From Escherichia coli (GTDB lineage: Bacteria; Pseudomonadota; Gammaproteobacteria; Enterobacterales; Enterobacteriaceae): a stretch of DNA of 64,000 nucleotides. This document shows, piece by piece, positions 1 to 64,000 of this stretch. Positions within the stretch are counted from its first letter, which is position 1, and each line of letters begins with the position of its first letter. The stretch is taken from NCBI RefSeq assembly GCF_965641715.1, contig NZ_OZ282453.1; one strand, 5' to 3'. The notes below the pieces were generated by a model that was not told the origin of the DNA, made no database searches, and saw only the letters and a list, made by a program, of their open reading frames with translations. The translations under genes were made by a program, and so were the position numbers.

Positions 1-612
1 CCCGTTCATGGGCTGACCAGTAGCGATGAACATCCGCAGGCGTGCTGCGAACTGTGCCGCCAGCCGGTGGCAAAAAAGCCGGACACGCTGACTCACCTGT
101 CGGCGGAAAAAATGGTCGCCAAAAGCGATCCGCGTCTGGGTTTTCGCGCGGTTCTCGACAGCACCATTGCGCTGGCAGTGTGGCTGCAAATTGAACTGGC
201 GGAACCGTGGCAGCCGTGGCTTGCGGATATCCGTTCGCGTCTTGGCAACATTATGCGTGCCGATGCGCTGGGGGAACCGCTGGGCGATCAAGCGATTGTC
301 GGGCTTTCTGACGAAGATCTGCATCGGCTTTCTCATCAGCCGCTGCGCTATCTCGGCCACGATCATCTGGTGCCGGAAGCCAGCCACGGGCGCGATGCTG
401 CGTTGCTCAATCTGCTACGCACCAAAGTGCGGGAAACCGAAACCGTAGCGGCGCAGGTGTTTATCACCCGCAGCTTTGAAGTATTACGCCCGGACATCTT
501 GCAGGCGCTGAACCGCCTTTCGAGCACGGTCTACGTGATGATGATCCTGAGCGTAACGAAGCCGCCGCTAACGGTGAAGCAGATCCAACAACGACTGGGG
601 GAAACGCAATGA
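1..612 (+). CDS. eutT: Ethanolamine utilisation cobalamin adenosyltransferase EutT, 3' portion (5' end upstream of window)
   Basis: Reading frame open from position 1 to stop at 612; overlaps start of eutD by 4 nt; position in eut operon. Confidence 0.75.
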
Positions 613-1625
613 TTATTGAACGTTGTCGTGAACTGGCGTTGCGAGCGCCCGCCAGGGTGGTTTTTCCGGATGCGTTAGATCAACGTGTGCTGAAAGCTGC
701 GCAATATTTACATCAACAAGGTCTGGCAACGCCCATTCTGGTCGCCAATCCGTTTGAACTTCGTCAGTTTGCGCTCAGTCACGGCGTGGCGATGGACGGG
801 CTACAGGTGATTGATCCGCATGGCAACCTCGCAATGCGGGAAGAATTTGCTCATCGCTGGCTGGCCCGCGCGGGCGAAAAAACGCCGCCGGATGCGCTGG
901 AAAAACTTACCGATCCGCTGATGTTCGCCGCCGCAATGGTCAGCGCCGGTAAAGCGGATGTCTGTATCGCGGGCAACCTCTCTTCCACGGCGAATGTGCT
1001 GCGTGCCGGATTACGCATTATCGGCTTGCAGCCAGGCTGTAAAACGCTCTCTTCCATTTTCCTGATGCTGCCACAGTACAGCGGTCCGGCGTTGGGTTTT
1101 GCGGATTGCAGCGTGGTGCCACAGCCGACGGCGGCGCAGCTGGCGGATATCGCACTTGCCAGCGCTGAAACCTGGCGCACCATCACCGGAGAAGAGCCGC
1201 GCGTGGCGATGTTGTCGTTTTCCAGCAACGGTAGCGCCCGTCACCCCTGCGTTGCCAATGTCCAGCAGGCGACAGAAATCGTCCGTGAGCGCGCACCAAA
1301 GCTGGTAGTCGATGGCGAGTTGCAGTTTGACGCCGCCTTCGTGCCGGAAGTGGCGGCGCAAAAAGCGCCTGCCAGCCCGCTACAGGGCAAGGCCAATGTG
1401 ATGGTTTTTCCGTCGCTGGAAGCCGGAAATATTGGCTACAAAATCGCACAACGACTCGGCGGATATCGTGCCGTCGGGCCATTGATACAAGGACTTGCCG
1501 CGCCGATGCACGATCTCTCTCGTGGTTGTAGCGTGCAGGAAATTATCGAGCTGGCGCTGGTGGCAGCTGTGCCGCGTCAGACAGAAATGAACCGCGAAAG
1601 CAGTTTACAAACACTGGTTGAATGA
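609..1625 (+). CDS. eutD: Phosphotransacetylase EutD (338 aa)
   Basis: ORF translation recognised as PTA-family EutD; correct length and operon position. Confidence 0.9.
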
Positions 1626-1663
1626 ACGGTCCCGTTCTGGACCCTGATAAAGAGGAAAGCACA

Positions 1664-1957
1664 ATGGAAGCATTAGGAATGATCGAAACCCGGGGCCTGG
1701 TTGCACTGATTGAGGCTTCTGACGCGATGGTGAAAGCTGCGCGCGTCAAGCTGGTTGGTGTTAAGCAGATTGGCGGCGGCCTGTGTACTGCCATGGTTCG
1801 TGGTGATGTTGCAGCCTGTAAAGCGGCGACCGATGCCGGTGCCGCAGCGGCACAGCGTATCGGCGAGCTGGTATCTGTACACGTTATCCCGCGTCCGCAC
1901 GGCGACCTGGAAGAAGTGTTCCCGATCGGCCTGAAAGGCGATAGCAGCAACCTGTAA
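1664..1957 (+). CDS. eutM: Microcompartment shell protein EutM (97 aa)
   Basis: BMC-domain sequence [28 protein letters not shown]...; start taken at internal ATG 1664. Confidence 0.9.
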
Positions 1958-2063
1958 TCACCCTGTGTGACGTCGATTCGGGCGTCACGCTCTCTCATTT
2001 TTCATTTTACCTTCCGCGGAGGGTAGGGGGAGCTTTTACCTGAAATACGCCACGGAGGCGGGT

Positions 2064-2351
2064 ATGAAACTGGCAGTCGTCACTGGACAAATTGTTTGTA
2101 CCGTACGCCATCACGGACTGGCGCATGACAAATTGCTGATGGTGGAAATGATTGATCCACAAGGTAATCCTGACGGGCAATGTGCCGTCGCCATCGACAA
2201 TATTGGCGCGGGAACCGGGGAGTGGGTGTTGCTGGTGAGTGGCAGTTCCGCCCGCCAGGCGCATAAAAGCGAAACGTCACCGGTCGATCTGTGCGTGATT
2301 GGCATCGTCGATGAGGTGGTGTCTGGCGGTCAGGTAATTTTCCACAAATAA
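2064..2351 (+). CDS. eutN: Microcompartment vertex protein EutN (95 aa)
   Basis: EutN/CcmL-type sequence, operon position. Confidence 0.9.
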   Translation: MKLAVVTGQIVCTVRHHGLAHDKLLMVEMIDPQGNPDGQCAVAIDNIGAGTGEWVLLVSGSSARQAHKSETSPVDLCVIGIVDEVVSGGQVIFHK

Positions 2352-2362
2352 GGCAGAACATC

Positions 2363-3766
2363 ATGAATCAACAGGATATTGAACAGGTGGTGAAAGCGGT
2401 ACTGCTGAAAATGCAAAGCAGTGACACGCCGCCCGCCGCCGTTCATGAGATGGGCGTTTTCGCGTCCCTGGATGACGCTGTTGCGGCAGCCAAAATTGCC
2501 CAGCAAGGGTTAAAGAGCGTGGCAATGCGCCAGTTAGCCATTGCTGCCATTCGTGAAGCAGGCGAAAAACACGCCAGAGATTTAGCGGAACTTGCCGTCA
2601 GTGAAACCGGCATGGGTCGCGTTGAAGATAAATTTGCCAAAAACGTCGCTCAGGCACGCGGCACGCCAGGCGTTGAGTGTCTCTCTCCGCAAGTGCTGAC
2701 GGGCGACAACGGCCTGACTTTAATTGAAAACGCGCCCTGGGGCGTGGTGGCTTCGGTGACGCCGTCCACTAACCCGGCGGCAACCGTAATTAATAACGCC
2801 ATCAGCCTGATTGCCGCGGGCAACAGCGTCATTTTTGCCCCGCATCCGGCGGCGAAAAAAGTCTCCCAGCGGGCGATCACGCTGCTCAACCAGGCGATTG
2901 TTGCCGCAGGCGGGCCGGAAAACTTACTGGTTACTGTGGCAAATCCGGATATCGAAACCGCGCAACGCTTGTTCAAGTTTCCGGGTATCGGCCTGCTGGT
3001 GGTGACCGGCGGCGAAGCGGTAGTAGAAGCGGCGCGTAAACACACCAATAAACGTCTGATTGCCGCAGGCGCTGGCAACCCGCCGGTAGTGGTGGATGAA
3101 ACCGCTGACCTCGCCCGTGCTGCTCAGTCCATCGTCAAAGGCGCGTCTTTCGATAACAACATCATTTGTGCCGACGAAAAGGTACTGATTGTTGTTGATA
3201 GCGTAGCCGATGAACTGATGCGTCTGATGGAAGGCCAGCACGCGGTGAAACTGACCGCAGAACAGGCGCAGCAGCTGCAACCGGTGTTGCTGAAAAATAT
3301 CGACGAGCGCGGAAAAGGCACCGTCAGCCGTGACTGGGTTGGTCGCGACGCAGGCAAAATCGCGGCGGCAATCGGCCTTAAAGTTCCGCAAGAAACGCGC
3401 CTGCTGTTTGTGGAAACCACCGCAGAACATCCGTTTGCCGTGACTGAACTGATGATGCCGGTGTTGCCCGTCGTGCGCGTCGCCAACGTGGCGGATGCCA
3501 TTGCGCTAGCGGTGAAACTGGAAGGCGGTTGCCACCACACGGCGGCAATGCACTCGCGCAACATCGAAAACATGAACCAGATGGCGAATGCTATTGATAC
3601 CAGCATTTTCGTTAAGAACGGACCGTGCATTGCCGGGCTGGGGCTGGGCGGGGAAGGCTGGACCACCATGACCATCACCACGCCAACCGGTGAAGGGGTA
3701 ACCAGCGCGCGTACGTTTGTCCGTCTGCGTCGCTGTGTATTAGTCGATGCGTTTCGCATTGTTTAA
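2363..3766 (+). CDS. eutE: Acetaldehyde dehydrogenase (CoA-acetylating) EutE (467 aa)
   Basis: Aldehyde dehydrogenase family translation, expected length and position. Confidence 0.9.
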   Translation: MNQQDIEQVVKAVLLKMQSSDTPPAAVHEMGVFASLDDAVAAAKIAQQGLKSVAMRQLAIAAIREAGEKHARDLAELAVSETGMGRVEDKFAKNVAQARGTPGVECLSPQVLTGDNGLTLIENAPWGVVASVTPSTNPAATVINNAISLIAAGNSVIFAPHPAAKKVSQRAITLLNQAIVAAGGPENLLVTVANPDIETAQRLFKFPGIGLLVVTGGEAVVEAARKHTNKRLIAAGAGNPPVVVDETADLARAAQSIVKGASFDNNIICADEKVLIVVDSVADELMRLMEGQHAVKLTAEQAQQLQPVLLKNIDERGKGTVSRDWVGRDAGKIAAAIGLKVPQETRLLFVETTAEHPFAVTELMMPVLPVVRVANVADAIALAVKLEGGCHHTAAMHSRNIENMNQMANAIDTSIFVKNGPCIAGLGLGGEGWTTMTITTPTGEGVTSARTFVRLRRCVLVDAFRIV

Positions 3767-3776
3767 GGAGTAACAG

Positions 3777-4613
3777 ATGGCGCACGACGAACAATGGCTC
3801 ACCCCACGTCTGCAAACGGCGGCAACGCTGTGTAACCAGACGCCCGCCGCGACGGAATCTCCGCTGTGGCTGGGGGTGGATCTGGGCACCTGCGATGTGG
3901 TGTCGATGGTTGTCGACCGCGACGGTCAGCCAGTGGCGGTATGCCTCGACTGGGCCGATGTGGTTCGCGACGGCATCGTCTGGGATTTCTTCGGCGCTGT
4001 CACCATTGTTCGTCGCCATCTCGACACGCTCGAGCAGCAATTCGGTCGTCGTTTTAGCCATGCGGCGACTTCATTTCCTCCAGGTACGGACCCGCGTATT
4101 TCCATCAACGTGCTGGAATCTGCCGGACTGGAAGTGAGCCATGTGCTGGATGAGCCAACCGCAGTTGCGGATCTGCTGCAACTGGACAACGCCGGTGTAG
4201 TGGATATCGGCGGCGGCACTACCGGCATTGCCATCGTGAAAAAGGGCAAGGTGACGTACTCGGCGGATGAAGCCACCGGCGGACATCACATCTCTCTGAC
4301 TCTCGCCGGAAATCGCCGTATTTCGCTGGAAGAGGCGGAGCAGTACAAGCGCGGTCACGGTGAAGAGATTTGGCCTGCGGTGAAACCGGTGTACGAAAAA
4401 ATGGCGGACATTGTCGCCCGGCATATTGAAGGGCAGGGCATTACTGATTTATGGCTGGCGGGCGGCTCTTGTATGCAACCGGGCGTGGCGGAACTGTTTC
4501 GCAAACAATTCCCGGCGTTACAGGTGCATTTACCGCAGCACAGTTTGTTTATGACCCCGCTGGCGATCGCCAGTAGTGGGCGAGAGAAAGCGGAGGGGCT
4601 ATATGCAAAATGA
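3777..4613 (+). CDS. eutJ: Ethanolamine utilisation chaperone-like protein EutJ (278 aa)
   Basis: Hsp70/actin-fold EutJ translation; overlaps eutG start by 11 nt. Confidence 0.9.
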   Translation: MAHDEQWLTPRLQTAATLCNQTPAATESPLWLGVDLGTCDVVSMVVDRDGQPVAVCLDWADVVRDGIVWDFFGAVTIVRRHLDTLEQQFGRRFSHAATSFPPGTDPRISINVLESAGLEVSHVLDEPTAVADLLQLDNAGVVDIGGGTTGIAIVKKGKVTYSADEATGGHHISLTLAGNRRISLEEAEQYKRGHGEEIWPAVKPVYEKMADIVARHIEGQGITDLWLAGGSCMQPGVAELFRKQFPALQVHLPQHSLFMTPLAIASSGREKAEGLYAK

Positions 4614-5790
4614 ATTGCAGACCGCGCTCTTTCAGGCGTTCGATACCCTGAATCTGCAACGGGTAAAAACATTTAGCGTTCCACCGGTGACGCTTTGCGG
4701 TCCGGGCTCGGTGAGCAGTTGCGGACAGCAAGCGCAAACGCGTGGGCTGAAACATCTGTTCGTGATGGCAGACAGCTTTTTGCATCAGGCAGGGATGACC
4801 GCCGGGCTGACGCGTAGCCTGACCGTTAAAGGTATCGCCATGACGCTCTGGCCATGTCCGGTGGGCGAACCGTGCATTACCGACGTGTGTGCAGCCGTGG
4901 CGCAGTTGCGTGAGTCAGGCTGTGATGGGGTGATCGCGTTTGGCGGCGGCTCGGTGCTGGATGCGGCGAAAGCCGTGACGTTGCTGGTGACGAACCCGGA
5001 TAGCACGCTGGCAGAGATGTCAGAAACCAGCGTTCTGCAACCGCGCTTGCCGCTGATTGCCATTCCAACTACCGCCGGAACCGGCTCTGAAACCACCAAT
5101 GTAACGGTGATTATCGACGCGGTGAGCGGGCGCAAGCAGGTGTTAGCCCATGCCTCGCTGATGCCGGATGTGGCGATCCTCGACGCCGCATTGACCGAAG
5201 GTGTGCCGTCGCATGTCACGGCGATGACCGGCATTGATGCGTTAACCCATGCCATTGAAGCATACAGCGCCCTGAACGCTACACCGTTTACCGACAGTCT
5301 GGCGATTGGTGCCATTGCGATGATTGGCAAATCGCTGCCGAAAGCGGTGGGCTACGGTCACGACCTTGCCGCGCGCGAGAGCATGTTGCTGGCTTCATGT
5401 ATGGCGGGAATGGCGTTTTCCAGTGCGGGTCTTGGGTTGTGCCACGCGATGGCGCATCAGCCGGGCGCGGCGCTGCATATTCCGCACGGTCTCGCGAACG
5501 CTATGTTGCTGCCAACGGTGATGGAGTTTAACCGGATGGTTTGTCGTGAACGCTTTAGTCAGATTGGTCGGGCACTGCGAACTAAAAAATCCGACGATCG
5601 TGACGCTATTAACGCGGTAAGTGAGCTGATTGCGGAAGTTGGGATTGGTAAACGACTGGGCGATGTTGGCGCGACATCTGCGCATTACGGTGCATGGGCG
5701 CAGGCCGCGCAGGAAGATATTTGTCTGCGCAGCAACCCGCGTACCGCCAGCCTGGAACAGATTGTCGGACTGTACGCAGCGGCGCAATAA
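4603..5790 (+). CDS. eutG: Alcohol dehydrogenase EutG (395 aa)
   Basis: Iron-containing ADH translation; start placed at ATG 4603 (MQNELQTALF...). Confidence 0.88.
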   Translation: MQNELQTALFQAFDTLNLQRVKTFSVPPVTLCGPGSVSSCGQQAQTRGLKHLFVMADSFLHQAGMTAGLTRSLTVKGIAMTLWPCPVGEPCITDVCAAVAQLRESGCDGVIAFGGGSVLDAAKAVTLLVTNPDSTLAEMSETSVLQPRLPLIAIPTTAGTGSETTNVTVIIDAVSGRKQVLAHASLMPDVAILDAALTEGVPSHVTAMTGIDALTHAIEAYSALNATPFTDSLAIGAIAMIGKSLPKAVGYGHDLAARESMLLASCMAGMAFSSAGLGLCHAMAHQPGAALHIPHGLANAMLLPTVMEFNRMVCRERFSQIGRALRTKKSDDRDAINAVSELIAEVGIGKRLGDVGATSAHYGAWAQAAQEDICLRSNPRTASLEQIVGLYAAAQ

Positions 5791-5792
5791 AT

Positions 5793-5873
5793 GCCGGATG
5801 CGACGCTTGCCGCGTCTTATCCGGCCTACGGGATTGCACATGTAGGGCGGATAAGGCTTCACGCAGCATCCGC
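5793..5873. repeat. REP/BIME-type extragenic palindromic element in eutG-eutH spacer
   Basis: gccggatgcg...cttatccggcctac and inverted partner, typical enterobacterial REP signature. Confidence 0.6.
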
Positions 5874-5905
5874 TAATAAATAACAACTAACAGGGAGTAA
5901 AGGCG

Positions 5906-7132
5906 ATGGGAATTAACGAAATCATCATGTACATCATGATGTTCTTTATGCTGATAGCTGCCGTAGACAGGATCCTGTCGCAGTTCGGCGGTTCTGCTCG
6001 TTTCCTCGGTAAGTTCGGTAAAAGTATCGAAGGATCAGGCGGTCAGTTCGAAGAAGGCTTTATGGCAATGGGCGCACTGGGCCTGGCGATGGTCGGTATG
6101 ACCGCGCTGGCACCGGTACTGGCTCACGTTCTCGGGCCGGTAATTATTCCGGTTTACGAAATGCTCGGCGCTAACCCATCGATGTTCGCCGGAACACTGC
6201 TGGCGTGCGATATGGGCGGCTTCTTCCTCGCCAAAGAGCTGGCGGGCGGCGACGTAGCCGCGTGGCTATACTCTGGGTTAATTCTCGGGTCGATGATGGG
6301 GCCAACGATTGTGTTTTCCATTCCGGTGGCGCTCGGCATTATCGAACCTTCTGACCGTCGTTATCTGGCGCTCGGCGTGCTGGCGGGCATTGTGACCATT
6401 CCGATTGGTTGTATCGCTGGTGGTCTGGTTGCTATGTACTCCGGTGTTCAGATCAACGGCCAGCCGGTGGAATTCACTTTCGCCCTGATCCTGATGAACA
6501 TGATCCCGGTGATCATTGTTGCGATTCTGGTGGCGCTGGGGCTGAAATTCATCCCAGAAAAAATGATCAACGGCTTCCAGATCTTCGCCAAATTCCTCGT
6601 TGCATTGATCACCCTCGGTCTTGCCGCTGCGGTAGTGAAATTCCTGCTTGGCTGGGAACTGATCCCCGGTCTGGATCCTATCTTTATGGCCCCTGGCGAT
6701 AAACCCGGTGAGGTGATGCGCGCCATTGAAGTTATCGGTTCTATCTCCTGCGTTCTGTTAGGGGCGTATCCGATGGTGCTGCTGCTGACCCGCTGGTTTG
6801 AAAAACCGCTGATGAGCGTCGGTAAAGTGCTGAATATGAACAACATCGCGGCAGCCGGCATGGTGGCAACGCTTGCCAACAACATCCCGATGTTCGGCAT
6901 GATGAAGCAGATGGATACCCGCGGCAAAGTCATCAACTGCGCCTTCGCCGTTTCCGCTGCTTTCGCCCTGGGCGACCACTTAGGCTTCGCCGCTGCCAAC
7001 ATGAATGCCATGATCTTCCCGATGATTGTCGGCAAGTTGATCGGCGGCGTAACGGCGATTGGCGTGGCGATGATGCTGGTGCCAAAAGACGACGCGACCG
7101 CGGCTAAAACCGAAGCGGAGGCACAATCGTGA
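5906..7132 (+). CDS. eutH: Ethanolamine permease EutH (408 aa)
   Basis: Polytopic membrane protein translation, expected length and position. Confidence 0.9.
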   Translation: MGINEIIMYIMMFFMLIAAVDRILSQFGGSARFLGKFGKSIEGSGGQFEEGFMAMGALGLAMVGMTALAPVLAHVLGPVIIPVYEMLGANPSMFAGTLLACDMGGFFLAKELAGGDVAAWLYSGLILGSMMGPTIVFSIPVALGIIEPSDRRYLALGVLAGIVTIPIGCIAGGLVAMYSGVQINGQPVEFTFALILMNMIPVIIVAILVALGLKFIPEKMINGFQIFAKFLVALITLGLAAAVVKFLLGWELIPGLDPIFMAPGDKPGEVMRAIEVIGSISCVLLGAYPMVLLLTRWFEKPLMSVGKVLNMNNIAAAGMVATLANNIPMFGMMKQMDTRGKVINCAFAVSAAFALGDHLGFAAANMNAMIFPMIVGKLIGGVTAIGVAMMLVPKDDATAAKTEAEAQS

Positions 7133-8532
7133 ACACTCGCCAGCTACTGAGCGTCGGTATCGATATCGGCACCACCACCACCCAGGTGATTTTCTCCCAC
7201 CTGGAACTGGTTAACCGTGCGGCGGTGTCGCAGGTGCCGCGCTACGAATTCATCAAACGCGAAATTAGCTGGCAAAGCCCGGTGTTCTTTACCCCTGTCG
7301 ATAAACAGGGTGGTTTAAAAGAAGCGGAACTGAAATCGCTGATTTTAGAGCAATATCAGGCTGCGGGCATTGCGCCGGAAAGCGTTGATTCTGGTGCCAT
7401 CATCATCACCGGTGAAAGCGCGAAAACCCGCAATGCTCGCCCGGCGGTGATGGCGCTCTCTCAGTCGCTGGGCGATTTTGTCGTCGCCAGCGCCGGGCCG
7501 CACCTCGAATCCGTGATCGCCGGTCACGGTGCCGGGGCGCAAACCCTTTCTGAACAACGGCTGTGTCGGGTACTGAATATCGACATCGGCGGTGGCACCG
7601 CGAACTACGCCCTGTTCGATGCCGGAAAAATCAGCGGCACTGCCTGCCTCAACGTCGGTGGTCGCCTGCTGGAAACCGACAGCCAGGGGCGCGTGGTTTA
7701 CGCTCATAAACCGGGGCAGATGATTGTGGATGAGTGCTTCGGCGCAGGCACCGATGCCCGTTCGCTGACCGGCGCGCAGCTGGTGCAGGTTACCCGGCGG
7801 ATGGCAGAGCTGATTGTCGAAGTGATTGACGGAACGCTTTCGCCGCTCGCGCAGGCATTAATGCAAACCGGTTTGCTGCCCGCAGGTGTTACGCCCGAAA
7901 TCATTACGCTTTCTGGCGGCGTGGGCGAATGTTATCGCCACCAGCCCGCCGACCCGTTCTGTTTTGCCGATATTGGCCCGCTTCTGGCAACGGCGCTGCA
8001 TGACCATCCGCGCCTGCGTGAGATGAACGTGCAGTTTCCGGCGCAAACCGTGCGCGCCACGGTGATTGGTGCGGGTGCACATACCCTTTCGCTCTCTGGC
8101 AGCACAATCTGGCTGGAGGGCGTACAACTGCCGCTGCGCAATTTGCCGGTGGCGATCCCAATTGATGAAACGGATCTGGTGGGTGCCTGGCAACAGGCGC
8201 TGATTCAGCTGGATCTTGATCCCAAAACTGACGCGTACGTGCTGGCGCTTCCCGCCTCGCTGCCTGTGCGTTACGCCGCGGTACTGACGGTCATCAACGC
8301 GTTGGTCGATTTCGTCGCGCGTTTTCCGAATCCGAATCCCCTGCTGGTGGTGGCCGGGCAGGACTTTGGTAAAGCTCTGGGCATGTTGTTGCGCCCACAG
8401 CTACAACAACTCCCGTTGGCAGTCATTGACGAAGTGATTGTCCGCGCGGGGGACTATATCGACATTGGTACGCCTCTTTTTGGCGGATCGGTTGTGCCGG
8501 TGACGGTGAAATCACTCGCATTTCCTTCCTGA
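7129..8532 (+). CDS. eutA: Ethanolamine ammonia-lyase reactivating factor EutA (467 aa)
   Basis: Translation recognised as EutA; 4-nt overlap with eutH stop. Confidence 0.9.
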   Translation: MNTRQLLSVGIDIGTTTTQVIFSHLELVNRAAVSQVPRYEFIKREISWQSPVFFTPVDKQGGLKEAELKSLILEQYQAAGIAPESVDSGAIIITGESAKTRNARPAVMALSQSLGDFVVASAGPHLESVIAGHGAGAQTLSEQRLCRVLNIDIGGGTANYALFDAGKISGTACLNVGGRLLETDSQGRVVYAHKPGQMIVDECFGAGTDARSLTGAQLVQVTRRMAELIVEVIDGTLSPLAQALMQTGLLPAGVTPEIITLSGGVGECYRHQPADPFCFADIGPLLATALHDHPRLREMNVQFPAQTVRATVIGAGAHTLSLSGSTIWLEGVQLPLRNLPVAIPIDETDLVGAWQQALIQLDLDPKTDAYVLALPASLPVRYAAVLTVINALVDFVARFPNPNPLLVVAGQDFGKALGMLLRPQLQQLPLAVIDEVIVRAGDYIDIGTPLFGGSVVPVTVKSLAFPS

Positions 8533-8627
8533 ATACTGTAGTTATCAGGCGTGGCGCTGGGTGGCTGGGTGTTAGTGGGATTATATCCGGCTGTGTATCC
8601 GGTCGGGGTGATTGGTCTGTATAGCAG

Positions 8628-8648
8628 AAAACCCGGCGCGGGGCCGGG
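8628..8648 (-). terminator. Intrinsic terminator-like hairpin (minus strand) downstream of the 217-aa island ORF
   Basis: aaaacccggcgcggggccggg: GC stem with T-run on minus strand; identical 21-mer recurs at 10317-10337. Confidence 0.45.
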
Positions 8649-8655
8649 TGAACTA

Positions 8656-9309
8656 TCACTCAGGGAACAAGTTGATTTGAAGCAAACTGCCAATGTATTT
8701 ACCAGTGCTTTTAATTTTTCGCTTTGATGGCTTACACGAATTCAGGTTGACACCAGCCTGGCTAGATATTGGCTTGTATTGCCGCTCCGCCAGTACGATC
8801 AGGTCTGCCGCGTCTTTTAGCTTTCCATCGTTAGCCAGTTCCAATGCTCGATCCGCCATTTGCCCGCATTGTTGAATCAGCTTAAGTTGCGATACCTCCA
8901 GTCGCAATTGCTGGATTCGTTCTACCACTTTCGCCCTAATGCGCTTAGTTTCACGCATTCCCATTCTTAATGCCTGGTTGCCAGTAAGTGAGTAAACCTC
9001 TTTTTCTTTCCTGAAGTTTGCGGCTTTACCGTCAGCTTGGACGCGCATTTTATGCGCTTCCAAGAATTCGCCCTCCAATTCATCCCTGATCTTCGCGTTG
9101 AATCTGTCGTTCTTGAGTTCATTTAACCCTTCCGCCTTGCGGATCTGGTTGATTAACTCCAACAATTCATCACTGCGGATACGCCACTCGCTATCAACCT
9201 GTACCAAGTCAAACATGTTGTTGCTCCCGTTTTGCTGCCATAGGGCAACGGCTCGCCAGCCTTTATCACCTCCTTTAGTTGTTGCGATTCTTAACTGAAT
9301 GGTTATCAA
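8656..9309 (-). CDS. Hypothetical island protein, charged/coiled-coil-rich (217 aa as ORF; likely start at internal ATG 9216, 186 aa)
   Basis: ORF translation; GGGAG-type RBS upstream of internal ATG at 9216; no domain recognised. Confidence 0.45.
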   Translation of the reverse strand: MITIQLRIATTKGGDKGWRAVALWQQNGSNNMFDLVQVDSEWRIRSDELLELINQIRKAEGLNELKNDRFNAKIRDELEGEFLEAHKMRVQADGKAANFRKEKEVYSLTGNQALRMGMRETKRIRAKVVERIQQLRLEVSQLKLIQQCGQMADRALELANDGKLKDAADLIVLAERQYKPISSQAGVNLNSCKPSKRKIKSTGKYIGSLLQINLFPE

Positions 9310-9380
9310 AACGCTGCGTTAATATCATTGATATGTATCAAATTTGTTTTGTGACGCGACAATGCCTTGTGAATATCAAT

Positions 9381-9404
9381 AAAAAACCCAGCGCTATGGC
9401 TGGG
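9381..9404 (-). terminator. Intrinsic terminator-like hairpin downstream of HTH-protein gene
   Basis: aaaaaa-CCCAGC-gctatg-GCTGGG on plus strand, i.e. hairpin followed by T6 on minus strand. Confidence 0.45.
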
Positions 9405-9437
9405 CTTCGTTTAATGAGATGGGATTGAAAGCGGGTT

Positions 9438-10220
9438 TTATTTATCTCCCAGATTGTATTCCCAGTTGGGAAGTAAAGTTATCAGCTTGTCACCTTTCTT
9501 GCCTTTGCCGATCTGGTTGCCGTTCTCGTCTTTCTTGTGTGTGATTTCCTGGTCAACCTTAATCAATCCTCTCTCTTTGGCTTGCTCAATCAGTCGGTAG
9601 AATGCGCCGTTACTAATCGGCTTCCGGTTACCGTCGTTATCCATCGCAGTGATTTTCTGTTGCAGTCCGGCGTTATTGCCCAGGTATTCGCCACCTAACG
9701 CCGCCAGTACCTGACACAACATGCCGACACTGTATTTTTTCGGATTTGGGTTAATCCATTCTTTAGCTCCCATCTCTTTTTTGTCGTTGGGCGCTTGTTC
9801 TGCTGCTACTGCGTTCACCTTTTCATCTCCCATCTTGTTACCGCTTGCTGTGCGCTTAATTTCTTCCAGTTCTCTCTCAAGCTCACCTATACGTAATTCA
9901 CGCTCGATAATTACCCCGCGCAGCACATCATCATCACCGTGAGGGCTTGCCTGAATCCAGTTACCATTGGCGAGCGGTAGGAGGGCATAAATTCCGAACA
10001 GGTCACAAAGCGCGGCAAGTGTATTAAAATCAGGTTCCCGGCGTCCCTCCATCCAGTGGCTAACAGCGCCTTTTGTGACTGGTTCGCCTTTCTTGCTTTT
10101 AACACCCATGCGATCCAGTGCGGCGGCTATCTCTTCGCATTTAATGCCACGACCGCCAGCATAGCCCGCCGCTTTCGCGGCCCCTTTGAGGATGTCGTGA
10201 ATTTTCATTTCGTAACTCAT
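9438..10220 (-). CDS. Putative HTH (XRE-like) DNA-binding protein with uncharacterised C-terminal domain (260 aa from second ATG)
   Basis: Helix-turn-helix-like segment ...EEIAAALDRMGVKSKKGEPVTKGAVSHWMEG...; GGGAGA RBS 8 nt upstream of ATG at 10220. Confidence 0.55.
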   Translation of the reverse strand: MSYEMKIHDILKGAAKAAGYAGGRGIKCEEIAAALDRMGVKSKKGEPVTKGAVSHWMEGRREPDFNTLAALCDLFGIYALLPLANGNWIQASPHGDDDVLRGVIIERELRIGELERELEEIKRTASGNKMGDEKVNAVAAEQAPNDKKEMGAKEWINPNPKKYSVGMLCQVLAALGGEYLGNNAGLQQKITAMDNDGNRKPISNGAFYRLIEQAKERGLIKVDQEITHKKDENGNQIGKGKKGDKLITLLPNWEYNLGDK

Positions 10221-10226
10221 AATTTT

Positions 10227-10257
10227 ATCTCCCATCTCATGAACTATGGTGGGAGAT
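10227..10257. promoter_or_regulatory. Inverted repeat ATCTCCCA-N15-TGGGAGAT overlapping RBS/start of the HTH gene (candidate operator)
   Basis: Arms at 10227-10234 and 10250-10257 seen directly in sequence; the left arm coincides with the RBS/first-codon sequence, so arm identity may be partly coding-driven; function inferred. Confidence 0.3.
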
Positions 10258-10316
10258 TAACACGGCGGGCCTGTGGCGGGTAAGTGTAACGGGAGAGAAT
10301 GTTGATTCAGGTCACA

Positions 10317-10337
10317 AAAACCCGGCGCGGGGCCGGG
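10317..10337 (-). terminator. Intrinsic terminator-like hairpin downstream of the 158-aa island ORF (copy 2 of 21-mer)
   Basis: Identical to 8628-8648. Confidence 0.45.
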
Positions 10338-10359
10338 CTGTGTTAGTACGTCGTTGCTC

Positions 10360-10836
10360 TTAGTTCATGAGGAGATCTTTAAATTCGACGCCGTATTCAT
10401 GGGCAATGTCGCCTCTATAGTAGATGTTATCTTTCAGGATATATCCGACGTTTCTCAGGACGTGAGAACACTCTCTTACTGCTGCCTCTTTACCCCTTAA
10501 AACATCCTCCCCGCTAACTTCTTCGCCGCTGTACTTCACTGCGATGTTGTCTGCTGCACGCTCTGCTGCTTCCAGGCAATTAATCTTCACTTTTCCCCGA
10601 TTCTCCCAGGCAAAATCGCGGCCATAAATCCCCATTGCATCAACCATCTTTTGCGCAGTAGTGCGCTCATCCACCCATTCAGTGCGTTCGAACTTCTCGC
10701 CAGCAGCTACCCTTGCCGCCAGTTGTTCGTGTTGAGTCTGTACGGCCGCAGCCTCTTCTTCCCATTTGCCTTGCTCGTTGTATACGATGAAGCCAGTGAT
10801 GACTGCAGCGATTAGTAACTTGTCCAGAAAATTCAT
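10360..10836 (-). CDS. Hypothetical membrane-anchored protein (158 aa, N-terminal hydrophobic helix)
   Basis: ORF translation MNFLDKLLIAAVITGFIVY...; strong AGGAGGA RBS upstream of ATG. Confidence 0.5.
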   Translation of the reverse strand: MNFLDKLLIAAVITGFIVYNEQGKWEEEAAAVQTQHEQLAARVAAGEKFERTEWVDERTTAQKMVDAMGIYGRDFAWENRGKVKINCLEAAERAADNIAVKYSGEEVSGEDVLRGKEAAVRECSHVLRNVGYILKDNIYYRGDIAHEYGVEFKDLLMN

Positions 10837-11089
10837 AGCTTCCTCCTATCTGTTCAATTACCCGGCATCTCTTGCCGTTGAACGTATTAAACAAAATGCC
10901 AGTCAGGGATAAAGCGATCTGCGTCATAAAGTCCATCCCCCATCTCATTGATATTGATGGGAGATTGTTTAATTGGTCAGAAATTAAGCGTTTATGTGCG
11001 CTGCCGGGTATCCACCTCCTATCTGAAGATGGAAAGATGGGTGATATAATGTGATGGCAATTGGTGGATTGCGTGGTTTTTACAATGAT

Positions 11090-11120
11090 AAGGGGCTGGC
11101 GTAATGCTGGCCCCTTTGTT
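11090..11120 (+). terminator. Plus-strand-specific hairpin plus T-run (candidate terminator of a short plus-strand transcript)
   Basis: aggggctggc-gtaat-gctggcccc-tttgttt; stem needs G-U wobble pairs so folds only as plus-strand RNA. Confidence 0.3.
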
Positions 11121-11356
11121 TATCCGGTATCCGGTATCCGGTATAAGCGGGCGTGTATCCGGTAGCGGGGATATGGGCGCGTGTACGTGAAATCTGGCAA
11201 ATTAGCAGGGTAATTGTGAGGGAATTTTTGCGTAGGAGCGTTTGTGGCTGGTAGCTCAAAATTGAGCTTTGCTTTTCATTCAATGACTTAGGTTAATTCT
11301 AGCAAAACGCTAGGATTGAATGTCCGCCAGTCTGCTTCCCCTAGCGTGGGATTTGG

Positions 11357-13723
11357 TCAACGTCTGCGCGGCTGCAAAATTCCTCCGGGTCGTTGTGATT
11401 CACGCTGCATCAGTCGCATCGCTGTGTTTTCTATGGTCTGCTGCAGCGCTTTTGAGTCTTCCTCTGTCCAGCCGTTGTTAGCCTGGATGTTGAACGTATT
11501 GTTCATCGTGATTCCGCCACCGCCTACCAGATCGCGGCCCGGTGTAACTCGTCCACCTTCACCCGGGATCATGTACTGTTTCCCGCCAGTGGATGTAAAT
11601 AGCTCCGGTACTCCGTGCTCCCCGACCCTATAAAGATTGCCACCGTTAACAGCCCCGCCGTTGTAACGAGCGCCAGCCAGTCCAAGCGTTTTGGCGGCAG
11701 CTACGCCAGTAGTAAGCCCGGTAAGTCCAGTGGCCCCAGCGCCGCCCATCGTGGCTACGTTAGCCAGGTATGCAGGAGTGGCCCACGCCGATCCTAATGC
11801 TGTAGCCTCTGCTAGTGCTTTAGCTGTTGCGGCTGCGTTTGCGGCTTCACCAATTAGCTGCTGTTTAACCCACTCAGCACCCATCTGGACAATGCCACCG
11901 ACCACAGAAGACAGGATCGTACTGCCAACGTTGGCAAGTGACTCTTGCAGCGATTGAGTACCGTTTATCAGTCCGGTAAATGCGCTGCCAGCGCCAGACG
12001 ATAACCCATCGACCATATTCCCGATGAGGCCATTTATATCGCTTTGTTTCTTCCACTGCTGCCACTGGAGATCCAGAACCCTTTGTTCATGTGCGATCTC
12101 TTCCTGGCGCAACTGCTCTTCGGTAGCCCCAAGATCTAGAAGCATTTGCTTGCGAACAGCCCATTCATTTTGGATCTTCTGTATTGGGTCAATCTGAGCT
12201 TTCTGCTTATCCTGCTCACTGACAAGACTGTCCCATTTCGCTTTCTGCTTGCGGATGGCTTCAGCTTCATCAATTGCTGCGAGTGTACTTGCTCGCTGTT
12301 TCGCGCTGATCAACCGTTTCTGCTCAGCCGCTTCCAGGTCTTCTACTGCTTTTTTCCGTTTATTGAGCGCCGCTAGTTCGGGATCGTATTTTTCCACCAA
12401 TGAAAGGCCGCTTGCTTCCTTACGTTCGCGTTCTCTTTGTGCCTGTTTGGCTGCCTGCTTAGCGGCGTTTTCTGCTTGTTTGGCTGCTCTTTCTTTCGCC
12501 CTGGTGTTCTCTTCTTCCTTGCGCTTATTCTCTTCTAACTCCTTGTTTTGTTCGCGTAATTTAACGATTTCCTCATGATGCGCCTTTGTCAGCTGGCCTT
12601 CTTTCAGTGCCCGATCTATATCAGCGTTTGCGTTGCCTTTTAGCTGTTCCTGTTTAACTTGCAGATGTTTAATCATCATTTCGCCAGTGGCAATCGCTGC
12701 CGCAGACGCTCCAGCATTCAGAGCTTCATTTAACGCTCTCTGACGTTCTTCTGCTGTTAATGCCTCGTTGCTGTATCGAAGTAGCGCATCAACGTATTTC
12801 TCCAGTTCTGCGCGGCCTGCCGCAGTTGCTGGTTCCATTGCTTTTAGGATGCTCAGAAGGCTTTGCGCTTCATAGGAAGACGGGTTTTTGCGGAACTGCG
12901 CCATAGCGTTATAAAGCGCCATAGCTTCACCCTCTGTGATTCTGTACTTAGCTCCCAGCCCTTCAATGACCGCTGATAACTGTTTGCCAAGCGCTGCACC
13001 GAATGCGCCTTCCTTGCTTAATTTGTTGAGCACTTCACTCAGTGAATTTCCTGACACGCCCAGCGCGTCGAGTTCTCTTGCTACCGTTCCCAGGTCGCCG
13101 CCTTTCATCCATCCTGCATTAGAAAATTCAGTGATAGCCCGGCCCGCTTCCCGCGTTTCTTCCTGGAGTGTTTTTAGCGCCCGCACGGCCTGCTCTTTCA
13201 TTACGGCGGCGGCAATGGCGTTGTTCTGTGTGGCTTCGTAATATGAATCACTGAAAGCGTTAACGCCCTGGGTGGATTTGCCGATCACGGCGTCGATTGA
13301 TGCTAATGCCTCCTTCATCCTTTCAGCGCTATCCGTTGCGTCGTCCATGCTGTCCGTTAGGCTGTTGGCAATCGCCCCGCCAATAGCCATCACCGCCCCC
13401 ATGACCGCACCGCCAGTACCGAAGGCAGCGGCAAGTTGTGCACCCTGCACAGCGAACGCCTGGAGCGCATTACCGCCCATCTGCAATTGAGTGGCAAGGT
13501 CTGCGATCTGGTATGATGCGTTACGGATTGCCGGGGAAAGGTTGGTTTTGACTGCGGCAGACGTTTTGGTCATCTGCGTGTTCAGTTTTTTGACGCCACT
13601 GTCAGCGCGTTTTGCGCCGCGTTCTATACTGTCAAAAGCCTGGTCCGCTTCTTGTTGTGCTGCCAGGAGTTTACCAGTACGGGCGTCGACCTCATAGTAT
13701 ATGGTCCCAAGATTCCCACTCAT
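11357..13723 (-). CDS. Phage tail tape-measure-like protein (788 aa)
   Basis: Long Ala/Gly/Gln-rich coiled-coil protein; C-terminal motif ...GGNLYRVGEHGVPELFTSTGGKQYMIPG... resembles the conserved C-terminal block of siphovirus tape-measure proteins. Confidence 0.6.
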   Translation of the reverse strand: MSGNLGTIYYEVDARTGKLLAAQQEADQAFDSIERGAKRADSGVKKLNTQMTKTSAAVKTNLSPAIRNASYQIADLATQLQMGGNALQAFAVQGAQLAAAFGTGGAVMGAVMAIGGAIANSLTDSMDDATDSAERMKEALASIDAVIGKSTQGVNAFSDSYYEATQNNAIAAAVMKEQAVRALKTLQEETREAGRAITEFSNAGWMKGGDLGTVARELDALGVSGNSLSEVLNKLSKEGAFGAALGKQLSAVIEGLGAKYRITEGEAMALYNAMAQFRKNPSSYEAQSLLSILKAMEPATAAGRAELEKYVDALLRYSNEALTAEERQRALNEALNAGASAAAIATGEMMIKHLQVKQEQLKGNANADIDRALKEGQLTKAHHEEIVKLREQNKELEENKRKEEENTRAKERAAKQAENAAKQAAKQAQRERERKEASGLSLVEKYDPELAALNKRKKAVEDLEAAEQKRLISAKQRASTLAAIDEAEAIRKQKAKWDSLVSEQDKQKAQIDPIQKIQNEWAVRKQMLLDLGATEEQLRQEEIAHEQRVLDLQWQQWKKQSDINGLIGNMVDGLSSGAGSAFTGLINGTQSLQESLANVGSTILSSVVGGIVQMGAEWVKQQLIGEAANAAATAKALAEATALGSAWATPAYLANVATMGGAGATGLTGLTTGVAAAKTLGLAGARYNGGAVNGGNLYRVGEHGVPELFTSTGGKQYMIPGEGGRVTPGRDLVGGGGITMNNTFNIQANNGWTEEDSKALQQTIENTAMRLMQRESQRPGGILQPRRR

Positions 13724-14012
13724 AATATCTTTATCCGCGTTGTGCGGACACCTCCGATTATTCTTTACTCTAATAATTTCACAATGAAACAGTTTATTGC
13801 CGCTTCAGTGGCTTCGTGTTCCGGTTTGCTTCGATCAATCACAAAAAATACAGCTTAATAGAATCAATGGCTTATAAAGTTGTATTAGCTATGTTTCTTC
13901 GTCCGTGCCACTGAAAACCCAGTTTTTCCAATGGAATCAATACTGATATGTATCCATACTGTTTTTCACATAATGTACGTTATGCGCACTACGGGAAACG
14001 TACTGAATTTAT

Positions 14013-14243
14013 TTACTGGTCGCCGTTCAGTTCATGCAGAGTCTGTTCTGGCAATGAATCCAGCCAGTTTTCTGCATCCTCCCTGTAACACTCCAGGATG
14101 CAACGGTTTGTGAAGTTGATGAAAGCGGTCAGTGATTCTGCTTCGTCGTTCCTGTGCGTTCTCCTGGCGTGCTTGCGTAGTCGTTTCGCGTCTGCCAGTT
14201 GGTCATTGAGTATCTTCAGTCTGTCGGCAATATCATCGTTCAT
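14013..14243 (-). CDS. Hypothetical small island protein (76 aa)
   Basis: ORF with GAGGGAGAG RBS upstream of ATG. Confidence 0.4.
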   Translation of the reverse strand: MNDDIADRLKILNDQLADAKRLRKHARRTHRNDEAESLTAFINFTNRCILECYREDAENWLDSLPEQTLHELNGDQ

Positions 14244-14378
14244 GTCGTCTCTCCCTCGCGCGCGCGTCGTACTTGTCCGAAAATTACCCCCATAAAAGCG
14301 CCCCTCATATAGTGCAAAATCCCGGCTGACGCGGATCTCAGTGGGTTTTAGCAGTGAAAACTGACATCAAAAACGGCT

Positions 14379-14426
14379 CGCTAAGGTCCGCTAAGTATCC
14401 GCTATCGTTCGCTAACCCCCCGCTAA
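14379..14426. repeat. Five direct CGCTAA/CGCTAT hexamers phased at 10-11 bp (candidate protein-binding array)
   Basis: Copies at 14379, 14389, 14400, 14410, 14421; one helical turn apart; intergenic. Confidence 0.5.
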
Positions 14427-14430
14427 CCTA

Positions 14431-14796
14431 TTAGATATCGCATCCAACGCTATTGAGCTGGCTATGTATATCGGCGCGAATTAACTTCAGGCGTTTACAA
14501 AATTCGCGTTCTTCCGAATTAAGCTCGCGGCCACCTTGTTTCGAGGCAATGAGCTTGTTGATGGTGGAAAGCGAATATTCACTCCATATACGAAGCATTT
14601 GTCGCTTCATTGGTTGCTCGCTCAATGGTGAGTTTTTCAGGTCTGACACGCGCTCTGCGACGGTTCTTGCGATGCCTTGTACCACTCGTAGTGCCAACAT
14701 GATGATTTTCTCCGGACTTGTGCTAATATAGTTCCCGAACATTGTTTCGAGACTGCTTATCCTGTTTGTCTTGTCCGATTTGTTCATTGGTCGCAT
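14431..14796 (-). CDS. Hypothetical island protein (121 aa)
   Basis: ORF only; weak RBS, so lower confidence. Confidence 0.35.
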   Translation of the reverse strand: MRPMNKSDKTNRISSLETMFGNYISTSPEKIIMLALRVVQGIARTVAERVSDLKNSPLSEQPMKRQMLRIWSEYSLSTINKLIASKQGGRELNSEEREFCKRLKLIRADIHSQLNSVGCDI

Positions 14797-14838
14797 TGTT
14801 AAGTCAGCCGGGGTAATTCCCGGCTTTCTTTTATCCGA

Positions 14839-15381
14839 TCAGTACCGAATCCCTATCGCATTGAATACGCGTTTCCGTTGCTCAGCTTCAGGATCGGCGG
14901 CCATTTCTGGTTCTGGCTCCGGCATAGACGGGGCGGCATCAAAATGCTCAATTTCACGACCGAAATACGAGTTCAGGTCAATACCTGCCGAACTATCCAC
15001 TCCATCAAAATAGCGACGCTGTTCCTCGGTGAGACAGCTACCCAGACGTTCCTCAACCTGCGCCATAAACTCAGCATCCGGTGAGAAGTACTCATCCGGA
15101 GTCGGAGCACCGCTCTGTTTGTGCATCTCCATTTTCTCTGCGTTCGTTTTCAGCCCGGCAATGCGTTTCTCCAGTCCGGCGGCTTTAATAGCGTCAGCAA
15201 CGATTTGTGGGATCTGCGGTTTAATTATTTCGATAACTTCATTGCTGATTAATTTAAACTGGGCCATACGGATCGCTTTAATCTGCTTATTTAACAGTGC
15301 GCGTTCCCCTTCGTTGGCGGTTTTATCACGCTGTGCTACCAGTTCATCGCCTTTGTTTGTCAGTACATCAAATGCGTCCAT
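14839..15381 (-). CDS. Hypothetical island protein (180 aa, acidic C-terminus)
   Basis: ORF with strong GGAGGAGG RBS. Confidence 0.5.
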   Translation of the reverse strand: MDAFDVLTNKGDELVAQRDKTANEGERALLNKQIKAIRMAQFKLISNEVIEIIKPQIPQIVADAIKAAGLEKRIAGLKTNAEKMEMHKQSGAPTPDEYFSPDAEFMAQVEERLGSCLTEEQRRYFDGVDSSAGIDLNSYFGREIEHFDAAPSMPEPEPEMAADPEAEQRKRVFNAIGIRY

Positions 15382-15398
15382 TGTCTTTCCTCCTCCGA

Positions 15399-15725
15399 TT
15401 ATTTAAAAGTGCTTATTGACACGCCGAAACGACGACTTAATTCAAAAAGGAGTCGCGCCTTTGCAGTGCCTTCCATGTCTTCCGGCATTTCAGACTGAAG
15501 TTTATCAGCTACTTCATCAACAAGTGGCCGAACCGTTTCCACGAACTTGTCCGCAATATAATCAGCAGAACGCATCACTTTTTCCTGGAATTCCTCACGG
15601 CGTACCTGGGCGGCTGATTTAGGGGCTGTCGTGCGCTGAAAATAACTGTCTAATGAATGCATGGCATCTGCTCCTTTTACTTTGATTGCTGTTATTTCTT
15701 TAATTGTGTTTGCTTTGATTTTCAT
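15399..15725 (-). CDS. Hypothetical island protein (108 aa)
   Basis: ORF with AAGGA RBS; tightly packed after upstream gene. Confidence 0.5.
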   Translation of the reverse strand: MKIKANTIKEITAIKVKGADAMHSLDSYFQRTTAPKSAAQVRREEFQEKVMRSADYIADKFVETVRPLVDEVADKLQSEMPEDMEGTAKARLLFELSRRFGVSISTFK

Positions 15726-15801
15726 GCTGCCTATTCCTTCAGAAATTGCGGTAGTTTGCTTTTTAAATCAATAAGTTATTTGATAATCTCAGTAGCTGTT
15801 T

Positions 15802-15993
15802 TCATTGGTGGCGAGCGCCTTTGTTTTTATAGAATTCCAAAATCTCAGATCGGATAAACTTAATTCTTGAGCCAATCGGACTGACCGGGACGGGCCAGCC
15901 TTTAATCTTGTTCATCCACCGGAATATTGTCCGACGGGTAACGCCGAATAAAGCTGCTACCTCGTTAACCGTCATTAATTCGCTATCATTCAT
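15802..15993 (-). CDS. AlpA/excisionase-family small HTH regulator (63 aa)
   Basis: Translation ...MTVNEVAALFGVTRRTIFRWMNK... matches AlpA-type prophage regulators; typical partner of P4-type integrases. Confidence 0.6.
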   Translation of the reverse strand: MNDSELMTVNEVAALFGVTRRTIFRWMNKIKGWPVPVSPIGSRIKFIRSEILEFYKNKGARHQ

Positions 15994-16280
15994 GTTCTCA
16001 CCTCAAAAAGTAGCGGTGAGGAAAATATGGAGAAAACCCTCACCGCGCCCTGAATGAAATTAAAGACCAACATTACTGTTGATACTTATTATTATATTCC
16101 TCCTGTCCCTGTTTCACATCTTTTACCATATAGTGAAAGGGGATATTCTGTAATGTTTACAAAACTTTTAATTAGCAAAAAATAATTGCGCATCTCACGT
16201 AATGCAGGGATAATATTACTCAAGGGCTGGTTGCCCTTACTCAAAATGTGATCTATAACTACAACGATCTATTTCACTTC

Positions 16281-16307
16281 CCCGCTTTCTCCGGCGGGAT
16301 TTTTTTG
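16281..16307 (+). terminator. Plus-strand intrinsic terminator-like hairpin within 600-bp noncoding stretch
   Basis: cccgc-tttctccg-gcggg followed by a ttttttt. Confidence 0.4.
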
Positions 16308-17122
16308 CCTGCAATCTGGCACCATTGCGCACATTAAAATTAGATGCCATTTAAAAGCGATATAACGCGTTCTGCCGGGCTTAATTTTGGCTATCCACTT
16401 GGAAGGGTAAGCCTGTTTTGATTCGTCTGGCGTGGAATGGTGCGGCGGTAATATCAGATCTCAGCGTTCTGCGTGGTGGGATGAAATAGCCTGGCAGGAT
16501 TTGCGTGTGGTTTGCTCTCCCAAAAAATGGGGTAATGGCGCTGGCTGGATGGCAGGACTCCGCGCTGATTACTGGATGGCTGAAAATTTAATGAAATCGC
16601 ATCAATTTTAATGCGTCTAAATCGCTCTGTGGCGACGTGAAGTTTTCAGGTAAGCAAGTGTAGCTGTGTGGTGTGTTCATCGCGTTACTGGCACCATTCC
16701 GTTCGAATTTGGCGCTATCAGGATGGTTTGCGGTGGTCGGCGGCGGGGATAAACTTGCTTGAGTGGTCACCTCAGCCTGCTGTGCGTCGTGTGATGGTAC
16801 TGTCTGCACCTGGCTATACGCTGCTTTGCTGCTGTTTCCTGTCTGGTCTGTATACGCGATAAAACCCATCGGCTTTACAGTGAGTGAGTTTTTTGCGCTT
16901 TGCTTTCCATTCGGTTTGCTTACTGCTGCTGTGTGTCTGTGCGGTAGCTCAGAAAGCTGTCGATGATAACCATCACTGCCAGACCGTCTTTTGAGCTGGC
17001 GATTGCTCGAAGTCTTCCGAAGGTCCGCTGGGCTTGTTGCTTGTTTGTGTTCTTTTAAAATGCGCGCCTCTTACTTTCTCTTAAAAAGAAAAAAGGAATA
17101 TACAGATCTCATACTATGTGTG

Positions 17123-17273
17123 TCCCAAATGTCACACGTCATGGCCTGACCTGTATCCCAAATGTCACACGTCACCCTCTGACCTGTATCCCAAATGTCA
17201 CACGTACCTGTGTCCCAAATGTCACACGTCTATTGTTAATTAATTGTTGACCTGTGTCTCAAATGTCACACGT
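17123..17273. repeat. Iteron array: five direct copies of TCCCAAATGTCACACGT (fifth TCTCAAATGTCACACGT)
   Basis: Copies start 17123, 17156, 17189, 17213, 17257; AT-rich block tattgttaattaattgttga between copies 4 and 5. Confidence 0.65.
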
Positions 17274-17338
17274 CTGTTGATGGTTTAAGTAATAAAAAGG
17301 GCCACCATTTTAGGTGACCCATTGATGCGTTTTAGTCG

Positions 17339-18103
17339 TTATCTTGCGTTCTCGACCTGAAAAAGCATTCTGTATTTTCTTGCGTGCTGACCAATAACAT
17401 ATTCCCCGTATGGCTCAATGAGTCCTAACTCAACCAGGATTTTCATCTGGCGAATTACGGTGCGGCGATTCATGCCCCATTCATCAGCTATTTTTGCCTG
17501 GCAAACTTCAGATACATAAGATCCATCATTCTGCTTTCTTGCTGCTGATGCAATGCTGGATAATACGCTCCAGGCTGTAGCTTTAGCTTTATTCTCGCAA
17601 CCACTTCTGACAAATGCCTTACGTGCCGCACCCAAACAGACATAACTGCAATAAATTCCTTTTTCTTCCGTTTGGTATTGTGTCTCTTTATCCTGCATGG
17701 CTTCCGGTTCTTCCGGCGCTTCCTGCTGTGGTGCTGTCTGCGAAGTTTTAGCGGCCATACTGCGTAGCTCGTTCACGATATCAGTAGCTGATTTCTTCTC
17801 GCTTTTAGTTTCCTGCGTGACTGATAAATACTCACCTTGTAACGCCAGGAAGTCAGCGCGGGCGTTTGCCTGGCTTTGTTCTGGTGATTCAGGTTCTGCA
17901 TCGGCAGGTGATGAAATCGGTGATACACGCGCCCAGCCTGTTTTGGCGTTGCATTCCCAGCGATAACCATTAAAGCGGATATCATTCAGGCCATCATCAA
18001 TGGCGCTCCGTACTTCTTCCGGGATCGCGTCGATTTTCTGAAGGCTGTGTTTACCGAGTGATTCGCCTTGCCGTGGGGCGTAGGCGGTTGGTAAAATATT
18101 CAT
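17339..18103 (-). CDS. Putative winged-HTH DNA-binding protein, candidate replication initiator or regulator (254 aa)
   Basis: C-terminal HTH-like segment ...GMNRRTVIRQMKILVELGLIE...; perfect AAGGAGA RBS; iterons immediately 3' of gene. Confidence 0.5.
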   Translation of the reverse strand: MNILPTAYAPRQGESLGKHSLQKIDAIPEEVRSAIDDGLNDIRFNGYRWECNAKTGWARVSPISSPADAEPESPEQSQANARADFLALQGEYLSVTQETKSEKKSATDIVNELRSMAAKTSQTAPQQEAPEEPEAMQDKETQYQTEEKGIYCSYVCLGAARKAFVRSGCENKAKATAWSVLSSIASAARKQNDGSYVSEVCQAKIADEWGMNRRTVIRQMKILVELGLIEPYGEYVIGQHARKYRMLFQVENAR

Positions 18104-18349
18104 GTGGGATTTCTCCTTTTTACTTGTTTCCCATATCGCCCGGATTGGTTAGCGGCCTTCCGGGCTTTTTGTTGCGTTGATCCTATTTTCGATCCCCGGA
18201 TTTTTTATTACAAACTTGGCTTAATCATTGATTTTATTGGTATAGCTGTATAAAAGGATAACAGGATAAAAGGGTGATAGATTGTGTAACCTGTTAACCT
18301 TTTATACCAGTAAGGCGAAAGAAAAGCCGGACGAATCCGGCCTTATAGT

Positions 18350-19555
18350 TCACGGCTCCAGCGGATTACCGCCACCAGCCAATATCTGGTCGATGGCGTC
18401 GCTGTAGTCCTGCATCATGGCCCGCCGTTGCTTCAGATAGGCCGCCTGGTTATAAACGCCGCGCACACCTTTCGGAACGTGGGCCAGTTGGATTTCGATC
18501 CAGTCTGGTGAGTATCTGCCGTACTCGTTAAGTGCGGTTGAAAAGGTGGTTCGCCAGCCGTGACCAGTGGCTATCGACTTGTATCCGATACGCTCCAGGG
18601 CTTTAAGGATGGCACTGGCTGAAAGTGGCTTATCCATGAATCGACCAGGGAACACAAAAGCACTGTATCCGCTGCGGGTAAACTGGTCCTGTAATAGCTC
18701 GACCGCCTGCCGGGATAGCGGGACCACATGCGGGCGGCGGGCCTTCATGACTTCAGCGGGTAGGGTGATGGTTGCCGATTCCAGATCTACCCACTCCCAG
18801 CGCATTAAACGCAGTTCTGCGGTCCTTAGGGCGCTTAATATAAGCAAACGTATTGCCGTCTGAATCTGAACGCTCCCGGCTCTCTCAAGGGCTTTGTAGA
18901 AGGCCGGGATTTCGTTAATTTGTATCCATGCGTTATGGCCTGGGCGTCGGGCTTTCAATGCCGTGTCCAGATCTGCAACCGGATTTCGGTTAACCAGTTC
19001 AGTGATAACGGCAAATTTGAAGATTTCCCCTATACGCTGCCGTAATTTTCGGGCCTGTTCCGGCGCGGTGCGCTCTTTCTTCTGAAGCAATGCCAGCACG
19101 TCACGGGCCGTTATATCGACAATCGACCGCTTGCCAAGTACCGGATAAACATCTTTCTCCAGTGCCGATCTAACTTGTTTCGTGTAAGACTCAGACCAAC
19201 CGCTCACTCTGGTAGCAAACCAGTCTTCCGCTACCGTCTTAAAACTTGCCGCCATGTTGAGCGCATCAATGGCTTTCTCCTTGCGCGCTTCTTCCATTGG
19301 GTCAATTCCCTGGGCGATGAGTAAACGGCTCTCTGTGGCGCGTTTACGTGCTTCCTTCAAGGTAATCAGCGGATATACCCCAATAGCCTGTAACCGCTCT
19401 TTCTTGTCTATCCAGTACCGGAATCGCCAGTATTTGCTGCCATTGGGATGTACCAGCAAGAACAGGCCAGGTGTCTGTGAATCGGTGAGTTTGTAGGGCT
19501 TGTCCTTCGGCTGGGCGGCCTCTATGCCCTTTGCTGTCAGTGGTGTCTTGCTCAA
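18350..19555 (-). CDS. Tyrosine-type site-specific integrase, P4-like family (401 aa, TTG start)
   Basis: Translation ...GLFLLVHPNGSKYWRFRYWIDKKERLQAIGVYP... typical N-terminal arm-binding region of P4-type integrases; located at island edge. Confidence 0.85.
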   Translation of the reverse strand: MSKTPLTAKGIEAAQPKDKPYKLTDSQTPGLFLLVHPNGSKYWRFRYWIDKKERLQAIGVYPLITLKEARKRATESRLLIAQGIDPMEEARKEKAIDALNMAASFKTVAEDWFATRVSGWSESYTKQVRSALEKDVYPVLGKRSIVDITARDVLALLQKKERTAPEQARKLRQRIGEIFKFAVITELVNRNPVADLDTALKARRPGHNAWIQINEIPAFYKALERAGSVQIQTAIRLLILSALRTAELRLMRWEWVDLESATITLPAEVMKARRPHVVPLSRQAVELLQDQFTRSGYSAFVFPGRFMDKPLSASAILKALERIGYKSIATGHGWRTTFSTALNEYGRYSPDWIEIQLAHVPKGVRGVYNQAAYLKQRRAMMQDYSDAIDQILAGGGNPLEP

Positions 19556-19743
19556 AACCGGATACCTCGATCTAACGACTCGATAACCCCGCTCATGTAT
19601 CCGTCGCGTTCGGTTGCGTTCGGCAGGATAAGTAACGGGCGTATTAAGTGGAACACCTTACAGGACAAGGGATAACGATGAAATAGAATTGTTCGAATGC
19701 TGTGAAAAATGTTACTCATCACTTCTTCCTGAGGGAACGACTT

Positions 19744-21105
19744 ATGAAACTAAAGACCACATTGTTCGGCAATGTATATCAGTTTAAGGATGTAAAAGAG
19801 GTGCTGGCTAAAGCCAACGAACTGCGTTCGGGGGATGTGCTGGCGGGCGTCGCAGCGGCAAGCTCACAGGAGCGCGTGGCGGCAAAGCAGGTGTTGTCGG
19901 AAATGACCGTAGCGGACATCCGCAATAATCCGGTGATTGCCTATGAAGATGACTGCGTGACGCGGCTGATTCAGGACGATGTTAACGAAACGGCCTACAA
20001 CCAGATTAAAAACTGGAGCATCAGCGAACTGCGTGAGTATGTGCTGAGCGATGAAACCAGCGTGGACGACATTGCCTTTACCCGCAAAGGGCTGACCTCG
20101 GAAGTGGTCGCGGCGGTAGCGAAGATTTGCTCCAACGCGGACCTGATCTACGGCGCGAAGAAAATGCCGGTAATCAAAAAGGCCAATACCACCATCGGTA
20201 TTCCGGGCACCTTTAGCGCCCGTTTGCAGCCAAATGACACCCGTGACGACGTGCAAAGTATCGCCGCGCAAATCTACGAAGGGCTTTCCTTCGGGGTGGG
20301 CGATGCGGTGATCGGCGTCAACCCGGTAACTGACGATGTGGAAAACTTAAGCCGCGTGCTGGATACCATTTATGGCGTGATCGACAAATTCAACATCCCA
20401 ACTCAGGGCTGCGTACTGGCGCACGTCACCACCCAGATCGAAGCGATTCGTCGCGGCGCGCCTGGCGGACTGATTTTCCAGAGTATCTGTGGCAGCGAAA
20501 AAGGGCTGAAAGAGTTTGGCGTGGAACTGGCGATGCTCGACGAAGCGCGCGCAGTGGGCGCAGAGTTCAACCGTATCGCCGGGGAAAACTGCCTCTACTT
20601 CGAAACCGGACAAGGCTCTGCGCTATCCGCTGGCGCTAACTTCGGCGCTGACCAGGTGACGATGGAAGCACGTAACTATGGGCTGGCGCGTCATTACGAT
20701 CCGTTTATCGTCAACACCGTGGTCGGTTTTATTGGGCCGGAGTATCTCTACAACGACCGCCAGATTATCCGTGCTGGCTTAGAAGATCACTTTATGGGCA
20801 AGCTGAGCGGCATCTCTATGGGCTGTGACTGCTGTTACACCAACCACGCTGACGCTGACCAGAACCTCAACGAAAACCTGATGATCCTGCTCGCCACCGC
20901 AGGCTGCAACTACATCATGGGGATGCCGTTGGGCGATGACATCATGCTCAACTACCAGACCACCGCCTTCCACGACACTGCCACTGTGCGTCAGTTACTC
21001 AACCTGCGCCCGTCACCGGAGTTTGAACGCTGGCTGGAAAGCATGGGCATTATGGCAAACGGTCGCCTGACCAAACGGGCGGGCGATCCGTCACTGTTCT
21101 TCTGA
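19744..21105 (+). CDS. eutB: Ethanolamine ammonia-lyase large subunit EutB (453 aa)
   Basis: Translation recognised; start at ATG 19744 (MKLKTTLFG...). Confidence 0.9.
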   Translation: MKLKTTLFGNVYQFKDVKEVLAKANELRSGDVLAGVAAASSQERVAAKQVLSEMTVADIRNNPVIAYEDDCVTRLIQDDVNETAYNQIKNWSISELREYVLSDETSVDDIAFTRKGLTSEVVAAVAKICSNADLIYGAKKMPVIKKANTTIGIPGTFSARLQPNDTRDDVQSIAAQIYEGLSFGVGDAVIGVNPVTDDVENLSRVLDTIYGVIDKFNIPTQGCVLAHVTTQIEAIRRGAPGGLIFQSICGSEKGLKEFGVELAMLDEARAVGAEFNRIAGENCLYFETGQGSALSAGANFGADQVTMEARNYGLARHYDPFIVNTVVGFIGPEYLYNDRQIIRAGLEDHFMGKLSGISMGCDCCYTNHADADQNLNENLMILLATAGCNYIMGMPLGDDIMLNYQTTAFHDTATVRQLLNLRPSPEFERWLESMGIMANGRLTKRAGDPSLFF

Positions 21106-21125
21106 TGACGCGGAGATAACACATC

Positions 21126-22013
21126 ATGGATCAAAAACAGATTGAAGAAATTGTACGCAGCGTGATGGCGTCAATGGGACAAGTGGCCCCCGCGCCGTCA
21201 GAAGCAAAGTGCGCCACCACCAACTGTGCGGCACCGGTGACCTCGGAAAGCTGCGCGCTGGATTTAGGTTCTGCGGAAGCAAAAGCGTGGATTGGTGTTG
21301 AAAACCCACATCGTGCGGATGTGTTAACAGAACTGCGTCGCAGCACCGTGGCCCGCGTTTGTACCGGTCGTGCCGGTCCGCGTCCGCGTACCCAGGCGCT
21401 GCTGCGTTTCCTGGCCGATCACTCTCGTTCGAAAGATACCGTACTTAAAGAAGTGCCGGAAGAGTGGGTGAAAGCGCAGGGCTTGCTGGAAGTACGCTCT
21501 GAAATTAGCGACAAAAATCTCTACCTGACTCGCCCGGATATGGGCCGCCGCCTGTGTGCAGAAGCTGTTGAAGCGCTGAAAGCGCAGTGTGTTGCCAATC
21601 CGGACGTGCAGGTCGTTATTTCTGATGGCCTGTCAACTGATGCCATCACTGTGAACTACGAAGAGATCCTGCCACCGCTGATGGCGGGCCTGAAACAGGC
21701 CGGGCTGAAAGTCGGTACACCATTCTTTGTTCGTTATGGTCGCGTGAAGATTGAAGATCAGATCGGTGAGATCCTCGGCGCGAAAGTGGTGATCCTGCTG
21801 GTGGGGGAACGTCCGGGGTTAGGGCAGTCAGAAAGCCTCTCCTGCTACGCCGTTTACTCGCCGCGTATGGCGACCACCGTTGAGGCCGATCGCACCTGCA
21901 TCTCTAACATTCACCAGGGCGGCACGCCGCCGGTTGAAGCCGCAGCCGTCATTGTGGATTTGGCGAAACGTATGCTGGAGCAGAAAGCATCCGGCATCAA
22001 CATGACCCGATAA
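21126..22013 (+). CDS. eutC: Ethanolamine ammonia-lyase small subunit EutC (295 aa)
   Basis: Translation and position. Confidence 0.9.
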
Positions 22014-22022
22014 GGAGGCATC

Positions 22023-22682
22023 ATGCCAGCTTTAGATTTGATTCGACCGTCGGTAACCGCCATGCGGGTGATTGCCTCCGTTAACGCCGAATTTGCGCGT
22101 GAACTGAAATTGCCGCCGCATATTCGTAGCCTCGGGCTGATTTCTGCTGATTCCGATGACGTCACCTACATTGCCGCTGATGAAGCGACCAAGCAGGCGA
22201 TGGTGGAAGTTGTGTATGGCCGCTCGCTGTATGCGGGCGCTGCACACGGCCCGTCACCGACTGCCGGTGAAGTGCTGATTATGCTTGGTGGGCCAAACCC
22301 GGCGGAAGTGCGTGCAGGTCTGGATGCAATGGTTGCGCATATTGAAAATGGCGCTGCTTTCCAGTGGGCTAATGATGCGCAAGATACGGCATTCCTGGCA
22401 CATGTAGTTTCGCGTACCGGTTCTTATCTCTCATCAACCGCCGGGATCACGCTTGGCGATCCGATGGCGTATCTGGTGGCACCGCCGCTGGAAGCGACCT
22501 ACGGCATTGATGCAGCGTTGAAATCTGCCGACGTACAGCTGGTGACCTATGTCCCGCCACCGTCTGAAACTAACTACTCGGCAGCATTTTTAACCGGTAG
22601 CCAGGCAGCGTGTAAAGCGGCCTGTAACGCCTTTACCGATGCAGTGCTGGAAATCGCGCGTAATCCAATCCAGCGTGCGTAA
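22023..22682 (+). CDS. eutL: Microcompartment shell protein EutL (219 aa)
   Basis: Tandem-BMC shell protein translation. Confidence 0.9.
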
Positions 22683-22694
22683 TGGAGGTTGCCG

Positions 22695-23195
22695 ATGATC
22701 AATGCACTGGGATTGCTGGAAGTGGACGGCATGGTCGCTGCGATAGATGCAGCGGATGCCATGCTCAAAGCAGCTAACGTTCGTCTGCTCAGTCACGAAG
22801 TGCTTGACCCTGGTCGCTTAACGCTGGTGGTGGAAGGCGATCTGGCGGCGTGTCGTGCTGCGCTGGACGCAGGTTGTGCTGCCGCGATGCGTACCGGGCG
22901 TGTCATCAGCCGTAAGGAGATCGGTCGGCCAGACGATGACACCCAGTGGCTGGTTACTGGCTTTAACCGCCAGCCGAAGCAACCCGTAAAGGAACCCGAC
23001 GCGCCAGTTATCGTCGTGGAATCTGCTGACGAGTTGTTGGCGCTGTTAACATCAGTACGTCAGGGAATGACGGCAGGAGAAGTGGCTGCCCACTTTGGCT
23101 GGCCGCTGGAAAAAGCCAGAAATGCGCTCGAACAGCTCTTTTCTGCCGGGACGTTACGTAAACGCAGTAGTCGTTACCGTCTCAAGCCCCATTAA
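22695..23195 (+). CDS. eutK: Microcompartment shell protein EutK (166 aa)
   Basis: BMC domain plus C-terminal extension; GGAGG RBS before ATG 22695. Confidence 0.88.
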   Translation: MINALGLLEVDGMVAAIDAADAMLKAANVRLLSHEVLDPGRLTLVVEGDLAACRAALDAGCAAAMRTGRVISRKEIGRPDDDTQWLVTGFNRQPKQPVKEPDAPVIVVESADELLALLTSVRQGMTAGEVAAHFGWPLEKARNALEQLFSAGTLRKRSSRYRLKPH

Positions 23196-23240
23196 CCTGT
23201 CGGAGGTGCCGGGTGTCCTACAACACCCGGCATTAACATC

Positions 23241-24293
23241 ATGAAAAAGACCCGTACAGCCAATTTGCACCATCTTTATCATGAACCCTTACCCGAAAAC
23301 CTGAAGCTCACGCCGAAGGTCGAAGTGGATAATGTTCATCAACGACAGACAACGGATGTCTATGAACATGCTTTGACAATTACCGCCTGGCAGCAGATTT
23401 ACGATCAGCTGCATCCGGGCAAGTTTCATGGTGAATTTACGGAAATTCTACTCGATGATATTCAGGTTTTTCGTGAATACACCGGTCTGGCGCTGCGTCA
23501 GTCGTGCCTGGTCTGGCCGAACTCGTTCTGGTTTGGCATTCCGGCGACGCGCGGTGAGCAGGGATTTATCGGTTCGCAATGTCTGGGAAGCGCAGAAATT
23601 GCGACGCGCCCGGGTGGAACCGAGTTTGAATTAAGTACGCCGGACGATTACACGATCCTGGGCGTAGTGCTTTCTGAAGATGTCATCACTCGTCAGGCTA
23701 ACTTTTTGCATAATCCGGATCGGGTATTACATATGCTGCGTAGCCAGTCGGCGCTGGAAGTGAAAGAGCAGCATAAAGCCGCTCTGTGGGGCTTTGTCCA
23801 ACAGGCGCTGGCGACATTTTGCGAGAACCCGGAAAATCTTCATCAGCCTGCTGTGCGTAAAGTGCTGGGGGATAATTTGCTCATGGCGATGGGGGCGATG
23901 CTGGAAGAAGCGCAGCCAATGGTGACGGCGGAAAGCATCAGTCATCAGAGTTACCGTCGATTGCTTTCCCGCGCCCGTGAATATGTGCTGGAAAACATGT
24001 CCGAACCAGTGACGGTGCTGGAGTTGTGCAATCAATTGCACGTCAGCCGCCGCACGCTACAAAACGCATTTCACGCCATTTTGGGCATTGGTCCGAACGC
24101 GTGGCTGAAACGTATTCGCCTGAACGCCGTGCGCCGCGAATTGATAAGTCCGTGGTCACAAAGCACAACGGTAAAAGACGCCGCCATGCAGTGGGGATTC
24201 TGGCATCTTGGGCAATTTGCCACGGATTATCAGCAACTGTTTGCCGAGAAGCCGTCACTGACGCTGCATCAGCGGATGCGGGAGTGGGGGTGA
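23241..24293 (+). CDS. eutR: AraC-family transcriptional activator EutR (350 aa)
   Basis: AraC-type C-terminal HTH; position at end of eut operon. Confidence 0.9.
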
Positions 24294-24298
24294 GGGAG

Positions 24299-25201
<903 letters not shown>

Positions 25202-26071
25202 TTACCGCTTTCTCGAGTGTGCTTTCTGGTTGTCAAACCAGTGGAAATAACTGATCACGCCTTCGGCAATCGCTGTGGCGATTTTCTGGCGAAACGCCGC
25301 CGTGCCTAACAGCCGCTCTTCTTCCGGGTTGGTGATAAACGAGGTTTCCACCAGCACCGACGGAACCGACGGCGATTTCAACACCACAAACGCGGCTTGT
25401 TCGGTGTTGCGGCTGTGCAGTTTATGCACCGGCTTAATCTTTTTCAGAATATGCGAGCCGAGCGTCAGGCTGTTTTTAATAGTATCGGTTTGCACCAGAT
25501 CAAACAGCACTTGCTGCAATAGGTGATCCTTGTCAGTCGCCTTTTTACCGGCAACTTCATCGGCGCGGTTTTCGCGTTCAGACAGGTATTTCGCCATTGC
25601 GCTACTTGCCCCACGGTTAGAGAGGGCAAATACCGAAGCACCGGCAGCTTTCGGGTTGGTAAAGCCATCGGCATGAATTGACATAAACAGATCTGCGCCA
25701 TGTTTATGGGCGATTTCAACGCGATCGTAAAGTGGGATAAACGTATCGCCAGAACGCGTTAAACGCGCATCAATCCCATGATTACGCAAAATGGAACGGA
25801 CGTTTTTAGCAATCGCCAGCACCACATGTTTTTCTTTCGAACCGTTGCGTCCGATCGCTCCGGTATCAATTCCGCCGTGGCCTGGATCGAGAACAACGAC
25901 ACGTTTGCCGCCAGATTTTTTGGCTTTCGGCTTGCTGTGTCCGTTGCTGGTTTTTAAAGGTTCGTCTTTGGCGATGGCTTGCGACATTCCTGACAACGTC
26001 AGGGCAGCCAAACCGGCTTTCAGCACCTGGCGGCGCGAAGTGAGTGTTTTTAGTGGTTTAAAAGTGCTCAT
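25202..26071 (-). CDS. amiA: N-acetylmuramoyl-L-alanine amidase AmiA (289 aa, Tat-type signal)
   Basis: Translation with RR-containing signal peptide and amidase_3 features. Confidence 0.9.
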   Translation of the reverse strand: MSTFKPLKTLTSRRQVLKAGLAALTLSGMSQAIAKDEPLKTSNGHSKPKAKKSGGKRVVVLDPGHGGIDTGAIGRNGSKEKHVVLAIAKNVRSILRNHGIDARLTRSGDTFIPLYDRVEIAHKHGADLFMSIHADGFTNPKAAGASVFALSNRGASSAMAKYLSERENRADEVAGKKATDKDHLLQQVLFDLVQTDTIKNSLTLGSHILKKIKPVHKLHSRNTEQAAFVVLKSPSVPSVLVETSFITNPEEERLLGTAAFRQKIATAIAEGVISYFHWFDNQKAHSRKR

Positions 26072-26284
26072 ACGGCCTGAGTTGTAATAATAAAGTTCCA
26101 GATGTTATATCGTATCGCGTAATCCGTTACGACGGTTTGATGTTGAGAATTGTTTTACTTTTCATTTCAATAGTTGACAACTCCCCATTATGCCACTTTT
26201 TCAACCGATTTTCGTCAGATATTGGCTAATTCGACCGTTCACGCCATAATCAGCCTTTTAACCCGCAAAAAGGTAACGAATACC

Positions 26285-26710
26285 ATGGAGATACGCGTAT
26301 TTCGCCAGGAAGATTTCGAAGAGGTCATCACCCTTTGGGAGCGTTGCGACTTGCTGCGTCCGTGGAACGATCCGGAAATGGACATCGAGCGTAAGATGAA
26401 CCATGACGTCAGTTTGTTTTTGGTCGCTGAGGTAAACGGTGAAGTGGTCGGAACGGTGATGGGCGGTTATGACGGGCATCGCGGGTCTGCTTATTATCTT
26501 GGCGTGCATCCAGAGTTTCGTGGGCGTGGGATTGCCAATGCGTTGCTTAATCGGCTGGAGAAAAAGCTGATTGCTCGTGGCTGCCCGAAAATTCAGATCA
26601 ATGTGCCGGAAGATAACGACATGGTGCTCGGAATGTATGAACGCCTGGGATATGAACACGCCGACGTGCTGAGTCTGGGTAAGCGTTTGATTGAAGATGA
26701 AGAGTACTGA
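26285..26710 (+). CDS. ypeA: GNAT-family acetyltransferase YpeA (141 aa)
   Basis: Translation from internal ATG 26285 ([11 protein letters not shown]...). Confidence 0.85.
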
Positions 26711-27146
26711 GTTCCATCCTGTCCATTATGATGCGCACGGACGCCTGCGTTTACCCTTGCTCTTCTGGCTTGTGCTATTGCTTCAGGCGCGAACCTGGGT
26801 GCTGTTTGTCATTGCCGGTGCGTCGCGCGAGCAGGGTACTGCGCTGCTAAATCTGTTTTATCCCGATCACGATAATTTCTGGCTGGGGCTGATTCCAGGC
26901 ATTCCGGCGGTGCTGGCGTTTTTGTTGAGCGGTCGGCGGGCTACATTTCCTCGCACTTGGCATGTGCTCTATTTTCTGTTGCTGTTGGCGCAGGTGGTTT
27001 TACTTTGCTGGCAACCGTGGCTGTGGCTGAACGGTGAATCCGTTAGCGGTATCGGTCTGGCGCTGGTAGTGGCGGATATTGTGGCGTTAATCTGGCTGCT
27101 GACCAATCGACGTTTACGCGCTTGTTTTAATGAAGAAAAAGAATAA
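26697..27146 (+). CDS. yfeZ: Inner membrane protein YfeZ (149 aa)
   Basis: Hydrophobic translation; synteny. Confidence 0.8.
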
Positions 27147-27167
27147 CGCAGAGGTGCGCTTTGTTTA

Positions 27168-27266
27168 TGCCGGATGCGGCGTGAACGCCTTATCCGGCCT
27201 ACAAAACATCGAAAATTCAATATATTGCAGGAGAAAGTAGGCCTGATAAGCGTAGCGCATCAGGCA
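27168..27266. repeat. REP/BIME elements in yfeZ-yfeY spacer
   Basis: gccggatgcggcgtgaacgccttatccggcctac and taggcctgataagcgtagcgcatcaggc motifs. Confidence 0.65.
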
Positions 27267-27352
27267 ATTTTGTGTTTGTCATCAACCTTTAACGGCACTT
27301 TTTGGTGAATTTGCACTCCAAGCAACGTTATTGAATAACCAAAGGAAGTGAC

Positions 27353-27928
27353 ATGAAATCGCTGCGTTTAATGTTATGCGCTATGCCGTTGATGCTGACC
27401 GGCTGTTCCACGATGTCGTCAGTTAACTGGTCGGCCGCTAACCCGTGGAACTGGTTTGGGTCGTCCACCAAAGTGAGCGAGCAGGGCGTGGGTGAATTAA
27501 CGGCGTCCACACCACTGCAAGAACAAGCCATTGCTGATGCGCTTGATGGCGATTATCGCCTGCGCAGCGGAATGAAAACCGCGAACGGCAACGTGGTGCG
27601 CTTTTTTGAAGTGATGAAAGGCGACAACGTGGCGATGGTGATTAACGGTGATCAGGGCACGATCAGCCGCATTGATGTGCTGGATAGCGATATTCCAGCT
27701 GACACCGGTGTTAAAATCGGTACACCGTTTAGCGGCCTTTACAGCAAAGCATTTGGCAATTGCCAAAAAGCCGACGGTGATGATAATCGTGCTGTCGAAT
27801 GTAAAGCCGAAGGCAGTCAACATATTAGCTACCAGTTCAGCGGGGAATGGAGTGGCCCTGAAGGGTTAATGCCTTCGGACGATACCCTGAAAAACTGGAA
27901 AGTCAGTAAAATTATCTGGCGGCGTTAA
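27353..27928 (+). CDS. yfeY: Lipoprotein YfeY (191 aa)
   Basis: Signal peptide with lipobox LTGC; synteny. Confidence 0.85.
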   Translation: MKSLRLMLCAMPLMLTGCSTMSSVNWSAANPWNWFGSSTKVSEQGVGELTASTPLQEQAIADALDGDYRLRSGMKTANGNVVRFFEVMKGDNVAMVINGDQGTISRIDVLDSDIPADTGVKIGTPFSGLYSKAFGNCQKADGDDNRAVECKAEGSQHISYQFSGEWSGPEGLMPSDDTLKNWKVSKIIWRR

Positions 27929-27939
27929 TTTGCGTCTGA

Positions 27940-28923
<984 letters not shown>

Positions 28924-28980
28924 GCGTTTCTGATTCATTGATTAAAGGCCAGCCAGTAACACAACTGACTGGCCTTTTTA

Positions 28981-30282
28981 TTACTGCTTTAACGCCGCAT
29001 ACACTTGATCAACTACCCAACCATAAGTTGCAATCGGCAACTGACCGCTTTCGAACATATTGGGATTTTTGTGTGGATCGGCAACTGGCGAATGTGGCTT
29101 GTTGCTTAACATCACAATCGCCATATGATTCACCGGATCGATAACGGTCACCGTCCCGGTCCAGCCAGTGTGACCGTAGGTTTGCGGGCTTGCCAGCGTG
29201 CCAAACGTCGGCGTCATGGTGGCATTACCATTCACGCGCCAGCCAAGGCCAAAAGTGGCATCTTCCTTAGAGCTGGTGGTGAACATCTTCACCGTTTCCG
29301 CACTGAACAGCTGCACATCACCATAGCCACCGCCGTTCAGCATCGTTTGCATTAACACCGCAATATCGCCGGTATTGGAAAACAAACCTGCGTGCCCGGA
29401 AACACCGCCCATCGAATAAAAGGCTTTTTCATCGTGCACCTGACCCCAGAGAGTGGAGGTGCGGATATTCGGGAAATGGATCACGCCATCGCGGGTATTG
29501 CCGTTCAGTTCCGTGGCGGCAATTTGCTGTGGTTTAAAGCCTTTCAGCAGCGGATTAAATACCGTGTGCGTCAGGCCGAGCGGGCGATAAATCGACTCTT
29601 CAACATAGCGGTCAAGTGGCTGACCGGTAACCGACTCGACGATAAATCCAAGCAGCATATAATCGACATCGCTGTAGATATGCTTGCTGCCGGGCTGATA
29701 CTCCAGCGGCGTGCGCTTGATCATCTCCAGCGTCTGGCCTTTATCCTGGGAATATAACGCGCCCGCGACCGCTTTATTCGGATATTGTGGGTCCGCCGGG
29801 AAACCGCCGCTGTGATGCAGCAGATCAGAAATCCGCAACGTGTTTTTGCCTTTAATGGTGTCATTTGGGTTATCGGCAAATCCCGGAATATATTTCGCAA
29901 TCCGATCGTCAGGATGCAGCTTGCCTTCGCTCATTAGCTTTTGCAGAGCAAAGTTAGTGGCGTACATTTTGGTGTTTGAGGCCAGATCATACAGCGTCCC
30001 GGTGGTGGCTTTTACAGGCTGCGCCATTAACGTGCTGCCATCGTACTTTTTCGCCGCGCCCCAGGCTTTGCGATAAACAATCTGATTATCTTTTATAATC
30101 AGCAGGTTTACGCCGGGATAACCGGCGTCCACTTGCTGGCTTATCCAGCGATCCATCTGATTAAGCCGTTCGACGTTAAACCCTGCTTTCTCTGGCGAAC
30201 TTTCTGTCAGAACAGGGTATTTTGCGGCGCTGACGCTACAGCTGACAGCCAGCAGAGAAAGATAGAGCATTGTCCGTTTCAT
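28981..30282 (-). CDS. yfeW: Penicillin-binding protein 4B / beta-lactamase-fold DD-peptidase YfeW
   Basis: Signal peptide plus serine beta-lactamase-like translation; start chosen at MKRTMLY. Confidence 0.8.
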   Translation of the reverse strand: MKRTMLYLSLLAVSCSVSAAKYPVLTESSPEKAGFNVERLNQMDRWISQQVDAGYPGVNLLIIKDNQIVYRKAWGAAKKYDGSTLMAQPVKATTGTLYDLASNTKMYATNFALQKLMSEGKLHPDDRIAKYIPGFADNPNDTIKGKNTLRISDLLHHSGGFPADPQYPNKAVAGALYSQDKGQTLEMIKRTPLEYQPGSKHIYSDVDYMLLGFIVESVTGQPLDRYVEESIYRPLGLTHTVFNPLLKGFKPQQIAATELNGNTRDGVIHFPNIRTSTLWGQVHDEKAFYSMGGVSGHAGLFSNTGDIAVLMQTMLNGGGYGDVQLFSAETVKMFTTSSKEDATFGLGWRVNGNATMTPTFGTLASPQTYGHTGWTGTVTVIDPVNHMAIVMLSNKPHSPVADPHKNPNMFESGQLPIATYGWVVDQVYAALKQ

Positions 30283-30286
30283 ATTA

Positions 30287-31711
<1,425 letters not shown>

Positions 31712-31714
31712 GGG

Positions 31715-32611
31715 TTATTCCTTGTCTAAAACCTGACGAATAAAGCCGCCGTGTTGATCCAGGCGTTTTTTAGCTTCTGCGGCATCGAGATTTTTCAGCA
31801 CCATCACAATGGCCGTTTTACAGTTGCGCTCGCAGGCAATTAACGCTGTTTCCGCTTGTTCGGCATTACATCCGGTGGCGTTTTTAACGATATTGACCTG
31901 GCGCACATGCAGTTTTTCGTTGGTGGCGACCACATCGACCATCAGGTTGCCGAACACTTTGCCGGATTTAATCATCAGCCCGGTGGAGAGCATATTGAGC
32001 ACCAGTTTCTGCGCTGTGCCTGCTTTCATTCGCGAAGAACCGGTAACCACTTCGGCACCTACAATCGGTGTAATGGCAAACTCAGCGGTGGATGAAACGG
32101 CGCTCCCCGGATTACAGGAAATTCCCACTGTGCGGCAGCCGAGCTGGTGTGCGTATTCCAGTCCGGCAATTACATACGGCGTGCGACCACTGGCCGCAAT
32201 GCCAACCACCACATCCTGCGCGGTTAAGCCGATGTTTTTCAGATCGTTAACACCGCCTTCCCGGCTATCTTCAGCGCCTTCCACCGCGTGCTGAATGGCA
32301 TATTCGCCGCCAGCAATTAATCCAACCACCAAACCCGGTTTCACGCCGTAGGTGGGCGGACATTCGCTGGCATCCAGAATCCCCAGACGACCGGATGTTC
32401 CCGCACCGAGATAAATCAGACGACCGCCGCCGCTTACCTGGGCGTGGATAACATCGATCGCCGCGGCGATATCCGGCAGTACGCGCTCAACGGCAAGCGG
32501 TACGGTTTTATCTTCATCGTTGATAATCCGGCACATTTCCAGCGTTGATACGCGGTCAATTTCAGCCGAGGCGGCGTTCGAGCCTTCGGTAATCATCTTT
32601 TCAAGTTGCAT
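31715..32611 (-). CDS. murQ: N-acetylmuramic acid 6-phosphate etherase MurQ (298 aa)
   Basis: SIS-domain translation. Confidence 0.9.
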
Positions 32612-32774
32612 CGGTGGTGACCTTACTATTTACGATCAAATAATTGCAGATGTATGGAATCATATATCCCGAATTGACAGACTTAAAGGAATCATTGAGT
32701 CTACACTCGCAGAGTGTGAAGAGCGTCATAAGAACTTAAGCGGAATTTTTGCTGCCAGCCCAGGAGAGTGGAAG

Positions 32775-33632
32775 ATGTTGTACCTGACGAAAATACGCAA
32801 TGCGGAAAGTGAATTTACCGAGAACGAGCAAAAAATTGCTGACTTTCTGCGGGCCAACGTGAGTGAGCTGAAATCCGTCTCTTCGCGCAAGATGGCGAAA
32901 CAGCTCGGCATCAGCCAGTCGAGTATTGTGAAGTTTGCCCAGAAGCTCGGCGCACAAGGATTTACTGAATTGCGTATGGCGTTAATAGGCGAATACAGTG
33001 CCAGCCGGGAGAAAACGAATGCCACGGCGCTGCACCTGCACAGTTCGATTACCAGTGATGATTCGCTGGAAGTGATTGCCCGCAAACTGAATCGCGAAAA
33101 AGAGCTGGCGCTGGAGCAAACCTGCGCGTTGTTCGACTACGCGCGGCTGCAAAAAATCATTGATGTCATCAGTAAAGCGCAATTTATTCAGATAACGGGC
33201 CTGGGCGGATCGGCGCTGGTGGGGCGCGATCTGTCGTTCAAACTGATGAAAATTGGCTATCGCGTGGCCTGCGAAGCCGACACGCACGTACAAGCCACCG
33301 TTTCCCAGGCGTTGAAAAAAGGCGATGTACAAATCGCTATCTCTTACAGCGGCAGTAAAAAAGAGATTGTCTTGTGCGCAGAAGCGGCACGAAAGCAGGG
33401 GGCAACGGTGATTGCCATTACTTCTCTGGCTGACTCTCCGCTGCGGCGGCTGGCGCATTTCACACTCGATACCGTTTCCGGTGAAACCGAATGGCGTAGC
33501 TCGTCGATGTCTACCCGCACGGCGCAAAATTCTGTTACCGATTTACTGTTTGTTGGTCTTGTGCAACTCAATGATGTGGAGTCATTGAAAATGATTCAGC
33601 GCAGCAGTGAGCTAACACAACGCCTGAAATGA
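32775..33632 (+). CDS. murR: RpiR-family transcriptional regulator MurR (285 aa)
   Basis: HTH plus SIS domain; divergent from murQP; start at ATG 32775. Confidence 0.88.
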
Positions 33633-33760
33633 TGCATAAAGCAGCGACTGGATTGAGATTTTCCTGAATTAGTGAGCTGATCCGCAGCAATATTTTGTTT
33701 ATCCTGTATTTTCAGAGGGAATGGAGTGTAACGCTCTGTATTAACAAGGAGAGCATTAAA

Positions 33761-34552
33761 ATGGGTAAACTCACGGGCAAGACAGCACTGATTACGGGCG
33801 CATTGCAGGGAATTGGCGAAGGAATTGCCAGAACTTTTGCACGTCATGGCGCAAACCTAATCTTGCTGGATATCTCCCCTGAGATCGAAAAGCTGGCGGA
33901 CGAACTGTGTGGTCGTGGTCATCGCTGTACGGCGGTTGTCGCCGATGTGCGTGACCCGGCGTCGGTAGCCGCAGCTATCAAACGCGCGAAGGAAAAAGAA
34001 GGGCGCATTGATATCCTGGTGAATAACGCAGGCGTTTGTCGTCTGGGCAGTTTCCTCGATATGAGCGATGACGATCGCGATTTCCATATTGATATCAATA
34101 TTAAAGGCGTATGGAACGTCACGAAGGCGGTGCTGCCGGAGATGATTGCGCGCAAAGATGGTCGCATTGTGATGATGTCTTCGGTCACTGGCGATATGGT
34201 GGCCGATCCGGGTGAAACGGCGTACGCTTTAACGAAAGCGGCGATTGTTGGCCTGACTAAATCGCTGGCGGTGGAGTACGCGCAGTCGGGGATTCGCGTT
34301 AACGCCATCTGCCCGGGATACGTCCGCACGCCAATGGCGGAAAGCATTGCCCGCCAGTCGAACCCGGAAGATCCAGAGTCGGTGCTGACTGATATGGCAA
34401 AAGCAATCCCGCTGCGTCGCCTCGCCGATCCGCTGGAAGTCGGCGAACTGGCGGCCTTCCTCGCATCGGATGAATCCAGCTATTTAACCGGTACACAGAA
34501 TGTGATTGATGGCGGCAGCACACTGCCGGAGACGGTCAGCGTCGGTATCTGA
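33761..34552 (+). CDS. ucpA: Short-chain dehydrogenase/reductase UcpA (263 aa)
   Basis: TGxxxGxG Rossmann motif, SDR translation; start at ATG 33761. Confidence 0.85.
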   Translation: MGKLTGKTALITGALQGIGEGIARTFARHGANLILLDISPEIEKLADELCGRGHRCTAVVADVRDPASVAAAIKRAKEKEGRIDILVNNAGVCRLGSFLDMSDDDRDFHIDINIKGVWNVTKAVLPEMIARKDGRIVMMSSVTGDMVADPGETAYALTKAAIVGLTKSLAVEYAQSGIRVNAICPGYVRTPMAESIARQSNPEDPESVLTDMAKAIPLRRLADPLEVGELAAFLASDESSYLTGTQNVIDGGSTLPETVSVGI

Positions 34553-34709
34553 TTCACCTCTGTTTCCTCCCTGCATGTGTGGGGAGGATTTCGTCTTATT
34601 CCCTTTTCAACTTCCAAATCACCAAACGGTATATAAAACCGTTACTCCTTTCACGTCCGTTATAAATATGATGGCTATTAGAAAGTCATTAAATTTATAA
34701 GGGTGCGCA

Positions 34710-35726
34710 ATGGCCGTTAACTTACTGAAAAAGAACTCACTCGCGCTGGTCGCTTCTCTGCTGCTGGCGGGCCATGTACAGGCAACGGAACTGCTGAACA
34801 GTTCTTATGACGTCTCCCGCGAGCTGTTTGCCGCCCTGAACCCGCCGTTTGAGCAACAATGGGCCAAAGATAACGGCGGCGACAAACTGACGATAAAACA
34901 ATCTCATGCCGGGTCATCAAAACAGGCGCTGGCAATTTTGCAGGGCTTAAAAGCCGACGTTGTCACTTATAACCAGGTGACCGACGTACAAATTCTGCAT
35001 GATAAAGGCAAGCTTATCCCGGCGGACTGGCAGTCGCGCCTGCCGAATAATAGCTCGCCGTTCTACTCCACCATGGGCTTCCTGGTGCGTAAGGGCAACC
35101 CGAAGAATATCCACGACTGGAACGACCTGGTGCGCTCCGACGTGAAACTGATTTTCCCGAACCCGAAAACGTCGGGTAACGCGCGTTATACCTATCTGGC
35201 GGCATGGGGCGCAGCGGATAAAGCTGACGGTGGCGACAAAGCCAAAACCGAACAGTTTATGACCCAGTTCCTGAAAAACGTTGAAGTGTTCGATACTGGC
35301 GGTCGTGGCGCGACCACCACTTTTGCCGAGCGCGGGCTGGGCGATGTGCTGATTAGCTTTGAATCGGAAGTGAACAACATCCGTAAACAGTATGAAGCGC
35401 AGGGCTTTGAAGTGGTGATTCCGAAAACCAACATTCTGGCGGAATTCCCGGTGGCGTGGGTTGATAAAAACGTGCAGGCCAACGGTACGGAAAAAGCAGC
35501 AAAAGCCTACCTGAACTGGCTCTACAGCCCGCAGGCGCAGACCATCATCACCGACTATTACTACCGCGTAAATAACCCGGAAGTCATGGACAAACTGAAA
35601 GATAAATTCCCGCAGACCGAACTGTTCCGCGTGGAAGACAAATTTGGCTCCTGGCCGGAAGTGATGAAAACCCACTTCACCAGCGGCGGCGAGTTAGACA
35701 AGCTGTTAGCGGCGGGGCGTAACTGA
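34710..35726 (+). CDS. cysP: Thiosulfate-binding periplasmic protein CysP (338 aa)
   Basis: Translation with signal peptide; heads cysPUWA. Confidence 0.9.
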
Positions 35727-36559
35727 TGTTTGCAGTTTCATCAAGACGCGTGCTGCCGGGCTTTACCTTAAGCCTCGGCACCAGTCTGCTGTTTGTTTGC
35801 CTGATTTTGCTGCTGCCACTCTCCGCGCTGGTGATGCAGCTGGCCCAGATGAGCTGGGCGCAGTACTGGGAGGTGATCACCAACCCGCAGGTGGTCGCAG
35901 CCTACAAAGTGACGCTGCTGTCGGCGTTTGTGGCATCGATTTTTAACGGCGTTTTCGGTCTGCTGATGGCGTGGATCTTAACTCGTTATCGCTTCCCTGG
36001 CCGCACGCTGCTTGATGCGCTGATGGATTTACCCTTTGCGCTGCCAACGGCAGTCGCCGGTTTAACGCTGGCCTCGCTCTTTTCTGTAAACGGTTTTTAC
36101 GGTGAATGGCTGGCGAAGTTTGATATCAAAGTCACCTATACCTGGCTGGGGATTGCGGTGGCGATGGCCTTTACCAGCATTCCGTTTGTGGTACGTACCG
36201 TGCAGCCGGTGCTGGAAGAGTTAGGCCCGGAATATGAAGAAGCGGCGGAAACGCTTGGTGCAACGCGCTGGCAGAGTTTCTGTAAAGTGGTGCTGCCGGA
36301 GCTTTCTCCGGCGCTGGTGGCGGGCGTGGCGCTGTCGTTTACCCGTAGTCTTGGTGAGTTTGGCGCGGTGATATTTATCGCCGGGAACATCGCCTGGAAG
36401 ACGGAAGTGACGTCGCTGATGATTTTTGTGCGCTTGCAGGAGTTTGATTACCCGGCGGCGAGCGCGATTGCTTCGGTGATCCTCGCGGCATCTCTGCTGC
36501 TGCTGTTCTCAATTAACACTCTGCAAAGTCGCTTTGGTCGGCGTGTGGTAGGTCATTAA
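35726..36559 (+). CDS. cysU: Sulfate/thiosulfate ABC transporter permease CysU (CysT)
   Basis: Translation; start overlaps cysP stop. Confidence 0.9.
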   Translation: MFAVSSRRVLPGFTLSLGTSLLFVCLILLLPLSALVMQLAQMSWAQYWEVITNPQVVAAYKVTLLSAFVASIFNGVFGLLMAWILTRYRFPGRTLLDALMDLPFALPTAVAGLTLASLFSVNGFYGEWLAKFDIKVTYTWLGIAVAMAFTSIPFVVRTVQPVLEELGPEYEEAAETLGATRWQSFCKVVLPELSPALVAGVALSFTRSLGEFGAVIFIAGNIAWKTEVTSLMIFVRLQEFDYPAASAIASVILAASLLLLFSINTLQSRFGRRVVGH

Positions 36560-37434
36560 TGGCGGAAGTTACCCAATTGAAGCGTTATGACGCGCGCCCG
36601 ATTAACTGGGGCAAATGGTTTCTGATTGGCATCGGGATGCTGGTTTCGGCGTTCATCCTGCTGGTGCCGATGATTTACATCTTCGTGCAGGCATTCAGCA
36701 AGGGGCTGATGCCGGTTTTACAGAATCTGGCCGATCCGGACATGTTGCACGCGATTTGGCTGACGGTGATGATTGCGCTGATTGCCGTACCGGTGAACCT
36801 GGTGTTCGGCATTCTGCTGGCCTGGCTGGTGACGCGCTTTAACTTCCCCGGACGCCAGTTACTGCTGACGCTACTGGACATTCCGTTTGCCGTATCGCCG
36901 GTGGTTGCCGGTCTGGTGTATCTGCTGTTCTACGGCTCTAACGGCCCGCTGGGCGGCTGGCTGGATGAACATAATCTGCAAATCATGTTCTCCTGGCCGG
37001 GAATGGTGCTGGTCACCATCTTTGTGACGTGTCCGTTTGTGGTGCGCGAGCTGGTGCCGGTGATGTTAAGCCAGGGCAGCCAGGAAGACGAAGCGGCGAT
37101 TTTGCTTGGCGCGTCTGGCTGGCAGATGTTCCGTCGCGTTACATTACCGAATATTCGCTGGGCGCTGCTTTACGGCGTGGTGCTGACCAACGCCCGCGCG
37201 ATTGGCGAGTTTGGCGCGGTGTCGGTGGTTTCCGGCTCGATTCGTGGCGAAACACTTTCGCTGCCGTTACAGATTGAATTGCTGGAGCAGGACTACAACA
37301 CCGTCGGCTCCTTTACCGCCGCCGCGCTGTTGACGCTGATGGCGATTATCACCCTGTTTTTAAAGAGTATGTTGCAGTGGCGTCTGGAGAATCAGGAAAA
37401 ACGCGCGCAGCAGGAGGAGCATCATGAGCATTGA
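36559..37434 (+). CDS. cysW: Sulfate/thiosulfate ABC transporter permease CysW
   Basis: Translation; start overlaps cysU stop. Confidence 0.9.
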
Positions 37435-38521
37435 GATTGCCAATATTAAGAAGTCTTTTGGTCGCACCCAGGTGCTGAACGATATCTCACTGGATATTCC
37501 TTCTGGTCAGATGGTCGCGTTGCTGGGGCCCTCCGGCTCCGGGAAAACCACGCTGCTGCGGATTATCGCCGGGCTGGAGCATCAAACCAGCGGGCATATC
37601 CGTTTCCACGGTACCGACGTCAGCCGCCTGCATGCGCGCGACCGTAAAGTCGGTTTCGTGTTCCAGCATTACGCGCTGTTCCGCCATATGACGGTATTCG
37701 ACAATATCGCTTTTGGCCTGACGGTGCTGCCGCGTCGCGAGCGCCCGAATGCCGCGGCGATCAAAGCGAAAGTGACAAAATTGCTGGAAATGGTCCAGCT
37801 TGCCCATCTGGCGGATCGTTATCCGGCGCAGCTTTCCGGCGGCCAGAAACAGCGTGTAGCGCTGGCGCGTGCGCTTGCTGTAGAACCGCAAATTCTGCTG
37901 CTTGATGAACCGTTTGGCGCGTTGGATGCGCAGGTGCGTAAAGAGCTGCGTCGCTGGCTGCGTCAACTCCATGAAGAACTAAAATTCACCAGCGTTTTTG
38001 TGACCCACGATCAGGAAGAAGCGACCGAAGTAGCTGATCGTGTAGTTGTGATGAGCCAGGGCAATATTGAACAGGCTGACGCGCCGGATCAGGTATGGCG
38101 CGAACCGGCGACCCGTTTTGTGCTCGAATTTATGGGCGAAGTGAACCGCCTGCAGGGAACCATTCGCGGCGGGCAGTTCCATGTTGGCGCACATCGCTGG
38201 CCGCTGGGCTACACACCTGCGTATCAGGGGCCGGTGGATCTCTTCCTGCGCCCGTGGGAAGTGGATATCAGCCGCCGTACCAGCCTCGATTCGCCGCTGC
38301 CGGTACAGGTACTGGAAGCCAGCCCGAAAGGTCACTACACCCAATTAGTGGTGCAGCCGCTGGGGTGGTACAACGAACCGCTGACGGTCGTGATGCATGG
38401 CGACGATGCCCCGCAGCGTGGCGAGCGTTTATTCGTTGGTCTGCAACATGCGCGGCTGTATAACGGCGACGAGCGTATCGAAACCCGAGATGAGGAACTT
38501 GCTCTCGCACAAAGCGCCTGA
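37424..38521 (+). CDS. cysA: Sulfate/thiosulfate ABC transporter ATP-binding protein CysA
   Basis: Walker [13 protein letters not shown] signature LSGGQKQR. Confidence 0.9.
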
Positions 38522-38543
38522 TAGGTTGAGTGAATGTTAAACG

Positions 38544-38575
38544 CCCGGAGGCGCTTCCCGCGATCCGGGTTTTTT
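38544..38575 (+). terminator. Intrinsic terminator-like hairpin after cysA
   Basis: cccgga...tccggg stem followed by tttttt. Confidence 0.4.
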
Positions 38576-38595
38576 AATGGCAAGGTTTGTAACCT

Positions 38596-38631
38596 GTAGG
38601 CCTGATAAGACGCGCAAGCGTCGCATCAGGC
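38596..38631. repeat. REP element in cysA-cysM spacer
   Basis: gtaggcctgataagacgcgcaagcgtcgcatcaggc. Confidence 0.6.
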
Positions 38632-38654
38632 GACACCACGTATGGACAGAGATC

Positions 38655-39566
38655 GTGAGTACATTAGAACAAACAATAGGCAATACGCCTCTGGTGAAGT
38701 TGCAGCGAATGGGGCCGAATAACGGCAGTGAAGTGTGGTTAAAGCTGGAAGGCAATAACCCGGCCGGTTCGGTGAAAGATCGTGCCGCGCTATCGATGAT
38801 TGTTGAGGCGGAAAAGCGCGGGGAAATTAAACCGGGTGATGTGTTAATCGAAGCCACCAGTGGTAACACCGGCATTGCGCTGGCAATGATTGCCGCGCTT
38901 AAAGGCTATCGCATGAAATTGCTGATGCCCGACAACATGAGCCAGGAACGCCGTGCGGCGATGCGTGCTTATGGTGCGGAACTGATTCTTGTCACCAAAG
39001 AGCAGGGCATGGAAGGTGCGCGCGATCTGGCGCTGGAGATGGCGAATCGTGGTGAAGGAAAGCTGCTCGATCAGTTCAATAATCCCGATAACCCTTACGC
39101 CCATTACACCACTACCGGGCCGGAAATCTGGCAGCAAACTGGCGGGCGCATTACCCATTTTGTCTCCAGCATGGGAACAACCGGCACTATCACCGGTGTG
39201 TCACGCTTTATGCGCGAACAATCCAAACCGGTGACCATTGTCGGCCTGCAACCGGAAGAGGGCAGCAGCATTCCCGGCATTCGCCGCTGGCCTACGGAAT
39301 ATCTGCCGGGGATTTTCAACGCTTCGCTGGTGGATGAGGTGCTGGATATTCATCAGCGCGATGCAGAAAACACCATGCGCGAACTGGCAGTGCGGGAAGG
39401 GATTTTCTGTGGCGTCAGTTCCGGCGGCGCGGTTGCTGGAGCACTGCGGGTGGCAAAAGCTAACCCTGGTGCGGTGGTGGTAGCGATCATCTGCGATCGT
39501 GGCGATCGCTACCTTTCCACCGGGGTGTTTGGGGAAGAGCATTTTAGCCAGGGGGCGGGGATTTAA
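38655..39566 (+). CDS. cysM: Cysteine synthase B CysM (303 aa, GTG start)
   Basis: PLP-dependent cysteine synthase translation; GTG at 38655 gives VSTLEQTIGNTPLVKL. Confidence 0.88.
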   Translation: MSTLEQTIGNTPLVKLQRMGPNNGSEVWLKLEGNNPAGSVKDRAALSMIVEAEKRGEIKPGDVLIEATSGNTGIALAMIAALKGYRMKLLMPDNMSQERRAAMRAYGAELILVTKEQGMEGARDLALEMANRGEGKLLDQFNNPDNPYAHYTTTGPEIWQQTGGRITHFVSSMGTTGTITGVSRFMREQSKPVTIVGLQPEEGSSIPGIRRWPTEYLPGIFNASLVDEVLDIHQRDAENTMRELAVREGIFCGVSSGGAVAGALRVAKANPGAVVVAIICDRGDRYLSTGVFGEEHFSQGAGI

Positions 39567-39568
39567 GA

Positions 39569-40028
<460 letters not shown>

Positions 40029-40041
40029 GAGAAAAAATTAA

Positions 40042-40893
40042 ATGAGTAGTTTGTTGTTGTTTAACGATAAGAGCAGGGCACTGCAGGCGGATATCGTCGC
40101 CGTGCAGTCGCAGGTAGTGTACGGCAGCGTAGGCAACAGCATTGCCGTGCCTGCTATCAAACAGAACGGCCTGAATGTCTTTGCCGTGCCGACGGTATTG
40201 CTGAGCAATACGCCGCATTATGACACTTTCTACGGTGGTGCGATTCCGGACGAATGGTTTAGCGGCTATTTGCGTGCGCTTCAGGAGCGTGATGCGCTGC
40301 GCCAACTTCGTGCTGTAACCACGGGCTATATGGGAACGGCATCGCAAATCAAAATCCTTGCCGAGTGGCTGACTGCGCTACGCAAAGACCATCCTGACCT
40401 ATTGATCATGGTCGATCCGGTGATTGGCGATATTGACAGCGGAATTTATGTCAAACCTGACCTTCCCGAAGCGTATCGACAATATTTACTGCCGCTGGCG
40501 CAGGGAATTACCCCCAATATCTTTGAGTTGGAAATCCTGACCGGTAAAAATTGCCGCGATCTCGACAGTGCCATTGCTGCCGCAAAAAGTCTGCTTTCAG
40601 ACACATTAAAATGGGTGGTGATTACCAGCGCCTCCGGTAATGAAGAAAATCAGGAGATGCAGGTTGTGGTGGTCACTGCCGACAGCGTGAATGTCATTTC
40701 CCATTCACGGGTAAAAACCGACCTGAAAGGGACTGGCGACCTGTTTTGTGCTCAGCTCATCAGTGGCTTGCTGAAAGGGAAGGCGTTAACCGATGCAGTG
40801 CACCGAGCGGGGTTGCGCGTACTGGAAGTGATGCGCTACACCCAGCAGCATGAGAGCGATGAATTGATTTTGCCGCCGCTGGCGGAAGCATAA
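40042..40893 (+). CDS. pdxK: Pyridoxal/pyridoxine/pyridoxamine kinase PdxK (283 aa)
   Basis: Ribokinase-fold PL kinase translation; location next to crr. Confidence 0.85.
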
Positions 40894-40935
40894 AAAAATG
40901 GCGCCGATGGGCGCCATTTTTCACTGCGGCAAGAA

Positions 40936-41445
40936 TTACTTCTTGATGCGGATAACCGGGGTTTCACCCACGGTTACGCTACCGGACAGTTTGATCAGTT
41001 CTTTGATTTCGTCCATGTTGGAGATAACAACCGGAGTCAGGGTAGACTTGGCTTTCTCTTCCAGCAGCGGCAGATCAAATTCAATGACAGTATCGCCAAC
41101 TTTCACGCGCTGACCTTCTTCAGCAATACGCTTGAAGCCTTCGCCTTTCAGTTCAACGGTGTCGATACCGAAGTGGACGAACAGTTCAACGCCGCTATCA
41201 GATTCGATAGAGAATGCGTGGTTGGTTTCAAAGATTTTACCAATGGTGCCGTCTACAGGCGCGACCATTTTGTTACCCGTTGGTTTGATAGCAATACCAT
41301 CACCAACGATTTTTTCCGCAAAAACGACATCCGGCACGTCTTCGATATTGACGATCTCGCCAGAGAGCGGAGCAATGATCTCAATAGTTCCGGTATCCTT
41401 CTTGTCGTCGGAAACCAGAGATTTCAGTTTATCGAACAAACCCAT
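40936..41445 (-). CDS. crr: PTS glucose-specific EIIA component Crr (169 aa)
   Basis: Translation recognised. Confidence 0.92.
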
Positions 41446-41485
41446 GATCTTCTCCTAAGCAGTAAATTGGGCCGCATCTCGTGGA

Positions 41486-43213
41486 TTAGCAGATTGTTTT
41501 TTCTTCAATGAACTTGTTAACCAGCGTCATTAACTCGTCCGTTGTCGGTTGAGCAAGAGCCTGCTCTGCTAACACCTTCGCATCTTCGAAGTTCGTGTTA
41601 CGGATAATCTTCTTAATGCGCGGGATAGAAATGGCGCTCATAGAGAATTCGTCCAGACCCATCCCCAGCAACAGAAGTGTAGCACGTTCATCGCCAGCAA
41701 GCTCACCACACATGCCAGTCCATTTGCCTTCAGCATGAGAAGCATCAATAACTTGCTTGATCAAGTTCAGCACGGACGGTGACATTGGCTGGTAAAGGTG
41801 TGAAATCATATCATTACCACGGTCAACTGCCAGAGTGTACTGCGTTAAATCATTGGTGCCGATACTAAAGAAATCAACTTCTTTGGCTAAATGACGTGCA
41901 ATTGTTGCGGCAGCCGGTGTTTCCACCATTACGCCGATTTCAATTGACTCGTCAAACGCTTTACCTTCGTCGCGCAGTTCCTGTTTGTAGATTTCGATCT
42001 CTTTGCGCAGTGCACGCACTTCTTCAACAGAGATGATCATCGGGAACATAATGCGCAATTTACCGAAAGCCGAGGCACGCAGGATAGCGCGGAGCTGATC
42101 GCGCAGGATCTCTTTACGATCCATCGCGATACGGATAGCGCGCCAGCCGAGGAACGGGTTCTCTTCTTTCGGGAAGTTCATGTATGGCAGCTCTTTGTCG
42201 CCGCCGATGTCCATGGTACGAACGATAACCGCCTGCGAGCCACACGCTTCAGCCACTGCTTTGTAAGCAGCAAACTGTTCTTCTTCAGTGGGCAGCGCGT
42301 CGCGGTCCATGAACAGGAACTCAGTACGATACAGACCAACGCCTTCAGCGCCGTTACGCTCTGCACCTTCAACGTCACGAACCGTACCAATGTTAGCGCA
42401 TACTTCTACCTGGTGACCGTCCAGCGTAATAGCTGGCAGATCTTTCAGTTTAGCAAGCTCTGCTTTTTCAGAAGCCACTTGCTCCTGAACAGCGCGCATT
42501 TTATCAATAACTTCGTTGGTTGGATTGACGTAAACCTGATTATTTACGGCATCCAGAATCAGATAGTCGTCATTTTTCACCTGAGAGGTGACGCTACCGG
42601 TACCCACGATAGCAGGCAGTTCCAGAGAACGCGCCATGATAGAGGTGTGGGAAGTACGGCCACCCGCGTCGGTGATGAAACCCAGCACCTTCTTCAGGTT
42701 CAGCTGTGCGGTTTCGGACGGCGTCAGGTCAGCGGCAACCAGAATGACTTCATCCTGAATGGCGCTCAGGTCGATAATCTTCAGGCCCAGGATGTTGCGC
42801 AGCAGGCGCTTACCGATATCACGTACGTCAGCCGCACGTTCTTTCAGGTATTCATCATCCAGCTCTTCCAGGGCAGAAGCCTGACCTTCGATAACTTCAT
42901 GAGCAGCTGCGTCAGCTGTCATGTGTTTATCTTTAATCAGGGCTATGATTTCCTGCTCCAGCTCCTCATCTTCGAGCAGCATAATATGCCCTTCAAAGAT
43001 GGCTTCTTTTTCTTCACCGAACGTTTCACCAGCTTTCGTTTTGATCGTTTCCAGCTGGGCTGATGCCTTGGCACGACCGCTCAGAAAACGTTCAACTTCC
43101 TGATCAACCTGGTCGGCAGAAATTTTTTTCCGGTCAATGACAATTTCGTCTTCTTTCAGAAGCAGAGCTTTACCGAAAGCGATACCCGGGGATGCTAAAA
43201 TGCCTGAAATCAT
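41486..43213 (-). CDS. ptsI: PTS Enzyme I (575 aa)
   Basis: Translation recognised. Confidence 0.92.
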
Positions 43214-43257
43214 AACCCTACCTTACTTGTGACTGATTTTTAAAAGAACCCGGGAAA

Positions 43258-43515
43258 TTACTCGAGTTCCGCCATCAGTTTAACCAGATGTTCAACCGCT
43301 TTCTGCTCGTCTTCGCCTTCTGCGGAGATAGTCACAACGGTACCTTGAGTCAGGCCCAGAGTCTGCAGTTTAAACAGGCTTTTCGCGCTGGCGCTTTTGC
43401 CGTTGGAAGTCACAGTAATTTCAGAAGTGAAGCCCTTAGCTTCTTTTACAAACTGGGCAGCAGGGCGGGTGTGCAGACCGTTCGGAGCGGTAATGGTAAC
43501 TTCTTGCTGGAACAT
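43258..43515 (-). CDS. ptsH: PTS phosphocarrier protein HPr (85 aa)
   Basis: Translation [23 protein letters not shown]... Confidence 0.92.
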
Positions 43516-43847
43516 TGTATTTCCCCAACTTATAGGTTTAGTGTTGTGGAACTAAAGTCTAGCCTGGCGGTTCGACTTTAGCCTGTATTGTTAGCGCCAG
43601 TTTTTAACAGACGCGACGCACGAAGAGCGCAATACAGTCCATTGCTGGCGGGTGTTGACCGCTGACGTTTCGTACGTCATTAAACATTATGCCGCTAAAG
43701 GAAGAATTGAACCAAATCATAAAATCGATTCAGCTTTGGCTTTTCCTGTAACGATTAATTTCGCGCATCAAAATAATTAGTCTGGTTAAATACCAGTTCC
43801 GACAGGCTGAATCAATGCCAGGAGGGGCGAAAGTTTGAAGCAGGCCA

Positions 43848-43876
43848 CAAAAAAGCACCTAAAAAGGTGCTTTTTT
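43848..43876 (-). terminator. Bidirectional intrinsic terminator-like hairpin downstream of cysK
   Basis: aaaaagcacc-taaa-aaggtgc-tttttt. Confidence 0.5.
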
Positions 43877-43898
43877 ACGCATTTTTAACAAGCTGGCA

Positions 43899-44870
43899 TT
43901 ACTGTTGCAATTCTTTCTCAGTGAAGAGATCGGCAAACAATGCGGTGCTTAAATAACGCTCACCCGATGACGGTAGAATAACCACAATATTCTTGTTGGT
44001 AAAGCTTTCATCTTCTTGTAGTTTCAACGCCGCAGCAACAGCTGCTCCAGAAGAGATACCTGCAAGAATACCTTCTTCTTCCATCAGACGACGCGCGGTA
44101 GAAATCGCTTCTTCATTGGTTATGCCAATGACTTTATCGACCAGCTTGAGATCGAGGTTAGCCGGGATAAAACCAGCGCCAATACCCTGAATTTTATGCG
44201 GGCCAGGTTTAATCTCTTCACCTGCCAGCGCCTGGGCGATAACTGGAGAATCGGTTGGCTCAACGGCGACAGAGATAAGATCGGTCTTGCCTTTGGTGCC
44301 TTTAATGTAGCGGCTGACGCCAGTCAGCGTACCGCCAGTCCCAACGCCAGCAATAAATACATCAACCTGACCGTCGGTATCTTCCCAGATCTCCGGACCG
44401 GTGGTTTTTTCGTGAATTTCAGGGTTTGCCGGATTGCTGAATTGTTGCAGCAGCAGGTATTTCTCTGGATTGCTGGCGACAATTTCTTCTGCTTTTTGGA
44501 TTGCGCCTTTCATGCCTTTAGCACCTTCGGTCAGCACCAGGTTTGCACCTAACGCTTTCAGCAGCTTGCGGCGTTCAATACTCATGGTTTCTGGCATGGT
44601 CAGGGTGAGTTTGTAACCGCGAGCGGCAGCTACATAGGCCAGTGCAATCCCGGTATTACCGCTGGTCGGTTCAACCAGTTCAACGCCTGGTTTCAGCACG
44701 CCGCGCTTTTCGGCATCCCAAATCATGTTGGCACCGATACGGCACTTAACGCTGAAGCTGGGGTTACGAGATTCCACCTTCGCCAGAATGCGTCCGTTAC
44801 CGATGCGATTCAGGCGAACCAGCGGCGTGTGACCGATAGTCAGCGAGTTATCTTCAAAAATCTTACTCAT
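43899..44870 (-). CDS. cysK: Cysteine synthase A CysK (323 aa)
   Basis: Translation recognised. Confidence 0.92.
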
Positions 44871-45054
44871 GGCCTGTCCTTAACTGTATGAAATTGGGAT
44901 ACAACAGGTAGCATACCCGCTCAGAGAATATGCGGAAGTAAGGATTTAGCATATCTATATACAGAAGGGAAATAATGACATGCAAGATGGAATAAGGGGC
45001 GGCATAAGCCACCCCTGTTTCACACAAACGGTTTACAAAATAACCGGTAGATTG

Positions 45055-45816
45055 TTACCGCCACATCGCGTGTTTATCGCGATAGCAATCGACCCACATC
45101 GCCGTCGCGCCACAAACGGCAACGGGCATGATGAACAGATTAAGCAGCGGGATCATCGTAAACAGGCTGGTTAAAGCACCAAACTGCATATTGGTGATTT
45201 TGCGTGTGCGCAGGGCGGTGCGCATCTCTTTAAACGGCACTTTGTGGTTATCGAAGGGGTAATCGCAATACTGGATGGCTAACATCCAGGCGCTAAACAG
45301 GAACCACAGTACCGGCGCGACGGTTTGCCCAATACCAGGGATGAAGTAAAGAATTAGTAATACAATTGCGCGTGGCAGATACCAGGCAAATTTTTGCCAT
45401 TCGCGTTTCATGATTCGCGGCACATCTTTCATGATACCGAAAATCCCGGTATCTGGCGGTGTAGCGCCAGTCAATCGTGCTTCCAGTTGTTCAGCCAATA
45501 AACCGTTGAACGGAGCGGCAATCCAGTTAGCAATCGTTGAGAAGAAATAGCCAAACACTAACAGCACAGAGATGACAGCCAGAGGCCACAACAGATAGCT
45601 CAGCCATTGTAACCAGTCCGGAACATAACTCATGAGAGTCGGGATCCAGACATCGAGTTGCGTAAAGAGCCACCAGAATGCGCCCCCCATCAACAAAATA
45701 TTGACCAGCAGCGGTAAAATAACGAAACGCCGAATCCCAGGTTGCGAGACGAGCTTCCAGCCTTGCGCAAAATAGTAAAAACCGCTGCGTGGGGCAGATG
45801 TGAATGATGAAACCAT
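45055..45816 (-). CDS. cysZ: Sulfate transporter CysZ (253 aa)
   Basis: Polytopic membrane translation and synteny. Confidence 0.88.
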
Positions 45817-46045
45817 AATCAGGATGAGCTCCTTTTGACCAATCCCAGGAAAATTGTGCGTATTTTACCGGGTAATTGCGCAATGGACAGTTAGGATATG
45901 TTCGAAAAAACAGCAAAAAGCACGATTTCATCTATCTTTGTGCTGTGAAAGTTAATAGTGCACTTGCACTTGAGGTAATCGGCAAATACTCTTAGTGAGT
46001 AAATGTTTGCCGTGGTGGCAAGGTGTTAGAACAACAGAGAATATA

Positions 46046-47044
46046 ATGATGCAGGATTTGCGTCTGATATTAATCATTGTTGGCGCGATCGCCATAATCG
46101 CTTTACTGGTACATGGTTTCTGGACCAGCCGTAAAGAACGATCTTCTATGTTCCGCGATCGGCCATTAAAACGAATGAAGTCAAAACGTGACGACGATTC
46201 TTATGACGAGGATGTCGAAGATGATGAGGGCGTTGGTGAGGTTCGTGTTCACCGCGTGAATCATGCCCCGGCTAACGCCCAGGAGCATGAGGCTGCTCGT
46301 CCGTCGCCGCAACACCAGTACCAACCGCCTTATGCGTCTGCGCAGCCGCGTCAACCGGTCCAGCAGCCGCCTGAAGCGCAGGTACCGCCGCAACATGCTC
46401 CGCGTCCAGCGCAGCCGGTGCAGCAACCCGTGCAGCAGCCTGCCTATCAGCCGCAGCCTGAACAGCCGTTGCAGCAGCCAGTTTCGCCACAGGTCGCGCC
46501 AGCGCCGCAGCCAGTGCATTCAGCACCGCAACCGGCACAACAGGCTTTCCAGCCTGCAGAACCCGTAGCGGCACCACAGCCTGAGCCTGTAGCGGAACCG
46601 GCTCCAGTCATGGATAAACCGAAGCGCAAAGAAGCGGTGATTATCATGAACGTCGCGGCGCATCACGGTAGCGAGCTAAACGGTGAACTGCTTCTTAACA
46701 GCATTCAACAAGCGGGCTTCATTTTTGGCGATATGAATATTTACCATCGTCATCTTAGCCCGGATGGCAGCGGCCCGGCGTTATTCAGCCTGGCGAATAT
46801 GGTGAAACCGGGAACCTTTGATCCTGAAATGAAGGATTTCACTACTCCGGGTGTCACTATCTTTATGCAGGTACCGTCTTACGGTGACGAGCTGCAGAAC
46901 TTCAAGCTGATGCTGCAATCTGCGCAGCATATTGCCGATGAAGTGGGCGGTGTCGTGCTTGACGATCAGCGCCGTATGATGACTCCGCAGAAATTGCGCG
47001 AGTATCAGGACATCATCCGCGAAGTTAAAGACGCCAACGCCTGA
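46046..47044 (+). CDS. zipA: Cell division protein ZipA (332 aa here)
   Basis: N-terminal TM anchor, long P/Q-rich linker, C-terminal FtsZ-binding domain; start at ATG 46046. Confidence 0.88.
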
Positions 47045-47073
47045 TACACTTAAGGCAAATTAACTCCTCTTCG

Positions 47074-47097
47074 AACCCCCGCTTGTCGGGGGTTTTT
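47074..47097 (+). terminator. Intrinsic terminator-like hairpin after zipA
   Basis: cccccg-cttgt-cggggg-ttttt. Confidence 0.45.
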
Positions 47098-47105
47098 AGC
47101 ATTGA

Positions 47106-49130
<2,025 letters not shown>

Positions 49131-49131
49131 G

Positions 49132-49350
49132 ATGGAAAAAGAGCAGCTGATTGAAATAGCCAATACGATAATGCCGTTTGGCAAATACAAAGGGCGTCGC
49201 TTAATCGACCTGCCGGAGGAGTATCTGCTGTGGTTTGCCCGCAAAGATGAGTTCCCGGCAGGGAAGCTCGGTGAGCTAATGCAAATCACGCTGCTGATTA
49301 AAACCGAGGGGCTGACGCAACTGGTCCAGCCCCTGAAGCGTCCGCTTTAA
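49132..49350 (+). CDS. ypeB: Small conserved protein YpeB (72 aa)
   Basis: ORF immediately after ligA stop; translation MEKEQLIEIANTIMPFGKYKGRRLIDLP... Confidence 0.7.
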   Translation: MEKEQLIEIANTIMPFGKYKGRRLIDLPEEYLLWFARKDEFPAGKLGELMQITLLIKTEGLTQLVQPLKRPL

Positions 49351-50345
49351 GCTTTATCGGTGCTGCTTTCCTGCTGCGCCTGTAACTGTTCGGTCTGGCG
49401 TTTGTATCGACGCGCCAGCACCGCACAGACCATCAATTGGATCTGATGGAAAATCATCAGGGGCAGCACCATCATACCGATCACCGATGTGGGGAACAGA
49501 ATGTTTGCCATCGGGATGCCATTTGCCAGACTCTTTTTCGAACCACAAAAGACGATAGTAATTTCATCTGCCTTATTGAAGCCCAGTCGGCGTGCCATAA
49601 AGACGTTAACTACAATCACGATAGCCAGAAGAACGCAGCTGACCACCACGATAAACAGCAATGATCCCCAGCCAACTTTATGCCAGATACCATTAACGAC
49701 GGCTTCGCTGAACGCTGTATAAACCACCAACAGAATGGACGTCTGGTCAGTTTTCGCAATCCATTTTTTATTGCGCGACACCCAGTCACCAATCCACGGC
49801 CGGGAAAGATGCCCCAACACAAACGGCAGCAGCAGTTGCAGCATAATTTTACCGACCTGCTCAAGGCTGCCCCCTGCACCGTGAACATTCATCACCAGAC
49901 CAACCAGCAATGGTGAAAGGAAAATCCCCAGCAGGCTGGATGCTGACGCAGAACAAACCGCCGCCGCGACGTTACCGCCCGCCATTGACGTGAAGGCGAT
50001 TGCAGACTGCACGGTAGCCGGGAGAATGCACAAGTAGAGAAAACCGGAGTAGAGCATCGGGTCGACATTTACCGGTTTCCACCAGGCAAACAGTACACCC
50101 AGAATCGGAAACAGCACGAAGGTGCTGCACATTACCCACAAATGCAGTCGCCAGTGACCACCGCCAGCAATAATCGCCTCACGCGACAACTTCGCGCCGT
50201 GCATAAAGAACAGCAGGGCAATAGCTGCGGTGGTCAGATTTTCAAAGAAGGGGACGAAATCGCCTCTGGCCGGAAAGAAAGAGGCCAGCAACACCACCGT
50301 GATCAGGGTTAAGGTGAAAGGATCGAGGATACGAAAAAGTTTCAT
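49347..50345 (-). CDS. yfeH: Bile acid:sodium symporter-family membrane protein YfeH (332 aa)
   Basis: Polytopic membrane translation, synteny. Confidence 0.85.
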   Translation of the reverse strand: MKLFRILDPFTLTLITVVLLASFFPARGDFVPFFENLTTAAIALLFFMHGAKLSREAIIAGGGHWRLHLWVMCSTFVLFPILGVLFAWWKPVNVDPMLYSGFLYLCILPATVQSAIAFTSMAGGNVAAAVCSASASSLLGIFLSPLLVGLVMNVHGAGGSLEQVGKIMLQLLLPFVLGHLSRPWIGDWVSRNKKWIAKTDQTSILLVVYTAFSEAVVNGIWHKVGWGSLLFIVVVSCVLLAIVIVVNVFMARRLGFNKADEITIVFCGSKKSLANGIPMANILFPTSVIGMMVLPLMIFHQIQLMVCAVLARRYKRQTEQLQAQQESSTDKA

Positions 50346-50434
50346 AAAGACTCCAGATGATCGATGGTTCTATTGTGCTTCTTCCAGTTTGAGAAATAAA
50401 ATTGATTTATTGCATCCATTCATGAAGAAAACAG

Positions 50435-51361
50435 ATGAATTATTCTTTAAAACAATTAAAGGTTTTCGTCACAGTAGCGCAGGAGAAAAGTTTTAGTCGT
50501 GCAGGAGAGCGTATCGGCCTGAGCCAGTCGGCAGTAAGTCACAGTGTGAAGGAGCTGGAAAATCATACTGGTGTTCGCCTGCTGGACAGAACCACGCGTG
50601 AAGTGGTGCTTACAGATGCAGGGCAGCAGTTGGCTTTGCGTCTTGAGCGACTGCTGGATGAACTTAACAGCACGTTGCGCGATACCGGGCGTATGGGGCA
50701 ACAACTGAGCGGAAAAGTTCGGGTCGCTGCCAGCCAGACCATTTCCGCGCATCTTATTCCGCAATGCATTGCTGAAAGCCATCGCCGCTATCCAGATATT
50801 CAGTTTGTCCTGCACGATCGTCCGCAGCAGTGGGTGATGGAAAGTATTCGCCAGGGAGATGTCGACTTTGGCATCGTCATCGATCCAGGCCCAGTGGGCG
50901 ATCTGCAATGTGAAGCGATTCTTTCCGAGCCTTTCTTTCTGCTTTGCCATCGCGATAGCGCTTTGGCCGTGGAAGATTATGTACCCTGGCAGGCATTACA
51001 GGGAGCGAAATTGGTGTTGCAGGATTACGCGTCAGGCAGCCGACCGCTGATTGACGCAGCGCTGGCGCGCAATGGTATTCAGGCGAATATTGTGCAGGAG
51101 ATTGGACATCCGGCGACGCTGTTCCCGATGGTAGCCGCAGGCATCGGCATCAGTATTCTTCCCGCACTGGCGCTACCATTGCCTGAAGGTAGCCCACTGG
51201 TGGTAAAGCGCATTACGCCGGTTGTTGAACGCCAGTTGATGCTGGTGCGCAGGAAGAACCGTTCACTTTCCACCGCCGCTGAAGCGTTATGGGACGTGGT
51301 ACGAGACCAGGGCAATGCGCTAATGGCTGGTCGGGAAGGGGATCCGTTGTATCAGATATAG
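50435..51361 (+). CDS. yfeR: LysR-family transcriptional regulator YfeR (308 aa)
   Basis: N-terminal LysR HTH; divergent from yfeH. Confidence 0.85.
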
Positions 51362-51693
51362 ATATCGATATGAGTCGTATTTTCAACAGGATTTAGAAGG
51401 GATACATTCAGAGACAAACGCTGCTCTTTCTCCTGCGCCTTTTCTGCCTGCTGTCTCTGCAACTGCGCCAGTTGTGTTTCCAGTAGGGTGATTTGCTGTT
51501 GAATCAATTCGGCCTGTTTTTGCTTGTCTTCAGCACTGCCGCTAGTGTCTACAATCTCTTTAATTTGTTGAGTGAGTTTGATGATTTGCTGACTTATCCG
51601 CGCGATTTGTGAAGCAACATCGCTACCTTGTGATGCCCTGTTACTACTCTGTGTTTGTATGGAAGGAATTGAAGTTGAAGAGATAGTGGCCAT
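51352..51693 (-). CDS. FlxA-like Gln-rich coiled-coil protein (113 aa)
   Basis: Translation ...[48 protein letters not shown]... resembles FlxA-like family; overlaps yfeR 3' end by 10 nt. Confidence 0.4.
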
Positions 51694-51781
51694 TGTTCAG
51701 TCCTCGTCACTGTACGAGGTAATATCGGTAGAAGAACAAGGAACTTGAGAAGAAAAATCAATCTTACAAATCGCAGATAGC

Positions 51782-51808
51782 AAAAAAGCGCCTTTAGGGC
51801 GCTTTTTT
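51782..51808 (-). terminator. Intrinsic terminator of tRNA operon (after lysV)
   Basis: aaaaaagcgcc-tttagg-gcgc-tttttt palindrome directly 3' of tRNA-Lys. Confidence 0.6.
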
Positions 51809-51812
51809 ACAT

Positions 51813-51888
51813 TGGTGGGTCGTGCAGGATTCGAACCTGCGACCAATTGATTAAAAGTCAACTGCTCTACCAACTGAGCTAACGACCC
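51813..51888 (-). tRNA. lysV: tRNA-Lys (anticodon UUU)
   Basis: 76-nt cloverleaf; reverse complement reads GGGTCGTTAGCTCAGTTGGTAGAGCAGTTGACTTTTAATCAATTGGTCGCAGGTTCGAATCCTGCACGACCCACCA. Confidence 0.95.
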
Positions 51889-51892
51889 GAAG

Positions 51893-51968
51893 TGGTGGGT
51901 GATGACGGGATCGAACCGCCGACCCCCTCCTTGTAAGGGAGGTGCTCTCCCAGCTGAGCTAATCACCC
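51893..51968 (-). tRNA. valY: tRNA-Val (anticodon UAC)
   Basis: 76-nt tRNA, anticodon loop CTTACAA on coding strand; identical to the other two copies. Confidence 0.95.
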
Positions 51969-52014
51969 ACTTCGGTACTTCACATTGTTACAAGAAATTT
52001 AGCTGGCGAGAAAG

Positions 52015-52090
52015 TGGTGGGTGATGACGGGATCGAACCGCCGACCCCCTCCTTGTAAGGGAGGTGCTCTCCCAGCTGAGCTAATCACCC
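52015..52090 (-). tRNA. valX: tRNA-Val (anticodon UAC)
   Basis: Identical copy. Confidence 0.95.
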
Positions 52091-52134
52091 ACTTCTCAAT
52101 TTCTTGCTACACGGCGGAGACTACATAAAGTAGT

Positions 52135-52210
52135 TGGTGGGTGATGACGGGATCGAACCGCCGACCCCCTCCTTGTAAGGGAGGTGCTCTCCCAGCTGAG
52201 CTAATCACCC
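52135..52210 (-). tRNA. valU: tRNA-Val (anticodon UAC)
   Basis: Identical copy, first gene of operon. Confidence 0.95.
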
Positions 52211-52227
52211 CCGCTGTGTGGAGTCGC

Positions 52228-52255
52228 ATTATAGGGAGAGTTCAAAATGAGTCAA
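52228..52255 (-). promoter_or_regulatory. Near-consensus sigma70 promoter of the valU tRNA operon
   Basis: On minus strand: TTGACT - 16 bp - TATAAT, about 18 bp upstream of valU. Confidence 0.6.
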
Positions 52256-52468
52256 CGCATTTTCTAAAGAAATTGTTCGTTCGTCGTAAATTTAAGCAAG
52301 ATGATCGCAAAACAGACCGTGTTGCGCAATTTGTCAACGAAAACAATAATGCGTAAGGTAGAAGCCCGAACTACATTGAGGAATCAGGCGGGAGTGATAG
52401 AATATCGCCCACTCAATTTTTCCAGGATTTGCCGGTTGTCGGCATCTTTCTAAACGTAAGGCCATTTC

Positions 52469-53884
52469 ATGAAAATCAAAACTCGCTTCGCGCCAAGCCC
52501 AACAGGCTATCTGCACGTTGGCGGCGCGCGTACTGCTCTTTACTCCTGGCTTTTTGCACGTAACCACGGCGGTGAGTTCGTGCTGCGTATTGAAGACACC
52601 GATCTTGAGCGTTCCACGCCGGAAGCTATCGAAGCCATTATGGATGGCATGAACTGGCTGAGCCTGGAGTGGGATGAAGGTCCGTACTACCAGACCAAAC
52701 GTTTTGATCGCTACAACGCAGTGATCGATCAGATGCTGGAGGAGGGCACTGCTTATAAATGCTATTGCTCTAAAGAGCGCCTGGAAGCGCTGCGCGAAGA
52801 ACAAATGGCGAAAGGTGAGAAGCCGCGTTATGACGGTCGCTGCCGCCACAGTCATGAGCATCACGCTGATGATGAGCCGTGTGTCGTACGTTTTGCTAAC
52901 CCGCAGGAAGGTTCTGTTGTTTTTGACGATCAGATCCGTGGTCCGATCGAGTTCAGCAACCAGGAGCTGGATGATCTGATTATCCGCCGTACCGATGGTT
53001 CCCCAACCTATAACTTCTGTGTGGTTGTCGATGACTGGGATATGGAAATCACCCACGTTATCCGTGGCGAAGACCATATCAACAACACGCCACGCCAGAT
53101 CAACATTCTTAAAGCCCTGAAAGCGCCGGTACCGGTTTACGCGCACGTTTCTATGATCAACGGCGATGACGGCAAAAAACTGTCCAAACGTCACGGGGCA
53201 GTCAGCGTAATGCAGTATCGTGATGACGGTTATTTGCCAGAAGCACTGCTGAACTATCTGGTGCGTCTGGGCTGGTCCCACGGCGATCAGGAAATCTTCA
53301 CTCGTGAAGAGATGATCAAATACTTCACTTTGAATGCCGTCAGCAAATCTGCCAGTGCGTTCAACACCGACAAGCTGCTGTGGCTGAACCATCACTACAT
53401 TAATGCGCTGCCGCCGGAGTATGTTGCTACTCACTTACAGTGGCACATTGAGCAGGAAAATATCGATACCCGTAACGGCCCGCAGCTGGCTGATCTGGTG
53501 AAACTGCTGGGCGAACGCTGCAAGACGCTGAAAGAGATGGCACAGAGCTGCCGTTATTTCTACGAAGATTTTGCTGAGTTCGATGCCGACGCCGCGAAAA
53601 AACATCTGCGTCCGGTAGCGCGTCAGCCGCTGGAAGTGGTTCGTGACAAACTGGCCGCGATTACTGACTGGACCGCTGAAAACGTTCATCACGCTATTCA
53701 GGCGACGGCGGATGAGCTGGAAGTGGGTATGGGTAAAGTTGGTATGCCGCTGCGTGTCGCCGTAACCGGTGCGGGGCAGTCTCCGGCACTGGATGTTACC
53801 GTTCACGCAATCGGTAAGACACGTAGCATTGAGCGTATCAACAAAGCGCTGGCCTTTATTGCTGAACGCGAAAACCAGCAGTAA
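52469..53884 (+). CDS. gltX: Glutamyl-tRNA synthetase GltX (471 aa)
   Basis: Class I aa[12 protein letters not shown] (HIGH) motif and KLSKR (KMSKS) motif. Confidence 0.93.
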
Positions 53885-53901
53885 TTAGCGTGTAAAAAGA
53901 T

Positions 53902-53936
53902 AAACGGCAGGAGATAATATCCTGCCGTTTTTTATT
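53902..53936. terminator. Bidirectional intrinsic terminator between gltX and yfeD
   Basis: aaacggcagga-gataatat-cctgccg-tttttt. Confidence 0.6.
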
Positions 53937-54328
53937 TATGCTGATTCGTCAATATCGAGACGGGCGAGGAAATTGCGAATTCCTTCACGTGACAAAAATT
54001 GCGCGACTTTTTCCTGCTCAATGTCTGTCATATTATCTATCGCGTTGATGATTTGTCGATACGCCGGGGCGCGTGCTCCAGGAGCGTATTCAGCAATTCT
54101 CTCTTCAGCTTCCATCAACATTGGTGTGTTATGGAAGGCTGGCGTGTTCTGAATAAACTCGCAAACTTGCGTATCGACCAGAATAAGTCTGGCACGACCG
54201 CCTTTCACGCCGGGAAATTTTTCCGTTTTCCAGCCTTTTTCTCTGATCCAACGGTTAACAGTTTGTTTAGCCACACCGAGGCATTCAGCCAGTTCTTCGG
54301 TGGTCATTTTATTGCGTAATCTTTTCAT
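53936..54328 (-). CDS. yfeD: Small putative DNA-binding protein YfeD (130 aa)
   Basis: N-terminal HTH-like ...TEELAECLGVAKQTVNRWIREKGW...; synteny. Confidence 0.7.
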   Translation of the reverse strand: MKRLRNKMTTEELAECLGVAKQTVNRWIREKGWKTEKFPGVKGGRARLILVDTQVCEFIQNTPAFHNTPMLMEAEERIAEYAPGARAPAYRQIINAIDNMTDIEQEKVAQFLSREGIRNFLARLDIDESA

Positions 54329-54329
54329 A

Positions 54330-54689
54330 TTATTTGCTATCGCGAATCCCTAAGCGTTGTAACAATCCGATAATCCCTTCCCGCAGAAGCAAGGATGTAA
54401 ACTGTTTTTGTTCAACTGGCGTCATCTCTTTCGCCAGTGTCACCAGCAATACTTCAAGCGGCGCATCACCAGAAAGGGCAGGCGCTTCTCCCTGACCTTC
54501 TGGACGTTCAGCATTACGAATATATTCACGAACCTGTTCATTGACGTGAACCAGTCGGGCTTTGCCACCCTGGACGCCTGGTTTTGGTGACGTCGTCCAG
54601 CCTTCCTTGCGTACCCATTTATTAATGGTCTGGCGGCTATAGCCGGTCAGTCTGGCAAGTTCATCTGGCGTCATCCTCTCCTTGAACAT
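54330..54689 (-). CDS. yfeC: Small putative DNA-binding protein YfeC, paralog of YfeD (start may be internal ATG 54674)
   Basis: ...PDELARLTGYSRQTINKWVRKEGW... parallels YfeD; synteny. Confidence 0.7.
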   Translation of the reverse strand: MFKERMTPDELARLTGYSRQTINKWVRKEGWTTSPKPGVQGGKARLVHVNEQVREYIRNAERPEGQGEAPALSGDAPLEVLLVTLAKEMTPVEQKQFTSLLLREGIIGLLQRLGIRDSK

Positions 54690-54848
54690 AACAATTCCCT
54701 GAATGTATGTGGGTCTATTAGTAGTTCATTTTATAGCACCACTTTACAGGAAACCGTGACATGAATAACTACTGAATGCGAGCGGTTTTCCAAAATTGTT
54801 CATTTGCCTGATTTTTCAGCGATTGAAACTACACGCTGCAATTTGCCG

Positions 54849-54877
54849 TTGACACATTCGGGCGGAATTCATATGAT
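54849..54877 (+). promoter_or_regulatory. Sigma70 promoter of tRNA-Ala operon
   Basis: TTGACA - 17 bp - TATGAT about 33 bp upstream of first tRNA-Ala. Confidence 0.55.
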
Positions 54878-54909
54878 GCCGCCCGTCAACTCGACAAGCT
54901 TTACGTGAC

Positions 54910-54985
<76 letters not shown>

Positions 54986-55024
54986 AATTTTGCACCCAGC
55001 AAATTTGGTACGTAAACGCATCGT

Positions 55025-55100
<76 letters not shown>

Positions 55101-55107
55101 AATTTCC

Positions 55108-55136
55108 AACCCTCGCTGCAAAGCGGGGGTTTTTTG
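55108..55136 (+). terminator. Intrinsic terminator after tRNA-Ala pair
   Basis: ccctcgct-gcaa-agcggggg-tttttt. Confidence 0.55.
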
Positions 55137-55307
55137 TCTCTGCTTTTTGCCGCTTTTGTAATACAGTCTACGTCCGGGTTAGCGCCGCCTGGTGAAAGCA
55201 TCATTGGATGAAAAATCGGCAACAGGCTGGCCCCTGTTTGCTTCGCGATGCGAATAAACTTATTATTTGTGTGCCTGAAAACCCCGATCAGTGAGAGTAG
55301 TGTACTC

Positions 55308-57497
55308 ATGTTTGTGGAGCATAACCTGATAAAAAATATCAAGATATTCACACTAGCGTTTACGCTCACCGTGGTACTTATTCAGCTATCCCGTTTTATT
55401 TCGCCACTTGCCATTATCCATTCCAGTTATATCTTTCTGGCGTGGATGCCACTGTGCGTAATGCTGTCAATCTTGTTTATCTTTGGCTGGCGCGGTGTCG
55501 TTCCCGTTTTATGCGGGATGTTTTGCACCAATCTGTGGAACTTTCATCTCTCTTTTTTACAGACTGCGGTCATGCTCGGCAGCCAGACATTTGTCGTGTT
55601 GTGTGCCTGCGCAATATTACGCTGGCAGCTGGGGACGCGTTGGCGTTATGGATTGACCAGCCGATATGTCTGGCAACGTCTGTTCTGGCTTGGTTTGGTG
55701 ACGCCGATCGGCATCAAATGCAGCATGTATCTTGTGGGGAGCTTCTTTGATTTCCCGCTAAAGATATCCACCTTTTTCGGCGATGCGGATGCCATTTTCA
55801 CGGTCGTGGATTTACTAAGCCTTTTCACCGCTGTTCTGATTTACAACATGCTTTTCTACTATCTCACTCGCATGATTGTAAGTCCCCACTTTGCGCAGAT
55901 ATTGTGGCGCAGGGATATCGCTCCGTCATTGGGCAAAGAGAAACGCGCATTTACCTTAAGCTGGCTGGCAGCGTTAAGCGTGCTGCTACTTCTGCTGTGC
56001 ACACCTTATGAAAACGACTTTATTGCCGGTTACCTGGTACCCGTTTTCTTCATCATCTTTACCCTCGGGGTCGGTAAGCTTCGCTATCCGTTTTTAAATC
56101 TCACCTGGGCTGTTTCAACGCTTTGCCTGCTGAATTACAACCAGAACTTTTTGCAAGGGGTGGAAACCGAATATTCGCTGGCATTTATTCTCGCGGTGCT
56201 GATTTCCTTTAGCGTTTGCCTGCTCTATATGGTGCGCATTTATCATCGCAGTGAATGGCTTAATCGCCGCTGGCATTTGCAGGCGCTGACCGATCCGTTA
56301 ACGCTCCTGCCCAACTTTCGTGCGTTGGAACAAGCGCCGGAGCAAGAGGCGGGCAAGAGTTTTTGCTGCCTGCGCATTGATAATCTTGAGTTTATGAGTC
56401 GTCATTACGGGTTGATGATGCGCGTTCACTGTATCCGATCAATTTACCGTACGCTGCTGCCATTGATGCAGGAAAACGAAAAGTTGTATCAATTGCCGGG
56501 TAGTGAACTGCTGTTAGTGCTGAGCGGGCCGGAAACGGAAGGGCGACTCCAGCATATGGTTAACATCCTGAATAGTCGGCAAATTCACTGGAACAATACC
56601 GGGCTGGATATGGGCTATGGTGCTGCCTGGGGGCGTTTTGATGGAAATCAGGAAACCTTGCAACCCTTGTTGGGGCAGTTAAGCTGGCTGGCGGAGCAAT
56701 CCTGCGCACATCATCATGTGCTGGCGCTGGATAGCAGAGAGGAGATGGTTTCCGGGCAGACCACTAAACAGGTGCTATTGCTGAATACCATTCGCACGGC
56801 GTTAGATCAGGGTGATTTGCTGCTCTACGCCCAGCCAATTCGCAACAAAGAGGGTGAAGGTTATGATGAGATCCTCGCGCGACTGAAATATGACGGCGGC
56901 ATTATGACCCCGGATAAGTTTCTGCCCCTTATTGCTCAGTTTAACCTTAGCGCGCGTTTTGATTTGCAAGTGCTGGAATCCTTGTTGAAGTGGCTGGCAA
57001 CACACCCTTGCGACAAAAAAGGCCCGCGCTTTTCAGTTAATTTAATGCCGCTCACGCTGCTGCAAAAGAATATTGCCGGGCGGATTATTCGTCTATTTAA
57101 GCGTTATCACATCTCCCCGCAGGCGGTCATTCTTGAGATCACCGAGGAGCAGGCGTTTTCTAACGCAGAAAGCAGCATGTACAACATCGAGCAGCTGCAT
57201 AAGTTTGGTTTCCGGATTGCGATTGATGACTTTGGCACCGGATATGCCAACTACGAACGGTTAAAGCGTTTGCAGGCTGATATCATCAAAATTGATGGCG
57301 TCTTTGTGAAAGATATCGTCACGAATACGCTGGATGCGATGATTGTGAGATCAATTACCGATCTGGCGAAAGCGAAGTCATTGAGTGTGGTTGCGGAGTT
57401 TGTTGAGACGCAACAGCAGCAGGCGCTATTGCATAAGCTCGGAGTGCAATATCTGCAAGGGTATTTGATTGGACGCCCGCAGCCATTAGTTGATTAA
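55308..57497 (+). CDS. yfeA: Membrane-anchored c-di-GMP phosphodiesterase YfeA (MASE1-GGDEF-like-EAL, 729 aa)
   Basis: N-terminal polytopic region, C-terminal EAL-type domain; start at ATG 55308. Confidence 0.85.
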   Translation: MFVEHNLIKNIKIFTLAFTLTVVLIQLSRFISPLAIIHSSYIFLAWMPLCVMLSILFIFGWRGVVPVLCGMFCTNLWNFHLSFLQTAVMLGSQTFVVLCACAILRWQLGTRWRYGLTSRYVWQRLFWLGLVTPIGIKCSMYLVGSFFDFPLKISTFFGDADAIFTVVDLLSLFTAVLIYNMLFYYLTRMIVSPHFAQILWRRDIAPSLGKEKRAFTLSWLAALSVLLLLLCTPYENDFIAGYLVPVFFIIFTLGVGKLRYPFLNLTWAVSTLCLLNYNQNFLQGVETEYSLAFILAVLISFSVCLLYMVRIYHRSEWLNRRWHLQALTDPLTLLPNFRALEQAPEQEAGKSFCCLRIDNLEFMSRHYGLMMRVHCIRSIYRTLLPLMQENEKLYQLPGSELLLVLSGPETEGRLQHMVNILNSRQIHWNNTGLDMGYGAAWGRFDGNQETLQPLLGQLSWLAEQSCAHHHVLALDSREEMVSGQTTKQVLLLNTIRTALDQGDLLLYAQPIRNKEGEGYDEILARLKYDGGIMTPDKFLPLIAQFNLSARFDLQVLESLLKWLATHPCDKKGPRFSVNLMPLTLLQKNIAGRIIRLFKRYHISPQAVILEITEEQAFSNAESSMYNIEQLHKFGFRIAIDDFGTGYANYERLKRLQADIIKIDGVFVKDIVTNTLDAMIVRSITDLAKAKSLSVVAEFVETQQQQALLHKLGVQYLQGYLIGRPQPLVD

Positions 57498-57525
57498 CAG
57501 GCGTAAAAAAGCCGGGGAATTATCC

Positions 57526-58864
57526 CATAAGCGCTAACTTAAGGGTTGTGGTATTACGCCTGATATGATTTAACGTGCCGATGAATTACTCTCACGATAA
57601 CTGGTCAGCAATTCTGGCCCATATTGGTAAGCCCGAAGAACTGGATACTTCGGCACGTAATGCCGGGGCTCTAACCCGCCGCCGCGAAATTCGTGATGCT
57701 GCAACTCTGCTACGTCTGGGGCTGGCTTACGGCCCCGGGGGGATGTCATTACGTGAAGTCACTGCATGGGCTCAGCTCCATGACGTTGCAACATTATCTG
57801 ACGTGGCTCTCCTGAAGCGGCTGCGGAATGCCGCCGACTGGTTTGGCATACTTGCCGCACAAACACTTGCTGTACGCGCCGCAGTTACGGGTTGTACAAG
57901 CGGAAAGAGATTGCGTCTTGTCGATGGAACAGCAATCAGTGCGCCCGGGGGCGGCAGCGCTGAATGGCGACTACATATGGGATATGATCCTCATACCTGT
58001 CAGTTCACTGATTTTGAGCTAACCGACAGCAGAGACGCTGAACGGCTGGACCGATTTGCGCAAACGGCAGACGAGATACGCATTGCTGACCGGGGATTCG
58101 GTTCGCGTCCCGAATGTATCCGCTCACTTGCTTTTGGAGAAGCTGATTATATCGTCCGGGTTCACTGGCGAGGATTGCGCTGGTTAACTGCAGAAGGAAT
58201 GCGCTTTGACATGATGGGTTTTCTGCGCGGGCTGGATTGCGGTAAGAACGGTGAAACCACTGTAATGATAGGCAATTCAGGTAATAAAAAAGCCGGAGCT
58301 CCCTTTCCGGCACGTCTCATTGCCGTATCACTTCCTCCCGAAAAAGCATTAATCAGTAAAACCCGACTGCTCAGCGAGAATCGTCGAAAAGGACGAGTAG
58401 TTCAGGCGGAAACGCTGGAAGCAGCGGGCCATGTGCTATTGCTAACATCATTACCGGAAGATGAATATTCAGCAGAGCAAGTGGCTGATTGTTACCGTCT
58501 GCGATGGCAAATTGAACTGGCTTTTAAGCGGCTCAAAAGTTTGCTGCACCTGGATGCTTTGCGTGCAAAGGAACCTGAACTCGCGAAAGCGTGGATATTT
58601 GCTAATCTACTCGCCGCATTTTTAATTGACGACATAATCCAGCCATCGCTGGATTTCCCCCCCAGAAGTGCCGGATCCGAAAAGAAGAACTAACTCGTTG
58701 TGGAGAATAACAAAAATGGTCATCTGGAGCTTACAGGTGGCCATTCGTGGGACAGTATCCCTGACAGCCTACAAAACGCAATTGAAGAACGCGAGGCATC
58801 GTCTTAACGAGGCACCGAGGCGTCGCATTCTTCAGATGGTTCAACCCTTAAGTTAGCGCTTATG
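57526..58864 (+). mobile_element. IS186 (IS4 family) insertion sequence, ~1339 bp
   Basis: Terminal inverted repeats CATAAGCGCTAACTTAAGGG... / ...CCCTTAAGTTAGCGCTTATG; 10-bp target duplication GGAATTATCC at 57516-57525 and 58865-58874. Confidence 0.88.
57581..58693 (+). CDS. insL: IS186 transposase InsL (370 aa)
   Basis: Translation MNYSHDNWSAILAHIGKPEELD... recognised as IS186 transposase. Confidence 0.9.
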   Translation: MNYSHDNWSAILAHIGKPEELDTSARNAGALTRRREIRDAATLLRLGLAYGPGGMSLREVTAWAQLHDVATLSDVALLKRLRNAADWFGILAAQTLAVRAAVTGCTSGKRLRLVDGTAISAPGGGSAEWRLHMGYDPHTCQFTDFELTDSRDAERLDRFAQTADEIRIADRGFGSRPECIRSLAFGEADYIVRVHWRGLRWLTAEGMRFDMMGFLRGLDCGKNGETTVMIGNSGNKKAGAPFPARLIAVSLPPEKALISKTRLLSENRRKGRVVQAETLEAAGHVLLLTSLPEDEYSAEQVADCYRLRWQIELAFKRLKSLLHLDALRAKEPELAKAWIFANLLAAFLIDDIIQPSLDFPPRSAGSEKKN

Positions 58865-58896
58865 GGAATTATCCCCGGCTTTTTTATGTATGGTGC

Positions 58897-60099
58897 TTAC
58901 AGCACCAGTGCTGCGATTGACGCAGACAGCACACTCACCAGGGTAGAGCCGTAAACCAGTTTCAGACCGAAGCGAGAAACCACGTTACCTTGCTCTTCAT
59001 TCAGGCCCTTAACTGCACCTGCGATAATCCCGATTGAAGAGAAGTTAGCGAAGGAAACCAGGAACACAGAGATGATGCCTTCAGCACGCGGAGAGAGCGT
59101 GGAAGCAATTTTCTGCAGATCCATCATCGCAACGAACTCGTTAGAAACCAGTTTGGTCGCCATGATACTGCCCACTTGCAGTGCTTCACTGGAAGGAACA
59201 CCCATCACCCATGCAATCGGATAGAAGATGTAGCCCAGGATGCCCTGGAAGGAGATGCTGTAGCCAAACCAGCCAGTCACGGTAGCAAACAGTGCGTTCA
59301 GCGCGGCGATCAGGGCGATAAAGCCGATCAGCATCGCGGCAACGATAATGGCAACTTTGAAACCTGCCAGAATGTATTCACCCAGCATTTCGAAGAAGCT
59401 CTGACCTTCGTGCAGGTTGGACATCTGAATGTTTTCTTCACTGGCATCAACACGGTAAGGGTTGATCAGCGACAGCACGATAAAGGTGCTGAACATATTC
59501 AGTACCAGTGCTGCAACGACATATTTCGGCTCCAGCATGGTCATGTATGCACCAACGATGGACATCGACACGGTGGACATCGCCGTTGCTGCCATGGTGT
59601 ACATACGGTTACGGGAGATTTTGCCAAGGATATCTTTATAGGCAATAAAGTTTTCAGACTGACCCAGAATCAGGGAGCTGACGGCGTTAAAGGATTCCAG
59701 TTTGCCCATACCGTTGACTTTGGAGAGCAGGAAACCAATTGCGCGGATAATCACCGGCAACACGCGAATGTGCTGGAGAATACCGATCAGTGCAGAGATA
59801 AAGACGATTGGGCACAGTACTTTCAGGAAGAAGAATGCCAGGCCTTGATCATTCATGCTACCAAAGACGAAGTTAGTCCCTTCGTTGGCAAATCCGAGCA
59901 GTTTTTCGAACATTTCGGAGAAGCCTTTCACGAAGCCTAAACCAACGTCGGAGTTCAGGAAGAACCACGCCAGTAACACTTCGATAACAAGCAGTTGAAT
60001 AACATAACGGATACGAATTTTTTTGCGGTCGCTGCTTACCAGCAGTGCGAGAATCGCAACAACGGCAAGTGCCAGTACAAAATGAAGGACGCGGTCCAT
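58897..60099 (-). CDS. nupC: Nucleoside:H+ symporter NupC (400 aa)
   Basis: CNT-family permease translation; start at [11 protein letters not shown]. Confidence 0.9.
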
Positions 60100-60365
60100 A
60101 TTTGCTCCAAATATGAGGCAGGTTAAATTTCCGTGCACATTCTATGTAACATGGTTAAGGAAAACGAGATCTGACACACACTATAATGACGTCCTGTGAC
60201 AAGCTTCAAAAATAGTGAGCTGTCATACATTTCTGCTATGTTGTGTATGGAAGCTGAAAGTTATGTAAATGTGCTAACATTAAACATAACCATAACATTC
60301 AAGTCATCAATCTTTTCGTAGTCATAATCCTGGTCTATCAGAGAAATCACCACAATCCATTTAAA

Positions 60366-60422
60366 TGAATTTGATAATCATTCTCGTTTGACATAGCATG
60401 AAACATAGCAAAGGCTATGTTT
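60366..60422 (+). promoter_or_regulatory. mntH control region: Fur-box-like AATGAATTTGATAATCATTCTC and MntR palindrome AAACATAGCAAAGGCTATGTTT
   Basis: Perfect 9-3-9 inverted repeat at 60401-60422; Fur-box-like 60366-60387. Confidence 0.6.
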
Positions 60423-60425
60423 TAG

Positions 60426-61673
<1,248 letters not shown>

Positions 61674-61700
61674 TTGAATGAGCGTCGCATCTGGCACTAT

Positions 61701-61790
<90 letters not shown>

Positions 61791-61813
61791 TTGTGCTCCA
61801 TTGGCGAATGTGT

Positions 61814-62140
61814 TTAATGGCGGTGTCCATGTCCGCGGCCTTTTCCGCGATGATCGTCACGATCGCGCCAGCCTTCACGATAGCCACGCTCATATGCTTT
61901 ACGCTTATCCCAGCCACGATGGTAGCCATTATCATGACGCCACCAGCGGTTTTTACGCCATTCATAATTGCGATGCCAGTAGTCACGGTCGCGCCAGTGA
62001 CCACCGTCCCAGTAATTACCGTAATGATCGCGATCGCCAATTTGTAATTTGATTGATGGCAGTAGGGTGATTTCGCCTGCGTTTGCCGCAAGCGGGGTAA
62101 ATGCCATCAGGGCGGCCGCCAGAAACAGTGACCTGAACAT
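61814..62140 (-). CDS. ypeC: Periplasmic His/Arg/Trp-rich small protein YpeC (108 aa)
   Basis: Signal peptide then [20 protein letters not shown]-type repeats. Confidence 0.8.
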
Positions 62141-62254
62141 TGTTATTCTCCTTCACGATCGAAGCCGTCAGCGGCCTGTTAACGCAATATTACGGGGAGG
62201 TAAAGCCCCGTATCATCGCCATAACTCTTAAATCATAAAGGAGAGCATTTTTTG

Positions 62255-63511
62255 CTAAACGTTATCGTGGGGTGGCTGTTGCTTCGGACGATTGACCATC
62301 ATCATCGGCTTACCTGCTAATAACAGCCATGCCGGAAGCATGACGATACAGAGCAGCGGTAGCAATGTGGTATTGGGTACAACGACTGCCGCCATAAAAA
62401 GACTTAACCAGCCATCGCGTGTTACCACCAGCACGATGCCGAGAATAGCGCAGGAAACGGTTATTGCCGCTGGTACGGCGGGAACGTGCTCATGCAGCAT
62501 CAACCCTAATGCCACGCCGACAAACACTGCCGGGAAGATTCGCCCACCGCGAAAGCCACTGGCGGCAGCAACGACCAGGGCGGCAAGTTTAATTACCGCC
62601 AGCAAAAAGTAATCGCTGGTGCTGAAAGCCTGATTTGCCACCATCTGCTGCATCTCATCCAGCCCTTTAAACAGCGAAACTGGTCCACCAATAACCCCCA
62701 GAATACCGAGAATAAATCCGCCAATACCCAGCACGAGCACCGGATTTTTCATTTGATGCATCATCGCGTGCAACCGTGGTAAGCACCATACGGCGACCAT
62801 CCCTGCTGCGATGGCAATCGCCGCGACAATTGCACCGCTGAGAATATCGGTCATTTCCATCTGTCCGTAATGCGCAATGGGCAGTGAAAAATGGGGATGG
62901 AAAAATAATCCGGTAGTAAGTGCACCAGCTGCTGCCGCCATTAACGGCGCAAAAAGACGATCCCATAGCGGAACTTCACTACTGCCATTTAAGGTTTGCG
63001 AAAATATCAACGCCGCCGCAACAGGTGTACCAAACAGCGCGCCGATGGTTCCGGCAGAGGCTAAAATAGTCCACTCCATTCGGTTGACGCGCGGTAACAG
63101 ACGAGCGCCAATGGCAACCGCAAGGGCGATATTGACGGTCATGATCGGATGTTCCGGCCCCAGGCTGACGCCGCCAGCAAGACCGAGAATTAATGCTACG
63201 ATAAGTCCTGGTAGCGCAGAGGGCGGAACCGGTGCGCCGATCAGCGGTTCACAGGCGGGGTCTGGTCCGGCATGACCCTGGCTGAAACGGATAACCAACC
63301 CCACCGCAATACCCGTTAGCGTTAATACACCGATGATCCAGAGGGGTGAATCCTGGGCTATCCCCAGAGTTCCCGGCAGTCGTTGCCAGAGCAAATTCTG
63401 TAATACCGAGGCGATTTTCATCACCACAATCAGAATAAGACTGGACGCAATCCCAATTGCCACGGCGGGGAGCGATAATAACAACATGGTTCTGGCTCGC
63501 GGATGGAGCAT
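62255..63511 (-). CDS. yfeO: ClC/voltage-gated chloride channel-family membrane protein YfeO (418 aa)
   Basis: Polytopic membrane translation, synteny with glk. Confidence 0.85.
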
Positions 63512-63714
63512 GTTCTATTCCTTATGCGGGGTCAGATACTTAGTTTGCCCAGCTTGCAAAAAGGCATCGCTGCAATTGGTGCTGAAACGATAAAGTAATT
63601 GTGTGACCCAGATCGATATTTACAGGGAGCCTGCCTTTCCGGCGTTGTTGTTATGCCCCCAGGTATTTACAGTGTGAGAAAGAATTATTTTGACTTTAGC
63701 GGAGCAGTTGAAGA

Positions 63715-64000
63715 ATGACAAAGTATGCATTAGTCGGTGATGTGGGCGGCACCAACGCACGTCTTGCTCTGTGTGATATTGCCAGTGGTGAAATCTCGCA
63801 GGCTAAGACCTATTCAGGGCTTGATTACCCCAGCCTCGAAGCGGTCATTCGCGTTTATCTTGAAGAACATAAGGTCGAGGTGAAAGACGGCTGTATTGCC
63901 ATCGCTTGCCCAATTACCGGTGACTGGGTGGCAATGACCAACCATACCTGGGCGTTCTCAATTGCCGAAATGAAAAAGAATCTCGGTTTTAGCCATCTGG
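63715..64000 (+). CDS. glk: Glucokinase Glk, 5' portion (continues beyond window)
   Basis: ATG 63715 opens [21 protein letters not shown]..., ROK/glucokinase N-terminus; no stop before window end. Confidence 0.85.

Follow-up and report, generated by a model that had tools for sequence, protein, structure and literature searches.

The 64,000-nucleotide stretch of E. coli DNA analysed here (the window) carries between eutA and eutB an 11.2-kb island that, on sequence comparison, is a member of the CPZ-55/IntZ family and a new mosaic of modules from other eut-site islands. With a probability of roughly 0.55, this family represents helper-dependent phage satellites with their own tape-measure gene instead of decaying prophages. 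This reading builds on precisely defined att junctions, an intact integrase, iterons following a Rep-like HTH gene, an excisionase/AlpA-type HTH gene, conserved orphan genes, an intact tape-measure gene related to that of mEp021 (mEpimmI group), and an exact copy of a 27-bp site found upstream of terS in these phages; on these we infer mobilisation of the island. The insertion site, the duplication of 8 bp and the polarity on eutB were known already from K-12 CPZ-55, and the new element is one more member of the family. The junctions are arranged as follows.

7129-8532, plus strand: eutA (open reading frame list; annotated eutA in homologous loci).
8525-8532: attL core CTTCCTGA, the same in K-12 and all ten other islands examined.
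8533-19724, minus strand: island body of 11,192 bp, or 11,200 bp when a core copy is counted; its genes are all antisense to eut.
19725-19732: attR core CTTCCTGA.
19744-21105, plus strand: eutB, intact (annotated eutB in homologous loci), separated by the island from the operon promoter.

The TGA stop of eutA (8530-8532) forms the final three bases of the att core, and eutA therefore stays intact, while the eutB ATG lies at 19744-19746. Both core copies are embedded in longer repeats (catttccttcctga and cacttcttcctga). With six occurrences in the window where 1.65 would be expected, the 8-mer is not rare by itself, so that the repeat derives its weight from its position; the chance of an 8-bp match at both junctions is about 4^-8. 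The empty site was rebuilt by joining 8133-8532 to 19733-20132, and with the threshold set at 80% coverage of this 800-bp junction, matches were obtained in 4,965 of the 5,426 complete E. coli genomes. The empty sites listed align as a single piece without gaps, at up to 99.8% identity, which fixes the length of the insert at exactly 11,200 bp, one core copy counted in. Furthermore, attL and attR are identical to those of K-12 CPZ-55 and seven other islands, and neither terminal inverted repeats nor a transposase were found in the island. The comparison of attL, attR and attB thus supports insertion through tyrosine-recombinase site-specific recombination at CTTCCTGA, overlapping the eutA stop. 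The G+C content of the island is 45-53%, lower than the 56-59% of the eut flanks, and all its credible open reading frames lie on the minus strand.

A sequence-only reading had placed the eutA stop, the eutB start and both CTTCCTGA copies at these coordinates, which proved right when the sequence was re-read. It had also described all island genes as antisense to eut with the integrase at the eutB-proximal end (18350-19555), in agreement with the open reading frame list and the phrog_1 match. Its proposal that the element integrated site-specifically into the 3' end of eutA is borne out by the att comparison and the lack of inverted repeats or transposase, and the alignment it suggested to an uninterrupted eutA-eutB defined attL and attR, with the repeat core present at the reference junctions. 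The duplication at K-12 CPZ-55 (printed as TCAGGAAG) was published previously (PMC6379469), and eutA/eutB has been called a 'prophage insertion hot spot' (PMC6652756). Excision of K-12 CPZ-55 is precise and of low frequency, below 1e-5 per cell (PMC3105296).

With its antisense genes placed between eutA and eutB and with several terminators, among them terminator-like hairpins on its plus strand, the integrated island most likely cuts eutBCLK off from the promoter of the operon, by analogy with K-12 CPZ-55. The polar effect that had been suspected from the sequence is published for that element in BW25113, where eutB was not induced and both microcompartments and growth on ethanolamine were absent (PMC7617246).

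The right half of the island contains the recombination and putative replication functions.

18350-19555, minus strand: IntZ tyrosine integrase, 401 aa (phrog_1, E 2e-66; 92% aa to K-12 IntZ).
18248-18307: inverted repeat (arms of 21 nt) in the gap separating int from the Rep-like gene; operator-like or an Int arm-site region.
17339-18103, minus strand: putative replication initiator, HTH_36, 254 aa (Pfam HTH_36, 5e-4; weak PHROG replication-initiation matches).
17299-17320: terminator after the Rep-like gene.
17119-17273: five 21-bp iterons TGTRTCYCAAATGTCACACGT, putative replication origin, spaced 33, 33, 24 and 44 bp.
15802-15993, minus strand: excisionase/AlpA-type HTH protein, 63 aa (Pfam HTH_17, 1.5e-6).

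The best match of IntZ in any sequenced phage reaches 43% identity, and the protein was absent from IMG/VR. Between strains with eut flanks 99-100% identical, intZ is only 83-90% identical at the DNA level (10-17% different), therefore implying repeated independent acquisitions. The iterons, five found against zero expected, flank an A+T-rich stretch (17233-17250) and recur elsewhere only in two islands (L001 and L010) that share the adjacent Rep-like gene; the analogous module of K-12 and of L002 consists of yffL and three to four 23-bp iterons. The Rep assignment is putative, drawn from weak HTH matches together with the iterons, and profile searches of the island (PHROG, Pfam and NCBIfam) gave no primase or helicase domain. 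The 63-aa protein matched the TIGR01764 excisionase domain at 4.9e-5, under that model's cut-off, and PADLOC mad1 at 3.8e-10.

Downstream of this module lie the family core genes and the tape-measure gene.

15399-15725, minus strand: family core gene F4, 108 aa, in six of eight islands clustered; no family match in PHROG or Pfam.
14839-15381, minus strand: family core gene F3, 180 aa, in six of eight islands clustered.
14431-14796, minus strand: family core gene F1, in seven of eight islands clustered.
14013-14243, minus strand: F5 orphan protein, 76 aa, directly upstream of the tape-measure gene, in five of eight islands clustered; no family match.
11357-13723, minus strand: intact tail tape-measure protein, 788 aa (phrog_1538, E 8e-112).

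F1 is probably shorter than its open reading frame, with a true product of some 89-97 aa encoded by 14431-14700, and is predicted to form a three-helix bundle (pLDDT 88) with generic fold matches only; its homologues are confined to E. coli. F3 combines long helices, in a helical model of low confidence, with an acidic C-terminal region, and its homologues come almost exclusively from E. coli or Shigella, Salmonella contributing a single partial entry. Family and fold searches with the core orphan proteins gave no informative match.

The tape-measure protein aligned with phrog_1538 at full length (query residues 1-774 to 1-799 of 811). Its closest phage counterparts belong to the mEp013/mEp021 group, segments being 55-82% identical in amino acids, and no tail assembly chaperone was recognised adjoining the gene. 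Among islands the gene is mosaic, with ends conserved with the phage proteins and a varying middle; part of its divergence may predate transfer and have accumulated in phages. The open reading frame (2.2-2.4 kb) is uninterrupted in each of the nine variants with a tape-measure gene that were compared, encoding 726-791 aa against 735-781 aa in phages. In these variants dN/dS was 0.08-0.19 at dS 0.24-2, figures biased downward by pre-filtering of the blocks at 60% or more amino-acid identity. Going by dN/dS, the gene is under purifying selection.

The left end carries regulator-like genes and two short sequences shared with phages.

10360-10836, minus strand: YffR-like protein, 158 aa, with an N-terminal hydrophobic helix (34% aa to YffR).
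10315-10337, minus strand: intrinsic terminator GCCCGGCCCCGCGCCGGGTTTTT, matching over 23 bp, without a mismatch, the terminator annotated upstream of the holin gene in mEp013 and mEp021.
9438-10235, minus strand: YffS-like protein with an N-terminal cI/Cro-type HTH (66% aa to K-12 YffS).
9035-9061, plus strand: 27-bp element GCTTGGACGCGCATTTTATGCGCTTCC with dyad symmetry, matching exactly the terS-upstream site in mEp021-group phages.
8656-9309, minus strand: anti-repressor-like gene (PHROG anti-repressor families, E 1e-5 to 2e-4).

The anti-repressor-like gene probably starts at a downstream ATG, giving a product of about 186 aa, the length of its homologue in island L007. The YffS-like protein showed weak Pfam HTH_31 and HTH_3 matches and hits to PHROG transcriptional regulator families, and the 158-aa YffR-like protein had no match in PHROG, Pfam, NCBIfam or PADLOC. 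The hairpin of terminator GCCCGGCCCCGCGCCGGGTTTTT recurs at 8631-8649. Element GCTTGGACGCGCATTTTATGCGCTTCC, with zero occurrences expected by chance, was found in four mEpimmI-group records and in no other of the 50,697 phage records, and also in three IMG/VR contigs. In those of the phage and IMG/VR loci that were examined, terS follows about 130-190 bp downstream of the element; the flanks are unrelated. Among the islands it is limited to one left-end type (13 of 5,426 genomes). It is a candidate cos/pac or other site.

None of the 5,426 complete E. coli genomes held 80% or more of the window island. The nine islands for which both junctions are defined span 6.8-14.8 kb, mostly 10-11 kb, and end-to-end spans were 4.5-12.3 kb in a spread sample of the 488 carrier genomes; no prophage-sized element was seen at the eut site in either set. 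The conserved collinear backbone runs int, Rep/ori, HTH or HNH, F4-F3-F1, tape-measure gene and variable left end. Elsewhere in the family, YffO matched small terminase (E 5.5e-13), HNH endonucleases occur, and one variant carries a tail-completion gene (E 1.7e-12; 75-78% DNA identity to mEp013/mEp021). Many variants contain IS elements, cargo or deletions, some reaching intZ and eutB, as well as pseudogenes, and part of the family is clearly degrading. The cargo of variants includes genes of known defence or addiction type, for an AIPR/Abi protein and a YafO toxin.

In the proposed satellite cycle, a mEpimmI-type helper, induced or infecting, would trigger excision through IntZ and the small HTH protein, following which the island would replicate from the iteron origin. 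The helper terminase might then package it through the mimicked 27-bp site, other variants using their own TerS-like and HNH genes instead. The island-made tape-measure protein would yield particles with chimeric tails, as reported for Vibrio PLEs, which set the precedent for satellite tape-measure proteins (PMC11838301).

The standard annotation of CPZ-55 (PMC6379469) suggests an ordinary cryptic prophage remnant, in which deletions of a full-size phage once at eutA/eutB spared the integrase, a few regulators and, by accident, the tape-measure gene, leaving only residual IntZ activity. The phage structural gene, the anti-repressor-like and cI-like genes, the phage-type terminators and the damaged variants agree with this, as does the absence of the attP junction of an excised or circular form from IMG/VR and JGI metagenome contigs. 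It is nevertheless unlikely, as the islands share a collinear backbone and none seen at the site is of prophage size, and neutral decay would not keep a tape-measure frame intact in nine diverged variants at dN/dS of about 0.1. Moreover, every island has its own Rep-plus-iteron module, exchangeable among variants, IntZ is not known from sequenced phages, its divergence, far above that of the flanks, bespeaks repeated acquisition, and the sole phage group with a relationship to the islands carries different integrases and integrates elsewhere (ydaM, abgT or mppA, not eut; PMC11893012). The sequence-only reading had considered a 'different or less decayed variant' of CPZ-55; 'different' stands, but 'less decayed' presumes a decaying prophage, whereas the evidence points to a satellite-like family of small elements complete in themselves.

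Quite unlikely is a defence or interference island, itself unpackaged and kept by host protection, whose tape-measure homologue, TerS-like, HNH and orphan proteins would poison the assembly of mEp021-like siphophages at tails or packaging. The AIPR/Abi and YafO cargo fits this, tail-assembly interference is described in satellites and prophages (PMC11364771; PLE11 Rta, PMC11838301), phage-conserved ends around a variable middle are expected of a competitor still docking into the tail, and the hydrophobic helix of the 158-aa protein could serve exclusion. However, PADLOC matched only the small HTH among island proteins, the length-conserved tape-measure protein looks functional and not like a truncated decoy, and integrase, replicon and 27-bp site are more readily explained by mobilisation than by defence alone; an element may also both interfere and transfer as a satellite, as PLEs do. 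A transposon-like insertion, with the perfect 8-bp direct repeat as a transposase target-site duplication (a figure legend in PMC6379469 reads 'transposon-like integration ... causing duplication of 8 bp'), is scarcely credible for an element with a tyrosine integrase at one end and neither transposase nor inverted repeats, given that CPZ-55 excises precisely and that all examined variants, 10-17% diverged, share nucleotide position and core, the signature of site-specific recombination.

Among known systems, the satellite reading has a functional parallel in Vibrio PLEs, small integrative satellites whose own tape-measure protein replaces that of the helper in chimeric tails (PMC11838301), a role only proposed here. 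PLEs are unrelated in sequence, have another host, a myovirus helper and a serine-type integrase system, and carry a tail assembly chaperone gene adjoining tmp. Gram-negative PICIs (such as EcCICFT073) and P4-like satellites resemble the island in size (10-15 kb), an integrase at one end, co-directional genes, a small AlpA/excisionase-type HTH, an iteron replicon, accessory genes at the far end and packaging redirection by a cos mimic or TerS-like protein, for which the window island offers a candidate site only. In contrast, it lacks a primase/helicase (pri-rep) domain and any Phage_AlpA, Psu, Sid, Delta, Rpp or capsid-related match, and eut islands carry a phage structural gene and integrate within an operon, away from the insertion sites reported for PICIs. 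The mEpimmI coliphages (mEp021, mEp013, mEp515, mEp044; PMC11893012) share tape-measure segments, the 27-bp site, one terminator and, in one island variant, the tail-completion gene, but are complete phages of 53-55 kb with other integrases and no further island-gene homologue in the regions compared (about 17 kb onward).

CPZ-55 of K-12 (intZ, yffL-yffS; b2442-b2450) lies at the same position, as the sequence-only reading had noted; it occupies the same attB with the same core, homologous ends and antisense orientation, and shares IntZ (92% aa), the YffS-like (66%) and YffR-like (34%) proteins, a partial YffM and a Rep-like gene followed by iterons. That the window element differs from it was likewise correct: comparison with b2442-b2450 showed non-identical content, with only these four proteins (one partly) in common, and CPZ-55 is 6.8 kb (6,790 bp) against 11.2 kb. 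The window island alone has the tape-measure gene and the F3, F4 and F5 orphans, another Rep/iteron module, another small HTH gene and a left end of anti-repressor-like type in which the 27-bp site lies, whereas yffL, yffN, yffO (TerS-like), yffP and yffQ belong to CPZ-55 only. The eut islands of ATCC 8739, O157:H7 PV15-279, 2018-18.25PC, USDA-ARS-USMARC-49610 and others share att site and backbone, with segments 98-99% identical to parts of the window island, but the window copy joins a 2018-18.25PC-type left part to a USMARC-49610-type right half, and the N-terminal half of its tape-measure protein is of the E47/20AR0354 type.

The eutA stop codon (TGA, 8530-8532) and the eutB start codon (ATG from 19744) can be read directly from the window sequence, and the core CTTCCTGA lies at both junctions, at 8525-8532 and 19725-19732, just as the sequence-only reading had described the split operon and its 8-bp direct repeat. 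The 8-mer alone is not rare, with 6 copies in the 64-kb window versus 1.65 expected. The alignment to an uninterrupted junction which that reading had proposed was made by joining 8133-8532 to 19733-20132 and searching this 800-bp query against 5,426 complete E. coli genomes. At least 80% of the query length was matched in 4,965 of them, the listed empty sites being single ungapped matches of up to 99.8% identity, which sets the length of the insert, with one core copy counted in, at exactly 11,200 bp. The stop codon falls within the core, eutA is intact, and the native 11-bp eutA-eutB spacer stays with eutB; the insertion point lies precisely behind the eutA stop codon, and CTTCCTGA is duplicated, as in the other eut-site islands examined. 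The attP junction of the island is predicted to read ...CACTTCTTCCTGA|ATACTGTAG..., and the attL and attR sequences of the K-12 cryptic prophage CPZ-55 are the same as those in the window, with homologous island ends.

The literature already accounts for the insertion hot spot, the duplication of 8 bp and the polarity on eutB; new is the element itself, a mosaic variant. An 8-bp duplication at the eut site was published as TCAGGAAG with a prevalence of ~8% (PMC6379469), the site has been named a prophage insertion hot spot, occupied by a "novel prophage" in a uropathogenic strain (PMC6652756), and CPZ-55 excises at <1e-5 per cell (PMC3105296). The suspicion that the island differs from a shorter CPZ-55 without a tape-measure gene proved right: CPZ-55 measures 6,790 bp and has no such gene, and comparison with K-12 b2442-b2450 showed that content and order are not identical, i.e., the same family but a different element. 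The original observation is therefore confirmed and its interpretation supported. Every credible island ORF lies on the - strand, antisense to eut, and the integrase is at the eutB-proximal end, both as first noticed; the G+C content is 45-53% against 56-59% in the flanks. From eutB to eutA, the island contains:

18350-19555, - strand: IntZ tyrosine integrase, 92% identical (aa) to K-12 IntZ; intZ is annotated in homologous loci
18248-18307: terminator and, separating int from the Rep-like gene, an operator-like inverted repeat whose arms are 21 nt long
17339-18103, - strand: 254-aa HTH_36 protein, followed by its own terminator
17119-17273: five 21-bp iterons TGTRTCYCAAATGTCACACGT around an A+T-rich stretch, directly downstream of the HTH_36 gene
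15994-17118: ORF-poor 1.1 kb separating the iteron array from the small HTH gene
15802-15993, - strand: 63-aa excisionase/AlpA-type HTH gene
minus strand: four orphan genes with products of 108, 180, ~90 and 76 aa
11357-13723, - strand: 788-aa full-length tape-measure gene (phrog_1538, E 8e-112)
minus strand: 158-aa protein with a hydrophobic helix at its N-terminus
minus strand: YffS-like protein with a cI/Cro-type HTH
minus strand: anti-repressor-like gene at the left end

The arms of the inverted repeat at 18248-18307 are 90% complementary around an 18-nt spacer and are accompanied by a 16-bp direct repeat, and these repeats may be operator-like or Int arm sites. The stretch 15994-17118 has no intact gene in any frame, and an Rfam scan of the island returned no RNA family; at the equivalent position, related islands carry a different winged-helix gene or frameshifted ORFs. 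Sequence searches of Pfam, PHROG, NCBIfam, PADLOC and PDB gave nothing useful for the orphan proteins (108, 180, 121, 76 and 158 aa). The AlphaFold model of the 180-aa protein consists of long helices (pTM 0.33). The protein of F1, an orphan family common to eut-site islands, was modeled as a confident three-helix bundle with only generic matches (E >0.06; BFVD, PDB), and its assignment as a tail chaperone was dropped as unsupported by fold matches of this kind. The island has two copies of one G+C-rich terminator hairpin, CCCGGCCCCGCGCCGGG plus a run of T's, at 10315-10337 and 8631-8649; one of them is identical over 23 bp to a terminator annotated immediately upstream of holin in phages mEp013 and mEp021.

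At least 80% of the island is held by none of the 5,426 complete genomes, and its segments have different nearest relatives. The stretch 9264-11675 is 99% identical to strain 2018-18.25PC, 13577-19493 is 98.5% identical to strain USDA-ARS-USMARC-49610, and the N-terminal half of the tape-measure gene is similar to the islands of strains E47 and 20AR0354. With CPZ-55 it has in common only IntZ, a YffS-like protein (66%), a YffR-like protein (34%) and part of YffM. Such islands are carried by ~9% of complete E. coli genomes.

That these elements are plain prophage remnants is unlikely on several counts. No prophage-sized element was found: the sizes of the nine islands for which both junctions are available are 6,790, 10,303, 10,427, 10,553, 11,200, 11,414 and 14,815 bp, 12.2 kb and 12.3 kb, and end-to-end spans in a spread sample taken from the 488 carrier genomes range over 4.5-12.3 kb, with K-12 laboratory derivatives making up ~40% of the carriers sampled. 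A collinear backbone is conserved, consisting of int, Rep/ori, HTH or HNH, the orphan families F4, F3 and F1, F5 (the 76-aa product gene adjoining the tape-measure gene) or TerS-like plus yffP, the tape-measure gene and a variable left end. The intZ DNA differs by 10-17% between strains whose eutA/eutB flanks are 99-100% identical, which points to repeated entry of diverged variants into the same site. No integrase of a sequenced phage is more than 43% identical to IntZ, and the only related phage group, mEpimmI (the mEp021 group of temperate coliphages), uses different integrases and inserts at ydaM, abgT or mppA (PMC11893012). Additional genes for virions and packaging are present in other variants: YffO is homologous to small terminases (E 5.5e-13), an HNH endonuclease is encoded by several, and one has a tail-completion/Neck1 gene (E 1.7e-12) whose DNA is 75-78% identical to mEp013_81 / mEp021_59. 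Among GTDB species-representative genomes, IntZ has only relatives of 31-40% identity in unrelated bacteria, and this search, which finds close relatives only, says little beyond IntZ not being common outside E. coli.

The tape-measure gene also speaks against a remnant. Each of the nine tape-measure-bearing islands compared has an unbroken ORF (726-791 aa), with dN/dS of 0.08-0.19 at dS 0.24-2, or 0.08-0.12 for pairs alignable over nearly their full length; these values come from blocks pre-filtered at ≥60% aa identity, and part of the divergence may predate transfer into the islands. The gene is mosaic among the islands and with phage genes. Among phages, the mEpimmI group (mEp013, mEp021, mEp515, mEp010, mEp044 and mEp554) has the nearest tape-measure proteins, 55-60% identical at the ends and reaching 82% in one C-terminal segment. 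In mEp013 and mEp021, small genes on the reverse strand, grouped in blocks on both sides, make the tape-measure gene a separate unit of the tail region, a layout that may allow its easy exchange with islands.

Cargo and decay vary within the family. The tape-measure gene has been lost in K-12 and in the YJ6 type; in YJ6 (NZ_AP023235.1, locus L010, 1557-5410) and many similar genomes, the common 10.3-kb variant has, in place of the tape-measure region, IS1 together with genes for a glutamate-racemase-like (murI-like) protein, a GadC-like antiporter and a truncated decarboxylase, an acid-resistance-type cargo. Some copies contain IS elements or have deletions reaching into intZ and eutB: in NZ_CP104123.1 (locus L001, 12203-14123) a deletion joins truncated intZ to truncated eutB, and in O157:H7 PV15-279 (locus L009, 22824-24310) IS1203 interrupts eutB, and a stop codon lies inside eutQ. 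Defence-type cargo comprises an AIPR (abortive-infection) protein with a neighbour gene in the yffL-bearing NZ_AP023286.1 (locus L002, 7538-10045) and a YafO-family toxin pair, of defence/addiction type, in PV15-279 (19893-20742).

The iterons co-vary with the gene next to them. Five copies of TGTRTCYCAAATGTCACACGT were found where none is expected by chance, and elsewhere the 21-bp iterons occur only in the two islands sharing the HTH_36 gene. K-12 and strain 2018-18.25PC have yffL in place of this gene, with another iteron, 23 bp long and in 3-4 copies, directly behind it; in CPZ-55 this array consists of four repeats GGTGGGTCAAAAGTTGCCG. We infer that HTH_36 plus iterons and yffL plus iterons are exchangeable Rep-ori modules. 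YffL has weak replication-initiator / DnaD-like matches, and the position of the CPZ-55 array right behind its gene suggests that this uncharacterised K-12 protein is a replication initiator.

A candidate helper, the mEpimmI group, is indirectly indicated by its tape-measure proteins and also by 9035-9061, an exact 27-bp copy of GCTTGGACGCGCATTTTATGCGCTTCC inside the anti-repressor-like ORF. This sequence occurs in only 4 of 50,697 INPHARED records, all mEpimmI phages (mEp013, mEp021, mEp515 and mEp044), and in three IMG/VR contigs of 54-70 kb; its distance upstream of terS is ~130-190 bp in mEp013, in mEp021 and in each of these contigs. The sequences flanking it are unrelated between island and phages, it is dyad-symmetric (a 10-bp stem with one mismatch), the island of E47 has it at an equal distance from attL, and the chance of a shared 27-mer between 37 kb and 11 kb is ~5e-8. 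The element at 9035-9061 may be a mimicked packaging site or another kind of site. The left-end type with GCTTGGACGCGCATTTTATGCGCTTCC was found in just 13 of the 5,426 complete genomes, so other variants must use other means, e.g., their own TerS-like and HNH genes. For the phage-type site, even a partial match was seen in merely 2-3 complete genomes.

Taken together, the CPZ-55 family is best read as a tape-measure-bearing satellite-like element, with a probability of roughly 0.55. IntZ would integrate and excise the island at the 8-bp core, the junctions being seen here and K-12 excision being published; an active mEpimmI-type helper would allow replication from the iteron origin; the helper's terminase would package the island; and the tail would include the tape-measure protein that the island encodes. 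Getting past injection blocks or exclusion, or competing with the helper protein, would be likelier roles, if speculative ones, than a change of tail length, since island and phage tape-measure proteins are of similar length. In Vibrio PLEs, the satellite tape-measure protein is selectively incorporated, tails are ~10 nm shorter and immunity to a tail-targeting inhibitor results, and predicted tmp genes in further satellites were noted (PMC11838301). Tape-measure proteins of satellites entered the literature in 2025, with the Vibrio PLEs and with a mycobacterial system, a class of satellites described late that year as having a tape-measure gene. A fuller proposal is tentative: the family, including the K-12 element, may represent unrecognised enterobacterial satellites of mEp021-group and related siphophages, using IntZ excision, Rep/iteron replication, packaging by a mimicked terS-upstream site or their own TerS-like/HNH genes, and tape-measure replacement giving chimeric tails (e.g., bypassing blocks or exclusion aimed at the helper protein), with host ethanolamine catabolism switched off.

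The satellite reading is weakened by the absence of the attP junction from IMG/VR and JGI metagenome contigs (strict and degenerate patterns). It is weakened also by the lack of an IntZ relative in IMG/VR viral contigs, of a detected primase or helicase domain in the island, of a recognised tail assembly chaperone (the genes upstream of the tape-measure gene have no family match) and of informative matches for the orphan proteins. A literature search found nothing linking CPZ-55, eutB or yff genes to satellites. An interference or defence island that is not mobilised at all is an improbable alternative. The transposon/IS reading is rejected, because the island has neither terminal inverted repeats nor a transposase.

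While integrated, the island places 11.2 kb of antisense genes between eutBCLK and the operon promoter, with terminator-like hairpins on the + strand, and most likely abolishes the use of ethanolamine, which has been linked to fitness in the gut and the urinary tract. In BW25113, ethanolamine induces eutS and eutR but not eutB, and neither microcompartments nor growth on ethanolamine are obtained (PMC7617246). Excision would restore the operon precisely, and the island could thus be a reversible switch. At its right end, a weak sigma-70-like site directed towards eutB (19662-19689, +; AGGACA, 16 nt, TAGAAT; 9/12), ~55 bp upstream of the ATG, could by its consensus match drive ethanolamine-independent eutB transcription from the island. 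If the satellite reading is true, the textbook K-12 "cryptic prophage" would belong to a still-living group of small elements that have a replicon of their own and a conserved tape-measure gene and, in some variants, genes for packaging or tail completion; since the candidate helper grows on K-12, such a family in E. coli would be open to direct tests by standard genetics.

Among known elements, the island shares with CPZ-55/IntZ islands the site, the core CTTCCTGA and IntZ at the eutB-proximal end, whereas gene content and order differ from b2442-b2450. It does not look like a remnant of an mEpimmI phage, being at eutA/eutB rather than ydaM/abgT/mppA and having an IntZ at most 43% identical to any integrase of a sequenced phage. 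Like Gram-negative PICIs it has an integrase, but its small HTH protein matches HTH_17 / excisionase rather than the Phage_AlpA family, its iterons adjoin an HTH_36 protein without a pri-rep primase/helicase domain, and its full-length tape-measure gene is at odds with a class that has no structural or lysis genes. The major capsid, portal, protease and head-tail connector genes of cf-PICIs are absent from it, and Psu, Delta, Sid, alpha primase and Epsilon of P4-like elements all have no match in PHROG, Pfam or NCBIfam searches. The island does not fit the PICI, cf-PICI, P4-like and PLE definitions and is filed only as working like a satellite; with PLEs it has a satellite-encoded tape-measure protein in common, a likeness in working and not in membership.

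Follow-up and report, generated by a model that had tools for sequence, protein, structure and literature searches.

What do two identical 21-nt repeats at one end of an integrative element mark, and is the DNA between them a module that moves as a whole? In the 64,000-nt stretch of Escherichia coli DNA analysed here (the window), the sequence AAAACCCGGCGCGGGGCCGGG was found exactly at 8628–8648 and at 10317–10337, as direct repeats of which 0 are expected in shuffled sequence, and no further match was present in the window at up to three mismatches. A preliminary description of the locus read the two copies as minus-strand terminator hairpins that bracket a block of three cargo genes. The repeats and their hairpins are as described; the block is not. 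In the arrangement favoured here, to which we assign a probability of roughly 0.6, the eutA-proximal end of the element would consist of single-gene units jointed by terminators, with palindromes that would serve as operators for a YffS-like repressor.

An integrative element between eutA and eutB

The repeats lie at one end of an 11.2-kb CPZ-55-family integrative element (8533–19724) between eutA and eutB. The flanks consist of eutH and eutA upstream, and of an IntZ-like integrase and eutB downstream. The insertion point is directly after the eutA stop codon, and reading of the sequence identified an 8-bp target duplication, CTTCCTGA, with one copy at the eutA-side end (8525–8532, including the eutA stop codon) and a second at 19725–19732, in agreement with the duplication published for CPZ-55, TCAGGAAG (PMC6379469). 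The integrase (401 aa, 18350–19555) adjoins eutB and is of phage type (phrog_1), and RefSeq variants inserted at the same site carry the annotation intZ. Together with a YffS orthologue at the eutA-proximal end, the site after the eutA stop codon, the 8-bp duplication and the IntZ-type integrase make up the full set of features by which the family was recognised.

The closest characterized counterpart is the CPZ-55 cryptic prophage of K-12, which comprises intZ and yffL to yffS between eutB and eutA. It shares with the window element the integration site, the 8-bp duplication and the IntZ-like integrase, has orthologous YffS (70% identity) and a YffR to which one window protein is 34% identical, and carries terminators after yffR and yffS, palindromes and a promoter block, all as in the window. 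The window element is larger, however (11.2 kb versus 6.8 kb in K-12), with a tape-measure-like gene, an iteron array and an additional last gene, and it has one gene in the position filled by yffQ and yffR in K-12.

Comparison of variants showed the window to be a mosaic, its left part resembling H9Ecoli and F2_407 (8401–9835, approximately 98.7% H9Ecoli-like) and its right part resembling strain T2 and ATCC 8739 (9264–11500, 99.6%). Its combination of cassettes occurred in 0 of 5,426 complete E. coli genomes. When the whole island was compared with GenBank phages, the sole match was 363 nt long and lay inside the tape-measure-like gene, the protein product of which gave 0 matches to NCBIfam and PADLOC. 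An Rfam scan of 8000–20000, at E-values up to 1, also returned 0 matches.

Genes, terminators and homology breakpoints

The interval between the 21-mers contains two genes, the last gene of the island and a helix-turn-helix (HTH) gene, and not the three first assigned to it. The third, a 158-aa gene, lies outside, and the copy at 10317 is its own terminator. The HTH gene (9438–10220, minus strand, 260 aa) had been regarded as cargo of no recognised family, but is the orthologue of yffS, 70% identical to K-12 YffS over the full length (E 7e-133), and is part of the conserved core of the island end. Its product aligns with K-12 YffS from residue 1, consistent with the start previously placed at ATG 10220. 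The YffS family is tiny: it comprises 28 clusters, of which the named ones all come from E. coli, and of 1.84 billion representatives 11 reached E<1e-10.

The last island gene, which occupies a position referred to here as slot Z (8656–9216, minus strand), most likely encodes 186 aa from ATG 9216, where a GGGAG Shine–Dalgarno sequence is present 7 nt upstream and where a near-identical RefSeq homologue is annotated at 561 nt; the length of 217 aa given earlier would apply if TTG 9309 were used. The protein matched four anti-repressor families in PHROG (E 8e-6 to 3e-4), and its AF2 model (pLDDT 81.7) matched KilA (E 2e-6, TMq 0.58) and Ant C-terminal/KilAC (E 5e-5 and 1e-3) in BFVD, suggesting a phage regulatory protein that is remotely Ant/KilA-like. 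Pfam gave no ANT/KilA and no significant match (best DUF6549, E 0.005), a PDB sequence search produced chance-level matches only, Foldseek of the 186-aa model against the PDB recovered generic helical bundles only, and NCBIfam and PADLOC had no match. The gene is absent in K-12 and 2-1, and strain T2 carries a different gene in its place. Slot Z was also considered as a conserved partner of YffS, and this was rejected since profile comparison showed the genes that distant relatives have in this slot to be unrelated, and since the slot is missing from K-12.

The 158-aa protein (10360–10836, minus strand), at what is termed slot X, has a hydrophobic N-terminal segment and is a YffR-like orphan, with distant homology to K-12 YffR (34% identity, E 6e-18). 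Its sole source-named cluster is from E. coli, PHROG, NCBIfam and PADLOC gave 0 matches, Pfam gave nothing significant, and matches in a PDB sequence search were at chance level only. The slot is variable: other variants encode different small proteins there, also with N-terminal hydrophobic segments and mostly unrelated to each other. A defence function had been suggested for this cargo, and 0 matches to PADLOC models were obtained for the three proteins at E-values up to 0.01.

All three genes are followed by predicted intrinsic terminators on the minus strand, identified from a GC hairpin and U-run 3’ of the stop codon and from compensated changes in the stems. The two 21-mer copies, with GC stems of 6–7 bp, form T1 (8628–8648; −16.2 kcal/mol, 4 U), located 8 nt from the stop codon of the slot Z gene, and T3 (10317–10337; −16.9 kcal/mol, 5 U), located 23 nt from that of the slot X gene. 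A third, related hairpin, T2 (9383–9408; −17.2 kcal/mol, z −5.05, 6 U), is found 30 nt behind the yffS-like gene and is paralogous to the 21-mer but diverged, its stem being CCCAGC/GCTGGG; there is therefore one terminator per gene. A terminator scan listed T1 and T2, and missed T3, which has the same hairpin as T1, only because an extension of the stem consumes part of the T-run.

The three terminator slots are filled in nine variants, in which the hairpins differ by single-nucleotide loop changes and compensatory stem changes; the stems seen at equivalent slots are CCCGGC/GCCGGG, CCCAGC/GCTGGG, CCCGTC/GACGGG and CCCCGG/CCGGGG. The T1 slot is occupied in all variants, with the compensatory stem CCCGTC/GACGGG in NCTC9967, the T2 slot of OW1E2 retains CCCGGC/GCCGGG, and at the conserved T3 slot the loop reads GCAGG, GCTGG or GAGGG in variants other than the window. 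In L123, which is more distantly related, different hairpins and further stem variants occupy the same positions, with the T1 outer flank conserved. Outside the family, the exact 21-mer was found in 111 IMG/VR viral contigs with 83 distinct flank contexts and a GC content of 42–68%, and it is therefore a generic, widespread terminator. Because the loop GCGGG is the commonest state in both the T1 and T3 slots, and because the two copies lie on segments with different nearest relatives, their identity is no mark of recent duplication. It represents ancestral similarity retained under structural constraint and does not mark a mobile unit.

Homology breakpoints were located by aligning the window with eight island variants, only nine variants being compared in all. 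Homology ends at the edge of T1 (8648–8652) in strain T2, NCTC9967, K-12 and 2-1, at the edge of T2 (9416) in F2_407, and at T3 in five variants, either at its edge (10337–10341; H9Ecoli, K-12 and NCTC9967) or inside it (10323–10326; ES5 and 2-1). K-12 and 2-1 lack exactly 8649–9381 and have in its place one fused hairpin, alignable to both T1 and T2, which combines the T1 outer flank with the T2 inner flank. OW1E2, ES5 and 2-1 have a fourth copy of the hairpin, with the T1 outer flank, at the end of a different cassette. The positions of the breakpoints at hairpin edges and the exact loss of 8649–9381 in K-12 indicate that exchange is by single genes and that the block is not a unit. The preliminary description had set module boundaries against a widespread terminator with no association to them; the 21-mer is such a widespread terminator, yet the breakpoints do fall at the hairpins.

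It is highly improbable that the identical 21-mers delimit a single mobile cargo module that is gained, duplicated or excised whole by recombination between them and that serves exclusion or defence. The exact, direct repeats, the coincidence of the hairpins with module boundaries and the variable flanking slots with their orphan proteins would all suit such a module. However, one of the two genes in the interval is the conserved core regulator yffS, the X, middle and Z slots vary independently of one another, and no T1/T3 fusion junction was found in 5,426 complete E. coli genomes; the different closest relatives of the segments carrying the two copies, the generic nature of the 21-mer in its 83 unrelated contexts and the lack of a PADLOC match also argue against it. 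Of the earlier proposal of a modular unit formed through terminator repeats, the hairpins as module boundaries survive, while the expectation that the block would be swapped as a whole among island variants does not, the slots varying singly about a conserved HTH gene.

We propose instead that the eutA-proximal end is an array of three leftward-transcribed single-gene units, each separately terminated, with a variable slot X (the YffR-like protein), a conserved middle (the yffS orthologue) and a slot Z that is variable or absent (the Ant/KilA-like protein). Each unit would be closed by one of three paralogues (T3, T2 and T1, respectively) of a single generic terminator made up of a GC hairpin and a U-run. 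These hairpins, of approximately 20 nt, may act as joints because they are the sole sequence common to otherwise unrelated neighbours; cassettes would be gained, lost and replaced at them through short-homology recombination, the T1/T2 fusion of K-12 being one product.

Hairpin breakpoints could also reflect conservation of terminators amid illegitimate gene replacement, and need not be crossover sites. The terminators would then be passive landmarks, kept by selection while their neighbours differ, and the cassettes would be swapped by illegitimate or longer-homology events elsewhere. Breakpoints on the 5’ side do lie away from hairpins (9226, 9264 and 9835), the hairpins of a given slot may be wholly different in distant relatives, and a repeat of 17–21 nt is short for RecA-dependent exchange. 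This explanation is nevertheless considered rather unlikely, as the single hairpin of K-12 and 2-1, with nothing between its T1-derived outer and T2-derived inner flank, is the exact product of a crossover within the hairpin, and the fourth hairpin with the T1 outer flank in OW1E2, ES5 and 2-1 likewise speaks against passive terminators.

The YffS-like protein and the palindromes

The YffS-like protein is predicted to consist of an N-terminal Xre-type HTH domain, a long helix, a disordered linker with a 20-aa repeat, and a C-terminal winged-helix-like domain. Sequence matches to the HTH are marginal (Pfam HTH_31, E 1e-3, and HTH_3, E 5e-3; PHROG transcriptional regulator, E 7e-4), a PDB sequence search with the protein returned nothing, and NCBIfam and PADLOC had no match. 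The N-terminal domain was modelled by AF2 with a pLDDT of about 90 and aligned by Foldseek with the DNA-binding domain of ImmR (TMt 0.81, rmsd 1.2), with PDB E-values all above 0.01. The AF2 model of the C-terminal domain gave weak Foldseek matches to MarR, PadR and F93 winged helices. There is thus modest support for the YffS-like protein being a DNA binder of the HTH type. In transposon sequencing (TraDIS), K-12 yffS was apparently essential and was listed alongside the Rac regulator ydaS (PMC5821084), which fits YffS as a repressor of something harmful, although only as a lead.

The inverted repeat noted earlier at the start of the HTH gene is present (ATCTCCCA at 10227–10234 and TGGGAGAT at 10250–10257), and in its full extent has arms of 10 nt separated by 11 nt. 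It is one of three palindromes of 31–32 bp found in two putative promoter regions, with the consensus ATCTCCCAYC-N11/12-GRTGGGAGAT. Palindrome A (ATCTCCCATC-N11-GGTGGGAGAT, 10227–10257) lies over the yffS Shine–Dalgarno sequence, abuts a putative extended −10 element, TGTTAATCT, on the minus strand (10254–10262), and is in the same place in all yffS-bearing variants; it is proposed as an autoregulatory operator. Palindrome B (ATCCCCCATC-N11-GATGGGAGAT, 10935–10965), also a proposed operator, is 78% identical to palindrome A, lies approximately 100 nt upstream of the 158-aa gene, and is at the equivalent position in OW1E2, ES5, 2-1, NCTC9967 and K-12. Palindrome D (ACCTCCTATC-N12-GATGGGTGAT, 11014–11050) overlaps a conserved extended −10 element on the plus strand (TG at 11042–11043, TATAAT at 11045–11050), within a block, TCTCCCACCTGAAA.CGGAAAGATGGGTGATATAATG, that is conserved in K-12, OW1E2, ES5 and 2-1.

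The architecture of 10-nt arms around an N11 or N12 spacer is constant, with the sequence of the spacer varying. All 5 occurrences of TGGGAGAT and all 4 of CTCCCATC in the 64-kb window fall within 9444–10965, the clustering of the latter having a binomial P of about 5e-7 on a region picked after the motif was seen. Where the N-terminal domain of a relative has diverged or been swapped, the palindrome has another sequence but keeps its start right after a putative TGnTAA −10 element. The promoter positions, and with them the overlap of palindromes and promoters, are putative, being weak consensus matches in spacers in which a generic promoter scan gave none; RpoD holoenzyme binds both of the homologous K-12 spacers in vitro (PMC3946193).

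A repeat described as a 12-mer at both the start and the stop of the HTH gene is an exact 11-mer, TGGGAGATAAA, on the minus strand at 10224–10234 and 9441–9451. The next two bases are AT at one copy and TA at the other, so the 12-mer pattern as written fails at the stop copy. That copy encodes the terminal residues LGDK and the stop codon, whereas other variants end in LGDE and retain no more of the repeat than TGGGAGA. The repeat is proposed to represent an operator arm doubling as the Shine–Dalgarno sequence, together with a coincidental match to the LGDK-stop codons.

With two palindromes in the slot X/divergent promoter region and one over the yffS promoter and ribosome-binding site, the palindromes may be operators for a dimeric YffS-like repressor that would silence its own gene along with the adjacent promoters. 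Because the palindromes would also fold as RNA, and because the downstream arm of A and B is the Shine–Dalgarno sequence of the next start codon, a role at the level of RNA was weighed. The palindromes would then form 5’-leader hairpins in which an anti-Shine–Dalgarno arm masks the ribosome-binding sites of yffS and of a short ORF upstream of slot X, thereby controlling translation or stabilising the mRNA, instead of serving as operators. In all aligned A and B sites the downstream arm is GAUGGGAGAU with a start codon 8–9 nt later, the predicted hairpins (−13.4 and −14.8 kcal/mol) have z-scores of about −2.7 to −2.9, pairing is seen in 86.7% of cells across 12 sites versus 41–51% in slid controls, and the arms of distant relatives differ yet stay complementary. 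Covariation was, however, no better than in shuffles, 317 of 500 of which reached the observed score, and single-sided changes are left uncompensated, such as C-A at pair 12–40 in 4 of the 12 sites. A loop fixed at 11–12 nt but variable in sequence is what a protein site typically shows, palindrome D is situated upstream of a conserved, putative plus-strand promoter, the downstream arm in one relative (L120) has no Shine–Dalgarno sequence, and if TGnTAAyCT is the −10 element, the transcript would begin within or beyond the upstream arm. The RNA-level explanation is consequently judged unlikely, and binding of YffS to the palindromes as DNA, suggested by the clustering and conservation of the motif, is preferred. 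Separately, the idea that a candidate small RNA at 11050–11122 pairs with island transcripts in the manner of a type I toxin–antitoxin system was dropped, as only chance matches of 9–10 nt were found.

Relation to known systems and wider meaning

The proposed repressor most resembles those of the Xre/CI type, such as ImmR of ICEBs1 and lambdoid CI. The N-terminal HTH of the window protein has its closest structural match in the DNA-binding domain of ImmR, and the palindromes are repeated and placed over the gene's own putative promoter and a putative divergent promoter region. Unlike these repressors, YffS is tied to the class in sequence by a marginal Pfam HTH match, has a second, winged-helix-like C-terminal domain and a repeat-containing linker, and has no peptidase or cleavage domain; the candidate half-sites are also spaced 21 bp centre to centre.

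Slots X and Z resemble phage morons, a concept of Juhala and Hendrix for prophage accessory genes that have their own promoter and terminator and are inserted between conserved genes. Both are single genes with their own intrinsic terminator, are present, absent or replaced among related elements, and lie next to the attachment site. They differ from morons in that the window terminators are paralogous to each other and repeated at every joint, and in that their own promoters are putative, being predicted from sequence. An array of single-gene cassettes parted by short imperfect inverted repeats also recalls integron attC cassettes. An integron cassette array was ruled out, as the repeats are terminator hairpins of 17 nt with U-runs, in terminator orientation and without attC core sites, and the only integrase is not IntI but a tyrosine recombinase of phage type, encoded 8 kb away at the opposite end of the element. 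The cassette promoter arrangement is likewise absent, and the exchange proposed here is of the short-homology and not the site-specific kind.

On a wider reading, which is speculative and considered doubtful, CPZ-55-type elements would constitute a family of phage satellites in E. coli that has so far gone unrecognised. Members of the YffS family would be their master repressors, acting through the 31-bp palindromes, which would double as ribosome-binding-site arms; loss of YffS would be deleterious to the host, in line with the TraDIS hint from K-12, and the terminator-jointed slots adjacent to the attachment site would form a hot-swappable accessory or exclusion array. The elements encode an integrase and an AlpA-like excisionase, as well as a Rep-like protein accompanied by iterons, and relatives also carry small-terminase-like and HNH genes. 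A literature search for a link between intZ or the eut site and phage satellites found nothing.

The analysis removes a tempting but wrong reading, in which identical repeats bound a mobile defence module, and in other respects the biology is of a well-known type. The eutA-proximal end offers a clean, small example of paralogous terminators that may serve as joints for the shuffling of single genes in prophage-like elements. For yffS, an uncharacterised gene of K-12, it provides a cheaply testable model, in which the protein is proposed to act as the repressor of the CPZ-55 family by binding operators at defined sites of 31 bp.

The eutA-proximal end of a CPZ-55-family island

In the window, eutH and eutA are followed by an 11.2-kb insert (8533-19724), closed by a 401-aa phage-type integrase, and then by eutB. 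The 8-bp duplication CTTCCTGA is present on both flanks (8525-8532 and 19725-19732), the same as described for CPZ-55, a cryptic prophage of K-12 (PMC6379469), and intZ and yffS are annotated in RefSeq genomes with inserts at the eutA/eutB site. The 260-aa HTH protein (9438-10220, minus strand) is 70% identical to K-12 YffS over its full length, and K-12 YffR shares 34% identity with the 158-aa protein. Judged by site, duplication, annotation and these identities, the three-gene region is the end of a CPZ-55-family element that adjoins eutA. Among 5,426 complete E. coli genomes, none has the exact cassette combination of 8533-11360, and at best a single match reaches 84% coverage at 88% identity.

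For the last gene, previously given as 217 aa, ATG 9216 is the most likely start, which gives a product of 186 aa (8656-9216), as in the RefSeq annotation of its homologue. The 186-aa product gave weak PHROG anti-repressor matches, and in BFVD its model (pLDDT 81.7) matched phage KilA and Ant/KilAC proteins (E 2e-6 to 1e-3); Pfam gave nothing significant (DUF6549 was best, at E 0.005) and the PDB nothing informative. The 158-aa protein has a hydrophobic N-terminal segment, named relatives in E. coli only, no match in PHROG, NCBIfam or PADLOC and no significant match in Pfam. A proposed defence function gained no support, since none of the three proteins matched a defence model in PADLOC.

Elsewhere in the island, a 788-aa tail tape-measure-like protein is encoded at 11357-13723 (minus strand; phrog_1538, E 8e-112), other recognisable tail or head genes being absent from the 11-kb element; its homologue in strain T2 is a pseudogene. 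A 254-aa ORF (17339-18103, minus strand) with a weak PHROG replication-initiator match is closely followed, on its downstream side, by five iteron-like repeats of TGTGTCCCAAATGTCACACGT (17119-17285; spacing 33, 33, 24 and 44 nt); ORF and repeats probably represent the initiator and origin of the island itself. All five GTATCCGG sites in the 64-kb window (1.25 expected) fall at the two island ends (8595-8602 and 19558-19565) or in an internal cluster (11127-11162), within which F2_407 homology restarts at 11135. These may be integrase arm-type sites, and an earlier end of the island could survive as a relic in the internal cluster at 11.13 kb, which would suggest accretion of the three-gene end by tandem integration. 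More distant YffS-family loci (L120-L126) carry a gene like that of the Sf6-type small terminase, as well as HNH, a serine resolvase/invertase and a prolyl isomerase. Taken with the window's own integrase, AlpA-like excisionase (15802-15993), Rep-like protein and iterons, this content gives the family the look of a possible phage satellite; no literature linking intZ or the eut site to such satellites was found.

Terminator hairpins as cassette joints

The 21-mer AAAACCCGGCGCGGGGCCGGG occurs as exact copies at 8628-8648 and 10317-10337, with no further match in the window at up to three mismatches; by chance, none would be expected. On the minus strand, the orientation of all three genes, both copies form a GC stem of 6-7 bp with a 5-nt loop and a U-run (predicted folding of -16.2 kcal/mol at 8628 and -16.9 kcal/mol at 10317), confirming the hairpins of the preliminary description. 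They do not, however, bracket three genes. The 10317 copy follows the 158-aa gene (10360-10836) at a distance of 23 nt and is that gene's own terminator, and the gene therefore lies outside the bracketed interval. The HTH gene is closed by a third, diverged terminator at 9383-9408 (minus strand; -17.2 kcal/mol; stem CCCAGC/GCTGGG), and the last gene by the 8628 copy; by order of transcription the three were named T3 (10317), T2 (9383) and T1 (8628). Widespread occurrence of the 21-mer had been named as counting against a modular unit, as had matches of the proteins to structural or housekeeping families. The former was found, with 111 IMG/VR contigs carrying the exact 21-mer in 83 different flank contexts of 42 to 68% GC, but none of the three proteins matched such a family. 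The 21-mer is a generic terminator sequence, not an island-specific site.

Eight island variants (strain T2, H9Ecoli, OW1E2, K-12, ES5, 2-1, NCTC9967 and F2_407) were compared with the window. In all eight, the same three slots are filled by related hairpins, with loops one nucleotide apart (GCGGG, GCGGT, GCAGG, GCTGG, GAGGG) and compensatory stem pairs (CCCAGC/GCTGGG, CCCGTC/GACGGG, CCCCGG/CCGGGG); a more distant relative has other hairpins at these positions and keeps T1's outer flank. On sequence comparison, the three terminators are a paralogous family marking cassette joints. Pairwise homology to the window stops at hairpin edges, namely at 8648-8652 for T1 (strain T2, NCTC9967, K-12, 2-1), 9416 for T2 (F2_407) and 10337-10341 (H9Ecoli, K-12, NCTC9967) or 10323-10326 (ES5, 2-1) for T3. 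K-12 and 2-1 lack exactly 8649-9381, and their junction is one hairpin, alignable to both T1 and T2, whose outer flank is that of T1 and whose inner flank is that of T2, as would be expected of a crossover within hairpins. A fourth hairpin with T1's outer flank ends another cassette in OW1E2, ES5 and 2-1. Breakpoints on the 5' side of cassettes (9226, 9264 and 9835) are not at hairpins, and 9835 falls within yffS, where it separates the N-terminal from the C-terminal half.

This breakpoint pattern indicates that the three slots vary independently and that yffS is the conserved element. The terminator repeats stand as module joints, but the stretch between the 21-mers is not a unit, and the HTH gene, formerly counted as cargo, belongs to the conserved core. 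Nor was the suggested acquisition or duplication by recombination between the 21-mers borne out. A synthetic T1/T3 fusion junction had zero counterparts in the 5,426 complete E. coli genomes, and the two identical hairpins are carried on segments with different closest relatives, the window being a mosaic of 8401-9835 (about 98.7% H9Ecoli-like) and 9264-11500 (99.6% T2/ATCC 8739-like). The commonest loop at both the T1 and T3 slots is GCGGG.

The YffS-like protein and its putative operators

Pfam matches of the YffS-like protein to HTH_31 and HTH_3 were marginal. In its AF2 model, the N-terminal domain (pLDDT about 90) is closest to the ImmR DNA-binding domain; after it come a long helix and a disordered linker, and the C-terminal domain is weakly like winged-helix regulators. 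The linker contains a 20-aa repeat, one copy of which is missing from some family members. The family is tiny, with 28 clusters at 90% identity, all source-named ones from E. coli, and 11 representatives at E<1e-10 among 1.84 billion proteins. By TraDIS, and by that method only, K-12 yffS was listed as apparently essential, beside the Rac regulator ydaS (PMC5821084); this is compatible with YffS repressing something harmful, and is only a lead.

The inverted repeat noted at the HTH start is real and extends to ATCTCCCATC-N11-GGTGGGAGAT (site A, 10227-10257). Its architecture is shared by site B (ATCCCCCATC-N11-GATGGGAGAT, 10935-10965), about 100 nt upstream of the 158-aa gene, and site D (11014-11045, N12 spacer), which overlaps a perfectly conserved plus-strand TGATATAAT element. 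In the 64-kb window, 5/5 TGGGAGAT and 4/4 CTCCCATC motifs lie within 9444-10965. Of the 12-mer described at both start and stop of the HTH gene, the 11-mer TGGGAGATAAA is exact at both, after which the copies diverge; the stop copy encodes LGDK-stop, and other variants end in LGDE and keep TGGGAGA alone.

Every yffS-bearing variant carries the palindromes at the same positions, with conserved arms and a spacer fixed in length and variable in sequence. The palindrome is altered in relatives with a more diverged regulator or a different N-terminal domain, reading ATCTCACATC-N12-GATGGGAGAT in L123, CCTTTCATC-N11-GATGGAGG in L126 and CCTTCAATCGA-N10-TCGTTGAAAGG in L120, where the downstream arm lacks a Shine-Dalgarno sequence. 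In all three it starts directly after a conserved TGnTAA, read as a putative extended -10. Genomic SELEX showed RpoD holoenzyme binding to both homologous K-12 spacers, yffP-yffQ and yffR-yffS (PMC3946193). Action of the palindromes in RNA, as an anti-Shine-Dalgarno/Shine-Dalgarno hairpin, is physically possible given predicted foldings of -13.4 and -14.8 kcal/mol and a downstream arm that doubles, at sites A and B, as the ribosome-binding site for the following start codon; however, covariation in the pair counts was no stronger than in shuffles, and compensation is missing for several single-sided changes. Putative operators for a YffS-like repressor are the favoured reading because of the conserved sites, the change of sequence with the regulator, the position of TGnTAA and the binding of RpoD holoenzyme.

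Further motifs were observed nearby. Inside the yffS-like gene (9765-9838), two CTCCCATC motifs 60 nt apart give rise to the (E/K)MG(A/D) motif that is repeated in the linker. One of them, at 9765-9795, is part of a weak palindrome, which in OW1E2 is almost perfect even though amino acids have changed, and it may be an intragenic operator. The plus-strand segment 11036-11122 has a perfect extended -10 (TGATATAAT), conserved in K-12, OW1E2, ES5 and 2-1, and a strong hairpin terminator (11090-11116) 40-70 nt after it, and is a candidate for a small RNA that would be transcribed away from the 158-aa gene. Its transcribed sequence varies with island type, an Rfam scan gave no match and a complementarity search no clear target; a published K-12 prediction places a promoter at the same spot on the opposite strand. 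A short reading frame (MTQIALSLTGILFN...; 10860-10930, minus strand) directly follows palindrome B and is conserved in K-12 as a 24-aa ORF, and a 20-aa hydrophobic ORF (MKRWEVALLVMVMLVCCIEL) lies behind a further palindrome arm upstream of K-12 yffQ (L004, about 8430-8520, plus strand); both may be leader peptides or small membrane proteins. Upstream of the 186-aa gene (9322-9350) are the AT-rich palindromes ATATCATTGATAT and TGATATGTATCA; with a related 22-mer (82% identity) upstream of the tape-measure-like gene (13944-13965), they may represent a second regulatory motif.

The best model from these comparisons has two parts, in which three separately terminated units would surround a conserved YffS-like repressor with its putative operators, and cassettes would be exchanged by short homology at the paralogous terminators. 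Such an arrangement would be a further instance of familiar prophage biology, in which moron-like cassettes adjoin a repressor and its operators, and it is of value chiefly for giving yffS a function that can be tested.

What the first reader, a model, noticed from the sequence alone, without database searches (positions are those of the whole stretch)
11042..11170. Plus-strand-specific hairpin terminator, extended -10 element and TATCCGG tandem repeats in the gap after the tape-measure gene
Seen: TGaTATAAT (extended -10-like) at 11042-11050; a hairpin at 11090-11120 whose stem needs G-U pairs, so it only folds in the plus-strand RNA, followed by a T-run; then three tandem copies of TATCCGG (11121-11141). 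A GTGTATCCGGT motif at 11153-11163 recurs at the left island edge (8593-8603). Inference: a short plus-strand transcript of about 65 nt, and/or a recombination scar marking an internal module boundary (8533-11170 as a separately acquired segment).
Basis: seen in the sequence. Interest (0 to 1): 0.35.

Follow-up and report, generated by a model that had tools for sequence, protein, structure and literature searches.

The report
Small promoter-terminator unit at island boundary
The gap after the tape-measure-like gene holds a conserved promoter-plus-terminator unit, probably making an unannotated 50-70-nt RNA (also present in E. coli K-12), followed by extra copies of the integrase-binding motif found at the island's ends; this is a useful annotation, not a new kind of system.

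Summary
All sequence features are present at the stated coordinates. The window is an E. coli chromosome. The feature lies in a CPZ-55/intZ-type island (8533-19732) inserted between eutA and eutB.

In 20 island variants and three related small plasmids, one unit recurs. It has a -10 hexamer (TATAAT, TATAGT or TAAAAT), then 21-41 nt containing GGGGATTGTGAG, then a GC-rich hairpin, then TTTGTTT. At least five unrelated upstream sequences join it at the -10. The stem exists in three sequence types. All 12 chromosomal alleles pair fully only on the plus strand, through G-U pairs: 99% versus 77% of pair cells.

E. coli K-12 has the unit between yffQ and yffP, unannotated and with no Rfam match. No strand-specific transcript evidence was found.

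TATCCGG is probably the IntZ arm-type site. It is conserved at both island ends, and the integrase has an arm-binding domain. The internal cluster is an optional copy of the left-end arm. It has 0-4 motif copies across variants and sits in a slot that holds a serine recombinase gene in the plasmid relatives.

Variant breakpoints map at 11051, 11121 and 11176. The left region is a mosaic of cassettes, not one acquired segment. The function of the RNA is unknown. Modest interest.

The parts
11042..11050 (+). Extended -10 promoter element TGaTATAAT (hexamer 11045-11050). The predicted transcription start is near 11056-11057.
   Evidence: Read. A -10-like hexamer that keeps A at position 2 and T at position 6 (TATAAT, TATAGT or TAAAAT) is present at this position in 20 of 23 related loci, behind at least five unrelated upstream sequences. 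The -35 region is weak (CTGAAG).
11051..11089 (+). 5' part of the predicted small RNA. It is the long form, containing GGTGGATTGCGTGG, a diverged copy of the family motif GGGGATTGTGAG. It is predicted to form a small 5' stem-loop (GCAAUU/GAUUGC).
   Evidence: Alignment A1. Fold. The same long form occurs in plasmids pRHB29-C22_2 and pRHB34-C15_2. The 5' stem is predicted for the window and pRHB29-C22_2.
11090..11121 (+). Intrinsic terminator. The hairpin is 11090-11116 (11 pairs, two G-U pairs, 5-nt loop), followed by the T-run TTTGTTT at 11115-11121.
   Evidence: There are 12 chromosomal alleles in two stem types, all stronger on the plus strand: -19 to -26.8 versus -5.3 to -16.2 kcal/mol. 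Pair counts are 99.2% on the plus strand versus 77% on the minus strand. A third stem type occurs in plasmid pRHB29-C22_2.
11121..11175 (+). Optional block of putative IntZ arm-type motifs. TATCCGG x3 in tandem at 11121-11141, a fourth copy at 11156-11162, and a 28-nt tandem duplication spanning 11127-11185. It is a diverged copy of the left-end arm sequence at 8582-8612.
   Evidence: The block has 0, 1, 2, 3 or 4 motif copies in different variants. Homology with block-less variants resumes at 11176.
11176..11254 (.). Conserved backbone block GGCGCGTGTACGTGAAATCTGGCAAATTAGCAGGGTAATTGTGAGGGAATTTTTGCGTAGGAGCG. It is shared by nearly all island variants and by the plasmid relatives. Function unknown.
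10876..11041 (.). Type-A regulatory spacer upstream of the first cargo gene, homologous to the K-12 yffQ upstream region. It contains the inverted repeat 10935-10966 and a degenerate copy of the K-12 CRP site (about 10909-10930). The 52-codon plus-strand ORF 10896-11054 is not conserved as a coding sequence.
8584..8602 (+). Left-end (attL) pair of TATCCGG motifs, starting 52 and 64 nt after the end of the core CTTCCTGA (8524-8531).
   Evidence: Nearly invariant in 17 variants while flanking bases vary.
19558..19604 (.). Right-end (attR) motifs: an inverted CCGGATA abutting the integrase start codon (19558-19564) and a direct GTATCCG at 19596-19602. The core CTTCCTGA is at 19725-19732.
   Evidence: The integrase (18350-19555, minus strand) has Pfam Arm-DNA-bind_3 at E = 1.5e-24.

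Best explanation
**Shown: context.** The window is an E. coli chromosome. The finding lies in a CPZ-55/intZ-type island inserted between eutA and eutB, and every island gene is on the minus strand.

**Shown: the unit.** At 11042-11121 sits a compact unit conserved across the island family: a -10 element, a 21-41-nt 5' segment containing GGGGATTGTGAG (diverged in the window), a GC-rich hairpin and a T-run. It marks the border between the variable cargo cassettes on the left and the conserved backbone on the right.

**Inferred: the transcript.** Sigma-70 RNA polymerase starts near 11056 and stops at the hairpin. This would give a non-coding plus-strand RNA of about 65 nt in the window and about 52 nt in K-12.

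**Inferred, weaker: its role.** The RNA and its terminator probably act in cis as a boundary. The RNA is antisense to any minus-strand read-through from the tape-measure operon into the cargo. In the plasmid relatives it converges on the 3' end of a serine recombinase gene. The hairpin also stops plus-strand transcription from running antisense into the backbone genes.

**The TATCCGG repeats are a separate matter.** The motif is most likely the arm-type binding site of the IntZ integrase. The internal cluster is a dispensable duplicate of the left-end arm. It grew by a 28-nt tandem duplication and 7-nt slippage, in a slot after the terminator where different variants carry nothing, a recombinase gene or its remnant.
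For: **Island context**
- eutA, eutB and intZ flank the island in the closest E. coli matches, which are 98.8% identical over this region.
- The 8-bp core CTTCCTGA is duplicated at both ends.

**Unit conservation**
- The full unit was located in 17 of 20 chromosomal loci and all 3 plasmid relatives.
- At least five unrelated upstream sequences join at the -10 hexamer, which always keeps A at position 2 and T at position 6.

**Strand of the hairpin**
- 12 chromosomal alleles in two stem types were compared; plasmid pRHB29-C22_2 adds a third stem type.
- Plus-strand RNA folds at -19 to -26.8 kcal/mol and minus-strand RNA at -5.3 to -16.2 kcal/mol.
- On 9 alleles of one stem type, 99.2% of pair cells are standard pairs on the plus strand, and all six variable pairs change only to another standard pair.
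- On the reverse complement only 77% of cells pair, and every variable position becomes a mismatch.

**Not coding**
- The overlapping plus-strand ORF has in-frame stops in 4 of 6 homologues.

**Polymerase binding**
- A sigma-70 holoenzyme peak was reported in the K-12 yffP-yffQ spacer (PMC3946193).

**Arm sites**
- TATCCGG is conserved at fixed positions at attL in 17 variants and at attR in 3 variants.
- It is enriched in the window: 17 copies against 5.07 expected.
- It is not clustered in the int-less plasmid relatives.
- The integrase has the Arm-DNA-bind_3 domain.

**Slot after the terminator**
- Breakpoints fall at 11051, 11121 and 11176.
- A recombinase gene occupies the slot in the plasmids, with its stop codon 4-12 nt from the T-run.
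Against: - **No transcript evidence.** Searches of held supplementary tables for yffP, yffQ or the K-12 coordinates found nothing: Term-seq 3' ends, Cappable-seq starts, a global/differential RNA-seq transcription map, RNAtag-seq transcript termini, RIL-seq sRNA predictions and p19-captured dsRNA. Some of these files were truncated when stored (stated for one), and three further papers had no files held or were not held at all.
- **Not annotated.** NC_000913.3 annotates nothing between yffP and yffQ.
- **Weak promoter features.** The -35 is weak, and the TG of the extended -10 occurs only in upstream type A.
- **Chance level.** One TGNTATAAT in 64 kb is what chance predicts.
- **Not essential.** NCTC9967 has lost the hairpin. 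PSJ-23, TOK-001 and LR-28 lack the -10 and 5' part.
- **No target.** No significant trans target was found in the cargo leaders, so the proposed role is inference only.
- **No double compensatory changes.** None occur within a stem type; all support comes from one-sided G-C to G-U changes.
- **Internal cluster does not fit an arm site.** It lies 2.6 kb from the core, too far to act as a normal arm site, and no core-like sequence lies beside it.
Confidence: 0.55

Rival explanations
1. **Moron-style junction read on the minus strand.** The hairpin ends the upstream minus-strand operon (tape-measure or recombinase gene). The same DNA then serves as the promoter of the cargo genes, with -35 TTCTCA or CTCACA lying in the complement of TTGTGAGAA and -10 TATATC, TATAAC or CATTAT. 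No plus-strand RNA matters.
For: - Shimada et al. assigned the K-12 sigma-70 peak to CTCACA-16-TATCAC pointing toward yffQ (PMC3946193).
- All annotated genes are on the minus strand.
- In the plasmids the hairpin sits 4-12 nt after the recombinase stop codon.
- A-runs precede the hairpin, so the minus-strand RNA would carry a short U-run.
Against: - That assignment followed the orientation of the flanking genes rather than strand-specific data, as far as the table shows.
- The minus-strand hexamers lack the key final T (TATAAC, TATATC), or lack a usable -35 at 16-18 nt (CATTAT).
- The candidate -35 is not kept in the window.
- The minus-strand hairpin is weakened by every substitution, down to -5.3 kcal/mol in E47.
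- A CRP site and a TTTAAT -10 nearer to yffQ already give a plausible cargo promoter.
Confidence: 0.2
2. **Insulator only.** The hairpin is a plus-strand terminator that stops read-through from the host eut operon, or from stray plus-strand promoters in the cargo, before it runs antisense into the backbone genes. The -10 upstream is incidental.
For: - The eut operon is transcribed on the plus strand into the island.
- In the pattern scan this hairpin has the longest stem of the plus-strand terminator-like sites in the island.
- Its plus-strand specificity is well supported.
Against: - The same hairpin, in the same orientation relative to the unit, is kept in free plasmids that have no eut context.
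- The -10 hexamer and the GGGGATTGTGAG segment are conserved together with it across unrelated upstream sequences. An incidental promoter would not explain that.
Confidence: 0.12
3. **Antitoxin-like small RNA.** The unit is the small RNA partner of a type I toxin-antitoxin-like pair. It would control the conserved 20-codon hydrophobic peptide gene that opens the cargo operon in K-12-type islands.
For: - A conserved ORF MKRWEVALLVMVMLVCCIEL with a good ribosome-binding site lies upstream of yffQ and is divergent from the unit. Similar peptides occur in GD33 and RM10042.
- The size and layout resemble tisB/istR-1 and shoB/ohsC (from my own knowledge of those systems).
Against: - No significant complementarity exists between the RNA 5' part and the cargo leader in 7 variants. 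The best z-score is -2.2, in one variant, at a non-conserved site.
- The peptide gene is absent from the window, although the unit is present.
Confidence: 0.05
4. **DNA-level signal.** The hairpin is read as single-stranded or cruciform DNA and acts as a recombination, replication or packaging site that drives cassette exchange. The TATCCGG cluster would be part of a secondary attachment site.
For: - Breakpoints cluster at both edges of the hairpin.
- TOK-001 looks like a deletion between a cargo terminator hairpin and this hairpin at a GGCC microhomology.
- G-T pairs are also tolerated in folded DNA.
Against: - The T-run directly after the stem is conserved, and it has no role in such sites.
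- No core-like CTTCCTGA lies near the internal cluster.
- No integron-type integrase or HUH nuclease was seen among the island ORFs.
- Breakpoints at GC-rich hairpins are expected from ordinary microhomology.
Confidence: 0.05
5. **Terminator of a small protein gene.** The hairpin ends a plus-strand gene at 10896-11054 (52 codons), whose last codons happen to read TGATATAATG.
For: - The ORF is open in both the window and K-12, with the same length up to GDIM.
Against: - It has in-frame stops, some with a 1-nt length change, in OW1E2, FDAARGOS_1284, NCTC9967 and RM10042.
- In window versus K-12, the one pair with no length difference up to the shared GDIM end, amino-acid identity was 35% and differences were spread over all three codon positions (26, 22, 29); other pairs are affected by a 1-nt indel.
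- It has no Pfam or PHROG match.
- There is no ribosome-binding site before the ATG.
Confidence: 0.02

Closest known systems
Lambda OOP RNA, a 77-nt antisense RNA with its own promoter and intrinsic terminator (from established knowledge)
   Same: It is a short transcript made from a constitutive promoter and ended by its own terminator. It runs against the direction of all neighbouring genes of a mobile element. In the plasmid relatives it converges on the 3' end of a gene.
   Different: OOP overlaps the 3' end of the cII coding sequence and acts through RNase III. Here the RNA ends 4-12 nt before the recombinase stop codon. In the window it faces only an intergenic region. There is no sequence similarity and no expression data.
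Arm-type integrase binding sites of lambda-type and P4-type tyrosine recombinases (P1, P2, P'1-3 of lambda attP; from established knowledge)
   Same: A short motif, distinct from the core, is repeated on both sides of the attachment site 50-175 bp from the crossover. The integrase carries an N-terminal arm-binding domain.
   Different: Binding is untested. The cluster in the finding lies 2.6 kb from the core with no core beside it, so it is a copy of an arm rather than a working arm.
Morons and variable cargo hotspots of prophages and satellites (gene cassettes with their own promoter and terminator between conserved backbone genes; from established knowledge)
   Same: Different gene sets sit between conserved sequences. 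Each cargo gene has its own terminator. Breakpoints fall at the conserved linkers.
   Different: The border element here is a self-contained promoter-terminator pair pointing away from the cargo. That is not part of the usual moron description.
Divergent antitoxin small RNAs of type I toxin-antitoxin pairs (IstR-1, OhsC, OrzO; from established knowledge)
   Same: It is a predicted RNA of about 50-75 nt from a constitutive promoter. In K-12-type islands it is divergent from an operon that opens with a tiny hydrophobic peptide.
   Different: No complementarity to the leader was found. The peptide is absent from the window.

Membership tests
Intrinsic (Rho-independent) terminator | GC-rich stem-loop of about 7-15 pairs with a short loop | tested here: met
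   11 pairs, 7 of them G-C, with a 5-nt loop. The fold is -19.4 kcal/mol, z = -3.9.
Intrinsic (Rho-independent) terminator | U-rich tract directly after the stem, on the strand where the stem is strongest | tested here: met
   TTTGTTT at 11115-11121. It is conserved as TTTGTTT(T) or TTTATTTTT in 17 chromosomal loci; among the plasmid relatives pRes13 has a weaker TTTGTGG. The plus strand is favoured in all 12 chromosomal alleles.
Intrinsic (Rho-independent) terminator | Structure maintained in evolution | tested here: met
   Three different stem sequences occupy the same position. 99.2% of pair cells are standard pairs on the plus strand versus 77% on the minus strand. Changes within a stem type are one-sided only.
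Intrinsic (Rho-independent) terminator | RNA 3' ends at the U-tract in vivo or in vitro | not testable with these tools
   No hit for this locus in the held Term-seq tables. The files may be incomplete.
Sigma-70 promoter of the extended -10 type | TGnTATAAT, or at least a -10 hexamer with A at position 2 and T at position 6 | tested here: met
   TGATATAAT at 11042-11050. The hexamer is conserved as TATAAT, TATAGT or TAAAAT in 20 of 23 loci. The TG occurs only in upstream type A.
Sigma-70 promoter of the extended -10 type | RNA polymerase binding and a mapped start site on this strand | tested here: inconclusive
   An in vitro sigma-70 holoenzyme peak lies in the K-12 yffP-yffQ spacer, with the strand not resolved (PMC3946193). 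No start site was found in the held tables.
Described small RNA families (Rfam 15) | Match to a curated covariance model at its gathering score | tested here: not met
   No family matched at gathering score in the window. Only chance-level hits (E > 1) were found in 10800-11400.
Arm-type integrase binding sites | Motif distinct from the core, repeated in both arms of the attachment site, conserved among elements with the same integrase | tested here: met
   There are two direct copies starting 52 and 64 nt after the core at attL in 17 variants. At attR there is an inverted copy and a direct copy in 3 variants. No such clusters occur in the int-less plasmid relatives.
Arm-type integrase binding sites | Integrase with an N-terminal arm-binding domain | tested here: met
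   PF13356 Arm-DNA-bind_3, E = 1.5e-24, residues 6-93 of the 401-aa integrase.
Arm-type integrase binding sites | Site lies within the attachment region next to a core | tested here: not met
   This applies to the internal cluster 11121-11162 only. It is 2.6 kb from the left core and has no CTTCCTGA-like sequence nearby.
Arm-type integrase binding sites | Binding by the integrase | not testable with these tools
   Needs a gel-shift or footprinting experiment.
Type I toxin-antitoxin small RNA | Base-pairing region between the small RNA and the toxin mRNA leader | tested here: not met
   RNAduplex of the 5' part against 420 nt of leader in 7 variants gave z from +0.3 to -2.2, with no conserved site.
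Type I toxin-antitoxin small RNA | Adjacent small hydrophobic toxin gene | tested here: not met
   A 20-codon ORF is present in K-12, GD33 and RM10042 but is absent from the window.

The most novel reading that the evidence does not exclude
The unit encodes a functional small RNA that has not been described. It would be specific to the CPZ-55 family of integrative elements and their plasmid relatives, and present in E. coli K-12 between yffP and yffQ. It would control the border between backbone and cargo, for example by antisense pairing with read-through transcripts or with the 3' end of the recombinase mRNA. In some islands the internal TATCCGG cluster would additionally recruit or titrate IntZ beside it.
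Probability: 0.3. Interest if true: 0.45.

Novelty: new member of a known kind. Interest (0 to 1): 0.3.

Why it matters
- **A candidate small RNA in K-12.** If the RNA is real, E. coli K-12 carries an unannotated small RNA gene in the cryptic prophage CPZ-55. A Northern blot could check it directly.
- **Better annotation of the island family.** The comparison gives the family a defined attachment core, probable arm sites, a cargo region built from shuffled cassettes, and free plasmid relatives.
- **No change to any general principle.** Promoter-terminator units, arm sites and mosaic cargo regions are all familiar.

Tried and rejected
- **Plus-strand ORF 10896-11054 as a gene ended by the hairpin.** Rejected. 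It has in-frame stops in 4 of 6 homologues, differences spread over all codon positions, and no family match.
- **Known RNA family.** None at gathering score, and only chance hits at E up to 10.
- **Relatives outside E. coli.**
  - A pattern scan for the backbone block in 100,044 species genomes gave only chance hits in unrelated metagenome-assembled genomes.
  - One viral-contig hit (L005) was not examined.
  - The phage collection had no match.
- **Transcript evidence in K-12.**
  - Seven papers' supplementary files were searched without a hit, or with only spurious hits in decimal numbers.
  - Three further papers had no files held, or were not held at all.
- **Trans target of the RNA in the cargo leader.** Not significant. 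A whole-island scan timed out and was dropped.
- **Direct repeat of TTGTGAG between the RNA 5' part and the backbone block, as paired sites.** It is only a 7-nt core, is not kept in the window or in pRHB34-C15_2, and was not pursued.
- **Base composition as a boundary marker.** There is no clear GC shift at 11,100.
- **Minus-strand promoter using the same DNA.** Kept as a rival but judged weaker, as explained under rivals.
Full report
**1. Where the finding sits.**
The window is an E. coli chromosome. It carries the valU-valX-valY-lysV and alaX-alaW type tRNA clusters and the eut operon.

Between eutA (7129-8532, +) and eutB (from 19702, +) lies an 11.2-kb island. The best matches in 5,426 complete E. 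coli genomes (for example ATCC 8739, 98.8% identity) annotate an intZ integrase next to eutB. This is the site of the cryptic prophage CPZ-55 in K-12.

The 8-bp core CTTCCTGA is present at both ends, at 8524-8531 and 19725-19732. All island genes are on the minus strand:

| Coordinates | Product or best match |
|---|---|
| 8656-9309 | anti-repressor-like, 217 aa |
| 9438-10235 | helix-turn-helix protein, 265 aa |
| 10360-10836 | 158 aa, no family match |
| 11357-13723 | tape-measure-like, 788 aa (PHROG 1538, E = 8e-112) |
| 15802-15993 | AlpA-like ORF, 63 aa |
| 17339-18103 | Rep/HTH-like protein |
| 18350-19555 | P4-type integrase with Arm-DNA-bind_3 |

The finding lies in the 520-nt gap between the tape-measure-like gene and the 158-aa gene.

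**2.
Every feature is at the stated coordinates.

- The hairpin (11090-11116) has 11 pairs including two G-U pairs. It folds at -19.4 kcal/mol as plus-strand RNA and at -14.9 kcal/mol, with an internal loop, on the other strand.
- In the pattern scan of the island it has the longest stem of the terminator-like sites found.
- TGNTATAAT occurs once in the window, which is what chance predicts.
- TATCCGG is enriched: 17 copies against 5.07 +/- 2.39 expected. The three tandem copies and a 28-nt tandem duplication are picked up by TRF.

**3. Comparison with related islands.**
About 300 of 5,426 E. coli genomes have the region; 213 of them match the K-12 sequence at 99% or more, and those listed are mostly K-12 laboratory derivatives. 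I fetched 20 chromosomal loci and three related small plasmids.

One unit recurs:
- a -10 hexamer (TATAAT in most, TATAGT in two, TAAAAT in two plasmids);
- 21-41 nt containing GGGGATTGTGAG (GGTGGATTGCGTGG in the window);
- a hairpin flanked by AAAGG...CCTTT;
- TTTGTTT.

At least five unrelated upstream sequences join the unit at the hexamer. The window and two plasmids carry a long form with 12-13 extra bases; in the window and pRHB29-C22_2 these are predicted to pair with GAUUG to form a 5' stem-loop.

K-12 has the short form between yffQ and yffP:
TGATATAAT-gtcagcggggattgtgagaaa-GGCCCGGGTAGGTTGCTAACTGCCTGGGCC-TTTATTTTT.

**4. Which strand.**
The stem occurs in three sequence types. The 12 chromosomal alleles belong to two of them, and plasmid pRHB29-C22_2 carries the third. 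The plus-strand RNA folds at -19 to -26.8 kcal/mol and the minus-strand RNA at -5.3 to -16.2 kcal/mol.

On nine alleles of one type, 99.2% of pair cells are standard pairs on the plus strand. All six variable pairs change only to another standard pair, for example G-C to G-U or U-G to U-A. On the reverse complement only 77% of cells pair, and every variable position is a mismatch.

There are no double compensatory changes within a type. The support is therefore the consistent direction of one-sided changes, plus the replacement of the whole stem by other stems at the same place.

The T-run is on the plus strand. A minus-strand promoter that would use the same DNA has hexamers lacking the final T or lacking a -35 at a usable distance, and it is not kept in the window.

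**5. Not a protein gene.**
The plus-strand ORF 10896-11054, whose last codons contain the TGATATAAT, has in-frame stops in four of six homologues, and its differences are spread over all codon positions.

**6. Expression evidence.**
NC_000913.3 annotates nothing between yffP and yffQ, and Rfam has no match.

Shimada et al. found a sigma-70 holoenzyme binding peak in this spacer in vitro and assigned it, apparently from the orientation of the flanking genes, to a CTCACA-16-TATCAC promoter toward yffQ. That sequence is the opposite strand of the same DNA (PMC3946193). A CRP site lies 120 nt to the left in K-12 (PMC12871828).

Searches of held supplementary tables of transcriptome papers for this locus found nothing. 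This is weak evidence against an abundant RNA in laboratory cultures, because some of these files were truncated when stored.

**7. The TATCCGG repeats.**
The motif is nearly invariant at attL in 17 variants, with two direct copies starting 52 and 64 nt after the core, while neighbouring bases vary. At attR, three variants have an inverted copy abutting the integrase start codon and a direct copy 40 nt further on. The int-less plasmid relatives have no such clusters. Together with the arm-binding domain of the integrase, this makes TATCCGG the probable arm-type site.

The internal block (11121-11175) is a 77% copy of the attL arm. Its motif copy number varies among variants:

| TATCCGG copies | Variants |
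|---|---|
| 0 | K-12 and most others |
| 1 | RM10042 |
| 2 | FDAARGOS_1284, PSJ-23; TOK-001 (plus a degenerate TGTCCGG) |
| 4 | window, ATCC 8739 |

This pattern fits a 28-nt duplication followed by 7-nt slippage. No core-like sequence lies beside the block, so it is not a second attachment site.

**8. The slot after the terminator, and the boundary.**
Homology breakpoints among variants fall at 11050-11052, 11121, 11128-11153 and 11176.

Between the T-run and the backbone block, different variants carry different things:
- K-12 has nothing.
- The window has the TATCCGG block.
- GD33 has a remnant of about 150 nt, and 20AR0300 an insert of about 160 nt.
- The three plasmids have a complete serine recombinase gene whose stop codon lies 4-12 nt from the T-run.

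To the left, the cargo region is itself a mosaic, with further breakpoints near 8650, 9230-9264, 9416, 9835, 10340 and 10876. Each cargo gene ends in the same family of minus-strand terminators.

**9. What it most likely does.**
- **Shown:** a conserved promoter-like hexamer and a plus-strand terminator form one unit at the cargo-backbone border.
- **Inferred:** it makes a non-coding RNA of about 65 nt here and about 52 nt in K-12.
- **Inferred, weaker:** it works in cis as a border. It is antisense to minus-strand read-through and convergent on the recombinase gene where that gene is present. It also blocks plus-strand transcription into the backbone.

A role as a type I antitoxin RNA for the 20-codon hydrophobic ORF upstream of yffQ was tested. 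It found no support: there is no complementarity, and the ORF is absent from the window.

**10. Verdict.**
The element is a new, unannotated member of known kinds: a small promoter-terminator RNA unit, plus arm-type site copies at a mosaic boundary. Interest is modest.

Noticed in passing
window 17119-17285: Five iterons of 24-33 nt (TGTRTCCCAAATGTCACACGT) lie just downstream of the 254-aa Rep/HTH-like gene (17339-18103, minus strand). They look like a replication origin or operator array. They share TGTATCC with the arm motif.
   Followed up: no
window 8628-8648, 9383-9403, 10317-10337: Each of the three cargo genes ends in the same minus-strand terminator family (CCCGGCCCCGCGCCGGGTTTT); two copies are 21/21 identical. 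The linkers around them are shared by islands that carry different cargo genes. This suggests cassette shuffling by recombination at the linkers.
   Followed up: partly
window 10935-10966 and 10227-10258; also 9413-9431 and 9769-9779: The inverted repeat CCCATCTCA...GATGGGAG recurs upstream of cargo genes, and its arms are conserved in K-12 with a different loop. It is a candidate operator or leader hairpin.
   Followed up: no
L026 (NC_000913.3) 2,563,518-2,563,580, plus strand; L011 about 5908-5970: An unannotated 20-codon hydrophobic ORF, MKRWEVALLVMVMLVCCIEL, with a strong ribosome-binding site lies upstream of yffQ in K-12. Similar peptides occur in GD33 and RM10042. It is absent from the window.
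   Followed up: partly
L027 (CP057337.1), L028 (CP057168.1), L029 (NZ_CP062859.1): Three small E. coli plasmids of 8-9.6 kb (two recorded as circular, the 8,009-bp record as linear) share the island backbone (HTH, HNH endonuclease in one of them, yffL-P-like genes, the unit and the backbone block). They have a serine recombinase and lack both the IntZ integrase and the tape-measure-like gene. The family therefore exists in both integrated and free forms.
   Followed up: partly
L011 (K-12 CPZ-55) 5886-6359 versus window 11176-13723: K-12 CPZ-55 lacks the tape-measure-like gene. The backbone block is joined almost directly to yffP, so the K-12 island is a deletion derivative of the form in the window.
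   Followed up: partly
plasmid NZ_KY751926.1, 90889-91049: A Klebsiella pneumoniae plasmid record holds a 100% identical copy of the K-12 yffP-yffQ spacer. This may be captured or mis-assembled E. coli K-12 DNA.
   Followed up: no
window 11255-11315: An insert of about 60 nt is not shared with most variants. At its left edge is a small palindrome AGCTCAAAATTGAGCT (11253-11268) followed by a T-rich run on the plus strand. It lies between the backbone block and the end of the tape-measure-like gene.
   Followed up: no
L003 5560-5960; L020 and L022 equivalents: Cargo-less island variants carry an AT-rich segment of about 440 bp after attL, with a low-complexity lysine/glutamate-rich ORF annotated as hypothetical.
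   Followed up: no

What the first reader, a model, noticed from the sequence alone, without database searches (positions are those of the whole stretch)
11357..13723. Lone tape-measure-like gene with no other tail, capsid or lysis genes
Seen: a 788-aa Ala/Gly/Gln-rich coiled-coil protein with a C-terminal NLYRVGEHGVPELF-type motif, followed by about 520 bp of noncoding DNA and preceded by small unknown ORFs. No terminase, portal, capsid, tail tube, baseplate or lysis genes are present in the island. Established: tape-measure proteins normally sit inside a tail-assembly gene cluster. Inference: either a relic of a decayed prophage or a repurposed gene; the flanking small ORFs could be tail assembly chaperones, but I see no evidence of that.
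Basis: partly seen in the sequence, partly recalled or inferred. Interest (0 to 1): 0.4.

Follow-up and report, generated by a model that had tools for sequence, protein, structure and literature searches.

The report
Satellite-like island carrying its own tape measure
The lone tail tape-measure gene is real and intact, and it is a conserved, selected part of a family of ~11 kb E. coli mobile elements (relatives of the K-12 "cryptic prophage" CPZ-55) that look like parasites of mEp021-type phages, not the last scrap of a dead prophage.

Summary
Window 11357-13723 (- strand) encodes an intact 788-aa tape measure protein (TMP) in an 11.2 kb island between eutA and eutB, with no other tail, capsid or lysis gene.

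The "decayed prophage relic" reading is not supported.
- The island belongs to the CPZ-55/IntZ family.
- Relatives carry an intact TMP (726-790 aa) at the same position. It sits behind a ~260 bp non-coding element conserved across all of them.
- Loci retrieved using only that non-coding element had an intact TMP in 15 of 16 informative cases.
- Element-borne alleles show dN/dS of 0.10-0.21 and tight length classes.
- Integrase-less relatives assemble as ~11 kb circles. They carry AlpA, HNH, a small terminase subunit (TerS), sometimes a neck/tail-completion gene, the TMP and a replication protein (Rep).
- TMP, TerS and the neck gene all find their closest coliphage relatives in the mEp021 (mEpimmI) group.
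- The TMP ends resemble the mEp021 and mEp013 TMP ends; the core does not.

Best reading, inferred and not shown: a phage satellite supplies its own TMP to helper tails, as shown for Vibrio PLE satellites in 2025. I found no paper linking CPZ-55 to this. The window's element lacks TerS and HNH, so its own mobility is uncertain.

The parts
8525..8532 (.). 8-bp target-site duplication CTTCCTGA, which includes the eutA stop codon; this is the island's left border
   Evidence: same TSD (TCAGGAAG on the other strand) reported for CPZ-55 in PMC6379469
8656..9309 (-). 217-aa anti-repressor-like (Ant) protein with its own terminator; variable cargo
   Evidence: PHROG anti-repressor families, E~1e-5; terminator at 8631-8649 identical to mEp021 TERM_5
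9438..10235 (-). 265-aa HTH protein, a YffS homologue
   Evidence: HTH_31/HTH_3 below threshold; 70% identical to K-12 YffS
10360..10836 (-). 158-aa protein of unknown function, a distant YffR homologue, with its own terminator at 10317-10337
10837..11356 (.). 520-bp spacer after the TMP gene. It holds a 12-bp-stem hairpin (11090-11116), four ACCGGATA repeats (11121-11163) and a 65-bp remnant of a small reverse-strand gene that is intact in relatives
11357..13723 (-). 788-aa tape measure protein; its ends resemble helper-phage TMPs around a different core
13724..14013 (-). ~260-290 bp conserved non-coding element directly upstream of the TMP, or of neck gene plus TMP in some relatives; probably regulatory
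   Evidence: 78-92% nt identity in all family members whatever the flanking genes; no RNA covariation; no Rfam hit
14013..14243 (-). 76-aa protein of unknown function; TerS plus a YffP-like protein occupy this position in other family members
14431..14796 (-). conserved small core protein (ORF 121 aa, real product probably ~89 aa from 14697); three-helix bundle, no TAC-like match
14839..15381 (-). 180-aa conserved core protein of unknown function
15399..15725 (-). 108-aa conserved protein of unknown function
15802..15993 (-). 63-aa AlpA/excisionase-type HTH_17 regulator
   Evidence: PF12728 E=7e-9; PHROG 66
17119..17285 (.). five iteron-like repeats TGTRTCYCAAATGTCACACGT; probable replication origin
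17339..18103 (-). 254-aa HTH_36 protein, replication-initiator-like
   Evidence: weak, sub-threshold hits only: HTH_36 23.9 bits vs cutoff 25; PHROG replication initiation families E 6e-4 to 6e-3
18350..19555 (-). IntZ tyrosine integrase
   Evidence: 92% identical to K-12 IntZ; annotated intZ in relatives
19725..19732 (.). second copy of the 8-bp duplication; island's right border, just before eutB

Best explanation
The 788-aa ORF is a functional tape measure protein. It is a conserved module of the CPZ-55/IntZ family of ~11 kb E. coli mobile elements. These elements are most likely satellites of mEp021-type (mEpimmI) temperate siphophages. When a helper phage grows lytically, the element's tail module would be switched on from the conserved ~260-bp region upstream of it. 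The element's TMP has an N-terminal ~45 aa, a C-terminal ~110-350 aa and an overall length resembling the mEp021 and mEp013 TMPs. It would therefore be built into helper-encoded tails in place of, or in competition with, the helper TMP, giving chimeric tails.

The likely benefit is that particles carrying the element inject DNA through a TMP core that differs from the helper's. That could escape TMP-directed exclusion or tail-assembly inhibitors, and it could tax the helper.

Shown: homology, intactness, purifying selection, fixed synteny, linkage to the conserved non-coding element, and three independent gene links to the mEp021 group.

Inferred: induction by a helper, incorporation into tails, and the benefit.
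For: (1) Full-length TMP homology.
(2) Every eut-integrated relative examined other than K-12 has an intact 726-790 aa TMP at the same position (L001-L004, L016, L018, L020-L022, L030, L033, L034-L036). K-12 CPZ-55 lacks exactly this module between yffP and yffQ.
(3) Retrieval by the non-coding pattern alone gave an intact TMP starting ~155 bp downstream in 15 of 16 informative loci from JGI metagenomes and IMG/VR.
(4) dN/dS is 0.10-0.21 with dS 0.4-1.4 among seven element-borne alleles, and is low in every 80-codon window tested.
(5) The 120 best homologue clusters are dominated by two tight length classes: 725-728 aa (45) and 784-791 aa (57). A smaller group of 7 sits at 732 aa. Identity within the long class falls to 69%.
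(6) The phage TMPs are 781 aa (mEp021) and 735 aa (mEp013), against 784-791 and 725-734 aa in the elements.
(7) Against mEp021 the window TMP is 78% identical over residues 1-45, 57% over the last 110 and ~20% in the core.
(8) Family members carry satellite hallmarks: AlpA, HNH, Sf6-type TerS, Rep with iterons, and integrase.
(9) Integrase-less relatives assemble as ~11 kb circles. L008 has a 119-bp terminal overlap and a MEGAHIT flag_3 label, which I read from memory as a standalone loop. L009 overlaps by 30 bp and L012 by 38 bp.
(10) TerS-like proteins match mEp021 gp50. A 147-aa neck/tail-completion protein is 46-48% identical to mEp021 gp59. An HTH in L001 is 81% identical to mEp021 gp02. 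The island's terminators are identical to mEp021 TERM_5.
(11) Precedent: PLE satellites encode a TMP that replaces the ICP1 TMP in chimeric tails (PMC11838301).
Against: - There is no experimental or virome evidence that any family member is induced, packaged or transferred.
- The window's element lacks TerS, HNH and the neck gene, so it may be a non-mobilisable derivative.
- No tail assembly chaperone or tail-tip gene accompanies the TMP, unlike in PLE. The foreign core would have to work with the helper's chaperone.
- Apart from the TMP gene and a few 23-27-bp matches (two of them terminators), no DNA similarity, and no cos or pac site, is shared with sequenced mEp phages.
- Closest phage TMPs are only 44-59% identical and only over the ends, so the true helper may be unsequenced.
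- Only about 105 of the 488 complete E. coli genomes with an IntZ island carry the TMP module.
- No copy lies on a plasmid in 5,426 complete genomes, and PLSDB has none. That sits oddly with the circular contigs.
- Some of the selection signal could have accumulated while alleles resided in phages.
Confidence: 0.5

Rival explanations
1. Tail-assembly interference or defence. The element's TMP acts mainly as a dominant-negative decoy. It enters helper or invading mEp-type tail assembly through its phage-like ends and yields defective or poorly infective tails. This protects the host population or taxes the helper, without being needed for the element's own transfer.
For: The ends resemble the phage TMPs while the core is foreign. 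Tail-assembly blocking is an established defence strategy of PICIs, P4-like satellites and prophages (Tai, PMC11364771; Tab, PMC10884400; Rta, PMC11838301). Defence cargo sits immediately next to the TMP module: AIPR in L002 and a type I R-M system in L003. The window's element lacks packaging genes yet keeps the TMP.
Against: Known tail-assembly inhibitors are small proteins, not TMP homologues. Strict conservation of full length and of both ends across alleles down to 69% identity, plus pairing with a neck/tail-completion gene in some members, suggests a protein that must complete functional tails. PADLOC gives no hit.
Confidence: 0.2
2. Relic of a decayed prophage. The TMP is the last surviving late gene of a once-complete phage and has no current function.
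For: There are no other structural genes in the island. CPZ-55 is described in the literature as a cryptic or 'grounded' prophage. Decay does occur in the family: K-12 lacks the module and L014 has a truncated 633-aa copy.
Against: The ORF is intact. dN/dS is 0.10-0.21 at dS up to 1.4. 15 of 16 independently retrieved copies are intact. The position is fixed behind a conserved non-coding element. The rest of the island has no DNA match in 50,697 phage genomes. Circular ~11 kb relatives have the same architecture. A neutral 2.4-kb ORF would not stay open across this divergence.
Confidence: 0.08
3. The TMP is co-opted for a function outside virions, for example a membrane-active toxin or effector, or a factor in the element's own DNA transfer or host physiology.
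For: There are hydrophobic, membrane-type segments at 89-126, 594-619 and 667-685. TMPs are noted to be toxic when expressed (PMC11838301 methods).
Against: Both phage-interface ends and a phage-like length are retained, and the gene is linked to TerS, HNH and neck genes. No secretion, immunity or toxin-associated partner gene was found.
Confidence: 0.07

Closest known systems
PLE satellites of Vibrio cholerae, which encode their own TMP and build chimeric tails with ICP1 parts (PMC11838301, 2025 preprint)
   Same: A small integrative satellite lacking most structural genes carries a conserved TMP gene, and the TMP length is close to the helper's. In PLE11 the satellite TMP was shown to replace the helper TMP in virions.
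   Different: PLE also encodes a tail assembly chaperone and a baseplate hub; here the TMP stands alone or with a neck gene. The PLE helper is a lytic myovirus. Here the candidate helpers are temperate siphophages with lambda-like tail tips. PLE TMPs are ~20% identical to ICP1's throughout. Here the ends are 56-78% identical to the phage TMPs and the core is foreign. No experimental data exist for this family.
CPZ-55 cryptic prophage of E. coli K-12 (intZ, yffL-yffS)
   Same: Same insertion point between eutA and eutB with the same 8-bp duplication. IntZ is 92% identical, YffS/265-aa is 70% identical, and YffR/158-aa is a distant match.
   Different: K-12 CPZ-55 is 6.8 kb and lacks the conserved upstream element and the TMP. 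It keeps YffO, which I find to be an Sf6-type TerS. In the papers I could search it is treated only as a cryptic prophage.
PICIs of Gram-negative bacteria (int, alpA, pri-rep, packaging-redirection genes)
   Same: ~11 kb size. Integrase, AlpA-type regulator and a replication protein next to iterons, with all genes in one orientation. TerS is present in many family members.
   Different: Canonical PICIs have no tail genes. The Rep here is an HTH_36, YffL-like or DUF5906 module rather than the typical Pri-Rep. Some relatives have no integrase and assemble as circles. Helper induction is untested.
Putative E. coli satellites with MCP, decoration protein, TMP and baseplate hub (Barth et al., PMC10055350), cf-PICIs, and EPIPs of Mycolicibacterium (bioRxiv 2025.12.02.691453)
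   Same: These are also satellites or putative satellites reported to carry a TMP gene.
   Different: They also encode capsid or connector proteins, and integrate at tRNA or lysR sites or use serine integrases. Barth's elements lack alpA and terminase genes. The family here has no capsid genes and sits in eut or is circular.
TMPs of mEp021/mEp013 (mEpimmI) coliphages
   Same: Best phage matches. The first ~45 aa, the last ~110-350 aa, the C-terminal NLYRVGE motif and the lengths (781 and 735 aa) are shared.
   Different: The phage genes lie inside a complete tail cluster. The central ~380 aa is unrelated (~20% identity), being TMP_2-type in the window protein and TMP_3-type in the phages (Pfam column).

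Membership tests
Phage tail tape measure protein | Sequence homology to TMP families over most of the length | tested here: met
   PHROG 1538 E=8e-112 covering residues 1-774. PDB 9occ_M 'tail tape measure protein gp18' E=1e-41 covering 72-746. Pfam TMP_2 is below threshold, 25.7 vs 30.2 bits.
Phage tail tape measure protein | Long, largely helical, Ala/Gly-rich protein with hydrophobic segments and a conserved C-terminal region | tested here: met
   Composition, three hydrophobic stretches, and the motif at 696-709. The C-terminal 110 aa is 57-65% identical to mEp021 and mEp013 TMPs.
Phage tail tape measure protein | Encoded within a tail gene cluster, after the frameshifted chaperone pair and before tail-tip genes | tested here: not met
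   No tail genes in the island. The upstream ORFs do not overlap and there is no slippery heptamer. The conserved upstream protein is a three-helix bundle with no significant PDB fold match.
Phage tail tape measure protein | Sits inside the tail tube and sets tail length | not testable with these tools
   Needs virion proteomics and electron microscopy. Indirect support comes from tight length classes that parallel the phage TMP lengths.
Phage satellite (PICI-like) | Small element with integrase, AlpA-type regulator and its own replication module, lacking most virion and lysis genes | tested here: met
   IntZ, HTH_17, an HTH_36 protein (sub-threshold Rep-like hits) next to five iterons, 11.19 kb between the TSDs.
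Phage satellite (PICI-like) | Genes that redirect helper packaging, such as TerS | tested here: not met
   No TerS or HNH in the window's island. They are present in relatives L004, L008-L012, L018, L020, L022 and in K-12 as YffO.
Phage satellite (PICI-like) | Induced by, and packaged in particles of, a helper phage | not testable with these tools
   Only circumstantial evidence. TMP, TerS and the neck gene all match the mEp021 group best among coliphages. Relatives assemble as circular ~11 kb contigs.
PLE-type chimeric-tail module (TMP + TAC + baseplate hub) | Satellite-encoded TMP accompanied by its own chaperone and hub | tested here: not met
   Only the TMP is present here. Some relatives add a neck/tail-completion protein (PHROG 5). 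No TAC or hub was found.
CPZ-55 / IntZ island family | IntZ-type integrase and insertion after the eutA stop codon with an 8-bp duplication | tested here: met
Tail-assembly-inhibitor defences (Tab, Tai, Rta) | Small non-structural protein that blocks tail assembly of an invading phage | not tested
   The 788-aa protein is a TMP homologue, not a small inhibitor. PADLOC (2023) gives no hit, but these systems post-date that library. A functional resemblance (interference) remains possible.

The most novel reading that the evidence does not exclude
The CPZ-55 'cryptic prophage' family, including the K-12 copy as a TMP-less derivative, is an unrecognised class of E. coli phage satellites of mEpimmI-type siphophages. 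Its signature hijacking device is a swappable tape measure protein: phage-matching N- and C-terminal adaptors around interchangeable ruler cores of three kinds. This module is driven from a conserved regulatory element. The family exists both as eut-integrated islands and as integrase-less ~11 kb circular episomes.
Probability: 0.45. Interest if true: 0.75.

Novelty: new variant of a known kind. Interest (0 to 1): 0.62.

Why it matters
If correct, this reclassifies a textbook K-12 'cryptic prophage' family as a satellite lineage. It extends the very recent finding of satellite-built chimeric tails (PLE/ICP1, a myovirus) to E. coli and to lambda-like siphophage tails.

It also offers a tractable system: K-12 hosts, isolated mEp phages and natural islands. 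That system could address why a parasite would replace only the tape measure. Possible reasons are bypassing TMP-directed superinfection exclusion, evading tail-assembly inhibitors, or sabotaging the helper.

The modular structure (conserved ends, interchangeable cores, strict length classes) is a natural experiment on which TMP parts contact the tail tip, the neck and the chaperone.

Practically, annotation pipelines label these genes 'hypothetical' or count the island as a defective prophage.

Tried and rejected
- **Programmed frameshift or chaperone pair upstream.** The 121-aa and 76-aa frames do not overlap, and the only slippery heptamers lie in the non-coding region. Rejected.
- **Chaperone by sequence or fold.** No Pfam, PHROG or PDB-sequence hit. 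The AlphaFold model of the conserved ~89-aa protein (pLDDT 93) is a generic three-helix bundle, with best PDB Foldseek E=0.13. The 76-aa and 180-aa proteins were not modelled.
- **Structured RNA in the conserved upstream element.** The covariation term is +0.68 with one compensatory pair, and Rfam finds nothing in the island. No support.
- **Shared cos or pac site or promoter with mEp021.** Island DNA outside the TMP has no blastn match in the phage collection. Local short-word searches gave chance-level hits, two terminator matches, and one unexplained 27-bp identity inside the Ant-like gene to the mEp021 region upstream of TerS.
- **Defence annotation.** PADLOC and NCBIfam gave no hit for any island protein.
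- **Plasmid identity of the circular relatives.** No E. coli match in PLSDB, and none on plasmids in complete genomes.
- **Spread beyond E. coli.** The conserved non-coding pattern had no exact match in 100,044 species-representative genomes.
- **Long att repeats.** No direct repeat of 9 bp or more was found between the ends. The 8-bp duplication was found only after reading the literature.
- **Literature.** No paper links CPZ-55, intZ or the yff genes to satellites or to a TMP.
- **Not attempted.** Genome-wide co-occurrence of islands and mEp-type prophages. The tools list at most 60 records per search.
Full report
**1. What is in the window**

The window is E. coli chromosome; identical or near-identical TMP proteins are recorded from E. 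coli assemblies. The eut operon runs on the + strand: eutH, then eutA at 7129-8532, then eutB from 19744, then eutC, L, K and R.

The operon is interrupted by an island whose genes all lie on the - strand. GC falls from about 0.56-0.59 to 0.45-0.53 across it.

The borders are the 8-bp duplication CTTCCTGA at 8525-8532 and 19725-19732. This is the duplication published for the K-12 cryptic prophage CPZ-55 (PMC6379469). The island is therefore 8533-19724, or 11.19 kb.

Gene order, read along the - strand:
- IntZ integrase (18350-19555).
- A 254-aa HTH_36 protein with weak, sub-threshold replication-initiator hits (17339-18103).
- Five iteron-like repeats (17119-17285).
- An AlpA/HTH_17 regulator (15802-15993).
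- ORFs of 108, 180, 121 and 76 aa.
- The 788-aa ORF (11357-13723).
- A 520-bp spacer.
- Three cargo genes, each followed by a terminator-like hairpin: 158 aa, a 265-aa HTH protein, and a 217-aa Ant-like protein.

**2.

The 788-aa protein matches PHROG 1538, 'tail length tape measure protein', end to end (E=8e-112). It also matches a TMP resolved in a solved tail structure (9occ_M, E=1e-41). Pfam TMP_2 falls just under its cut-off.

No other island protein hits a head, tail, terminase or lysis family.

**3. It is not a relic**

*Relatives carry the same module.* Other E. coli carry related IntZ islands at the same site, in 488 of 5,426 complete genomes. The backbone is mosaic. Every non-K-12 relative I opened has an intact TMP at the same position:
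- 733 aa in L001.
- 726 aa in L002.
- 790 aa in L003 and L004.
- The same holds in L016, L018, L020-L022, L030, L033 and L034-L036.

K-12 CPZ-55 lacks exactly this module. The sequence after yffP continues directly into DNA homologous to the spacer downstream of the TMP.

*A conserved non-coding element marks the module.* The ~260-290 bp immediately upstream of the TMP (13724-14013) is 78-92% identical in all members. This holds whichever TMP allele follows and whichever gene precedes. The preceding gene can be the 76-aa ORF, TerS plus a YffP-like protein, an AIPR defence gene, a type I R-M system or an acyltransferase.

I used a 23-nt pattern from this element to fish in JGI metagenomes and IMG/VR. 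It returned 19 loci, of which 16 had enough downstream sequence to judge:
- 15 had an intact 726-790 aa TMP starting about 155 bp after the pattern.
- One (L014) was truncated at 633 aa.
- The other three were uninformative: one TMP ORF ran off its contig, one contig was too short, and a 2.1-kb contig (L032) had only a 105-aa ORF downstream.

About 105 complete genomes carry the element plus the TMP 5' end, always once and always on the chromosome.

*Selection and length.* Seven element-borne alleles of the long class differ by dS 0.4-1.4 but dN/dS is only 0.10-0.21, and it is low in every 80-codon window tested.

The 120 best homologue clusters, all with E. coli names where a name is given, are dominated by two tight length classes:

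| Length class | Clusters |
|---|---|
| 725-728 aa | 45 |
| 732 aa | 7 |
| 784-791 aa | 57 |

Identity within the long class runs continuously from 100% down to 69%.

A neutral 2.4-kb ORF would not stay open, or keep its length, over this divergence. One caveat applies. Alleles recombine with phage alleles, for example in the L010 C-terminus. Part of the signal may therefore have accumulated in phages.

**4. What the element family is**

Outside the TMP gene, the island has no blastn match in 50,697 phage genomes.

Many homologues sit on contigs of 11.0-11.9 kb. Four such contigs were opened:
- L008, from a metagenome, has a 119-bp terminal overlap and a MEGAHIT 'flag_3' label. I read that label from memory as a standalone loop.
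- L009 has a 30-bp terminal overlap.
- L012 has a 38-bp terminal overlap.
- L010 shows no overlap.

These contigs have no integrase and are syntenic with the eut islands. Their order is AlpA, HNH, homologues of the 180-aa and 121-aa proteins, an Sf6-type TerS (homologous to K-12 YffO), a YffP-like protein, in two of them a 147-aa protein, the TMP, a small reverse-strand gene, a YffQ-like protein, and Rep of HTH_36 or DUF5906 type.

Taken together, the family has these features:
- Integrase or an episomal form.
- An AlpA-type regulator.
- A replication protein next to iterons.
- TerS and HNH in many members.
- A small, fairly uniform size.
- No capsid, tube, baseplate or lysis genes.

This is the profile of a phage satellite.

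**5. Candidate helper**

Three element genes point to the same coliphage group, the Nus-dependent non-lambdoid mEpimmI phages (mEp021, mEp013 and others; PMC11893012).
- *TMP.* The best phage matches are all seven members of this group.
- *TerS.* The family's TerS-like proteins match mEp021 gp50. The seven 'Escherichia' and 'Enterobacteria' records hit by the TerS query match the number of mEp-group phages. Only mEp554 was listed by name.
- *Neck gene.* The 147-aa protein is 46-48% identical to mEp021 gp59. Both fall in PHROG 5, 'tail completion or Neck1'.

Two smaller links add to this. An HTH gene in L001 is 81% identical to mEp021 gp02. The island's cargo terminators are identical to mEp021 TERM_5.

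In the phages, the TMP gene is flanked by reverse-strand morons and by HNH homing-endonuclease genes. This fits frequent allele exchange.

**6. Anatomy of the TMP**

Identity of the window protein to the two phage TMPs:

| Region | vs mEp021 | vs mEp013 |
|---|---|---|
| Residues 1-45 | 78% | 56% |
| Central ~385 aa | ~20% | ~23% |
| Last 358 aa | 47% | 58% |
| Last 110 aa | 57% | 65% |

The three element TMP classes share the same two ends, but their cores fall into different Pfam TMP families. Element lengths of 784-791 and 725-734 aa parallel the phage lengths of 781 and 735 aa.

The N-terminal 60 aa comes in two main types. In the 12 long-class loci I could inspect, the 'MSEQVG' type occurs only where the neck gene lies directly upstream (L009, L012, L013). 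The 'MSGNLG' type occurs only where it does not. This is a small sample. It fits an N-terminus that contacts the head-proximal end of the tail.

From general knowledge of siphophage tails, the TMP C-terminus docks in the tip complex and the N-terminus lies near the terminator. The conserved ends are therefore the parts expected to interface with helper proteins.

**7. Mechanism proposed (inferred)**

On helper lytic growth, the conserved upstream element drives expression of the TMP, with the neck gene where present. The element's TMP enters helper tail assembly through its phage-like ends and at the helper's length, and produces chimeric tails.

The benefit is unknown. Possible benefits are:
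- Bypassing TMP-directed exclusion in helper lysogens.
- Resisting tail-assembly inhibitors.
- Reducing helper fitness.

The direct precedent is PLE11, whose TMP replaces the ICP1 TMP in virions (PMC11838301).

The main rival is pure interference, with the TMP acting as a decoy. My data cannot separate the two. The window's element lacks TerS and HNH, so it may depend on other routes for packaging or be a partly disabled member. Near-identical copies of its TMP are nevertheless widespread in eut islands, appearing in 53 collection blocks.

**8.

There is no evidence for tail chaperones:
- No overlapping frames and no slippery site.
- No family hits.
- The conserved ~89-aa upstream protein folds as a generic three-helix bundle.

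The 520-bp 'non-coding' stretch is 98% identical in L002. It contains a strong hairpin, four ACCGGATA repeats, and 65 bp of the 3' end of a small reverse-strand gene that is intact in L008 and L009.

**9. Novelty**

Satellite-encoded TMPs have been reported only recently:
- PLE (PMC11838301).
- Putative E. coli satellites with capsid genes and a baseplate hub (PMC10055350).
- cf-PICIs.
- EPIPs.

None of these is this family. No paper I could search links CPZ-55 to satellites or to a TMP. I rate it a new variant of a known kind, of moderate-to-high interest. The satellite life cycle remains unproven.

Noticed in passing
window 13724-14013 (- strand): A ~260-bp non-coding element is more conserved (78-92% nt, with long invariant runs) than the genes on either side of it across all family members. 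It contains two ATTGATTC repeats about 72 bp apart. There is no RNA covariation and no match to mEp021 DNA. Its function (promoter/operator, packaging site or other) is unexplained.
   Followed up: partly
L008, L009, L012, L010 (relatives); contig lengths listed: Integrase-less relatives assemble as circular ~11.0-11.2 kb contigs, and 17 of the 120 best TMP homologue clusters have a longest contig of 11.0-11.9 kb. None is on a plasmid in 5,426 complete E. coli genomes or in PLSDB. About five copies of 11 kb equal the 54.7 kb mEp021 genome, which may be a coincidence.
   Followed up: partly
L005 (K-12 MG1655) yffO, locus 6112-6528: K-12 YffO is an Sf6-type small terminase subunit homologue (PF20901 E=2.6e-9, above cut-off; PHROG 1482). 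It resembles mEp021 gp50 distantly. It is annotated only as 'uncharacterized protein'.
   Followed up: partly
between the 76-aa gene and the conserved element (window ~14013); L002 7038-9545, L003 839-8293, L035 1740-3356: The position just upstream of the conserved TMP element is a cargo hotspot in relatives. It holds an AIPR abortive-infection protein with a partner in L002, a type I R-M system with an M48 peptidase in L003, and an acyltransferase with an IS1 fragment in L035.
   Followed up: partly
window 8628-8648 and 10317-10337 (also 9383-9403): Identical 21-bp GC-rich terminator hairpins follow two of the cargo genes. They are identical over 23-27 bp to terminator TERM_5 just upstream of the holin gene of phage mEp021.
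   Followed up: partly
window 11121-11163, 8596-8603, 19557-19564: The octamer ACCGGATA/TATCCGGT occurs four times in the spacer after the TMP and once near each island end, in opposite orientations at the two ends. These could be recombinase or accessory-protein binding sites, or a former island end. Only L002 shares the four-copy cluster.
   Followed up: no
window 9035-9061 (inside the 217-aa Ant-like gene): A 27/27-bp identity to mEp021 26738-26764, in the unannotated gap just upstream of the phage TerS gene. Its meaning is unknown.
   Followed up: no
window 17119-17285: Five iteron-like repeats (core TGTRTCYCAAATGTCACACGT) lie next to the 254-aa HTH_36 gene. The replication module is swapped among relatives: rep254, YffL plus a 164-aa protein, a 251-327-aa HTH_36 protein, or a 529-aa DUF5906 protein.
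   Followed up: partly
L006/L007 (mEp021, mEp013) around the TMP gene: In the candidate helper phages the TMP gene is isolated from the rest of the tail cluster by reverse-strand genes. These include a 436-aa HNH homing-endonuclease gene, intact in mEp013 and split in mEp021, immediately downstream. This may drive the mosaicism of TMP alleles.
   Followed up: no
window 7129-8532 and 19744-21105: The island separates eutA from eutB inside the ethanolamine-utilisation operon. All island genes run antisense to eut, so expression of eutBCLKR may be affected. The literature says this for K-12.
   Followed up: no
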